Assembly: GCA_002269645.1 (NCBI GenBank)
Contig: NIVC01000380.1
Span: 186,001-250,000, forward strand
Origin: Macrostomum lignano
Lineage: Eukaryota
Length of the DNA: 64,000 nt
Direction of reading: 5' to 3'
Part shown: in pieces, positions 1 through 64,000 of the stretch
Layout: every line of letters starts with the position of its first letter
Numbering within the stretch: the first letter of the stretch is position 1
Notes under the pieces: model-generated
Database searches by the model: none
Seen by the model: only the letters and a program-made list of their open reading frames with translations
What the model was told of the DNA's origin: nothing
Translations under genes and position numbers: made by a program

Positions 1-1903
1 TGGTTGCCAAGGCTGTACAGAATCTTGCCAACGGTTGCGCAAGCGGCAACGGAGGCGGCAGCAGTGCCGGAAGCTCTTTCGGATCCAAGGAGCCGCATCT
101 GCAGTTTCTGAACGGATTCCTGGAAAAAAACTTCGCCCAGATGCGGCTGTTCCTGCGAGCGGCGTCGCGTCCGGCGCCGAGGCACTCCCAGCAGCAGCAG
201 CAGGCAGCAGCGATGCCGCGCCTCTCTGGCGGAGGCATCCTCATCGATGTCGGGTACGAGCTCGCCCAGCTGCACTCCATGCTGTCCGCTAGCGACTTCT
301 TGGCGGCTGGCGAGCCATCGCCCGCCATTCTCACCCAGCTGGTCAAAGAATTGGCCACCGTTGATCGCTGCTTATTGACAGACGGAGTTGTGCACGCCGT
401 GGATTCTGCCCGACAGTCGAATGACGATCAGTCTTGGGTGTACAGCAATGTCAGCGATTGTTCTTCGCCTTCGCAACCGCCGCCGCAGCAGCAGCAGCAG
501 CTCCAAGACGATTGGAAGCGAATAGTTGAAGAGGCTCAGAGCTTTACGACTGGCAGCAGTAGCGGTTACCAGAGCTTCACCCCGACGGCTGCCTCCGGAG
601 CGACGGTCGCGTCGGCGCGCACAGCCGACTCGCCGGTGCAGTTCTACAACCCGACCTATCAGAAGGTCGCCACGGCGGCTGCCACCACCGAGGCAGAGGT
701 TGCTGCTCGTCAGAGCAGTCAGGAAGGCGAATACGAGGATGAGCTGGACGCTGACGACTTGTTGCACCGAGGCTCCACGACATCGTCGTCGAATCTGGCC
801 AGCTCGGAGGCCTCGTTCGAACGCGGACTGCTGCCGCCGCCGCCACCGACTCCGCCGGCGTCGAACTTGGACAGGATGACCAGATCCTACCTGCCCGATG
901 CTTCGTCGCGTTTCAGCGGCAGAACGGCAGCTGATCGACAACTGGCGGACAAAGTCAAGATGAAGTCGCGATCTTTGGGACCGGCGAATACATCCAGTGC
1001 TGCTGGCGCCGACGGGTCTGGCACGGTGCGAATGGGAGTTCGGTAAGAGATATGAGCGTCACTCTCCACTACTCGCATCTTCTCATTCAGTAAGGGTATC
1101 GGCACTAGTTATAGGGTGCTAAAATAGCGGCACTAATTATCGTGTTTTAAATTAGTGGCACTAATTATCGGGTGCTAAAATAGCGGCACTAATTATCGTG
1201 TTTTAAATTAGTGGCACTAATTATCGGGTGCTAAAATAGCGGCACTAATTATCGTGTTTTAAATTAGTGGCACTAATTATCGGGTGCTAAAATAGCGGCA
1301 CTAATTATCGTGTTTTAAATTAGTGGCACTAATAATCGTGTAATAGTGTGCAAATAACGGCTCTCACTAGGACTAATAGTTAAAACTAACTTAAAACCTA
1401 AAAATGTTTACACTACTACTGAACTGAAAAAAGTAGCACAATAGCGCATGCACTGAAGTATTGAATATAGAAACTAAATACTTTTCGGCTATTTGTTAAT
1501 TCTATTGCACAGAGTGAGGCAGCAGCAACAACAAAAGACAACCAATGCTATCCAGCAGCAGAGAACACCTGTACAATACGAGTCCGAACTAATGAAGCTG
1601 CAGCGCGAACTGTCAGAGACTCGGCTTCGATTGCATGCCACGGAAGCTCGACTGAGAACAAAGGAAACTGAGAAAGCCCAGCTGATGGCCCAGTTCCAGA
1701 GGCATCACGAGCAACAGCGGCGACTACAGCAGCCGCAGAAGCAACAAAACATGCTTCAAGAATCATTGAGTAACGCAGCTGCAGACACAGCGGCAGTAGG
1801 CGGCACCCAGATGGAGGAGATTATGAGCAGGTTAAGAAGTCTTGAGAGCAGCTTTCAACAGCAGCAGCGATCAACAACTTCAAGTCCAGCTGTTAAGAAT
1901 TAA
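1..1903 (+). CDS. Ras GTPase-activating protein, SynGAP/DAB2IP/RASAL2 family (5'-partial; last two exons)
   Basis: Exons <1-1042 and 1513-1903; donor GTAAGA at 1043, acceptor CACAG at 1512, both phase 2. Frame is open from base 3: VAKAVQNLAN...FGSKEPHLQFLNGFLEKNFAQMRLFL (end of RasGAP domain), then IDVGYELAQLHSML (cf. IDLGRELSxLHxLL), then a C-terminal coiled coil QYESEL...QMEEIMSRLRSLE typical of the family. Confidence 0.85.
1101..1345. repeat. 28-bp minisatellite with alternating variants (56-bp higher-order unit) in RasGAP intron
   Basis: GGCACTAATTATCG recurs every 28 bp, alternating GGTGCTAAAATAGC and TGTTTTAAATTAGT spacers. Confidence 0.9.
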
Positions 1904-2371
1904 TGTCTCAATTATCATCCATTACACTAAAAATTATTATCCCACATCTGTTAACAGCTCGTTATTTATTGTTTATGACGCCTTTTAAAATCTAAATCTT
2001 CTGTATATATTTAATTGGTGTGTTTTGTTCACGCGAAGCTTCACGCTATGCTTTATTTTTCATTGTTTTTGCATACTTCATACTTCATCGTTTAGCTAAC
2101 CTGAAAAGTAATTATGAAATTTAATTAGGTCGTACATTTTCTCCGTTTTAGGGCTATATTTTTATTAAAATTATATGTTCATAACAAAAAATGTTACCTC
2201 ACCTACTTATCAGCAACTGAGTAAGTAGTATGTTAGCAAATACACTTGCAATAAGTTTTGCTTTGCATAACGCTTCAGTGCTCGTAAGAGTCAAATACAG
2301 ACGAAAATATTTTTAAAGTTGTTTTAATTTTTAGATATGTTATAATTATGTTAAAATTTCGTAGATACGAG

Positions 2372-3314
<943 letters not shown>

Positions 3315-3846
3315 AATTAATAAACATGCCGCCATATTGCACTCAAGTGAACCCTAGCTCCAGTTCGTTGCTGTATCGGTTCACCATAAAAAATTAGCAT
3401 ATAAAATTCATAATCGTATTAATTATAAGTTGTTGAAGAATTGTATCACAAATAAAGTCAACAATGCGAGCATTTCCACTCAGCTATGCAATGTAGCAAC
3501 ACTATAAACGAAATTGGTTCAGTTAACACCGACTTTGTTGCCAATAAATTCAGGTGCAAATATATGTTATAAAAGACTTTTATTTAATAATTAGTACATT
3601 TGCCCTGTCTCGACAAAGTGGCTATTAAGAATTTTTTGCGACAAGCCGCCAATGCAGTTCTTCGATTTTTAAGCTCCTTTTCTCTTGCAACGGAAATTCA
3701 GGAACACGAAATTTTCTGGCATTCTCCATAAATTCCCTCCCCCCCCCGGAAATTGCAGACGGCAGAAAAACCGCATCGGGTCAGCGGGGCCGAGAAGGAG
3801 GCTGCTCGGACAGAGTATTTCCTGTCTGGTCAGCTGCTGAAATGGG

Positions 3847-4122
<276 letters not shown>

Positions 4123-4770
4123 TGAATGCAAATGAGTCCCACCAAAACAAGACTGCTAGTCAGTCACTTTCCCTCAATTGGAGCCCAGCCAGACAAACTG
4201 GAGAATTCCCTTCCAGCTTCCCTGCACTCAATGAACTCAGCGGCCTGTTTCGGTGGGGGGAAATTTCCTCAATCAAAAGCAGAAAGCGAACAGTAAAAGA
4301 AGAAGAACAGTTAGTGGAAGAAGTCCTACCCCCCCCCCCAATGTCTTCACCAGCTCACCAGCTTTAGCGTCCAATGGGAGTCGAACACGACATCCCTAGC
4401 CTGGGCGGCGTCCGCCTCCTAAGTACCTCGAGAGGCGGGATTCCCGTAGCGGTTTCTCCCATCCCATCAGCACTGACCTATCCAAATTTGGCAAAGAAAG
4501 TCTCAATTGCAAAGCTTTAGAAATAATTATGCATAAATTACACCTATAAGATTAAGAAGCTGTTTCTGCATGACTATCATTAAGTTCTAATTGGCCTTGA
4601 AATCGACGCCCACACAGGGATCCAGGCAGCCAGGGGGCCAATCTGCACAGGGGTCATTCGGTGCATTATACCTGCAGTTCTGGGCCCTGCAACTCCCGTA
4701 TAAATACTCTGAAATTTCATTCTGCAAGCCAAACTCTACATTAAAGCTTGTATTTAACAGAGTGTCCATC

Positions 4771-8460
<3,690 letters not shown>

Positions 8461-8564
8461 CTTCGCCGAACTCCTGGCAACTAGTATTAGTTCTCAACGC
8501 TTTGCCTATTTGTATAAAATAGTGAGCAGCACACGGTTTAACTCATCTATGCTTGCATCTTTTC

Positions 8565-9905
8565 CTGAGATCTAGGCGCGGATCTATAGAGATAAAAATG
8601 TTCTAGAGGAGGATCTAGAGACTAATCTAGGGGCAGATATCTAGGGGCAGATATCTAAGGGCAGATTTCTATGGGAAACTCTCTAGGAGGGAATCAAGGG
8701 ACGGATCTAGCGACGGATCTACAGACTAATCTAGAGGTAGATATCTAGTGACAGATATCTAGGGGCAGATATCTAGGGGCAGATATCTAGGGGCAGATAT
8801 CTAGGGGCAGATATCTAGGGGCAGATATCTAGGGGCAGATATCTAGGGGCAGATATCTAGGGGCAGATATCTAGGGGCAGATATCTAGGGGCAGATATCT
8901 AGGGGCAGATATCTAGGGGCAGATATCTAGGGGCAGATATCTAGAGGCGGGTATCTCGAGACAAATATCTCTGGATCCGCCTCTAGACCTGCCTCTAGAT
9001 CTGCCCCTAGATCCGCCTCTAGATCTGCCTCTAGATCTGCCTCTAGATCCGCCTTTAGATCCGCCCCTAGATCGGCAACTAGATTCGGCCTAGATCCCCT
9101 CTCAGATAATTGCCCCCTAGATATCTGCCTCTATATATCTTCCTCGAGATATCTGTCTCTAAATACCCGCCCCTAGATATCTGCCCCTAGATATCTGCCT
9201 CTATATATCTTCATGGATCTAGAGGCGGATCTGAGATCTAGGCGCGGATCTATAGAGATAAAAATGTTCTAGAGGAGGATCTAGAGACTAATCTAGGGGC
9301 AGATATCTAGGGGCAGATATCTAAGGGCAGATTTCTATGGGAAACTCTCTAGGAGGGAATCAAGGGACGGATCTAGCGACGGATCTACAGACTAATCTAG
9401 AGGTAGATATCTAGTGACAGATATCTAGGGGCAGATATCTAGGGGCAGATATCTAGGGGCAGATATCTAGGGGCAGATATCTAGGGGCAGATATCTAGGG
9501 GCAGATATCTAGGGGCAGATATCTAGGGGCAGATATCTAGGGGCAGATATCTAGGGGCAGATATCTAGAGGCGGGTATCTCGAGACAAATATCTCTGGAT
9601 CCGCCTCTAGACCTGCCTCTAGATCTGCCCCTAGATCCGCCTCTAGATCTGCCTCTAGATCTGCCTCTAGATCCGCCTTTAGATCCGCCCCTAGATCGGC
9701 AACTAGATTCGGCCTAGATCCCCTCTCAGATAATTGCCCCCTAGATATCTGCCTCTATATATCTTCCTCGAGATATCTGTCTCTAAATACCCGCCCCTAG
9801 ATATCTGCCCCTAGATATCTGCCTCTATATATCTTCATGGATCTAGAGGCGGATCTAGAGATGGATCTTGAGGCGGATCTAGGGGTAAATCTAGAAGCGG
9901 ATCTT
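8565..9905. repeat. Tandemly duplicated foldback-type repeat built from the 14-bp AGATATCTAGGGGC module
   Basis: Copy 1 8565-9230 and copy 2 9231-~9855 both start CTGAGATCTAGGCGCG; each has the 14-mer array followed by reverse-complement modules (GCCCCTAGATATCT). Confidence 0.85.
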
Positions 9906-10844
9906 GAAAATGAAAAAAATCGGTCAAGTGTTGGATCCAAAAGCCAATCTAAGCGTCATCATTGTCCACGCGACGGCGCATAGATTAACAATTTATTCTG
10001 TTCATATTTATAGATAATTTTTTTATAATTTAAACGTACAATTAAAGCATTGACGCTGATTCACTGGCCTTGAATGTGTAAATTATGGACAATGTTTAGC
10101 AATAGCTACCCGTATACGTGTAATCTCATGCGCTTTTATTTTTAGTATCCTGGTTTTACTAAACATTTCTAACTTTTATTTAAAGGCACGTGACAAAGTC
10201 GGAAGAATTTAATTTCCGACTTAAAAAAACACCGTTTTCCCTGTTTTACTACCTTTTTAAGCGCACTTGTATAAAATCCGTAATGATGTGCTATTTTTAG
10301 AAACAGAGAACCCTCTTACGCGGCGGCGGGATTTCCCCGACGAACGGCCATGGGGTGACTCATTCTCATCACTTGTAAAACTTTTTAGCGGACCAAAATT
10401 CTCTCGCCGAGCGAGTGGAAGTTATAACAATTTAGACGGCTTTTTATCAAATTTTGTTCATTCGTTTTCGACAATTTCGTTTATTATGCAATTGAGCAAA
10501 TCCAAATATTAATTGGTTTGCTTGCAATTTTCGTGCCTTTGTTTATTCAGATTTTTCCACCTCGAGAACAATCGAGAATGTTTCGACGAACGCAAAATTT
10601 CCTATAGCTTTTTGATATGGGAAATATTGTTGAATTTTTACATTGTTTGTTTTACTTTTTGACAATAAGCGCTTCTGATATCAGGTGCTTCTTCATGCTA
10701 TACTGTGTTAAGCATTAATCTATTTATTATAGTGTGACTACTGACCTACTCCAGAAATCTATGCACTGCCTTTTAAAAAACAAAATGGTTTAAATTTATT
10801 TTGTTTTGAAAAAATGCTTTGAAGAAGGAAAGAAGGGGCGCCAT

Positions 10845-11045
10845 GCCGATGCAGAGGGCGCCATGAAGAAGGTGAGGGCGTCATGATGAAGGAAAAGGCG
10901 TCATGATGAAGGAAGGGGCGCCATGATGAAGAAAGAGGCGCCTTGATGAAGGATGGGGCGCCTTGATGAACGAAGGGGCGCCATGGGAAGGGGCGCCGTG
11001 ATAAAGGAAGGGGCACCTTGATGAAGGAAGAGGTGCCATGAAGAA
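10845..11045. repeat. ~20-bp purine-rich minisatellite
   Basis: GAAGGAAGGGGCGCCATGAT-like units. Confidence 0.8.
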
Positions 11046-11561
11046 GAAAGAGGCCGCTAAGTCTTCGTGCCTCCAAAATGGTATAAGGAATTACGTGTAA
11101 AAAATTGGATATAACTAAATTCTAAATTTGGCTTGTAAGCAATGGATTGGGTGGGTTGGGTATGTCACATTTTCTTACATTTTTAAACTGTCCCTTCCAA
11201 CTAAAGTTGAGTACAAAATGACTAATGCAGCGATGCCACTTCACTTCTGCTTGGACATTTTTTTACTCAAAATACCTTCAAGCGGTTTTGCGTGAGTCAG
11301 TGAAAGCTTGCAGACTGCAGGCCCGATGCCACACCTTGAAACGCCGGCTGACTCACTGGTGGGGCTATTTTAAGAAAAATTGACTAAAAAGTCTCAGTTA
11401 AAATCTGTGCGTGGGCGGATAAACGTTTGGCTGGTGGTCGATTGGCCTAAATTTCCACAATCTTGGGAGTAGGAAATTTAGGGGCAAAAGTTGTTGATCA
11501 TTTCTGTTAGTCTACTAGCTAACCTTTGCTTTTGGGTGGGCGGTTGCCGAGTGCTGAGGGA

Positions 11562-13331
<1,770 letters not shown>

Positions 13332-13849
13332 TTATTTAGCTCGATGTATTTAAATGTAAAGTCGACAAAACGCCGAGTAGAGCACCGCAGGTTCATTTTA
13401 TTGTTTATGCATCAAGAATCAGTCAACAGAGTTCGCACCAACGCAAATTTACCAAAGTTCCCTGTTTTTGATGTCATCGCAGTTCACCAGAGCCTCCAAA
13501 TATAGCAATTACGGCGCACTCTTCCTGATCACGTGGGCGGAAGAAGTTGGTTTGGCACAGTTTAGAGAACAACGAGCCTTTACTGCGCAAAAAAAGTTAT
13601 CCGTAAACAAATTCTATAGGTGATTCCGCTGATGACGCAAAATGACGTCATTGAGTTCGGATTAGCAAAGATAGTTGCAAAGTCAGAGCAGGGCAACTTT
13701 CTGTTTAAAATGTTGGAAGAAAACTTTCAAACTTTAACACGCGCATACGCGCATGTCCTTAACTGACTACTTAATATTACACTGTGCCGCATTGTTAGGT
13801 AAAGAATATGTAGAAGTCTTCAGTGGGAGATGCAGGGCCAGAGCACGAG

Positions 13850-14150
13850 GAGCAGCAGCAGGCACTTGGGGGTCAGGGGAGGGGCAGCAGCAGGCACTGA
13901 GGGGTCAGGGGAGGGGCAGCAGCAGGCACTGAGGGGTCAGGGGAGGGGCAGCAGCAGGCACTGAGGGGTCAGGGGAGGGGCAGCAGCAGGCACTGAAGCA
14001 TCAGGGGAGGGGCAGCAGCAGGCACTGAAGCATCAGGGGAGGGGCAGAAGCAGGCACTGAAGCATCAGGGGAGGGGCAGCAGCAGGCACTGAAGCATCAG
14101 GGGAGGGGCAGCAGCAGGCACTGAAGCATCAGGGGAGGGGCAGCAGCAGT
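13850..14150. repeat. 32-bp GC-rich minisatellite
   Basis: Unit AGCAGGCACTGA(GGGG/AGCA)TCAGGGGAGGGGCAGC, about 9 copies. Confidence 0.92.
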
Positions 14151-14737
14151 GTGCAAAACACTATATATCAGAAAATATTATGACCTAAGCGAAAATCTTA
14201 TTTTAAACCCAGCTGAAAGTGCTACAAAAGCATCGTACAGTTGTTTTAGTGCAAGCTAGTTTTAAGTTTATTATATCTCCTGCCACCTGCCAACAGTCCC
14301 CGTACAGCAACATTAATTGATGAGAAGCTGTATGGCAGCTTCTATGCAATATTATCGGCATTAAAGTAGCGAAGGCAGGGAGAGCAACACAACGTAAACC
14401 ACTCACTCTGTCTCCTCGAGTACCATATGCAGCCCTGCATATTTCTCAGTCTCGCGCTGCGGCAGTACAGGTGTCAGGGACGTCTGCGAAAGACAATCTG
14501 GACTATAGAAAGCTGACGATAGCTTTTACTTAACTTTCGTGTGCTCAAATGTTTTCCAACGATTTTTTCAATTTCTATGATTGATAAATTGACAAGCTAA
14601 GAACAGGGAACTTACAAGGCAACTTCACAAATTTGAAGTTCATAGTAAACTTCTCTGCACAGCTGTAGAAATAAACACCTATGCATAGTCTACGAGCGTA
14701 GACTACAGGGTCTGCGGTCAAGGGGCCAAAGCAGTGC

Positions 14738-15850
14738 CCCTAAATATCACATGTACAAGACACATCACAAACCCTAAATGTCATAACCCCTAAATATCAC
14801 ATGTACAAGACACATCACAAACCCTAAATGTCATAGCCCCTAAATATCACATATACAAGACACATCACAAACCCTAAATGTCATAGCCCCTAAATATCAC
14901 ATTTACATGACACATCACAAACCCTAAATGTCATAGCCCCTAAATATCACATATACAAGACACATCACAAACCCTAAATGTCATAACCCCTAAATATCAC
15001 ATTTACATGACACATCACAAACCCTAAATGTCATAAGCCCTAAATATCACACATGACACATCACAAACCCTAAATGTCATAGCCCCTAAATATCACATTT
15101 ACATGACACATCACAAACCCTAAATGTCATAGCCCCTAAATATCACATTTACATGACACATCACAAACCCTAAATGTCATAAGCCCTAAATATCACATTT
15201 ACATGACACATCACAAACCCTAAATGTCATAAGCCCTAAATATCACATTTACATGACACATCACAAACCCTAAATGTCATAAGCCCTAAATATCACATTT
15301 ACATGACACATCACAAACCCTAAATGTCATAGCCCCTAAATATCACATTTACATGACACATCACAAACCCTAAATGTCATAAGCCCTAAATATCACATTT
15401 ACATGACACATCACAAACCCTAAATGTCATAGCCCCTAAATATCACATTTACATGACACATCACAAACCCTAAATGTCATAAGCCCTAAATATCACATTT
15501 ACATGACACATCACAAACCCTAAATGTCATAACCCCTAAATATCACATTTACATGACACATCACAAACCCTAAATGTCATAGCCCCTAAATATCACATTT
15601 ACATGACACATCACAAACCCTAAATGTCATAAGCCCTAAATATCACATTTACATGACACATCACAAACCCTAAATGTCATAACCCCTAAATATCACATTT
15701 ACATGACACATCACAAACCCTAAATGTCATAGCCCCTAAATATCACATTTACATGACACATCACAAACCCTAAATGTCATAAGCCCTAAATATCACATTT
15801 ACATGACACATCACAAACCCTAAATGTCATAACCCCTGAATATCACATTC
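14738..15850. repeat. 50-bp minisatellite, ~22 copies
   Basis: Unit CCCTAAATATCACATTTACATGACACATCACAAACCCTAAATGTCAT(AGC/AAG/AAC); period 50 measured at 15481/15531. Confidence 0.95.
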
Positions 15851-16269
15851 TCTAAAAGCTTAAAAGACATCACAAACCACAATAGGGTTTAGAGAAGTTT
15901 AGAGAATGGGATTAGGGTTTATGATGCAGGTTCTGAGACGATGTCGCCGAAGACGTTGCGCCAGGGTGCCCAAAGCCCTCCTGAAAACATTTCGTTTTTA
16001 TCTGCATGGCTTCCAGTCCAGCAATGCTGCTTTCAGAGTCCTTGCCCGTTGCTAGTGCGCTTTTCGTTCCAGCCACAGCGGCAGCAACAGCTCCAGACAA
16101 GACAATGCAGCATAACCGTAACAGTCGAAGTGAAAAGAAGAGATGGCTATAGACGGAAATTATATAGACCTGGTATTGCAGTCCTGCGGTGGTTACAAAC
16201 TCAGAGCGGAGCGAAGAGTTCTTTCTGTTAGCCAAAGCCAAAGTAACCCAGCCAGCTGCAGTTGTCGAA

Positions 16270-19200
16270 ATGGCCAACGTTCGGGCCAGAAACTTGCCGA
16301 GAGTTCGAGAGGCGTTGGAGAAAGCTGAGCGAGCCCGATTCTATAAGCAGAGAACAAACAAGTACACGGACGAGGTCAGACTGATGAACTCTTTGACAGG
16401 TCTGGAGAATCAGCGCATTGCGGCCCTGGCCAGGATCAAGGAGCAGACCATGGACCTGAGAATGCAGGCTCTGCATATCAAAGAAGAGGAGGAGGCCTTT
16501 TTGAAGGCCGACACTGTCGGTTTTGACGAGCTGAAACGAAAAGTAGAGATTAATAAGCATAGAAACTTTCTTCAGGAGGTCAAGTACAAGCCTAGTAAGT
16601 TTTTACGATTGTTTGTAAGCTTGAATATGTTTTCCTTGAAGTGAAGCTTCATCAACGGAAGCTGATAGAATGTAGCTCAAGTGGACCAGAGTGGACCACG
16701 CGTAGACCACTCTAGCCCTGCAACCCCAGCTGATTCGAATCATTCATTGGCCGGTGGGTTTTCGAACTTGTCGTGCTATTCACAGCCAACCGCCATGAGG
16801 CACAGAGTGTGTACATGCTTGACGATTTGAAAGTCAGGGCCGATGTACACCCTGTGTGAGCGTGTGTGTGCTTTTATCTGCTCAGGAGTCAGTGGAATGG
16901 GCCTGAAGGCGTTGCGACAGGATGTCTCAGAGCCTTGCTGTGGATATCTATTAATTAAGAAGCTTAGGGCTCACCATCTGCAAATCAAAAGAGCCTCAAA
17001 ATACCTCAAACAGTACCTCCGCAGTTACCCAACCGAAAATCTAACTTGTTCATTCAAACGCAACCAGGACGAATCCGTGACGACTTTGTACGCCGCTACG
17101 AGCGCTGGAAAGCCGAGGACGCCGAAGTGGATGACTGGCGCTTTGAAATGCCGACAAGGCAGCCGCAGGTGCGCCTCAACGAACAGCTGATCTACCCGGC
17201 TAAACGCGAGCGAAAGCAGAATTTTCGCCAGTACCTGGAGGTCACTCGACGGCCGGACTCAAAGCTTGGCGCCAAAGCTGTACTCCGACTGCGCGATTTG
17301 TACACGGATGACAAGACGGATGCCGATCGACTGTTCTACGAGGAGCTCGAGCAGGAGTTGAGCGCTCGGTCTGAGGCGGAGAGTCAGCAGCAGCAACAAC
17401 AGCAGCAGCAGGATCAGCAACAGTCGGTCGAAGCGTCACCGTTTGTGACGCAACAACTTGGCCTGGCACACGCTGTGCAAGCCCATGTAGGTTGATGAAT
17501 TTCTGGCAGAAATGCGCAAGGAAAAAGCATCATAATATTACTAACTCATCTTAACTCTGGCATTCCTGAATGTCAGAGCAGCTCAGTGATAAGCACCCAG
17601 GATCCCATGCAGCTGCTTTGATATAGTGCGCCGTCCCACGTTCATTTTGGAACTGCTGCAAGGAGGTTGTCGTGCGATTCAAAAGCCAAAACCTTAAGAC
17701 CCAGAGTGCACATGCCTGAAAATTAGAAAGCCAGGGCTTCTGTACACCCTGCGTGAGCGTGAGTGTGAGTGTGCGCGTCTTCGTACAGTTGTAATTGGCG
17801 CGCTTGTGATGAGATGAGAGTTGCCTGCTCAGGGGCCAAGAGAATGGGCATTACTGCTTGTCTTCTCACCAATTCATTAGCTCACTAATTTGTCTCTACA
17901 GGCAATGCAACGAATCCTTGGCCAGATTGAGTCCACACGACGCTCCATCAAATTCTGGGAGATCCCAGCAAGCCAATGGACTCGGGAGAAACTCGACGAA
18001 TGCCACCAGCGCAGGCGGTACCGAGTCAGACGACGTAAGCAGAATAAGCCGGAAGTTCAAGAGGATCAACAGCCTGACAAGGAGGTGGCTGAAGATGATG
18101 ACGAAACGGTGACCCAGGACGAAGGCTCCCTCGAAGATGGCGGCAAAGTTCGATTCCGCCAGTCGAATCGACGCCTAATGAAAAAGAAATCGATGGTGGA
18201 TCCACAAAGCGATCAGCCGACCGCGACGGGCAGCGATGAGGACTCGACTTCGGCTGCCACGGCTGGTGACGACAACGAAGAAGGCCAGCGGGAACGAGTC
18301 CGGAAGCTCAGCAAACGGCTCAGCCGCGATTTCCGCTCCGAAGACTTCAACAAGCATCGACAGTCGCTCATTCAAGAGCTAGACGAAGAGGGCGTCAGTC
18401 CGCAGGAGCGGCTACGACGAATGCGCGAGTTTGAGAAGGCCTGGACCGAGGTGCTCAAGTGCAAGTACATACGGGGCTACGAACCGCCGGATATGCGCCT
18501 GCCGGAGGGTCAGACAGCAACGGATTTCGTCTTTGGCGAGGCTGAGGTGAGTCACCTCAGTAGATTAGTAGAAAGTAAAAAATGAACTGAATGTGCAAGA
18601 CAACCAGGTACATGTATGATTCGTAGTCAGATAGTAGATACCAGACGTGTCTAATGTGGCTCAAAAGTGTTTCAAATGACACATGTGTCTATAGCAGGGG
18701 TCGGAAAACTCCGTCCCGCTTGCCACATGCGGCCCGCAAAGCCTCTCTATCTGGCCCTCGGGTCCTAGGACACTTTCGAATAGCAATCCGTCCCACTCAA
18801 GGTTTGTCTCTTCTCAGTTATATCTCATCTCCAGCTTTCCTCTTATCTCTTATCTCCTCTAATCTCTTCTTCTCTCCTTTCTTCTCACTCATCGCTCATA
18901 GCCTCTCTCATCTCGCTTCTTACCTCTCCTCTCTTCTGTCATCTCTCATCTCTTTCTTTCTTATCTCTCCCCCATTCCTTCTCCTTTCCACTTTCATCTG
19001 GCCCGCAGCCATGAGTTAGATTCTTTATCTGGCCCTTGAGGTCAAAAGTTTGCCGACACCTGCTATGAGCGTATAAAGTGTCTGAATGCCACAAGAAGGG
19101 CGTTGTTGAACCAACATACACAGTTTTAAGACTGTGTGCAACGGTCGCAACTGCCACATCTGTATATATGTAATGCATTTCCAACGCATCCCAGAGAGCC

Positions 19201-19448
19201 GATACCCCATAGTAGCAGCTCAGTAAATCCATTGTTTCTTCATTGTTCATTTTCAGGTTCGAGCATTAGACAAAATCGTTGAAGAAGCAGCAGCATCCGC
19301 TGAGACCACCGAGATTTCCGACAGACCGTCAGATGTTATCGCTGTCGATGAAGTCGACCAATCCGCTCAGGAAAATGACGAAAAACACCCGCGGGAATCT
19401 GGAATTGTCGAAGTTGGCGACGACGAAAACAAAAACGACACACGCTGA
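16270..19448 (+). CDS. Uncharacterised coiled-coil / low-complexity protein, 526 aa
   Basis: Exons 16270-16594, 17068-17486, 17902-18546, 19257-19448; GT-AG with phases 1,0,0; 1581 nt = 527 codons with no internal stop. N-terminal coiled coil, poly-Q, acidic linker, WTEVLKCKYIRGYEPP motif. No family recognised. Confidence 0.75.
16672..16905 (+). mobile_element. tRNA-derived SINE-like element (family B, copy 1)
   Basis: A-box-like GTAGCTCAAGTGG at 16672 and B-box-like GATTCGAATC at 16732; body homologous to 17578-17850 and 33420-33660. Confidence 0.55.
17578..17850 (+). mobile_element. SINE-like element (family B, copy 2)
   Basis: Shares TTGTCGTGC, GTGCACATGCCTG, AAAGYCAGGGC, TGTACACCCTGYGTGAGCGTG and CTGCTCAGG blocks in the same order as copy 1. 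Confidence 0.5.
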
Positions 19449-22064
19449 TGGCGAAGAAGTTCAAAAGCCTGAAGCTGCCGATGGAAGCGAGGCAGTCGAC
19501 AAAACTAATAATAGTCAAGGCTAGCTCGTATTAGTCAGCACGATGAACACGAAGCGGAATGAATCAGGTTTGAAATGAAAATAAACTAATTAGTAAATAT
19601 AGCTATTGATACTCAAAAAATTCAAATTGAAATGTTTAGATTTTTAGTAGAGTGTATCGAGCTATCTGCAAGTTTTGTGTTGTTTTTATGATTCGACACG
19701 GTTCATTGATTTACTATAATTTGAAAATTAATTTTCTGGCAAAAACTCTTTTCACTCAGTCACCCACAGAGCTATGATTTGAAGGCGGAATTCTGAAGTC
19801 ATTAAGTTATTTCGATGTTTATAGTGCGTTTGTCTGCGTGTGTTTTTAACTGTCTTGTTCGATTAAGTCATCAAAAAACTACGCTCAAAATTATCTCGGA
19901 CTTGTAAAAACAATTTTTAATACACATACTAGTTTAGTACAATTATAACTAACTCTCAGCTCGTACATATAACATGTACGCTTGCATAAACTAACATATG
20001 TTACATTTTTTCCTCTCTTTGATCGATTTTCAAAGTGTTATCTGTGTCTTCAGTTTTGACGGCTTAGCATATGGTTCGCAATAACTAGTAGTAGACATAT
20101 AATTGCTGATATATAAATTATTTAATACAGATAGTAAATACATGTATTTTTGCACAAATTTGAATTTCAATTATGACGAGCTGATCGACATTCAAAATGT
20201 ATATGTATGCGGTGCAAGTATTTTTTGGGCATTCTTTTCAATCGCGTTCAGAATTAAATTGTAATTACATGTATACCTACATAATGTTGCATGTACAAAA
20301 CGTTCAAATTAGCTGTCCTGTGGGCGCTGCCCGGCCAAGAGGGGGGGGGCAACTGTTTTTAAATGGACGATCGAGGCGGTCTTAGAATTTGGGCCTCCGG
20401 CGAAGCAACTGGAGGTCCTCTTGTTTTCTAAATATGATCCTGTAAAATACTAAACCAGCATGTCAGAGAGCTAAAGCACTTTTACCATGGACTATTGAGC
20501 TGAATACCCGAAAGACATGCTATTAACAACTCTAGTAGTTGTGAGAATGAGGTACAATTTAAATACTTCGATAGTAAAGTGCAACTACGAATACATTAAA
20601 CGTTTTATAAAAATATATTTAAAACTTAAAATACGTCAGCTACATTAAAATTATTAGGTTTATTAAATAGCTTTGTTTTAATGTTTAGTTCTAAATTTTA
20701 AACCTTTTACTTTCTGCGAAACAACATATTTACAAGACAAGATGACGATATGGTCGATATCCATCTCTTCGCTTGAATTACCTTTTGGTTCTGTTGTCTT
20801 TTTCTGTTTACTTTACAATACTCACTTCATGCTTCATACTCACTTTATGCCGACACACCAAATGAATCATGTTACTTTTTTTTCTCTCTCGAATCTTATC
20901 TTATTCATTATTGTCTCGGGCCTCTTGCTCTGCCTCTATAGGCTCTATGTACTTCGTTTTTTGCATTATTTGCTTATTAGTAATATTGGTTCTAGCTATA
21001 TATCGGCATCGCAATAATTTAAATTACATAAAATCAATTCAACAAGATTTGATATAAAATGTTCTCCTGAAATACAAAAATAAGTAAACAAAATATAGTT
21101 TCTTTTGTATTGGTCAAATGAGCTGCCTCGCCCAAGCCCAAGCCCAAGCCACTTTGTTATTAATAGGGCCCTACTATACTATTAGTATTAGTATATATTA
21201 GCTTAATCAGTTGTGAAATTCTATTATTTCTATGATTGGTTGTTCAAATTAACATTACAATCCCCAGTTCAAGTACTAAAACTAAGAAGTACAAGTATTA
21301 AGGATCATGCTTTGGTTGCTTTGCATAAAGTGAGTAGGCCTAAAATGAAAAAGAAATGCATCCTGGGTTTTTTGTGAGAGACAAGGACAGGTGCAAAATC
21401 ACACCTTGTAGGCCTACCCAATTTTAGGATATGATTTTAAGGGTCAGTGCAATTTTATTACTTTGGAAAACTAGGAATATGGGCATATTATATATATTTT
21501 CTTGTATCCAAAGTATATCTTGTCCTTTTGTCTTGTTTTGTAGATCTTAGGGCCTATTTTAAATTTAAATAAGTGCAAATGAGGCTTGAATTTTAAAAGG
21601 AAAATAGGTTGTAAGACCACCTTAACTGTGTCTACCTTTCAATTTCAGGGTGCAATTTCAAAATTCAGGGTGTATATGCATTGCACCTGCACTATAGTTC
21701 AAAAGGTAACATGTATACTAGGATTTTCTGGCATACAACAAACAAGGGTAGGCCTACTTGCCATTTTTAGCATATATCAAAGTATATTCTAGTATATATG
21801 ACATAGCAGAAACATTGTATCAATGATATATTTTTTGTTCTATAAATGAGGTCTTATAATTTTTTCTAGCATTAGACCTAGTATACACTAATAGTAATAC
21901 ATACTAGCAATCTTCGCCCCCCGTTGGGGGACATCTGTATAGAACCTCTGTTCTCTACAAGTAACAAAAAGATAGCCAAAAAAAGCCTTCACAAAGAAAA
22001 CAGACAAAATACTCAAAGGAAGTGCAATACAAAAAGAAATCATCCCAAGACAGCAAGCATCCCC

Positions 22065-22210
22065 CAGATAGCAAGCATCTTCCAGATTACAAGCAACCCC
22101 CAGATAGCAAGCATCCCCCAGATAGCAAGCATCCCCCAGATAGCAAGCATCCGCCAGATAGCAAGCATCCCCTACATAGATAGCATCCCCAAATAGCAAG
22201 CATCCACCAG
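22065..22210. repeat. 18-bp minisatellite
   Basis: Unit CAGATAGCAAGCATCCCC, about 8 copies. Confidence 0.88.
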
Positions 22211-22294
22211 ACAATAAGTAGCTAGTGCGACAATTTCCTTAGAATTATAGTGGCTCCTTTAAAATTCGCTTACTTTTATGTTTGAAATTGTGTA

Positions 22295-25200
22295 AATTTT
22301 ATGTTTGACATGGTGGCTGTTTTAAGTTCTACATGGCAACTGTTTTATGTTTGAAACGATGGCTTTTTAATGTCAGACATGGTGGCTCTTTTATGTTTTA
22401 CATGGTGGCTCTTTTATGTTTGACATGGTGCCTCTTTATTGTTTGACATGGTGGCTCTTTAATGTTTAACCTGGTGGCTCTTTTATGTTTGAAACAGTGG
22501 CTCTTTTATGTTTGACACAGTGGCTCTTTAATGTTCGACAAAGTGGCTATTTAATGTTTGACAAGGTGGCTTTTAAATGTTTGACATGGTGGCTCCTTAA
22601 TGTTCGAGAAAGTGGCTCTTTAATGTTTTTCATGGTATAGCTCTTTTATGTTCGACATGGTGGCTCTTTTAGGTTTGACATGGTGGCTCTTTTAGGTTTG
22701 ACATGGTGGCTCTTAAATGTTTGACATGGTGGCTCTTTAATGTTCGAGAAAGTGGCTCTTTAATGTTTTTCATGGTATAGCTCTTTTATGTTCGACATGG
22801 TGGCTCTTTTAGGTTTGACATGGTGGCTCTTTTAGGTTTGACATGGTGGCTCTTAAATGTTTGACATGGTGGCTCTTAAATGTTTGACATGGTAGCTCTT
22901 TAATATTCTACATTGTGGCTCTTAAGTGTTCGAAATTGTGGATCTTTTAGGTTTGACATGATGGCTGTTTAATGTTCAACATAGTGGCTCTTTAATATTC
23001 TACATGGTGGCTCTTTTATGTTTAACATGGTGGCTCTTAAATGTTTGACATGGTGGCTCTTTAATGTTCGAAATGGTGGCTCTTTTGTTTTACATGGTGG
23101 CTCTTTAATGTTTGACATGGTGGCTCTTTAATGTTTGACATAAAGTCACTTATATGTTCAAAATGGTGGCTCTTTAATATTTTACATTGTGGCTCTTAAG
23201 TGTTCGACATGGTGGCTCTTTTAGGTTTGACATGATGGCTCTTTTAGGTTTAACATGGTGGCTCTTTTAGGTTTAACATGGTGGCTCTTTTAGGTTTAAC
23301 ATGGTGGCTCTTAAATGTTCGACATGGTGGCTCTTTAATGTTCGACATGGTGGCTCTTTAATAGTCTTCATGTTATAGCTCTTTCATGTTTGACATGGTG
23401 GCTCTTTAATGTTCGAAATGGTGGCTCTTTAATGTTCGAAATGGTGGCTCTTTAATGTTCGAAATGGTGGCTCTTTAATGTTTGACACAAAGTCACATAT
23501 ATGTTTGACATGGTGGCTCTTAAATGTTTGACATGGTGGCTCTTTATGTTTGACATGTTGGCTCTTTTATGTTTGACATGTTGGCTCTTTTATGTTTGAC
23601 ATGGTGGATCTTTAATTTTCGAAATAGTGGCTCTTTAGTGTTCGAAATAGTGGTTCTTTTATTTTCGACATGGTGGCTCTTTTAGGTTTGACATGGTGGC
23701 TCTTTTATGGTTGATATGGTGGCTCTTTAATGTTTAGCATGGTGACTTTTAATGTTTGACATGGTGGCTCTTTAATGTTCGGCATGGTGGCTCTTTAATA
23801 TTCGACATGGTGGCTCTTTAATGTTCGACATGGTGGCTCTTTAATGTTTGACATGGTGGCTCTTTAATGTTTTACATGGTTGCTCTTTTATGTTCGACAT
23901 GGTGGCTCTTTAATGTTTGACATGGTAGCTCTGTTATGTCCGAAATGGTGGCTCTTTAATGTTTGACATAAAGTCACATATATGTTTGACATGGTGGCTC
24001 TTTATGTTTGACATGTTGGCTCTTTTATGTTCGAAATGGTGGCTCTTTTTTGTTCTACATGTTAACTCTTTTTTATTTGATACGGTGGCTTTTTTAATGT
24101 CTGACATGTTGGCTCTTTTATGTTTGACATGGTGGCTCTTTAATGTTCGACAAAGTGGCTCCTAAATGTTTGACATAGTGGCTCTTCAATGTTTGACAAT
24201 GTGGCTTTTGAATGTTTGATATGGTGGCTCTTTAATGTTTGACATGGTAGCTCTGTTATGTTCGACATGGTGGCTCTTCTAGGTTTGACACGAAGGCTCT
24301 TAAATGTTTAACATGGTGGCTCTTTAATGTTTAACATGGTGGCTCTTTAATGTTTCACATGGTGGCTCTTTAATGTTTTACATGGTGGCTCTTTTATGTT
24401 TAACTTGGTAGCTCTTTGTTATTTTACATGGCAGCTCTTTTATGTTCGACATGGTGGCTCTTTAATATTCTTCATGTTATAGCTCTTTCATGTTTGACAT
24501 GGTGGCTCTTTAATGTTCGAAATGGTAGCTCTTTAATGTTTAACACAAAGTCACATATATGTTTGACATGGTGGCTCTTAAATGTTTGACATGGTGGCTC
24601 TTTATGTTTGACATGTTGGCTCTTTTATGTTTGACATGTTGGCTCTTTTATGTTTGACATGGTGGCTCTTTAATGTTCGAAAAAGTGGCTCCTAAATGTT
24701 TAACATAGTGGCTCTTTGATGTTCGAAATAGTGGCTCTTTTATTTTCGACATGGTGGCTCTTTAATGTTCGATATGGTGGCTGTTTAATGTTCGAAATGG
24801 TGGCTCTTTTATGTTTGACATAAAGTCACTTAGATGTTTTACATGGTGCCTCTTAAATATTAGACATGGTGGCTCGTTTAGGTTTGACGTGGTAGCTCTT
24901 TAATGTTCGACATGGTGGCTCTTTAATATTCGATATGTTGGCTCTTTTATGTTTGACATGGTGGCTCGCTTTTGTTCGAAATAGTGGCTCTTTAATATTC
25001 GATATGTTGGCTCTTTTATGTTTGACATGGTGGCTCGTTTTTGTTCAATATGGTGGCTCTTTTTTGTTCTACATGGTAACTCTTTTATATTTGATACGGT
25101 GGCTTTTTTAAAGTCTGACATGTTGGCTCTTTTATGTTTGACATGGTGGCTCTTTAATGTTCGACAAAGTGGCTCCTAAATGTTTGACATAGTGGCTCTT

Positions 25201-25700
25201 TAATGTTTGACAATGTGGCTTTTGAATGTTTGACATGGTGGCTCTTTAATGATAGACATGGTGGCTCTTTTATGTTCGAAATGGTGGCTCTTTAATGTTT
25301 AAAATAGTGGCTCTTTTATGTTCGATATGGTGGCTCTTTAATGTTCGAAAAAGTGGCTCCTAAATGTTTGACATAGTGGCTCTTTGATGTTCGAAATAGT
25401 GGCTCTTTTATGGTCGACATGGTGGCTCTTTAATTAATGTTCGAAATGGTGGCTCTTTAATGTTCGAAATAGTGGCTCTTTTATTTTCGAAATGGTGGCT
25501 CTTTAATCTCGAAATGGTGGCTGTTTAATGTTCGAAATGGTGGCTCTTTTATGTTTGACATAAAGTCACTTATATGTTTTATATGGTGCCTCTTAAATAT
25601 TAGACATGGTGGCTCGTTTAGGTTTGACATGGTGGCTCTTTAATATTCGATATGTTAGCTCTTTTATGTTCGACATGGTGGCTCTTCTATGTTTGACATT
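22295..25700. repeat. 23-bp degenerate satellite, ~3.4 kb, with higher-order duplications
   Basis: Consensus TTTAATGTTTGACATGGTGGCTC; variant units (GACATAAAGTCACATAT) recur at intervals. Confidence 0.96.
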
Positions 25701-25771
25701 GCGCTTCTTTTATGTTTAGAAGTTTTGTGTTTTTAAGGTGTTTTAATAAAAAAAATCTTTTTTGCCCTACT

Positions 25772-25828
25772 AAGATTCGAACCCAGGTCGCTACGTCAGC
25801 ATTCCAGTCTGTTCGCATCTTGGCTATC
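25772..25828 (-). other. tRNA-derived fragment (Pol III A/B boxes), possible SINE head
   Basis: Minus strand reads GATAGCCAAGATGCG...CCTGGGTTCGAATCTTA; no complete cloverleaf or acceptor stem. Confidence 0.45.
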
Positions 25829-26194
25829 TCTTTTCAATTGGAGAACATGAATTGTGGCCCTTATAACTCAATTCTTACAGCAAGTCAATTGAAGTAAAAA
25901 GTTATGACATAATCAATTTCTCAGTCAGCCAGTATCAGTCTCAATTTAAGTTAGCAATATGGTTACGCAATTTTAATCAAGTCGTGTGTGCATTTCTTCG
26001 ACACTGTTTTCAACTTGTTGTGAGGCAATCTTTATCACAATCGGAATTCAGCCAGTCAGTTTTTTCTCTAGCATTCTTACAATGCATTCCAGGTCGAAAG
26101 AGCTGCTTGACCTTTGCAAAAAAGCATGTTTTTCGAATATTTAATCCCTTTATCATTGAGCAATTTCTTAGCCAAGATGCATGTACCGTCCCAG

Positions 26195-26310
26195 GAAAAT
26201 TTCTGATCGAATGGTGCAAGTTTGAAGAAAATCAATTGAGCCATTTTTTCTGAAATCTATCGCATACCTACCCACATACATACAGACAACTCATTTTTAG
26301 TATATAGGAA
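26195..26310 (-). mobile_element. Helitron-like (Lep1-type) 5' terminus
   Basis: Minus strand starts TCCTATATACTAAAAATGAGTTGTCTGTATGTATGT...TCAATTGATTTTCTTCAAACTTGCAC, resembling non-autonomous Helitron 5' ends (recalled pattern). Confidence 0.35.
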
Positions 26311-27575
26311 TCCAAACTATGGCATATGCATACTCTGCATATAAAAAACAAGAATTTGCCTAAACTAGATCTAGGCTTATCTATAAAAGTTAGCATAACC
26401 CATAGATAAGCCTCAGAACATTTAAAAAATTGGAAAGTAGGTCTTTACTCCCCTATATAGCCCACCCCTGGCTTTACCCTCCTGATGCCTATTATCATAA
26501 TATGATCATTACTCATTGAAATTAGGTATAATCAATTAATTAGTGATTTGACAAGTCTTAGATTCTGGATCTGACCCAATCCAATCTATATTTTAGTCTC
26601 TATCTCTCATATGATATAAGAATAAAAAATAAAATAGTAAATTATACCTTACCTTGTTTAATGTTTCTTGATCTAAAATAAGAACTTTTACATATGACTC
26701 TATCCTTGGAAAATAGATAAATAAAATAATTAATTTTTCCACTTATTTGCAGATCTATAAATAGCCAAGACTAGAATAAACAAGCACTTCTATTTGATTG
26801 TTTCAAAGGTATATTTTCTATTATATTATATACCTAATTTATTCTCTATATAGGTCTATAGAATTTAGTAGAAATGATTTTGTTCTATAGTTAATTTGTT
26901 TTTATTATTAGCCCTAAATTAATGGTGAGAGCATAAAAGCTTCTAAAAAGACAAGTTTAGCTAAGTCAAGCATCTTTATAATTGACTATTTAAAATACCT
27001 TGGATTTTAATACAATATAATTTATTTAATCAGTTGGGGATAGAAGACAGATATATAGTGACTTGTCATTCTTATATTTTATAATAGTCTAATATGCCAT
27101 TATTCCATTTGCAACTGTTTAGGCTTGTTTAAAACTTAATTTTTTTTCCAAAATTTAATATGCCTTTTTAGGTGATTTTTCACAAATTTTAGCTTCTACT
27201 TAACTTATCAAAACAAATTTTTTAGTAAAAATGCAATAGAAACAATAATTTTTTTCAATTTAATTTTTTAAGACTTAGATATAAGCTTCTAAATCTTGTC
27301 AAATAGCTTTTAAAATTATTAATAGTCAATATTATTTAATTAATACATTCTTATGCTCCTCTTTAAGCTTTAAAACCATTAGTTGTAAATTTATATAAAT
27401 ATGTATAGACATTTTAAATGTTTTAAATCTCTATTTAGTAAAGGTATACATACTAATGTTTAAAATAAAGTGAAATAAATGTTATCAATTCCTGTCTTAA
27501 AGTTTTGTTCAACTCATTCTCTATAGAACAAAAAACAACTAAAAGCCTACTTTGGAAGATTGACACTTGATAACC

Positions 27576-30500
27576 ATGCTGAAGCCACAGGTGTGGCTGT
27601 CCTTTTTAAAAGGATGCACTCAGCTTATTTTATTTCTAGGCAAGTATCAATAGAAATTCAGCATTTTTTATTGTGTCAAATTTATAGTTTGTTATCTTAT
27701 AATATATATTTTTTTATATTTTAGGAAGCCTATTGCGATACAACCTTTTCTCGCTTGTGTATTTGGTATTTTTGTTAGTCAGTCCACTGGTGCCATTTCA
27801 CAAAGAGAGTGAGTCATGCTTGTGTTTTTTATGAAAGTTATTAATGTAATAAAATAATTATTCAATAATATCTCCACCTTTGCAAAACACAGAACCATTC
27901 CTGATCTACAATGGCGCCCTGCTTGCCTGTAGTGGCCTGTTCACCTTAGCACAGATTGTATTTCAAATTGTGCTGGCTGCCTACCCACCATATGGCAGCC
28001 TTGTTAGTGATTGTAAGTGACAGAATTTATCATTTTCTTTTTATCTTTTACCTGTCATTTTTTAACCTGGATTTTTACTGTCAAACAAGTTAGACAACTG
28101 TTTACAGAAACTGTAGATTATCTGCTGTCAAACTGTTTACAGTGTCTGTAGATGATCTACTGTCAACCTGTTTACAGTGTCTGTAGATGATCTACTGTCA
28201 ACCTGTTTACAGTGTCTGTAGATGATATACTGTCAACCTGTTTACAGTGTCTGTAGATGATATACTGTCAAACTGTTTATAGAAACTGTAGATGATCTAC
28301 TGTCAACCTGTTTACAGTGTCTGTAGATGATCTACTGTCAACCTGTTTACAGTGTCTGTAGATGATCTACTGTCAAACTGTTTATAGAATCTGTAGATGA
28401 TCTACTGTCAAACTGTTTATAGAATCTGTAGATGATCTACTGTCAAACTGTTTATAGAATCTGTAGATGATCTACTGTCAAACTGTTTATAGAATCTGTA
28501 GATGATCTACTGTCAAACTGTTTACGGTAATATTAAACAGTAAATCAAATTTCCCATATTATCCAGGCTCCCTGGACCTGGCACTCCGCCAGATTGGTTT
28601 ACAATCCTTCGCTGATACGCAGGCTCAACATCTGGTTCGCCTGTTGCTGGCTGAACCTTTGACCTTAATTGTTAGCGCCGTATCGATCGGCATTGGCACG
28701 CGCAACAGGGATTGGTTGTTTCAGAGCTACCCTGCAGCCTCCGCCGCGGCCCCGCCTTCACCTGAACAGTCTGTTGTGTGTGCTGGAATTGACGCTACGG
28801 ATGGGGTTGCAGGTGAGGTATTGTGTAATTGTCACTATAGACAGTCAGATTGTCACTGACAGTCAGATTGTCACTATAGACAGTCAGATTGTCACTATAG
28901 ACAGTCAGATTGGCACTATAGACAGTCAGATTGTCACTATAGACAGTCAGATTGTCACTATAGACAGTCAGATTGTCACTATAGACAGTCAGATTGTCAC
29001 TATAGACAGTCAGATTGTCACTGACAGTCAGATTGTCACTATAGACAGTCAGATTGTCACTATAGACAGTCAGATTGTCACTATAGACAGTCAGATTGGC
29101 ACTATAGACAGTCAGATTGTCACTATAGACAGTCAGATTGTCACTATAGACAGTCAGATTGTCACTATAGACAGTCAGATTGTCACTATAGACAGTCAGA
29201 TTGTCACTATAGACAGTCAGATTGTCACTATAGACAGTCAAATTGTCACTATAGACAGTCAGATTGTCACTATAGACAGTCAGATTGTCACTATAGACAG
29301 TCAGATTGTCACTATAGACAGTCAGATTGTCACTATAGACAGTCAGATTGTCACTATAGACAGTCAGATTGTCACTATAGACAGTCAGATTGTCACTATA
29401 GACAGTCAGATTGTCACTATAGACAGTCAGATTGTCACTATAGACAGTCAGATTGTCACTATAGACAGTCAGATTGTCACTATAGACAGTCAGATTGTCA
29501 CTATAGACAGTCAGATTGTCACTACAGACAGTCAAATTGTCACTATAGACAGTCAGATTGGCACTATAGACAGTCAGATTGTCACTATAGACAGTCAGAT
29601 TGTCACTATAGACAGTCAGATTGTCACTATCGACAGTCAGATTGTCACTATAGACAGTCAGATTGTCACTGACAGTCAGATTGTCACTATAGACAGTCAG
29701 ATTGTCACTATAGACAGTCAGATTGTCACTATAGACAGTCAGATTGGCACTATAGACAGTCAGATTGTCACTATAGACAGTCAGATTGTCACTATAGACA
29801 GTCAGATTGTCACTATAGACAGTCAGATTGTCACTATAGACAGTCAGATTGTCACTATAGACAGTCAGATTGTCACTATAGACAGTCAAATTGTCACTAT
29901 AGACAGTCAGATTGTCACTATAGACAGTCAGATTGTCACTATAGACAGTCAGATTGTCACTATAGACAGTCAGATTGTCACTATAGACAGTCAGATTGTC
30001 ACTATAGACAGTCAGATTGTCACTATAGACAGTCAGATTGTCACCATAGACAGTCAGATTTTCACTATAGACATTCAAATTGTCACTGACAGTCAGATTG
30101 TCACTATAGACATTCAAATTGTCACTGATTGCCAGTTTACTATTTAATCTCCGGTCACTTTGCAGCAACAGAGGCGCAACAAGTCGCAGATGACCATCAC
30201 ACGCTGTCGATGGGTTTAAGGAAACTACGATCAATGCTGCTACATTTTTTGCTACTCTGCATTCTGTGCTCATGCGCTGTGTGCTCACCATCTGTGACCA
30301 CTAGCGTGTATATTGTAGCATTCCTGTTGGCTCTGCTAGTGTGGTCTATCGGTGGCCCAGGGCCAGACTCTCTAGCTATTGAGCGGGCTCGCCAGTGTAT
30401 GGCTATGTACGCTGCATTGCATCTGCTGGTTGTGTTCTGCTATCAGCTGCCCGTCACGCACCATATTCAAGGCCTGGAGCCCAACTCTACGGCTGCTAGG

Positions 30501-33500
30501 TAAATGTTCTTAATGTCTCTATGGGTCATTGGTCATTAGATTTCTATGGGTCATTGGTCATTAGATTTCTATAGGTCATTGGTCATTAGATTTCTATGGG
30601 TCATTGGTCATTAGATTTCTATGGGTCATTGGTCATTAGATTTCTATGGATCATTGGTCATTAGATATCTATGGGTCATTGGTCATTAGGTATCTATGGG
30701 TCATTGATCATTACATATCTATGGGTCATTGATCATTAGATATCTATGGGTAGCTGGTCATTAGATATCTATGGGTAGCTGGTCATTAGATATTTATGGG
30801 TAGCTGGTCATTAGATATCTATGGGTCATTGGTCATTAAATATCTATGGGTCATTGATCATTACATATCTATGGGTCATTGATCATTAGATATCTATGGG
30901 TAGCTGGTCATTAGATTTCTATGGGTCATTGGTCATTAAATATCAATGGGTCATTGATCATTACATATCTATGGGTCATTGATCATTAGATATCTATGGG
31001 TAGCTGGTCATTAGATATCTATGGGTAGCTGGTCATTAGATATCTATGGGTAGCTGGTCATTAGATATCTATGGGTCATTGGTCATTAGATATCTATGGG
31101 TAGCTGGTCATTAGATATCTATGGGTAGCTGGTCATTAGATATCTATGGGTAGCTGGTCATTAGATATCTATGGGTCATTGGTCATTAGATATCTATGGG
31201 TAGCTGGTCATTAGATATCTATGGGTAGCTGGTCATTAGATATCTATGGGTCATTGGTCATTAGATATCTATGGGTCATTGGTCATTAGATATCTATGGG
31301 TAGCTGGTCATTAGATATCTATGGGTCATTGGTCATTAGATATCTATGGGTCATTGATCATTAAATATCTATGGGTCATTGGTCATTAGATATCTATGGG
31401 TCATTGGTCATTAAATATCTATGGGTCATTGGTCATTAGATATCTATGGGTCATTGATCATTACGTAGCTCGTGTGTGTTGGTTGTGGCAGTCATTGAAT
31501 GTGTCCAATACAATCTACAAACACAACCCATTATCTAGAATGATGGGCCTGTACTACATGATCGAATCCAACTGTTCCACTAACGAAGTGTACTTCGATC
31601 GCCAAATTCGAGCAAACGAATATATCGAGCCTCTACTGTTGATTGGCTTTTATTTCTTTGCCTGCATGGTTATGTACCTGTGGAAAACCGATCCCTATCG
31701 GCGAAGGGTGAGTTAGCTGTTTAGGAATCGTACTTTTATTGTTTTATAACCACTTTTTAACTTAGTAACCTAGAAAAGATTTTTGAAGTTTTAATTGATT
31801 GAAATTCTGCGTTGTTTTGCATGAAGCACAAGTCTCCGGAGATAAAACATTGCTTCCCTCCTCACAGCACCAACCACCCCACAGCACCCACCACAGCACA
31901 GCACCCACCACACCACAGCACCCACCACCCCACAGCACCCACCACACCACAGCACCCACCACCCCACAGCACCCACCACACCACAGCACCCACCACCCCA
32001 CAGCACCCACCACCCCACAGCACCCACCACACCACAGCACCCACCACACCACAGCACCCACCACCCCACAGCACCCACCACACCACAGCACCCAACACAC
32101 CACAGCACCCACCACCCCACAGCACCCACCACCCCACAGCACCCACCACCCCACAGCACCCACCACACCACAGCACCCACCACCCCACAGCACCCACCAC
32201 ACCACAGCACCCACCACCCCACAGCACCCACCACACCACAGCACCCACCACCCCACAGCACCCACCACACCACAGCACCCACCACCCCACAGCACCCACC
32301 CCCAAAGCACCCCACAGAACCCTCGACAGAACCTACCCCACAGCACCCACCACCTCACAGCACCCACCCCCACAGCACCCACCCCCACAGCACCCAACAC
32401 ACCACAGCACCCACCACCCCACAGCACCCACCACCCCACAGCACCCACCACCCCACAGCACCCACCACACCACAGCACCCACCACCCCACAGCACCCACC
32501 ACACCACAGCACCCACCACCCCACAGCACCCACCACACCACAGCACCCACCACCCCACAGCACCCACCACACCACAGCACCCACCACCCCACAGCACCCA
32601 CCCCCAAAGCACCCCACAGAACCCTCGACAGAACCTACCCCACAGCACCCACCACCTCACAGCACCCACCCCCACAGCACCCACCCCCACAGCACCCACC
32701 CCACAGCACCCACCCCCCACAGCACCCACCCCACAGCACCCACCACCCCACAGCACCCACCCCCACAGCACCCTTTATACAGTGAACTGTATAAAGTAAA
32801 CTGTTGTGGCTACAAAGAATTGTCAGATTTAAACAAACGCAACTGTATCTAAATTTTTTAAATGCTCAACTTTTCAGCTCAAGATTTCTTTCTTGTCCAC
32901 CCGTTTACCAGAAATTTTATCTAGTACTAGTGTACTCTCAATATGTAATTTTAGATTAGTCAGTTATTATAATTGTTAATTTAAACAAAGAATATTTAAA
33001 TTGCACTCAATTTAGCACCGAGTATGCGAGTTGACCATACAGGTGCCAACACCTGATGCTGACCAATCTGTAAGTTAATAATATTCATAGTTTTAGTAAT
33101 AGTAATAATCAGCATTAATATCTGATTATAGTTCTTATATATTGTTAGCAAATTGGTTTTGTTTCATTTTTTTCTGGTAAATTATTTTACTATTAATTTA
33201 AATTTTTAATCCCATTACTTTGAGTTAGGACATCAATGGGGGTATTGTATGAAGTTATGGTTGAAGCTTTGCTCCCTAGATAGCAGCTGTAACCTATGCA
33301 TTTAAACCTGCACAAGTAAGATAATATATAATGGAGCACCTGAGTTAATCAATGAGTTTTTTTCTGTTGTTGTGTTACAAACTGTTTTAAACAAATTTTA
33401 ACGAAAATGGTACATTATAACGAGGCGGCCCAGGCTCGATTCCAAGTGCAGTCGCTATTAACTTGGGGCTAAATTGGAATCTCGGCTTGGCTCTGCTCGT

Positions 33501-36500
33501 GCAATTAACGCCCAGCTTGAGGGCTAATCCCCTCACCCCCAAAGTGTACATGCCTAACGATAAATAAAGTGTGTGCCTGTGCGTATGACTGCGTACGTAT
33601 CCGCGCGCTTGTGTGCCTGCTCAGGGGAGTCGGCGGAATGTGCAGCCAATGCCTCTCGCCGGTTGTGTGACAATGTCGCTTAAAGTGCGCCAGGGTGCAC
33701 ATAACCAGACTAAAACATCAGTTTAGTATAATTTAGAGTAATAAGGATTTATAATTGAATAATAGTTTATTATTTTTTCGTGTTGTTGTTCATCCGTCTA
33801 ACTGCACGCAGCGTCTAACAAGTGTGTTTAAATTCTGTTTATTCTCTGTCACTCTGCTGTTGTGTATGAGTATTGAAAGAAACTTTTTTTGTATTTTAAC
33901 TGAAATCGTTTCTTTTTTCCCAGGTATCAAGTTATTTGACAGATTCTGAAATGCAGGTAAATAGGACTAAGTACTTTAGGGATATGAAATTTAAAATTTC
34001 TACTAAATTAACACAGAAATTTTAATTGTTGGAATTTTTATTGTTTAAAATCTGCAATAAACGGATTCAAGTATTTGGCAACAAAAATAATTTCTGACCT
34101 GTTTAAAATATGATTAATGTAGTTTAAATTACATGTATAAAATTATTTATTAACTTATTCTCTAACATACTTTTTGTATAGTAACAATTTCTTTCAAGAT
34201 AACTAAGATTAGTAGTTTTTTTTTAAATTGGAACTGGCTCAGACATTGAATAGCAGGTGTGAATCAATGTGACAGCTAATTATGTAGAGATTGAGTAGCA
34301 GGTGTGAATCAATGTGACAGCTAATTATGTAGAGATTGAGTAGCAGGTGTGACTCAGTGAGACAGCTAATTACATAGAGATTGAGTAGCAGGTGTGGCTC
34401 AATGGGACAGCTAATTATATAGAGATTGAGTAGCAGGTGTAGCTCAATGTGACAGCTAATTATGTAGAGATTGAGTAGCAGGTGTGACTCAGTGAGACAG
34501 CTAATTATGTAGAGATTGAGTAGCAGGTGTGACTCAATGTGACAGCTAATTATATAGAGATTGAGTAGCAGGTGTGACTCAATGTGACAGCTAATTATAT
34601 AGAGATTGAGTAGCAGGTGTGAATCAATGTGACAGCTAATTATATAGAGATTGAGTAGCAGGTGTGAATCAATGTGACAGCTAATTATATAGAGATTGAG
34701 TAGCAGGTGTGAATCAATGTGACAGCTAATTACATAGAGATTGAGCAGCAGGTGTAGCTCAGTGTGACAGCTAATTATGTAGAGATTGAGTAGCAGGTGT
34801 GACTCAATGTGACAGCTAATTATATAGAGATTGAGTAGCAGGTGTGACTCAATGTGACAGCTAATTATATAGAGATTGAGTAGCAGGTGTGAATCAATGT
34901 GACAGCTAATTACATAGAGATTGAGTAGCAGGTGTGGCTCAATGGGACAGCTAATTATATAGAGATTGAGTAGCAGGTGTAGCTCAGTGTGAGCTTAAGA
35001 GCTAGACCAGAAGTGACTCAATGTGCATATATATTACTTACACATATGCAACAAGTTACAGAGTGTAATATTACAAAAACAACCATTTGTTAATCTGCAG
35101 TATCTGCTAAGCCAGTCTGAGTCTACTCCGCTCTACCAGAGCACCTCAGCTGCGGCTACTGCCGCTTCTGCAGCTCCACCTGCTCAACAGTTGCCTGCAC
35201 TTAGCGAAGGAGTTGAACCTGTTGAACAGACCACCCAACAGCAACAACAGCAGCAGCAACAACAGCTAGAAGACCGCACCAGAAGTCCTAGTCGCCTAGT
35301 ATTAGCACTAAGCCACGCAGGTGCTCCATTGTTAAGCCGTGGCTTAACCAGAATCCGAGCTTTCCTTATGAGCGTCAGTCATATATTAGCTTTAATTATA
35401 ATGATGTGCTGGAGCGTCACCTATGTCTCCATAGCAACTGCGCCATTTTTATTGATCGCCTGTATACTATGGCTGTTGCCGGGCACAAAGAGGAGCACAC
35501 TGACCCTGTGCCCGCTGCTAGCTCTGTACGGTACCGGCTTGTTGATGGTGAATTTTGTGTTCAATTTCGATTTGCAAGACATCTATTTGGCCGGACTGAA
35601 TGCTAGCCAGTTGCGTCAGGCCGGCTTGCAGATTTATCCCCAACCATGGGCTACGTTTAGTGCTCAGGCGGCTTTCTGTTGCGCTTTCTTTGTTGGAGTT
35701 TGGTCTCTGGTAGCTGGGAGACGCTTGATTGCCACTGCTGCTGTGCCTAGCGCCGCTCCTGCTGCACCCGTTGATTCGTCGAGTTCAACTTCCAGTCTTC
35801 GAATGCGACGCGTAGGCGGCCAGCAACAGGAGAGTCGCCAAGCATTTGGCGCTTCCGGTCGCAAAGTGGAAACTCTGCTAGTGGAATTAATGAGCAAATA
35901 TTCTGTGCTGGTGTGCTGCATATTCTGGCTATTAATGTGCTCCTGGCTGGATGTCAACGTTAATAGAGTCATTGTTATGGCTATGTTTCTGTACTTTCTG
36001 TTCACTTTTCGGGTGAGTTTGTTAGTGTTTCTTAGATTCTTTTTAAAATTATCTTATCTGAATGATTTATGACCTTACCTGTATGATTTATGACCTCATC
36101 TGCATAATATATGACTTTAAATGAATGATTTATTGATTTATGACCGAAACTGTATGATGTATAACCAAAATATATGATTTATGACCAATATCTGTATGAT
36201 TTATGATTAATATCTGTATGATTTATGACTAATATCTGTTTGATTTATGACCCAAACCGTATGATTTTATGACCGAAACTGTATAATTTATGACAAATAT
36301 CTGTATGATTTATGACAAATATCTGTATGATTTATGACAAATATCTGTACGATTTATGACCCACACCGTATGATTTATAACCGAAATTGTATGATTTATG
36401 ACAATATCTCAATGATCTGTATGATTTATGACCCCTGTATGGTTTATGATTCTACCTGGAGCACAATCATTTAATGTTTACACTTGCTGTACGCATAAAA

Positions 36501-38413
36501 GCTCCAATAACAATTTAACGATGAAATTTGCAGGTGTCATTCTCATTCTGGAAGCGGCAATTGCTAGCCATATTCATCATTCTGGTGCTCTACTCTATGC
36601 TGGTGTTGCTGCTAATCTACGCTTATCAGTTTGACAGCGTGCCGGAATTTATTACTAAAATAACCAGCCTACAGCCTGCTGTGTGAGTTCAGTCTCCCTG
36701 CTCTGCAGAGTACAATCCATGAGCTCATTGCAGCTGCCCTCATCACCACACACTTGTCACTCTACCCTACCCTTCCTGAACACTCTACCCTACCCTCCCT
36801 CATCACTCTACCCTCGCTCACCACTCTACCCTACACTCCCTCATCAATCTACCCTCGCTCACCACTCAACCCTCAGTCACCACTCTACCCTACCCTCACT
36901 CACCACTCAACCCTCACTCACCACTCTACTCTACCCTCGCTCACCACTCTACCCTACCCTCACTCATCACTCTACCCTCGCTCACCACTCTACCCTCACT
37001 CACCACTCTACCCTACCCTCACTCACCACTCAACCCTCACTCACCACTCTACCCTACCCTCACTCACCACTCTACCCTACCCTCCCTCATCACTCTACCC
37101 TCGCTCACCACTCTACCCTGCCCTCCCTCATCACTCTACCCTCACTCACCACTCGACCCTACCCTTCCTAAGCGCTCTACCCTACCCTCCATTATCACTC
37201 TACCATACTCTTGCTCACAACTCTACTCTACGCTCCCTCCTCACTCTGCCCTACCCTCTTCACTCTATCCTACCCTCCTCACTCTACCCTACCCTCCTCA
37301 CTGTACCCTCCCTCTGAGTCCTTTATTGACATTTTGCCCTTCTTCAGCGCAACATTTTAATCTGATTTATTTCAGCCTGAAAGACATCGGCATCGAGAAA
37401 TACGAGACTGCCCAACTGTTTCTCAACCTGCTCTTCCCAACCTCCTTCATCATCGTTATCATGATTTATGTCAAGAATTTTCATGCCACCTTTATGCGAT
37501 TGATCAGCCCGAGAGGCCGGGATTCCACTGATAATGCCGGATTGCAGGACGATGAAAATGATGACGTTGCTGATGAAGATGGTCAAAATGTTGAGGAAGC
37601 TGGAAGCGCGGCTCGCGGGGACGGAGAAGCTGCTACAGAGGGCGCGGCTGCTGCTGCTGCTAAGAAACGCAGTGAGTAGATGAGGGAGTGTGTGATGAGA
37701 GAGGGTAAGGGTAGAGTGAGGAGGGTTAAGGTCGAGTGAGAAAGGTAGGGTAGAGTGAGGAGGGTAGGGTAGAGTGAGGCGAGTAGGGTAGAGTGAGGCG
37801 GGTAGGGTAGAGTCAGGCGGGTAGGGTAGAGTCAGGCGGGTAGGGTAGAGTGAGGCGGGTAGGGTAGAGTGAGGCGGGTAGGGTAGAGTGAGGCGGGTAG
37901 GGTAGAGTGAGGCGGGTAGGTTAGAGTGAGGCGGGTAGGGTAGAGTGTGGCGGGTAGGGTAGAGTGAGGAGGGCAGGGTAGAGTGAGGAGGGCAGGGTAG
38001 AGTGAGGAGGGCAGGGTGGAGTGAGGAGGGCAGGGTATAGTGAGGAGGGCAGTGTAGAGTGATAAGGAGGTTAGGGTAGGGTGCAGTTAAAATAGTAATC
38101 CCTAGCGAATAATCATTATAAAGTGCAGTAGACAATATGTAATGCTACTTCGTATTTTTTCGAGGCTTGCACAAAGGCAAAAATCAGTAATCCTCTGATC
38201 CCCGCATCGATTGCAGGCCAGCGTCAGCGCAATTTCAACACCCTACTGTTGCGTCTCAACCAGCTGTATAACGCCTATTCAATGAAGTTTTCTCCCACCG
38301 TGTGGCGCCTGATGGAAGTCCACTGGTGGAAAATTGTAGGGTTGGTGATCGTGTGCGTTGCAGTCTCGCCTATTGAGGGCTCCAATGTAAGTCTGTCTGT
38401 CTGTCTGTCTGTG

Positions 38414-38480
<67 letters not shown>

Positions 38481-38515
38481 GTGTCTGTCTGTCTGTCTGT
38501 CTGTCTTAGTGTCTT

Positions 38516-38576
<61 letters not shown>

Positions 38577-41500
38577 GTGTCTGTCTGTCTGTCTGTCTGT
38601 CTTTGTCTGTCTCTGTCTGTCTGTCTGTCTATATGTATCCATCTATTTCAGTTCGACGCCTCCAATCTCATCTATGCTGGCCTATTGCCACTGTATCTGC
38701 TGGCTCCGGAACCTGTGTCTGTTGTTTACCTGGCTTGGAGCAGCCTGCTCATCTTGGCCAAGATGATCTACCAGCTGAATCTGGTTAGGGATCCTCTAGC
38801 GCCGTATGCGGTCAAAAATTGCACGGTAAGATTGAGGCTGGTTGGGGTGACGAGAGTAGTTAGAGTGACTAGGTTAGGCTTTGGAGTGACTAGGTTAGGG
38901 TTTGGAGTGACTAGGTTAGGGTTTGGAGTGACTAGGTTAGGGTTTGGAGTGACTAGTTAGGCTTTGGAGTGACTAGGTTAGGGTTTGGAGTGACTAGGTT
39001 AGGCTTTGGAGTGACTAGGTTATGGTTTGGAGTGACTAGGTTAGGCTTTGGAGTGACTAGGTTAGGGTTTGGAGTGACTAGGTTAGGGTTTGGAGTGACT
39101 AGGTTAGGGTTTCGAGTGACTAGTTAGGCTTTGGAGTGACTAGGTTAGGGTTTGGAGTGACTAGGTTAGGCTTTGGAGTGACTAGGTTAGGCTTTGGAGT
39201 GACTAGGTTAGGCTTTGGAGTGACTAGGTTAGGGTTTGGAGTGACAAGGTTAGGGTTTGGAGTGACTAAGTTAGGGTTTGGAGTGACTAGGTTAGGGTTT
39301 GGAGTGACAAGGTTAGGGTTTGGAGTGACTAGGTAAGGGTTTGGAGTGACTAGGTTAGGGTTTGGAGTGACTAGGTTAGGGTTTGGAGTTAGGAACTAGG
39401 ATGACTAATATGATTTAGGGGATAAGTCTAATTGAAAATGCAGAAGAAGAGAGTGACCAGAACAGTGTAACTCTCGCATCCGCAGGCAAACTCCAGCAAG
39501 CCAGACGGGCAGTCCAATGCCACCAGTCTGCCAGAGGGTATTTATGCTGATAATTTTCGTTACTTTGGTTTGCACGTGCCTAATGGAAGCGGCAGCGACA
39601 GCCTGTTCCCTCACCTGATGTTGCACGCGTCGATAGTAGTCTGTCTAGCTGTCCAGCACATTGTCCGGCTGAAACAGCGTCACAGGCGTTTATTAAATGG
39701 CGAATCCGGTTTAGCGCCGAAGCATAATTTAATATTTCCAGAGTTTACATTTATCGAATTTGAGGCGTTCTATTGTCAGCGTGTGAGCTCTGGTAGTGGC
39801 GGAGTCTGTCCAGTGGTTCCGGGTGGCAACAGTCAGCATCGAGGCGTTCTGTCCGTTGGGGCACAGTTCTTTGCCAATTTTTTTGGCTACAAACTCGGCT
39901 TAGAGCTGTCCTGTATTGCCATAGTGATTAGCGCCGGTTTGAGATTAGATATTTTTAGCTGCGTCTATCTGCTGTTCCTGTTGTTGTTCAACTTTTTAAG
40001 ACGGGACACAATTAGGAAGCTGTGGCCACTGCTGCATCTGCTGGTTGGGATTGGATTTAGTCTTCAGTTCTGTTTGGCCTGCGGAATCCCGCCGATGCTG
40101 TGCTTAAAGTATCCTTGGTTTGATGGAGTTAATAACATTGTGTTCTCGGACAATGCTAGACAGTGGTTGTTCCTGCCGGCCTATGGGGTGCCGCCTAGGG
40201 CTGAGAAACTCATTGGTGAGTAAAGTACAGTCTTGCTGTAAAGTACATATACATTTTAGGTCACTTAAGAGTGCTTTACAATTAGGACACTTTAGGCACT
40301 TAGGCAAGGCAAGGTTAGTACTTTAGGCAAGGTTAGGCCATTTTAGAGTGTTTTGGACACATTCCAGACACTTGCAGAGACACATTGCAGACACTTGCAA
40401 AGACATTTCAGACACTTGCAGAGACACATTCCAGACACTTGCAGAGACATTTCAGACACTTGCAGAGACATTTCAGACACTTGGAGAGACACATTGCAGA
40501 CACTTGCAAAGACATTTCAGACACTTGCAGAGACACATTTCAGACACTTGCAGAGACATTTCAGACACTTGCAGAGACATTTCAGACACTTGCAGAGACA
40601 TTTCAGACACTTGCAGACACATTTCAGACACTTGCAGAGACACATTTCAGACACTTGCAGAGACATTTCAGACACTTGCAGAGACATTTCAGACACTTGC
40701 AGACACATTTCAGACACTTGCAGAGACATTTCAGACACTTGCAGAGACATTTCAGACACTTGGAGAGACACATTGCAGACACTTGCAAAGACATTTCAGA
40801 CACTTGCAGAGACACATTTCAGACACTTGCAGACACATTTCAGACACTTGCAAAGACATTTCAGACACTTGCAGAGACACATTTCAGACACTTGCAGAGA
40901 CATTTCAGACACTTGCAGAGACATTTCAGACACTTGCAGAGACATTTCAGACACTTGCAGAGACATTTCAGACACTTGCAGACACATTTCAGACACTTGC
41001 AGACACATTTCAGACACTTGCAGAGACATTTCAGACACTTGCAGAGACATTTCAGACACTTGGAGAGACACATTGCAGACACTTGCAAAGACATTTCAGA
41101 CACTTGCAGAGACACATTTCAGACACTTGCAGACACATTTCAGACACTTGCAGAGACATTTCAGACACTTGCAGACACATTCCAGACACTTGCAGAGACA
41201 TTTCAGACACTTGCAGAGACATTTCAGACACTTGCAGAGACATTTCAGACACTTGCAGAGACACATTTCAGACACTTGCAGAGACACATTTCAGGTGAGA
41301 CACATTTATGACAAAAAATTGCAGCGGACTACTTCCTGCTGTTGGCCATCACCTGTCAGAGGCGAGTATTCAACGTTGAGAACACTCCCGGATCGCCTGG
41401 CTACGTGAACTCCAACAGTCCGATCTGGACTGATGTGGCCTCGGAATTGAAGCTGCGCTGCTCGTTCTTGGATGTTAAGTAAGATTTTTAATACCACATT

Positions 41501-44500
41501 ATTATATTAAGTTGCGTTTCGACTAACTTTTATAGCTTTGCTCGTAGCGTAGTTTTTAAAACATTTATTTTAAAAGAAATAGGGGGTTGTAGCCTAGTGG
41601 TCAGAGCGTCGGACTCGCGACTGAAAGGTCGGGGGTTCGATTCTCGACCTACTCGGAACAATTGGTGTCTTTGAACAAGACACTTAACTCTGCATTGCAT
41701 CAGTTCACCCAGCTGTAAAATGGGTGTAATTGAGGGTGTGTGGCGACCCCCCAGTCCTTGGACTGAACAGCCGTACGCAGCCTTCAGATGCGCTGCGCAA
41801 TAGCTGCGGCTGAGCTGTCGGTTGCACATCTGGCCCAGTTGGGGCTGGTGTAATAAAAAATAAAACATGTATAAAATAAAATATAACCTTTAGTTTTATT
41901 GTTAGTCAGTTTGTCAGTGAGTTAGTTACTCGGTCGGTCAGGCAGTCAGTCAGTCAGTCAGTCGGGCAGTCAGTCAGGCAGGCAGTCAGTCAGGCAGGCA
42001 GTCAGGCAGGCAGTCAGGCAGGCAGTCAGGCAGGCAGTCAGTCAGTCAGTCAGTCAGTCAGTCAGTCAGTCGGGCAGTCAGTCAGGCAGGCAGTCAGTCA
42101 GGCAGGCAGTCAGGCAGGCAGTCAGGCAGGCAGTCAGGCAGGCAGTCAGTCAGTCAGTCAGTCAGACAGGCAGTCAGTCAGTCAGTCAGTCAGTCAGACA
42201 GGCAGTCAGTCAGTATCAAATACCAAATGCAATATGAAACTGCCCTCAGAATCGGAGAGCCGGTCAGCATGGCCTTCAAACTGATATTTCTCTGGCTATT
42301 CTGGCTTTGCACATTCGCTCTGCTTCTACTCGGCTTCTTGTCCTTCAATCTGCTGTCATTTTTCTACATCCTGTCGGCATTCTACCTGTTTGCCAAGGGT
42401 CACCAGTTTCTGCTGCAAGACCGGAGGCGGCTAGTTCGAATCTGGAGCCTTGTGATTGGCCTGAATGTGTTCTCTATCCTGTGCAAATGCGGCTTACAAT
42501 TGATTGGCTGCTCAACTAAGCTCTATCTTAGCGAATGGTCTACTCAGCTGTTTGGCATTCAGTGCTTGAATATGCGAGTATTCCCCGACTATAAGCCACC
42601 GCCACCAAGCACTGACAGTCCTGACTATGTGCCATCTGCCGCTGTCAACAATCCTGGCATAGTTATGGATATGGTCTGTTTCGTGCTGCTCATCCTGCAG
42701 AAGCGAGTATTCTTAACTAAGTACTTTACCGAGGTCCGTCTGGATACTGAGATACAGAACTCGTTCACGTCTAAGGGTGCCAGAATCATCACCATCACGT
42801 TGCGTCGGATTATGGAGGCCAACCAGCGAGAGGATAAAAATGAAATTGAATATGTTCGCCGAAAGGTGGAACATCTGCAGTCGAGGAAGCGGCAGAAACG
42901 GGAGCTCACTGATCACTTTCAGGTGAAATGCAGCTCTGATGAAGAACAATCGCCCTCTAGTCACTCTGATAAACAAAAATCGCCCTCTAGTCACTCTGAT
43001 AAACAAAAATCGCCCTCTAGTCACTCTGATAAACAAAAATCGCCCTCTAGTCACTCTGATAAACAAAAATCGCTTTCTTGTCACTCTGATAAACAAAAAT
43101 CGCTTTTTTGTCACTCTGATAAACAAAAATCGCTTTCTTGTCACTCTGATAAAGAAAAACCGCCATCTTGTCACTCTGATAAAGAAAATCGCCCTCTAGT
43201 CACTCTGATAAAGAAAAATCGCCCTCTTGTCACTCTAATAAAAAAATCGCCCTCTTGTCACTCTAATAAAAAAAATCGCCCTCTAGTCACTGATAAAGAA
43301 AAAATCGCCCTCTAATCACCCTAACAATAAAAATCGCCCTCTAGTCACTCTGATATAGAAAAAATCGCCCTCTAGTCACTCTGATATAGAAAAAATCGCC
43401 CTCTAGTCACTCTGATAAAGAAAAAATCACCCTCTAATCACCTTAACAATAAAAATCGCCCTCTAGTCACTCTGATAAAGAAAAATCGCCATCTAGTCAC
43501 TCTGATAAACAAATATCGCCTTCTAGTCACTCTAGTAAAGAAATAATTATCTCATTTAGCCACTTCCCACTAATAAAGCAGCGCACACCGAACCGCAGGT
43601 GGTCCGATCCGGCACCAAAGATCTGTTCTACACCACAGACGAGCACGGCAACAAAGTGTTATCGATTGAAGAGCCAAGCGACATTGAAGAGCCCGACCCT
43701 CAAATGCAGCCATCAACAGCTGAGACTCTGTTTGAGCAGGGTGTGCTCAAAGCCAACGAATTTGCTCAGAAGCCGAGCCAAGTACTGCGCAAAACTATTG
43801 GCAATCTGAGCAGGCGCCAGTCTCGCTCCTACTCAGCCACCGAGGATGAGGCTTATCGCAGAATCTCAGCCGAGAACCGTCCGCCATCTTCGTTGGCTTC
43901 TTCGGACGAATTCCAAGTCTCGTCCAGTCGTCCTACCAGTCAGTATCGGAGACTCACCATCACTGAGGAGGAGGACTCGTCTGAGACTGTTGGGGCGGCT
44001 GCTGAAACTGAGGAAAGTAGTGGAGTGGCAGCGTTGGGATCTGATCAGGTGAGAGTTGAGAGGAAACTTTAGTAGCAATATCAGTAATAATATACTCGCA
44101 GGAAAGAATATACCAAGGAATAAGGTTGTTGTTAGGCCGTCGCTAGGCCGTTAGGCTGTCATTAGGCCGTTAGGCCGTTGTTAGACCATCGCTAGGCCGT
44201 TGTTAGACCATCACTAGGCCGTTGTTAGGCCATCGCTAGGCCGTTGTTAGGCATCGCTAGGCCGTTGTTAGACCATCGCTAGGCCGTTGTTAGGCCATCG
44301 CTAGGCCGTTGTTAGGCCATCGCTAGGCCGTTGTTAGGCCATCGCTAGGCCGTTGTTAGGCATCGCTAGGCCGTTGTTAGGCATCGCTAGGCCGTTGTTA
44401 GACCATCGCTAGGCCGTTGTTAGGCATCGCTAGGCCGTTGTTAGGCATCGCTAGGCCGTTGTTAGACCATCGCTAGGCCGTTGTTAAACTGTTGCTAGGC

Positions 44501-47500
44501 CGTTGTTAGGCCGTTGCTAGGCCGTTGCTAGGCCGTTGTTAGGCCATCGCTAGGCCGTCATTAGGCCATTGTTAATCTGTTGCTAGGCCGTTGCTGGGCT
44601 GTTGTTAGGCCGTCGCTAGGCCGTTGTTAGGCCGTTGTGAGGCCGTTGCTGGGCCATTACTAGACCGTCGCTGGGCCTCGCTAGGCCGTTGCTTGGCAGT
44701 TGCTTGGCGGTTGGCGGTTGAAAAGCCATGGCTAGGCTGTTGCTAGGCCGTTTCTAACCCCTCGTACGCAACCTATGAAATTATTACCTATAAAGAAAAA
44801 GCATTTAAAAAAATTTCAGGTAAAAATCAGCGTTACCGAGTTCCAGCCTGAGCCAGGACCGTCTGCTGTGGCCCAGCAGGATGCCGAACTACTCGAAAGT
44901 TTAAACGCCCTAAAATCGGCCGAAACAGTGGAAGATGAAGCCATCGAAGACGATGATAAACCGAAACAGCCTCGTTGCCAGGCGGCACTCAAACTGCTCC
45001 AGCTGGTCTGTGAGAAGCTGGACAGCCAGACAGCGGATTACCGCAACATCAAAGAGCAGATGCTAGCCAGCCAATTAGACGCCAAAGCCGCTCGTTTAGC
45101 CGAAGCTGAGCCGCTTCTGCACGACGATTCGGACTCGGCCGCGTCCGGTCGTCAGGTGCAATTAAAAATTCGCAACTTCCCGGAAGAGCTGATCTCTCCT
45201 GGCAGGGTTGGAGCTCGCGAACTGGAGACGGTGCAGCCTCTGCAACCGGCTGGGAGTTGGTCTCAGACTATGTCTAGACTGGCTCTGCTGCTGCAGTACC
45301 TGGTGTTGAGCAGGCTAACACCTATCTGTTACATTGCTATGGTAGCCTATTATCTAGTACAGTTCACCCTGTTCGCTCTGTACTATCCTCTGGTAGTGTT
45401 CCTATGGGGCATGATGTCGTCCCCTTATCCAACTAAACGATTCTGGTTCGCCTCTATGACCTATACAATGTTTCTAATATTGTTTAAATATTCCTTGAAG
45501 TTTTCTCCGATTAATAAATTATTATTAAATAGCGAGGATGCCTTTGCTAAATGGCTGTCGTTCGAGGCTCAGGTGTCGGAGGCCACTCCAGTTAGCGAGC
45601 TGTGCCTATTGGCTTTGCTGTTTGTTCAGCGCAGCAATTTGAAACGCTACGGCTTGTGGAACATCTCGCGTCGGAATCTGCAGCCTGAAAGGGGTGAGAA
45701 TAGATGGATTGCTAATCTAGTCTGTGGATTGCTATTGTAGTCTGTGGATTGCTAATCTAGTCTGTGGATTGCTATTCTAGTCTGTGGATTGCTAATCTAG
45801 TCTGTGGATTGCTATTCTAGTCTGTGGATTGCTATTCTACTCTGTGGATTGCTATTCTAGTCTGTGGATTGCTATTCTAGTCTGTGGATTGCTATTCTAG
45901 TCTGTGGATTGCTATTCTACTCTGTGGATTGCTATTCTAGTCTGTGGATTGCTATTCTAGTCTGTGGATTGCTAATCCAGTCTATGGATTGCTAGTCTAG
46001 TCTATGGATAGCTAATCTAATGGATTGCTAGTCTAGTCTATGGATAGCTAATCTAATGGATAACTAATCTAGTCTATAGATTGCTAATCTAGTGTGTGGA
46101 TTAGTAATCTACTGTGTAGATAGCTAGTCTAGTCTATGGACTGCTAGTCTAGTCTATGGACTGCTAGTCTAGTCTATGGATTGCTAATCTAGTCTGTGGA
46201 TTGCTAATCTAGTCTGTGGATTGCTAATCTAGTCTGTGGATTGCTAATCTAGTCTATGGATATTTATTATTTTAGAAGCCAACAGCAGCTGCGAACAATG
46301 TCCCGATGATGACGAGGCCACTCCAGCTGAGGCGGCGCCAGGCCCCTCCTCTGCCTCAGCGGCTGATGCAGTGAGCAGTTCTGCCAACCTTCTGCGCAAG
46401 CGTAAAACTGGCGTTGCCAATTCAGCCGAGGATTTCGAGAGACTGCAACAGGGAGCTGCGACTGATGGAGGAGACGTGAGTTTTGTGATCAGATTAGAGT
46501 TTCAACTTTTTATGACAGGAGTGAGGGTGTAGAATTTAAGGGTGAGATTTCGGAGCCTTGTCCAGAATCTAAGGCGTGAGATTTCGGAGCCTTGCCAAGA
46601 ATCTAAGGTGTGAGATTTCGGAGCCCATACTCAGAATCTAAGGTGTGAGATTTCGGAGCCTTGTCCAGAATCTAAGGTGTGAGATTTCGGAGCCTTGTCC
46701 AGAATCTAAGGTGTGAGATTTCGGAGCCTTGTCCAGAATCTAAGGTGTGACATTTCGGAGCCTTGTCCAGAATCTAAGGTGTGACATTTCGGAGCCCATA
46801 CTCAGAATCTAAGGGGTGAGATTTCGGAGCCTTGCCCAGAATCTAAGGGGTGAGATTTCGGAGCCCATACTCAGAATCTAAGGGGTGAGATTTCGGAGCC
46901 CATACTCAGAATCTAAGGCGTGAGATTTCGGAGCCCATACTCAGAATCTAAGGTGTGAGATTTCGGAGCCTTGCCAAGAATCTAAGGTGTGAGATTTCGG
47001 AGCCTTGTCCAGAATCTAAGGTGTGAGATTTCGGAGCCTTGTCCAGAATCTAAGGTGTGACATTTCGGAGCCCATACTCAGAATCTAAGGTGTGAGATTT
47101 CGGAGCCTTGTCCAGAATCTAAGGTGTGAGATTTCGGAGCCCATACTCAGAATCTAAGGTGTGAGATTTCGGAGCCCATACTCAGAATCTAAGGTGTGAC
47201 ATTTCGGAGCCCATACTCAGAATCTAAGGTGTGACATTTCGGAGCCCATACTCAGAATCTAAGGTGTGACATTTCGGAGCCCATACTCAGAATCTAAGGT
47301 GTGACATTTCGGAGCCCTACTCAGAATCTAAGGGGTGAGATTTCGGAGCCTTGCCCAGAATCTAAGGGGTGAGATTTCGGAGCCCATACTCAGAATCTAA
47401 GGGGTGAGATTTCGGAGCCATACTCAGAATCTAAGGTGTGAGATTTCGGAGCCATACTCAGAATCTAAGGGGTGAGATTTCGGAGCCTTGCCCAGAATCT

Positions 47501-50500
47501 AAGGGGTGAGATTTCGGAGCCCATACTCAGAATCTAAGGGGTGAGATTTCGGAGCCATACTCAGAATCTAAGGTGTGAGATTTCGGAGCCTTCCTTCAAA
47601 TCAACAGCTAGAATAAGATTTCTAGATTCGAATCTCAGGTTGAGATTTTGGACTTCTCGAAATTAAAGGTTTTCAACTATTCAAAGAAGGCATAATTTTT
47701 AGCACAAACCAACAATTCTGGATGCCCAATATATGCCTACTATATGTATATACATTACCTATCGTTTTATATCTAGTCAGAACATGCGGGTATTTCAGCA
47801 CTATAAAATATTCCATTACACGCGCGAACTGGATATAAGCTCTCAATAGGTTGTTTTCGCTTCATTAACGCTGCAGACATAAATATGCACAGTTATTTGT
47901 AGCCAAAACCGTGCTTTGCCTTATGATTTCATTTGTGCGTATCGTAATAGCAGATTATAATTTTTTTCTATCAGCTTGTTAGGCTATTCGCGTGTTATTC
48001 GCGTGTTTTTGCATCTAATTATGATACTTTGAGTGTATTGTTTTACTTTACTGATATATATCGTAGTATTTTTTATTTGCCGATATGTATCGTAGTTTAC
48101 TTTACTTTACCGATATGTAGCGTAGTTTACTTTACTCTACTGGTATGTATCGTAGTATTTTTTATTTGCCGATATGTATCGTAGTTTACTTTACTTTACT
48201 TAACCGATATGTATCGTAGTTTACTTTACTTTACTATACCGATATGTATCGTAGTTTACTTTACTTTACTTTACCGATATGTATCGTAGTTTACTTTACT
48301 TTACTTTACCGATATGTATCGTAGTTTACTTTACTTTACTTTACCGATATGTATCGTAGTTTACTTTACTTTACTTTACCGATATGTATCGTAGTTTACT
48401 TTACTTTACTTTACCGATATGTATCGTAGTTTACTTTACTTTACTTTACCGATTTGTATCGTAGTTTACTTTACTTTACTTTACCGATTTGTATCGTAGT
48501 TTACTTTACTTTACTTTACCGATATGTATCGTAGTTTACTTTACTTTACTTTACCGATTTGTATCGTAGTTTACTTTACTTTACTTTACCGATATGTATC
48601 GTAGTTTACTTTACTTTACTTTACCGATATGTATCGTAGTTTACTTTACTTTACTTTACCGATTTGTATCGTAGTTTACTTTACTTTACTTTACCGATAT
48701 GTATCGTAGTTTACTTTACTTTACTTTACCGATTTGTATCGTAGTTTACTTTACTTTGCAGATATGTAGCGTAGTTTACTTTACTTTACCGATATGTAGC
48801 GTAGTTTACTTTACTCTACTGGTATATATATCGTAGTTTACTCTACTTTAGCGATATGTATCGTAGTTTAGTTTACTCTACCGATATGTATCGTACTTTA
48901 CTTTACTTTACCAATAAGTGTCATAGTTTACTATACCGATATGTATCGTAATTTTAATCAATAGGAAGAGGTGAAATCCACATCGGAGGCGACCACAACC
49001 CAAGCTCAGCCTGGCTCACCGGCGACCTCCTCGTTCCTGTGGAACTGTCTGACTCTGCACCCGTTTCGCGAATTCTATAAAAAAGTTGCCGCAGGCAGCG
49101 TGTCGGTTCGAGTCGACCTCTATTCGTCCATGTTCGCCTTTGAGTTCTTGTCGCTGCTTATCATCTTCTTTGGCTACACCAGCGGCTTTGCAGACTCCGG
49201 CATCAGTGATGACGTCAATATTCTCACCTACTTCTCTAAGGAAGAGGTTGGTTTCTGTGTCTGGGTGTCTGTTTTTGTGTCTGGGTGTCTGTTTTTGTGT
49301 CTGGGTGTCTGTTTTTGTGTCTGGGTGTCTGTTTCTGCGTCTGTGTGTGTGTTTCTGTGTCTGGGTGTCTGTGTCTGTTTCTGTGTCTGGGTGTCTGTTT
49401 CTTTGTCTGGGTGTCTGTTTCTGTGTCTGGGTGTCTGTTTTTGTGTCTGGGTGTCTGTTTTTGTGTCTGGGTGTCTGTTTCTGTGTCTGGGTGTCTGTTT
49501 TTGTGTCTGGGTGTCTGTTTCTGTGTCTGGGTGTCTGTTTCTGTGTCTGGGTGTCTGTTTCTGTGTCTGGGTGTCTGTGTCTGTTTCTGTGTCTGGGTGT
49601 CTGTTTCTTTGTCTGGGTGTCTGTTTCTGTGTCTGGGTGTCTGTTTTTGTGTCTGGGTGTCTGTTTTTGTGTCTGGGTGTCTGTTTCTGTGTCTGGGTGT
49701 CTGTTTTTGTGTCTAGGTGTCTATTTATAGTAATAGCATCACAACATGGCATACTGAATGTCAAGCAGCATCAATTGTATTCATTCTAGATTCCGCTGAC
49801 GCTAACTCTCACTCTGTTCGTGCAATTCTTCCTCATGCTGCTGGATCGCGGCCTGTTTCTTACAAAATCGCGCTCAGGAAAGTACTTCTTCCACATTGTG
49901 CACGTCATTCTGCTGCACGTGTACCTGAAATTCGTGCTGCCGACTTTGTCCTCGTGAGTTGGTGTTGGCATGCAAATTTACTTTTTTGAGTCTGGTTACA
50001 GTAAAACTAAGCATGAGTAGTGCGCCTTACTGAGGATCTGTGGTGTTGAGCCCAAATCCTCAGTTTCTGGGCCAGCCTCCCAGATCCTCAGTTGCTGGGC
50101 CAGCCTCCCAGATTCTCAGTTTCTGGGCCAGCCTCCCAGATCCTCAGTTACTGGGCCAGCCTCCCAGATTCTCAGTTGCTGGGTCAGCCTCCCAGGTCCT
50201 CAGTTGCTGGGCCAGCCTCCCAGAGTGTCAGTTGCTGGGCCAGCCTCCCAGATCCTCAGTTACTGGGCCAGCCTCCCAGATTCTCAGTTGCTGGGTCAGC
50301 CTCCCAGATCCTCAGTTTCTGGGCCAGCCTCCCAGATCCTCAGTTTCTGGGCCAGCCTCCCAGATCCTCAGTTTCTGGGCCAGCCTCCCAGATCCTCAGT
50401 TTCTGGGCCAGCCTCCCAGATCCTCAGTTTCTGGGCCAGCCTCCCAGATCCTCAGTTTTTTGCCAGCCTCCCAGAGTGTCAGTTGCTGGGCCAGCCTCCC

Positions 50501-53326
50501 AGAGTGTCAGTTGCTGGGTCAGCCTCCCAGAGTGTCAGTTGCTGGGCCAGCCTCCCAGAGTGTCAGTTGCTGGGCCAGCCTCTCAGATCCTCAGTTGCTG
50601 AGCCAGCCTCCCAGATTCTCAGTTGCTGTGCCAGCCTCCCAGTCCCAGATCCTCAAGTTGCTGGGCCAGCCTCCCAGAGTGTCAGTTGCTGGGCCAGCCT
50701 CCCAGATCCTCAGTTGCTAGGCCAGCCTCCCAGATCCTCAGTTGCTAGGCCAGCCTCCCAGATCCTCAGTTGCTAGGCCAGCCTCCCAGATCCTCAGTTG
50801 CTAGGCCAGCCTCCCAGATCCTCAGTTGCTAGGCCAGCCTCCCAGAGTGTCAGTTGCTGGGCCAGCCTCCCAGATTCTCTGTTGCTAGGCCCTCATCAGA
50901 GTTCCTCCTGCACCGCAGGCCGGAGTACATCGCGGAGAGCTTCGTCATCAAGCTATTCTACATATCAAAGTGCATCTACTTCGCCCTATCGGCCAGTCAA
51001 ATTCTATCCGGCTATCCATCTCGCGTGCTCGGCAATTTCCTATGCAAAGGTCACAACTATTTGAATCTGTTCTCTTTCAAACTGTACATGCTGGTGCCGT
51101 TTTTATTTGAACTGCGCTCCATCATGGACTGGATGCTGAGCAATACGGCATTGAGCGTGTCTCACTGGCTACTAATGGAAGACATGCACAGTTTAATATT
51201 CGTGTCCAAGTGCTGGCGGAGAGCTGAGATCGCCTACCCAACTGAGCGGGCCAAGAACCGGCCTCCGTGCTACAAGTATTGCCCCGGAGTGTGGCTCATT
51301 GTACTCATAGTGGCCTGCATCTGGGCGCCGCTGCTCTGGTTCTCCGTAATGAGTAGCGTGTTTTTAGAGACTAACGCTATCACATCCTGCACTTCTGAAC
51401 TGACTTTGTCGTCTTATACGCCTTTGTACACGTTGAAGACCACCACTGTGATACCCTTCACTGATAGCGACTCAGATGTTGTTAGAGTCTGCTTCTCGGA
51501 TGGTAGCAACTCTTCGGTGAGAGAGGGAGGTGGATGAAGGAGGGAGGTAGAGGGCGGATGAAGGGAGAGGGAGAGGGCGGATGAAGGGAGAGAGAGAGAG
51601 AGAGAGAATGGATGAAGGTAGAGGGAGAGGGCGGATGAGGGAGAGAGTGTACAGCTGAGGGAGAGACGGAGAGGGCGGATGAGGGAGGGAGTGTACAGCT
51701 GAGGGAGAGAGGGAGAGGGCGAATGAGAGAGGGAGTGTACAGCTGAGGGAGAGAGGGAGAGGGCGGATGAGGGAGGGAGTGTACAGCTGAGGGAGAGACG
51801 GAGAGGGCGGATGAGGGAGGGAGTGTACAGCTGAGGGAGAGACGGAGAGGGCGGATGAGGGAGAGAGTGTACAGCTGAAGGAACAATCCGAGCCCTTTAC
51901 CCGAATCCCCCGCAGTCATCGGCGAAGCGAATCGGGTCTCTGCTCAGCTCAACAACGGCCTACACTGTGCAGTTCAATGGCATGTCAAGCGTGCTGTGGA
52001 CCATCACTCCCCCGGCCAGAGCAGCACTCACCAATGAGCTGGCCGGCAATGGCTCGGTTCAGCTGGCATTCCGACTCGAATGCCTTCGAGAGAAGGACAG
52101 CGGAGTGGCTCGTACGGTGGTGTTCAGGCAGGACCTGCTGCAGGGCAGCGATATGAGGATTGAGCTGCTGCGCGTGAGGAAACCCTTGTGACACTTGTTT
52201 TTTGGTCACCTATTGATACTTCATTCACTAATGCATCGCCATTTACCCGCATTCACCACTGATAACACTGTCACCCACATTTTATTATCTATCTATCTTC
52301 ATCAATCAAAGAACATCCACAGCCACCACCTTTACTCACAGCCACCCACATTCACTCAAATTTACCCACATTCACTCACATTCACCCACATTCACTCAAA
52401 TTCACCCACATTCACTCAAATTCACCCACATCCGCCCAAATTCACTCAAATTCACCCACATCCACCCACACGTCCACCCATTTTCATCCATTATAAGTTC
52501 ACCAAAATTTACTAACAGAATAACAAAAATGCCACCTTAATTCACCCACAGTGCCCACTGCAACCATTCCCTAACCGGGCCCCATTCACCCCAACTCGCA
52601 CAGGTGCTGCAAAACTCCACAGCGAATCCGTGGGTGATATTCCGCAGCATCGGCACCAGGTTCCTTCTGTTACGCGGCGATTCCACCGTCATGACTGGCC
52701 TGACGGGCCTGCCAAAGGAGCTCATCGACTTGCGAACGCCGATTAGTCTGGAGGCCAAGTTGAACTCTTCCGGCCAGTCTTCGGACATCTCCTGGTGGCA
52801 GCTGAGCGACCTGTACAGCGGCAGCCACCTGTGCCCAGGCAATTATTCTAATCCGCCTACAGAAGGCGAGGCTCACGACTCTCTCCGGTTGGTGCTGCTG
52901 TCGCAGCGGTCGCGCTCGGAGAACCGCCTGATTCAAGCTATTCAGAAGGTCGGCATGTACGGCATTCTGTCTGTGTTCCTCATCTCCATAGCTAGGATAT
53001 TGCGATCGGGCATTGTGCCAGTTCACTATCTGGTAGCCTATATTGAAATGCCTCACGTGGACAGAATCCTGGCTATTATTAATGACATCTATTTGGTCCG
53101 AGAGACTGGCGATCTGCAACTAGAAGAAGAATTGTTCGCCAAGTTGCTGTTCCTGTTCAGGTCGCCTTCAATGCTGCTGAGGTACAGTCAGACTCCCGAG
53201 AGCATTCTGGCGCAGTTCTATCGTCAGCCGGAGGCTGTTGAATATCCAGCTGATGATGACGCTGACAGCGACGGAGGCGGAGCCCGAGGAGGTGCTTCGG
53301 CCAAGTCTAGGACTAAAACTGAGTGA
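27576..53326 (+). CDS. PIEZO: Piezo-type mechanosensitive ion channel, full length (~2607 aa; 2627 aa with two micro-exons)
   Basis: Exons 27576-27639, 27725-27808, 27893-28012, 28567-28812, 30166-30499, 31539-31707, [33043-33069], [33924-33956], 35101-36012, 36534-36682, 37376-37671, 38217-38386, 38652-38825, 39486-40215, 41325-41478, 42250-42922, 43599-44048, 44820-45693, 46276-46475, 48965-49246, 49790-49953, 50919-51516, 51916-52173, 52604-53326. All phases match; 7824 nt without micro-exons. Motifs: [56 protein letters not shown] (PFEW), [38 protein letters not shown]. Confidence 0.97.
28090..28525. repeat. ~33-bp minisatellite in Piezo intron 3
   Basis: Unit CTGTAGATGATCTACTGTCAA(C/A)CTGTTTA(CAGTGT/TAGAAT). 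Confidence 0.9.
28828..30128. repeat. 21-bp minisatellite in Piezo intron 4, ~60 copies
   Basis: Unit GACAGTCAGATTGTCACTATA; source of the IDSQIVT ORF. Confidence 0.97.
30515..31462. repeat. 25-bp minisatellite in Piezo intron 5
   Basis: Unit TCTATGGGTCATTGGTCATTAGATA. Confidence 0.95.
31862..32772. repeat. C/A-rich 17-18-bp minisatellite in Piezo intron 6
   Basis: Units CACAGCACCCACCAC(AC/CCC); internal ~290-bp duplication marked by CCCCAAAGCACCCCACAGAACCCTCGACAG at ~32301 and ~32603. Confidence 0.93.
33420..33660 (+). mobile_element. SINE-like element (family B, copy 3)
   Basis: B-box-like GGCTCGATTCC; GTGTACATGCCTAACGAT at 33544; GCGCGCTTGTG...CTGCTCAGGGG...GAATG shared with the copies at 16.7 and 17.6 kb. 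Confidence 0.45.
34245..34992. repeat. 45-bp minisatellite in Piezo intron
   Basis: Unit TTGAGTAGCAGGTGTGAATCAATGTGACAGCTAATTATATAGAGA, about 16 copies. Confidence 0.95.
36060..36435. repeat. Degenerate ~22-bp TGTATGATTTATGAC repeat in Piezo intron
   Basis: Direct reading. Confidence 0.85.
36750..37315 (+). repeat. CACTCTACCCTACCCTC-type pyrimidine-rich repeat (intron before exon 37376-37671)
   Basis: Direct reading. Confidence 0.9.
37690..38082 (-). repeat. GGGTAGGGTAGAGTGAGGC repeat, reverse complement of the upstream intron repeat
   Basis: 19-bp units; 37745-37776 is complementary to 37261-37292 at 31 of 32 positions. Confidence 0.9.
38391..38632. repeat. (TCTG)n microsatellite in Piezo intron
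   Basis: Direct reading. Confidence 0.96.
38862..39395. repeat. 21-bp minisatellite containing TTAGGG
   Basis: Unit GACTAGGTTAGG(G/C)TTTGGAGT, about 25 copies. Confidence 0.95.
40362..41302. repeat. 21/23-bp minisatellite in Piezo intron
   Basis: Unit CAGACACTTGCAGAGACATTT; source of the RHLQRHF ORFs. Confidence 0.96.
41582..41870 (+). mobile_element. tRNA-headed SINE with CORE-like central domain and A-rich tail
   Basis: A-box TAGCCTAGTGG (41590), B-box GGTTCGATTCT (41634), then GTCTTTGAACAAGACACTTAACTC...CAGTTCACCCAGCTGTAAAATGGG resembling the MIR/CORE domain (CTTGGGCAAGTCACTTAACCTC...CAGTTTCCTCATCTGTAAAATGGG); tail TAATAAAAAATAAAA. Confidence 0.75.
41935..42213. repeat. (CAGT)n/(CAGG)n compound microsatellite
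   Basis: Direct reading. Confidence 0.95.
42950..43538. repeat. 30-bp minisatellite in Piezo intron
   Basis: Unit TCACTCTGATAAACAAAAATCGCCCTCTAG. Confidence 0.93.
44130..44758. repeat. ~22-bp minisatellite in Piezo intron
   Basis: Unit CTAGGCCGTTGTTAGGCCATCG. Confidence 0.92.
45703..46260. repeat. 20-bp minisatellite in Piezo intron
   Basis: Unit TCTAGTCTGTGGATTGCTA(T/A). Confidence 0.93.
46520..47592. repeat. 34/35-bp minisatellite in Piezo intron
   Basis: Unit CAGAATCTAAGGTGTGAGATTTCGGAGCC(TTGTC/CATACT). Confidence 0.95.
48050..48952. repeat. 35-bp minisatellite with near-palindromic core
   Basis: Unit ACCGATATGTATCGTAG(TTTAC)3TTT; core CGATA-TG-TATCG. Confidence 0.93.
49250..49722. 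repeat. 20-bp GT-rich minisatellite in Piezo intron
   Basis: Unit GTGTCTGGGTGTCTGTTT(C/T)T. Confidence 0.94.
50058..50890. repeat. 28-bp minisatellite (array 1 of 2)
   Basis: Unit GGGCCAGCCTCCCAGATCCTCAGTT(G/T)CT. Confidence 0.95.
51520..51880. repeat. GA-rich repeat in Piezo intron
   Basis: GAGGGAGAGGGCGGATGAGGGAG(A/G)GAGTGTACAGCT units. Confidence 0.85.
52335..52505. repeat. 20-bp ATTCACCCACATTCACTCAA repeat in last Piezo intron
   Basis: Direct reading. Confidence 0.8.
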
Positions 53327-53404
53327 TTGCCTCCTTGACTTATTGATTGACTGCTTAAACATTGTTTTCTTATCTTTTAATCTCTAATAGTCGGTCCACT
53401 TCGC

Positions 53405-53840
53405 TTTCAACCTACTTATCTACCGACCCAACCTACTTATCTACCTACCCAATCTACTCATCTACCTACCCTACCTACTTATCTACCTACCCAATCTACT
53501 CATCTACCTACCCTACCTACTTATCTACCTACCCAATCTACTCATCTACCTACCCTACCTACTTATCTACCTACCCAACCTACTTATCTAGCTACCCAAC
53601 CTACTCATCTACCTACCCTACCTACTTATCTACCTACCCAATCTACTCATCTACCTACCCAACCTACTTATCTACCCACCCAACCTACTTGACTATCTAC
53701 CCAACCTACTTGACTATCTACCCAACCTACTTGGCTATCTACCCAACCTACTTGACTATCTACCCAACCTACTTGACTATCTACCCAACCTACTTGACTA
53801 TCTACCCAACATACTTGACTATCTACCCAACCTACTTTTC
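53405..53840. repeat. CCTAC/TCTAC-rich 21-bp repeat downstream of Piezo stop (3'UTR region)
   Basis: Units CCTACTTATCTACCTACCCAA grading into CCTACTTGACTATCTACCCAA. Confidence 0.9.
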
Positions 53841-54721
53841 ACACATGCAATCTTATTTTCACAGACTCAATTAGCGTCACAAATTGTCAAGCATCTCAGT
53901 GTAGTAAAAAGCACCATTTCCAGAATAGCAAATCAAATTTGAAACGCAATTTCAATAAACTCGGTCACGAGAATGTGTCTTTGTTCCGGTTTCAATGTAT
54001 TCATTTTTTCTTTGCAAAAATTTTACCGCGAAATTTTTCCCCTAAAGTTATTTCTCCCGACCTGCTGACATATTTGATTTGCAATTGCCCCTATGCTTAA
54101 AATACTATTGAATCATTGGGCACATGCTTGTGGCAATCCGCTACTCCAGGCTACTGCGATGAATTGTATCGATATGCCAAAGTTCATTTATTCAATATTA
54201 ATTATGATGATATAATATTCAGTATACACTACTTACTAGGGTATGTGGTCGAATTCTGTATTTCGTCTATTAGTTGTAAATTTATTTATCTAAATTGCAG
54301 TATTGTCCCAGATCCCTGTGTATGCGTGTGTGTTATTATTTTATTTACACTGGTCATTCCGCGATAATCTATGTATTTATTTAATTGTATTGCTGCAATG
54401 CTAGAGGCTAATACAAATCATTAAATCATTTTTTAAAACTATAATTATGTATCAGAAATTTGCAAAAGTATTAATTAATCAATTACTAAATTTAATCAAA
54501 CTATCATGTGTCATATTTTGTGAGTTCGGTTCGCGTAATTATTGGTACGACTAAATTTATTGTAACATCATTTATGAGTGAGCTATGTAATAATTAAACA
54601 GAATTTTATCCTGATCAACTTATTTTTTCGAATGGAAATCTCCGTTTTGCGCGGTATTGTTTGCACTGACTGTCCTTTATTTGCTTTTTTTAACTAAATC
54701 ATCCTTTTTCACTGCCCACAG

Positions 54722-55572
54722 ACACCAGCCTCCCAGAGTGTCAGTTGCTGGGCCAGCCTCCCAGATCCTCAGTTGCTGTGCCAGCCTCCCAAATCCCCAG
54801 TTGCTGGGCCAGCCTCCCAGAGTGTCAGTTGCTGGGCCAGCCTCCCAGAGTGTCAGTTGCTGGGCCAGCCTCCCAGAGTGTCAGTTGCTGGGCCAGCCTC
54901 CCGGATCCTCAGTTGCTGGGCCAGCCTCCCAGATCCTCAGTTGCTGTGCCAGCCTCCCAAATCCCCAGTTGCTGGGCCAGCCTTCCAGATCCTTAGTTGC
55001 TGGGCCAGCCTCCCAGAGTGTCAGTTGCTGGGCCAGCCTCCCAGAGTGTCAGTTGCTGGGCCAGCCTCCCAGAGTGTCAGTTGCTGGGCCAGCCTCCCGG
55101 ATCCTCAGTTGCTGGGCCAGCCTCCCAGATCCTTAGTTGCTGGGCCAGCCTCCCAGATCCTCAGTTTTTTGCCAGCCTCCCAGAGTGTCAGTTGCTGTGC
55201 CAGCCTCCCAGATCCTCAGTTGCTGTGCCAGCCTCCCAAAGTGTCAGTTGCTGTGCCAACCTCTCAGAGTGTCAGTTGCTGGGCCAGCCTCCCAGATTCA
55301 CAGTTGCTGGGCCAGCCTCCCGGATCCTCAGTTGCTGGGCCAGGGCCAGCCTCCCAGATCCTCAGTTGCTGGGCCAGCCTCCCGGATCCTCAGTTGCTGG
55401 GCCAGCCTCCCAGATCCTTAGTTGCTGGGCCAGCCTCTCAGATCCTCAGTTGCTGGGCCAGCCTCCCAGATCCTCAGTTGTTGGGCCAGCCTCCCAGATC
55501 CTCAGTTGCTGGGCCAGCCTCTCAGATCCTCAGTTTTTTTGCCAGCTTCCCAGAGTGTCAGTTGTTTTTTAT
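54722..55572. repeat. 28-bp minisatellite (array 2 of 2), same unit and orientation as 50058-50890
   Basis: GGGCCAGCCTCCCAGA(TCC/GTG)TCAGTTGCT units with the same rare variants (CAGTTTTTTGCCAGC). Confidence 0.95.
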
Positions 55573-55714
55573 CCAGCTTCCCTGATCCCTTATTCCATTC
55601 AATATAATATTTCAAGCAGCGAACTAATTGAGGAATATCTTCTTTAATGTTCAGTTGATACAAAGATAGTTGAGCAAATAACACAGAAATCCAGCTTCAA
55701 AGTTCGAACACACA

Positions 55715-58451
55715 ATGAGCAGCGGTGTCAGGCCCAACAGCGCAACAGGCAGCAGTCAGCACCAAGTAGACAGTGTGCTGTCAGCAGCTGTGTACTCCCA
55801 TCTGCAGCGACTGGTGGGCACCGCTGCGGCCAAACTTCGAACCGAGAGCGAATCGATTGACGAATCGTCTGAGAAAGCCGCGGTTGGTGGTTCTCCGATT
55901 AGCTGTTGATGAATAATATTATTGTGTATTACAGATAAGAAACGATTGGGATTAAAGTTCAGGAACCAATATGATTAGAGATTAGGAACCATTAGGATTA
56001 GAGATTAGGAACTATGAGGATTAGCGATAAGGAACTATAAGGATTAGCGATAAGGAACTATGAGGATTAGAGATTATGAAGCATTAGAATTAGAGATTAG
56101 GAACAATAAGGATTAGAGATAAGAAACCATGAGGATTAGAGATTAGGAACCATGAGGATTAGAGATAAGAAACCATGAGGATTAGAGATTAGGAACCATA
56201 AGGATTAAGAGATTAGGAACCATGAGGATTAGAGATTAGGAACCATGAGGATTAGAGATAAGAAGTAGCCATGAGGATTATAGATTAGGAACCATGAGGA
56301 TTAGAGATTAGGAACCACTAGGATTAAAGATTAGGAACCATGAGGATTAAAGATAAGGAACAAAGAGTTAAAGTTTAGGAACGATTAGGATTAGAGATTA
56401 GAAACGATTAGGATTAGAGATTACGAAAGATTAGGATAGGATTAGAGATGTTAGGGACCGGCAGAAATGGTGACAACAGGTCATATAGCTTTAGGATTTT
56501 GTATCCAATTCAGCTTGCAATATCACAGTTCCACAGGCGCCTGGTCAGCAGATGGCTGGCAGCGCACCGCCTGAAAGAAGACGGGGCCAATGCCAAGCAA
56601 CAGAAGCAGACAGATTCTCCCGCACTGACGGCATCTCAGTCTGAATTGCTGGTCTCGCAGCTGCGCTCCTTGGTCAGGCAGGAGGCCAAGCTTCTGACAA
56701 AATGCGCTGGCGAACATCTTCAGTCGCCCGAACTGCGGGAGGCTGCAAGAAGAGAGAAGCTGAGGCTGCTAGATGAAGCTGCAGAAGCTGTCAGCAGTTT
56801 GGAGAAGGTACGGTTTGCTTTTTACGATTCAGATGGGGTATTGTACCTCGCAGACTGGTCGGGTACAATAGAGGGTCACATACTCTTCAGGAGGGTTACA
56901 GACTCTTCAAGAGGGTTACAGATTCTTCAGGGGGTCACAAACTCTTCAGGAGGGGTATAGGCTTGTCAGGAAGGTCAGACTCTTCAGGAGGGTTACAGAC
57001 TCTTCAGGAGGGTCACAGACTCTTCATGAGGGTTACAGACTCTTCAGGAGGGTCACAGACTCTTCAGGGGGGTTACAGACTCTTCATGAGGGTTACAGAC
57101 TCTTCATGAGGGTTACAGACTCTTCATGAGGGTTACAGACTCTTCAGGAGGGTTACAGACTCTTCAGGAGGGTTACAGACTCTTCAGGAGGGTTACAGAC
57201 TCTTCATGAGGGTTACAGACTCTTCATGAGGGTTACAGACTCTTCAGGAGGGTTACAGACTCTTCATGAGGGTTACAGACTCTTCATGAGGGTTACAGAC
57301 TCTTCATGAGGGTTACAGACTCTTCATGAGGGTTACAGACTCTTCAGGAGGGCTACAGACTCTTCAGGAGGGTTACAGCATATCAAAAATAGTGGTTACA
57401 GACACGCCAGGATGTCAGGAGAGGCGGGCTACAGACACGCCAGGATGTCAGGAGAGGCGGGCTACAGACACGCCAGGGTGTCAGGAGAGGCGGGCTACAG
57501 ACACGCCAGGGTGTCAGGAGAGGCGGGCTACAGACACGCCAGGATGTCAGGAGAGGCGGGCTACAGACACGCCAGGGTGTCAGGAGAGGCGGGCTACAGA
57601 CACGCCAGGGTGTCAGGAGAGGCGGGCTACAGACACGCCAGGGTGTCAGGAGAGGCGGGCTACAGACACGCCAGGATGTCAGGAGAGGCGGGCTACAGAC
57701 ACGCCAGGATGTCAGGAGAGGCGGGCTACAGACACGCCAGGATGTCAGGAGAGGCGGGCTACAGACACGCCAGGATGTCAGGAGAGGCGGGCTACAGACA
57801 CGCCAGGATGTCAGGAGAGGCGGGCTACAGACACGCCAGGATGTCAGGAGAGGCGGGCTACAGACACGCCAGAGTGTCAGCTGGTTTACCGTCAATTGTA
57901 AATTTAAGACTCGCACTTAAAACAAATTATCCACCCTGATGACAGTCTGTATCGCAGCTGACACAGTCGCTGTTGGATCTGGTGCCTGCAGCAGCCTCAA
58001 CTGACGCTGCCTCATCTTCCTTGGATCGCAGCTCCGTAGCCGCGACTCTATTGAGAGATTCCGAACGTCTGCGCTCTCATTGCGTCACTTTGTTAGTCAA
58101 ACTGAAGTTGGACACCTGCCAGGTGCGGCAGGCTACTTATAGCGCTGAGAGGTTGAAGAAACTGCAGGATGTGAGGTGAGTCGGCAGCAACGCCTACCTG
58201 CTTCATTTGGTGTTGATAAAAAAGGGAAAAAATTGCACGGCAAAAACCTTCCTCTGGCTTCCAGGTGCCGAATAGTCTCGCAACGGGCCGAGTTGCTAGA
58301 CGAAATCAATCGATTGAGGGAGATGTCGCTTCGCTACCAGGCGTCCGAGGCGCAGGCAGAGTACAGACGGCTGATGGCTGCTCAGGTTGAGCTGGGAAAG
58401 TCTGTGCAGCTGCTCAAGTACAGCCTGGGATATGACAGCTGCGACTCCTAG
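55715..58451 (+). CDS. HAUS4: HAUS augmin-like complex subunit 4-like protein, 288 aa
   Basis: Exons 55715-55882, 56514-56807, 57958-58175, 58265-58451; phases 0,0,2; 867 nt = 289 codons. C-terminal RLRSHCVTLLVKLKLDTCQVRQATYSAERLKKLQDVR resembles HAUS4 (KCKCMLMKLRMEELKILSDTYTVEKVEVHRLIR). Family assignment is from recalled sequence. Confidence 0.65.
55965..56445. repeat. 23-bp degenerate minisatellite in HAUS4-like intron 1
   Basis: Unit GAGGATTAGAGATTAGGAACCAT. Confidence 0.88.
56885..57378. repeat. 20-bp minisatellite in HAUS4-like intron 2
   Basis: Unit GACTCTTCA(G/T)GAGGGTTACA. Confidence 0.94.
57395..57877. repeat. 33-bp minisatellite in HAUS4-like intron 2
   Basis: Unit GACACGCCAGG(A/G)TGTCAGGAGAGGCGGGCTACA, about 14 copies. 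Confidence 0.96.
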
Positions 58452-58464
58452 CTGCTGCCAGTGA

Positions 58465-58656
58465 CTGTCTGTCTGTCTGTCTGTCTGTGTGTCTGTCTGT
58501 CTGTCTGTATATATATGAGAGCTGCGGCTCCTAGCTGCTGCCAGTGACTGTCTGTTTGTCTGGATATGACACCTGCGACTCCTAGCTGCTGCCAGTGACT
58601 GTCTGTCTGTCTGTCTGTCTTAGTGTCTGTCTGTCCGTCTGTCTCTGTCTGTCTCC

Positions 58657-58702
<46 letters not shown>

Positions 58703-58734
58703 CTCTGTCTGTCTCCGTCTGTCTGTCTGTCTCC

Positions 58735-58772
<38 letters not shown>
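58465..58772. repeat. (TCTG)n-rich region interleaved with copies of the HAUS4-like stop-codon segment
   Basis: Direct reading. Confidence 0.88.
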
Positions 58773-59304
58773 AATCACCGAGTCACACCTGGACGCTTTT
58801 TAATTTATAGAAAAGTTAGCATCGCAGGACTTAATCGGTGCTCGTAATCTCCGTTCTTTCTAGCTGTACTGGTTATTTTTCTAAATCAGTAGTTGTATTC
58901 TAAAAAGTGTTTATTATTTTTATAATCCTTTGACGTTAGCTCAAACAATTACGAGTTGCCATGAGTCGTACGTACCCAATACGCTATCTGTAAACCATCG
59001 CTTAAGCGGTTTTCAATTTCAAATATATCAATTTCACTGTCACTATCATGTCAAAAACTATGCATTTTTAAAAATAAATTTAATTAAAATCATTAAAAAA
59101 TGTATTTTATCGCTTTTTCAATAAGTTTTTATAAATCTGTCATTCGACTGTACATTGCCGTGTACATTGCTGTTTACATTGCCGTGTACACTGAGCTCTG
59201 CCGGAATGAGTGGGTGGAGCGGCACAACACTAGAACAAAGCAGACCAACTTCACATGCTCACAGTTTCCGCCCTGACTGAGTTACAGAGTTGAGACTTTA
59301 TATT

Positions 59305-59552
59305 TAGACACAGAATAAATCAATAAGGAATTTAGCCAAGTTTGAAGTCAATCGCTTCATGTGAAGCAAACTTATGGCAGCCGAAAGTTTGTCAATTTTA
59401 AAACCCCTTTTAAGGTAGCCTAAGACATTCTCCATAGTGAGTTTAGGTTGGGTGCAAAATTTGGTGTCATTTGGTTGAGCGGTTTGGGAGTTCATAGCGA
59501 AGTGATTTGTACACAGACAGACAGACAGAGTTTTAATTTTTATAGGTATAGA
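59305..59552 (-). mobile_element. Non-autonomous Helitron-like (Lep1-type) fragment
   Basis: Minus strand A|TCTATACCTATAAAAATTAAAACTCTGTCTGTCTGTCTGT...CCCAAACCGCTCAACCAAATGACACCAAATTTTG...TCTTAGGCTAC: 5'-TC start after A, (CTGT)n, and recalled Lep1-like blocks. Confidence 0.5.
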
Positions 59553-60387
59553 TAAGGGAATGCGTGAAACATGGTAGATCGTAGCCAATAGTCTGTCTCG
59601 TGCTTCACAGGCATGCTAAAACGCCATCGCTAGTCCAGCCCAGAGAACGCTGGGAGGACGGAGAACAGAAGATAAATAAAAAATTCCCATCCCATCTCAG
59701 TGGCAGCTGAGCCGCTAGAAAGCGGCAAACAGCCGCCAGAGCACGGGTGACTCTGGCCTGTTTGACGAGAGCAACGCCAACCCGGAGATGCCTGACAACC
59801 GGTGGCTGGAGAGACGGCTTGTAGTGTACAAGGTGGTGGCTAACGGGAGCGGAAAGCTATTCAGACTTGATATTTTGTCGTCTCCCCAAATTCATCCAAC
59901 GCAACCACTGTAGCCGTGCACCTCCACTAATAACCCACGCCGCTGCGACCTAGCAATCCGCTAGCTTTGCTGTACACGAACGCTCCAACAGCGGCAGGGG
60001 ATGGAGAACAAGCATGCTGCAACAGTCCCTAAGAGGACTATAATTCCCTCGGTAAAACTTGGCCAAAACAGAGAACAATTATATGGCAAATGTGAGGATT
60101 AGGGATAGTGTTCCATGTACTGTACGGTACATAATGAATGTATAGCAGTGGTCTACAACTTAATGCTGTGTAAAAATTGATTTCATAGTCTATATTAGGT
60201 GTAGATCTGCGGCTGTGGCGCCCAGATGGAGCGCACAAAACAGCGATGGTTTGAAATGCCTAATACGCCATGGCGCATCATCCAGTCGTCAGTTAACCTC
60301 GTGGAAAGCCTCTATATGGCGATGACTTCTCAATGGTGGTTGGCCGGGACTTTGCTTGGGTGCTGGATATGCATACCTGCGTCCTGA

Positions 60388-60565
60388 GCAGAGCGTTAGG
60401 ACGCTCTGGCGATCGATTTACTTGTACAGAATACACCAGGCGTTGGGACGCTCTCTGGCGATCGGTACATGTACAGAATGCACCAGGCGTTGGGACGCTC
60501 TCTGGCGATCGGTACATGTACAGAATGCACCAGGCGTTGGGACGCTCTGGCGATCGATATACAGA
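60388..60565. repeat. 47-bp tandem repeat, ~4 copies
   Basis: GCGTTGGGACGCTCTCTGGCGATCGGTACATGTACAGAATGCACCAG. Confidence 0.88.
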
Positions 60566-60673
60566 ATATACGTTGGGTCGCTAGATTGAATAGAGTCTTC
60601 GTAACAACCGAGGTGAGGGAACGGGGAAGCCAGACGAAAAACCAAATACTAAATAAAAAGGGGGCCCAAGCCC

Positions 60674-60786
60674 AGCCAATCAGCGCACCGCGCAGTGTAA
60701 GAGCTGAAAAACTGGACCTTAGAGGGAGGGGGGAGAGAAGAAAAAGACTGGAATGACTGGCCAATCAGCGCGTAGAAAGGCCAATG
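60674..60786 (+). promoter_or_regulatory. Cluster of three CCAAT (NF-Y-type) boxes
   Basis: AGCCAATCAG (60674), GGCCAATCAG (60759), GGCCAATG (60779) in GC-rich context; function not shown. Confidence 0.3.
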
Positions 60787-60984
60787 TGAGGGAAAGCCGG
60801 GGTCGCAAACAGTGGGTGCGGTGCGAGAGAGAGAAAAAACCCAGCTAACCGACTAGCGACAAGTCAGGTCATTCAGCCAAAACAAGTGCGCGTACAGGCA
60901 CGTGCGTCCTGAATGTATCACAACACAAATTCACACGAGTTCACATTTTACTAGTTACGAGTCCAGCAGTTGTTGAGCTGCTCC

Positions 60985-61957
60985 TCACGGCAGGGTGGCA
61001 AAGAAGTCTCGAATCTCGGTTTCGTTCATGTAGCTGCTGCCGATTGCGATGGCCCTGACCGAGCCTTTGAACAGATTGGCATCATTGTACCGCTTGCCGA
61101 ACCGAAAGCAGAACTTCGACAACGAAATAGAATCAGTAAAAGTTTGAAAATCGATGGCAGACATCGGCAAGAAGGAGCCGTTCACAAACATTCCATAAGA
61201 GTCCGTTGTCGGTGTCGATGTGAATCCGAAGTCAATCCACTCGCTGGCGTTCGGGGTGAGAATGGCTGACGACATGATGCTGTAACGTACAGAATTAGTA
61301 TCGTAGAAGATGACGTACAATCTTGATACTGAGGAATACTCCCAGATGTGGTGGTAGAAAGGTCCTGTGGCAAAGTTGGCGCAGTCTAAGAATTCAAACA
61401 GCGGCTGCACCTGTGGCTGCCGCTTCATCCTGAGCAGCACCGTGACGCCTGTGCCGAACCCGATGTCGCTCTTGTTCATGGCCAGAAACGAGCTGCTCCC
61501 ATCGAACGCGGCGCCCTCTTCTGTCCACTGGACTCCGACCGGATAAATTCGGTTGGTCTCTTCGTCAGCCTGGCACACGACATTCTCAAATGCAGACATG
61601 TCGTCTCCGAGCCACACGTTTGTGAGCTTCGGGTTGAGCTGAGCCGGATATTTGATCGGAAATCGGATGAGCACTCGGCAGTCGCTGCTCGCACCGCCAG
61701 AGACAAGATCGCGACTGGTAGCGGAAGAGACTGCAGCGGAGAGAGGCCGGCTCGAACTGGGCAACGACAATTCCGGATGGAAAGGCATCGGTCGCCTGCA
61801 TGCTGCAGTGCTGTTCCGTGAATGCCTTGGAGATGCGGAAGGCGGCAGCATCGGACAGGCAGTGCACCTGCATCTGAGTCCAGGTGTCTCCGGTCCTGCA
61901 CTGGCACACAGCCAGCAGGCACGACATGAACAGCGCGATTCCTAGAACTTTTGACAA
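60985..61957 (-). CDS. Secreted PAN/apple-like + LamG/concanavalin-like protein, interrupted by a frameshift near 61700-61720 (possible pseudogene)
   Basis: Frame A (61957-~61710): hydrophobic signal-like leader and Cys-spaced segment (VHC...HCS...RCSLF). Frame B (~61710-60985): FDGSSSFL...VTVLLRMK...EWIDFGFT...MFVNG...FRFGKRYNDANLFKGSVRAIAIGSSYMNETEIRDFF, a typical LamG-like beta-sandwich pattern. Confidence 0.6.
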
Positions 61958-62744
61958 CGAAATTGAAATTGAACAGGTGATTTCTTATCAAGTTTACATT
62001 CTACGAGTAATAATAGTCAGTCACTTTATTTTTTATTTACCTGCTCTCATTGTAAAGTTGAGTCGCACCAGCGTTTATTGCAAACAAATGCGTTGAGTTT
62101 CTTGTCTGAATTTGGTTTTCAATTAGTTGCTTTCTGCTAATAGTTTTTGAGTAGCTCTGTGTTAAAAACGTTTCTGCAAGCTTGCTGTTTCAAGTCCCAT
62201 TTTTCAAGTCCCGGTCGTTTATGGCGGCAATGATCCAGCAAGTGCGCCCGTGCGGAGCTGGAGGCAACACTCACTCCCACCTGCTAATTATCTTCCTCGC
62301 AACCAAGCAAGATAGAGATGTCCCCATGGGTACGTAGAGGCAAAAAGTTTTTGGTTTTAGTGGGGTTAAAAGGCCTATCTTTCAAAAGAATGCCTCATCA
62401 TCAAATAAATTGCAGCTGAAAATATCGGGAGTCTGTCATTGTTCTCTTCATCGTTTTTTTTCTGCCTCTCAATTTGACCAGTCCTCACACTGATGCGCAT
62501 TGAAAAAAAGGTTCTTTGCCCCAACCCCCAGACGATCGATCGATAAGCAGTGTTATAGTTAGCCTATAGGCGTGTTGAAACGGGCTGAAACGCAGGGCAG
62601 CCCACCCGCTACAATTATCTATGGCCGACTTCAATAAATAAAAAACTCGTATGCATATACTCGTAAGTATCTAGTTAATGTTTTTACAACTTGTATATTT
62701 CGAAAGTAAAGCTTAGTATTGGTTTTGTCAGCCTAACTGAGAAT

Positions 62745-62962
62745 AAAGCCATCCAAAGTGAGAATCCTGCCTACGCTGAATACGAAGGGCCTAGCTGCGT
62801 CCAGCCTAGTCTATGAGCCATAGACTATAAAGGACAAGCAAAGTTCACTGCCTTCGTATTCAGCGTAGGCAGGATTCTCACATTGGATGGCTTTTTATCA
62901 CTTTACTTGTCCTTTATTGTCTATGGCCCATAGACTAAGGCTGCACGCAGCCAGGCCCTTCG
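62745..62962. repeat. Interleaved double inverted repeat (A-B-A'-B')
   Basis: A 62745-62788 / A' 62851-62894 (43 of 44 complementary); B 62783-62843 / B' 62901-62962 (5 mismatches, 1 indel). Confidence 0.85.
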
Positions 62963-63689
62963 CTATTTTTTCGATTCACAAAATTAGGAGTTTTGGCCAT
63001 AGACAATTTCTCAGATTTCATTCTTTCTTTCTTTCTATAGAGTGCTAGTGCGAACATGTGGGGTCGCCCCCCCACCCCGCAAGGGGGCTCAGCGCCCCCT
63101 TGACCCCGCTTTCTTCTGACTTAGCCATAGACATTTTCAGCGGGCCGTGAAACCGACTGAATGCATTGGAGTAAATGGGATTTTACCATAGACAGTCTCA
63201 GCGGGCCGTGAAACGCGGTTTCACGCCTGCTAACTATAACACTAATATGGATGGGCTGCATCAATATTGGTATATTGCTCTGCCACATTCCGCAAATTAG
63301 GACGGTGGAATAAACTGTGCAGTCTAGCCTCTGCACAGCTAACAAAAACCCTCAACAGACAGATAGAGAGTTCAACTTATAGCTGATGAGAGGGGAGAGA
63401 CGACAACTCTCAAAACTATGAGAGTCTTGAGAGGAGAAAGGAGGGAAGAGAGCTGAAAAGAGACACAAGCCTTGAGCGGGCCGGATTGCAACTGTGAAGC
63501 TTTCTAGGGCCCGAGCGCCAAACAGACGGGCTTCGCGGATCGCATGTGGCCCTCGGGCCAGAGGTTGTCAACCACTCGGCATTATAGACAGTATAAACAT
63601 AGACAGGCCTAGTAGCTGACACGCTGAGAGGCTGGCAGGGGCGTCGCCATGGATTTTAAGGTGGGGGGACACAGCCCCCCCATTCATTT

Positions 63690-64000
63690 TAGCGCCGCAG
63701 GCACTCATTTTGGCACCGCAGGCTCTCATTTTAGCGCCACAGGCACTCATTTTAGAGCCGCAGGCACTCATTTTGGCACCGCAGGCACTCATTTTGGCAC
63801 CGCAGGCACTCCTTTTGGCGCCGCAGGCACTCATTTTGGCACCACAGGCACTCATTTTAGAGCCGCAGGCACTGATTTTGGCACCGCAGGCACTCATTTT
63901 GGCGCCGCAGGCACTCATTTTAGCGCCACAGACACTCATTTTAGAGCCGCAGGCACTCATTTTGGCACCGCAGGCACTCATTTTGGCACCGCAGGCACTC
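63690..64000. repeat. 21-bp minisatellite running off the window end
   Basis: Unit GCAGGCACTCATTTTGGCACC; preceded by GCAGGGGCGTCGCCATGG...GGGGGG. Confidence 0.94.

Follow-up and report, generated by a model that had tools for sequence, protein, structure and literature searches.

A serine at the hydrophobic transmembrane-gate position of Piezo channels in the flatworm Macrostomum lignano

Introduction

Can a Piezo channel replace the hydrophobic residue that gates its pore with a polar one and, if so, does it inactivate differently? In mouse Piezo1, V2476 forms the hydrophobic transmembrane gate in structures and molecular dynamics (bioRxiv 10.1101/2023.09.28.559900; PMC12951647), and the rate of inactivation correlates with gate hydrophobicity (PMC6349400). 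The pair made up by this residue and its neighbour L2475 – the LV gate – is central to the model that currently explains how Piezos close and inactivate, and the literature treats it as essentially invariant among Piezo orthologues. Macrostomum lignano provides a natural exception, maintained by selection in three gene copies, and its channels could reveal if the hydrophobicity of the gate determines how fast Piezos inactivate, even in distantly related proteins.

The question is raised by a 64,000-nucleotide stretch of contig NIVC01000380.1, referred to here as the window; all coordinates below are positions in it, on the plus strand. The first-pass annotation had read positions 52955-53050 as the pore of a naturally slow- or non-inactivating Piezo paralogue with altered selectivity. 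These positions encode the inner pore helix and proximal CTD of an intact, selectively constrained Piezo gene; the locus is otherwise an ordinary, already catalogued member of the family.

An intact Piezo gene and its pore module

The complete gene spans 27576-53326, comprises about 22 coding exons and encodes a protein of 2625 amino acids, which a cluster look-up identified as NCBI PAA84339.1 (BOX15_Mlig022252g1). Residues 1-2625 of the database protein are covered by collinear tblastn blocks on the window, the reading frame is unbroken, and canonical splice sites stand at each of the three C-terminal junctions examined. The product matches the Pfam families Piezo_TM1-24, TM25-28, THU, THU9_anchor and cap, each with a score exceeding the gathering threshold (E 8e-138 to 5e-29).

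Towards the C terminus, the anchor, the outer helix and the start of the cap are encoded by an exon at 50920-51516, which corresponds to a 100% tblastn block for residues 2101-2299 and is followed by a GT donor after 51516. This exon contains the anchor motif PF(X2)E(X6)W, at protein residue 2160 (about 51097-51132; the codon of its Glu, residue 2164, at about 51109-51111), whose P, F, E and W show no variation across a 14-sequence MAFFT alignment. A cap-domain exon follows at 51916-52173 (residues about 2300-2385), flanked by an AG acceptor before 51916 and a GT donor after 52173. The last exon, 52604-53326, opens at an acceptor (cag, followed by GTG) at 52603/52604, ends with TGA at 53324-53326 and encodes the C-terminal half of the cap, the inner helix and the CTD; it matches Pfam Piezo_cap (E 7e-32) and, in HMMER, solved chains of Piezo1, Piezo2, fly Piezo and worm PEZO-1 (E 3e-16 to 7e-13). 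Within this exon, the pore-lining inner helix lies at 52925-53014 (residues about 2493-2522, equivalent to about 2456-2485 of mouse Piezo1), and the distal CTD (PHVDRIL...YLVRE...) at 53051-53221, where MAFFT columns P416-P454 include the invariant and near-invariant ones. The Glu of the PFEW motif and the distal CTD (LEEELFAKL...RSP) are thus conserved in the alignment, as had been claimed.

An AlphaFold2 model of a 506-residue segment covering the pore module (mean pLDDT 67.9) places the elements in the order anchor, outer helix, β-sandwich cap, inner helix and helical CTD. The inner helix occupies segment residues 374-403 and is followed by a non-helical break at 404-406 and by CTD helices at 418-472. 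Foldseek matches the model to mouse and human Piezo1 and Piezo2 (E 4e-29 to 1e-24, with 4e-29 for mouse Piezo1) and to PEZO-1 (about 1e-24). Being a monomer, the model was used for helix boundaries and fold, the pore-facing side chains of the trimer lying beyond such a model.

Register against mouse Piezo1

Assigning mouse positions to the inner helix depends on the register of the alignment, for which three approaches agree with the gap-free one originally claimed (Ser at V2476, Ala at M2493). HMMER aligned query residues 116-196 with residues 2464-2544 of mouse Piezo1 (5z10_A), 81 on each side and without a gap, so that Ser, Ala and Ile fall at V2476, M2493 and E2495, respectively. The 14-sequence MAFFT alignment returned the same register, with an invariant G-x-x-G (columns G383/G386), an invariant Pro2498 (P416) and a nearly invariant Arg2482 (R400), and an anchored gap-free comparison concurred. 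The codons named for the three residues are likewise exact: Ser TCC at 52985-52987, Ala GCC at 53036-53038 and Ile ATT at 53042-53044.

We also considered a shifted register, in which an upstream 'GMY' would represent the conserved 'G[LMI]Y' and a 3-residue insertion would displace the serine from V2476. It is ruled out by the invariant G-x-x-G columns, by the [AGS]-[RK]-x-x-R motif 2-6 residues past the serine, and by the spacing of 16 between R2519 (equivalent to R2482) and P2535 (equivalent to P2498), which is the same in almost all homologues among the best 150 of 535 matches.

Rare and ordinary residues in the pore

How unusual these residues are was judged against a set of 115 distinct pores of other organisms, taken from the best 150 of 535 matches, a sample that is thin for plant and protist Piezos. 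At the gate position itself, the window protein has Ser2513 (TCC, 52985-52987), a residue found in none of the 115 pores (V64, L33, F7, A5, I4, M1, G1), and hence a real rarity within this survey. Two more substitutions are equally rare in the same set: Leu2507 (CTG, 52967-52969) stands at the almost invariant Y2470, which is Tyr in 113 of 115 pores and Leu in none, and Pro2524 (CCA, 53018-53020) stands at E2487, within the modelled break that separates the inner helix from the first helix of the CTD, where no other surveyed pore has Pro. The other half of the LV gate, L2475, is replaced by Ile2512 (ATC, 52982-52984), a change missing from the earlier list of substitutions and shared with 11 of the 115 pores; the gate pair therefore consists of one hydrophobic residue and one serine. 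A hydrophobic LV pair is a strongly conserved trait of Piezos, though no formal requirement for membership in the family.

The constriction neck and acidic pair, M2493-F2494-E2495-E2496, read Ala-Tyr-Ile-Glu (residues 2530-2533; GCC TAT ATT GAA, 53036-53047). Among the same best-matching pores, 2493 is other than Met in 35 of 115 and 2495 is non-acidic in 48; Tyr at 2494 is common (28 of 115), so that the MF site, although it reads AY, was counted as carrying one change. Position 2496, Glu in the window protein, is E or D in 102. Whether the substitutions merely reflect a common invertebrate state thus has a divided answer in this survey: not for S2476, L2470 and P2487, absent from all 115 pores, but yes for the variable positions 2493, 2495 and 2480. 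Judging from these sequences, the serine is the one truly unusual feature of the pore, accompanied by the Leu that replaces Y2470 and the Pro that replaces E2487; M2493A, E2495I and F2480I are ordinary invertebrate variation and give no ground for predicting altered selectivity.

The remaining pore-facing positions (I2469, F2473 and I2480 in mouse numbering) are hydrophobic. The Phe at 2473 and the Ile at 2480 each lie about one helical turn from the serine, and either could become a hydrophobic constriction.

A feature shared by the M. lignano Piezo lineages found

The M. lignano repertoire was drawn from a full HMMER scan of representatives together with cluster look-ups, word-indexed homologue searches (which gave 1 and 8 proteins only) being unfit for the purpose. 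Ser at V2476 occurs in each of the three Piezo lineages found in M. lignano, which are 58-65% identical and read FL/VIS(I/V)AR at the inner helix. It is encoded by TCC in the window gene and by TCT in paralogue B. The three groups also share Leu at Y2470 and the Pro that replaces E2487, and 2493 is A, P or M, the neck reading PYVD and MYVD in the other two. Rather than being the trait of one paralogue, as had been proposed, the serine is therefore a clade-level property and not the specialisation of a single copy. The window Piezo is under purifying selection, as shown by a dN/dS of 0.12 (dS 1.1 over 84 codons) against one paralogue.

Outside M. lignano, the flatworms Paragonimus, Protopolystoma and Cichlidogyrus have a hydrophobic residue at 2476. 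A metagenome scan for close Ser-bearing relatives returned only distant Piezos (40-52% identity), and those with a recovered inner helix (L003, L004 and L006) have Leu at this position. On this distribution, fixation of the Ser/Leu/Pro triplet would predate the division of the M. lignano Piezo family into three lineages or more, every one of which would have retained it.

Possible consequences for inactivation and selectivity

The effect of the serine can be gauged from mutagenesis of mammalian channels, where mouse Piezo1 V2476S inactivates about 4-fold more slowly (tau 46.8 vs 11.9 ms) and Piezo2 V2751A, at the equivalent position, also slows inactivation (PMC6349400). By extrapolation, a ring of three serine hydroxyls would make the narrowest membrane-spanning constriction less hydrophobic and the pore less prone to de-wetting and to collapse into an inactivated state; currents, we propose, would for this reason decay somewhat more slowly. 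On balance, we lean towards regarding the window protein as a clade-level, Ser-gated Piezo with a less hydrophobic pore and currents that decay somewhat slower than those of a Val-gated Piezo. Any kinetic consequence that we infer is nonetheless uncertain in size and even in sign, because the Ile at L2475 opposes the serine – L2475I accelerates inactivation of mouse Piezo1, to 2.8 ms (PMC6349400) – and because cap, blades, lipids and partner proteins also matter. The LV site is, moreover, a weak predictor across backgrounds that are 30% identical, since inactivation is multi-locus and can be slow with intact LV and MF sites (PMC12951647). 'Slow-inactivating' is accordingly a fair but unproven hypothesis.

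The first-pass annotation went further, deriving from V2476S, M2493A and E2495I a paralogue that inactivates slowly or not at all and has altered conductance and Ca2+ selectivity – a combination that we consider unlikely. It can draw on the slowing of mouse Piezo1 by V2476S and by MF/AA, each on its own (PMC6349400), on the reported role of E2495/E2496 in Ca2+ selectivity, unitary conductance and pore block (reviewed in PMC7796548), and on the uniqueness of the serine among the homologues surveyed (best 150 of 535 matches). V2476S alone, however, brings a slowing of only about 4-fold; mutations of M2493/F2494 changed tau of mouse Piezo1 by just 1.6-2.7x, MF/AA falling within this range, and were without effect in Piezo2 (PMC6349400). 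Abolishing inactivation in mouse took LV/QQ and MF/QQ together (PMC6349400), and of that combination – polar residues at both 2475 and 2476 plus a disrupted MF site – the window protein has only the polar 2476; a single Ser plus a single Ala hence do not justify 'non-inactivating', and this half of the kinetic claim is unsupported. Against the claim as a whole also count the opposite effect of L2475I and the presence of the serine in every M. lignano lineage found. Altered selectivity is likewise unsupported: LV-to-Ser mutants retain their selectivity in mouse (PMC6349400) and E2496 is kept, which leaves as its sole ground position 2495, non-acidic in 48 of the 115 pores surveyed among the best 150 of 535 matches. 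A bolder reading, in which Macrostomum Piezos do without a hydrophobic Val/Leu membrane gate and close and inactivate mainly through the cap, the lateral plug and the constriction neck, giving sustained currents, seems to us doubtful; were a Ser ring indeed to sustain currents, the hydrophobic-gate model of Piezo inactivation could be tested on a natural channel, in an animal with transgenesis.

It is possible, though not what we favour, that the substitutions are compensated, nearly neutral drift: the hydrophobic gate would have moved to Phe 2473 and Ile 2475, 2477 and 2480, gating and inactivation would be those of an ordinary invertebrate Piezo, and Ser/Leu/Pro would be a co-adapted signature with no kinetic phenotype. 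The hydrophobic pore-facing residues at 2469, 2473 and 2480 fit this, as does the Ile at 2475, which favours fast inactivation. So does Val in place of S2472, the sole polar inner-helix residue of mouse Piezo1 (bioRxiv 10.1101/2023.09.28.559900); with Ser at 2476, polar and apolar positions are swapped within the helix. The co-occurrence of three lineage-specific changes suggests co-adaptation, too. Yet a polar or smaller residue at V2476 or its equivalent slowed inactivation in two mammalian backgrounds, and 2476 is hydrophobic or small in 115 of 115 other pores (best 150 of 535 matches), which argues for functional constraint on the position. A silent serine would be informative in its own right, as it would mean that the gate can relocate within the helix. 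Far less credible – indeed, highly improbable – is an artefact, be it an alignment out of register, an error of sequencing or assembly, or a pseudogene decaying in a polyploid genome. Repeats and near-duplicate copies abound in the M. lignano genome, and one database model of the window gene is visibly garbled; but the register is the same by two alignment methods and by motif anchoring, and we reject a pseudogene or assembly artefact on the strength of the intact 2625-residue frame, the canonical junctions, the low dN/dS and the encoding of the same Ser at three independent loci, with a different codon in paralogue B.

Comparison with other Piezo channels

No published recording of a flatworm Piezo came up when the literature was searched for the physiology of these channels in flatworms or Macrostomum, the 'piezo' matches there being microinjection devices. 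The Ser-gated Piezo that we favour can be set beside better-known channels. Mouse L2475S/V2476S and V2476S (Zheng, Gracheva and Bagriantsev 2019 eLife, PMC6349400) have the same gate residue, but in a mammalian channel whose residue 2475 is Leu or Ser, whereas the window protein combines it with Ile 2475 and about 70% other differences; what is a point mutation in mouse is, in the flatworm, a natural state maintained by selection.

In C. elegans PEZO-1 and Drosophila Piezo (PDB 9UOX/9UOY/9ZIS and 9W7X), the 2487-2495 linker and neck are variable, as in the window protein, whose CTD differences are ordinary for that reason. PEZO-1, unlike it, keeps a hydrophobic gate, V2366 (PMC12951647), and Drosophila Piezo keeps a Leu gate in GLYTTFVLLASRFMK. 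Within the same phylum, neodermatan Piezos (Paragonimus westermani KAA3682259.1, Protopolystoma and Cichlidogyrus) are also non-Met at 2493 (C, K and C), and further sequences with the neodermatan inner-helix motif have A, S, P or R there; these neodermatan Piezos nevertheless retain Tyr2470 and L, V or F at 2476.

With mouse and human PIEZO1 (PDB 5Z10, 6B3R, 7WLT and 8YEZ) and PIEZO2 (6KG7), finally, the window protein shares the five-domain set, the PF(X2)E(X6)W motif, R2482, P2498 and the distal CTD, its pore module matching theirs in Foldseek at E 1e-25 to 4e-29 and about 28-33% identity. From mouse Piezo1 it differs by V2476 to Ser, L2475 to Ile, Y2470L, E2487P, M2493A and E2495I, as well as by E2537S (RSPSML vs RSPETM) and a shorter cap. 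Past the distal CTD, a low-complexity acidic and Gly tail extends up to the stop codon.

Gene structure and family assignment

On the forward strand, window positions 52955–53050 translate to the inner-helix/C-terminal domain (CTD) stretch of a Piezo channel, within an open stretch closing at TGA 53324–53326; the last exon truly starts at 52604, after a canonical acceptor (cag/GTG). Its 240 residues match, far above chance, the Pfam Piezo_cap domain (E 7e-32) and every solved Piezo chain (E 3e-16 to 7e-13) – mouse/human Piezo1 and Piezo2, C. elegans PEZO-1 and 9W7X, a 2551-aa chain that we take to be the Drosophila channel. A HMMER scan of 1.84 billion representative proteins returned a 100% identical protein (P0002) and only two other matches below 1e-30. 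Cluster look-up identified all three as Macrostomum lignano proteins and gave the full-length product, PAA84339.1 (BOX15_Mlig022252g1, 2625 aa). As its residues 1–2625 fall in collinear blocks at 27576–53323 (about 22 exons by tblastn), the entire Piezo gene lies inside the window. The C-terminal exons at 50920–51516 and 51916–52173 (+) have canonical GT/AG borders, and the last (52604–53326, +) has its canonical acceptor and ends in TGA.

That the gene belongs to the Piezo family is beyond doubt: all five Pfam Piezo domains are present on the product, and when its final 506 residues are modelled with AlphaFold2 (mean pLDDT 67.9), anchor helices, outer helix, β-sandwich cap, inner helix (residues 374–403) and helical CTD follow in this order, and the model matches the Piezo1, Piezo2 and PEZO-1 pore modules in Foldseek (E 4e-29 to 7e-24). 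Public databases already contain the gene product, entered as an unnamed or a ‘Piezo-type’ protein. An older model of it, P0004 (UniProt A0A1I8JRB2; 635 aa), is badly fragmented, frame-shifted and devoid of the inner helix; automated annotations are a poor guide to pore residues at this locus.

Register of the pore alignment

The entire argument of the first-pass annotation, which had proposed a slow- or non-inactivating Piezo paralogue with altered selectivity, depends on gap-free alignment to mouse Piezo1, and this register is borne out in three ways. HMMER pairs last-exon residues 116–196 with residues 2464–2544 of 5z10_A, 81 on each side, which fixes the residue equivalences; when 14 pore modules are aligned with MAFFT, the inner-helix region is gap-free, with the G-x-x-G and Pro2498 columns invariant and Arg2482 nearly so; and in raw sequences of the best 150 of 535 homologues, with the helix anchored on Arg and the neck on Pro, nearly every one shows an Arg-to-Pro spacing of 16, the window protein included. 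Reading the upstream GMY as the conserved G-L/M-Y plus a three-residue insertion was rejected, as it would break the invariant glycines, and a shift near the Ser is ruled out by an [AGS]-[RK]-x-x-R motif 2–6 residues downstream of it.

The coordinates and codons originally named are exact at the DNA level. In product numbering, with mouse Piezo1 equivalents in brackets, the + strand encodes Leu2507 (Y2470; CTG 52967–52969), Ile2512 (L2475; ATC 52982–52984), Ser2513 (V2476; TCC 52985–52987), Ile2517 (F2480; 52997–52999), Pro2524 (E2487; CCA 53018–53020), Ala2530 (M2493; GCC 53036–53038), Ile2532 (E2495; ATT 53042–53044) and Glu2533 (E2496; GAA 53045–53047). Mouse numbering is used for pore positions below.

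A rare gate residue among ordinary changes

We surveyed 115 distinct inner-helix/neck strings outside M. lignano, drawn from the best 150 of 535 matches, a sample in which plants and protists hardly figure. Position 2476 is V in 64, L in 33, F in 7, A in 5, I in 4 and M and G in one each, and never Ser; Leu is likewise absent at 2470 (Tyr in 113), as is Pro at 2487 (mostly G/E/N/D/S). Ala at 2493 recurs in two strings (M in 80, I in 17, others in 18), Ile at 2495 in one (acidic in 67) and Ile at 2480 in ten (F/L/M/V/I), while the retained Glu2496 is shared by 64 (E or D in 102). The finding therefore divides. Among these best 150 matches, Ser2476, Leu2470 and Pro2487 are a real rarity, and the gate Ser stands as an oddity rather than the common invertebrate state; the changes at M2493, E2495 and F2480, also listed originally, fall at positions that, judged from the strings, vary freely in invertebrates. 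Other flatworms – Paragonimus, a trematode, and two monogeneans, Protopolystoma and Cichlidogyrus – retain Tyr2470 and a hydrophobic 2476, in contrast to the Leu and Ser of M. lignano.

The Piezo genes of M. lignano form at least three lineages: the window gene, paralogue B (BOX15_Mlig015119g1, P0001; 65% identical to it) and the PAA69190/PAA78665/PAA72971 group (P0154, P0155, P0003; 58–64% identical), whose pore reads ...FVISIARVLRAGIIPRHYLVMYVDMP. Ser2476, Leu2470 and Pro2487 are common to all three, so the gate Ser is not a trait of one paralogue; at 2493 they differ, with Ala, Pro or Met. Over 84 inner-helix/CTD codons, the window gene and paralogue B differ by a dS of ~1.1 with a dN/dS of 0.12, indicating an old duplication and purifying selection on both copies. 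None of twenty further high-scoring homologues whose source was looked up is attributed to M. lignano (they come from other animals or bear no source name); a fourth, Val-gated copy may exist in the species.

In paralogue B (locus DNA L001, ~2700–2730), an intron lies directly 5′ of the AIQKVGMYG codons, with stop codons in the upstream frame, whereas cap end and inner helix share one uninterrupted exon in the window gene (52604–52950), implying intron gain or loss between these paralogues.

Functional reading

V2476 forms the hydrophobic transmembrane gate in structures and simulations (bioRxiv 10.1101/2023.09.28.559900), and its C. elegans PEZO-1 equivalent, V2366, is conserved and narrow (PMC12951647); the literature regards the site as essentially invariant. 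In mouse Piezo1, inactivation has a time constant of 46.8 ms with V2476S, 62 ms with L2475S and 103 ms in the double mutant, against 11.9 ms in the unmutated channel, the slowing following hydrophobicity, with selectivity, threshold and basal current unaltered (PMC6349400). The reading with most support gives M. lignano Piezos a transmembrane gate of reduced hydrophobicity, fixed and selected as a trait of the family, which, extrapolating from mouse across ~30% identity, should moderately slow inactivation.

The main rival is a compensated channel with ordinary kinetics. The window protein has Ile at the L2475 position, overlooked initially, and L2475I accelerates inactivation in mouse Piezo1 (2.8 ms; PMC6349400); this Ile would oppose slowing by Ser, and Phe2473 or Ile2480, one turn from the Ser, could compensate. 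The PEZO-1 authors state that inactivation is multi-locus (PMC12951647), and slow inactivation in native settings has been said to originate elsewhere. We can effectively rule out an artefact or a pseudogene: against both stand the full 2625-residue collinear match, the canonical C-terminal splice borders, the low dN/dS and the Ser of paralogue B, encoded by a different codon (TCT versus TCC).

The stronger proposals find no support in the sequence. M2493/F2494 substitutions shift tau only 1.6–2.7-fold in mouse Piezo1, MF/QQ is without effect in Piezo2, and loss of inactivation in mouse Piezo1 required LV/QQ (L2475/V2476) and MF/QQ (M2493/F2494) combined (PMC6349400), so that one Ser and one Ala give no ground for a non-inactivating channel. 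E2495/E2496 reportedly affect Ca2+ selectivity, conductance and block (PMC7796548); given the unaltered selectivity of mouse LV-to-Ser mutants, the retained E2496 and a 2495 non-acidic in 42% of the 115 strings (best 150 of 535), altered selectivity is equally unsupported.

Literature searches turned up no publication that deals with what flatworm Piezos do or with a naturally polar Piezo gate residue. The gene, as yet uncharacterised, belongs to a well-known family and shows one natural departure worth noting, which makes M. lignano Piezo a useful test case, not a new kind of system.

Other features of the locus

At the second CTD constriction (mouse P2536/E2537, RSPETM; window ~53162–53176, residues 2572–2576, RSPSM), all three M. 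lignano paralogues read RSPSML, replacing Glu with Ser; RSPS/RSPA also occurs in a few other homologues. The acidic cap patch (mouse DEEED 2393–2397), said to favour cation conduction, is unrecognisable at ~52730–52770 (MAFFT columns 340–360), where loop alignment is uncertain (window PKELID, paralogue C PAKKLN); it is weak in several other invertebrates too. In M. lignano paralogues, the anchor MDW-x-W-T-D-T becomes MDWMLSNT or MDWMLTNT, its second Trp replaced by Leu (~51124–51135, columns 52–56), and outer-helix IWFP becomes IWAP – further lineage-specific pore-module changes.

Upstream, an open stretch at 16968–17492 (+) weakly matches a Maf1 regulator (E 0.005, under the gathering score); further long ones flanking the gene, at 3–1043, 17881–18582 and 60988–61941 (minus strand), lack a Pfam match, and many long window ‘ORFs’ are merely translated microsatellites. 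Minisatellites lie in the introns of the Piezo gene (28096–51882) and downstream of it (53408–57880); nearly every intron is mostly occupied by its own distinct one (periods 17–45 bp, 12–62 copies, 87–95% matches), examples being 28828–30126 (21 bp × 62), 30518–31463 (25 bp × 38) and 46531–47590 (34 bp × 31). One 28-bp unit occurs both inside the gene (50051–50891) and downstream (54725–55554).
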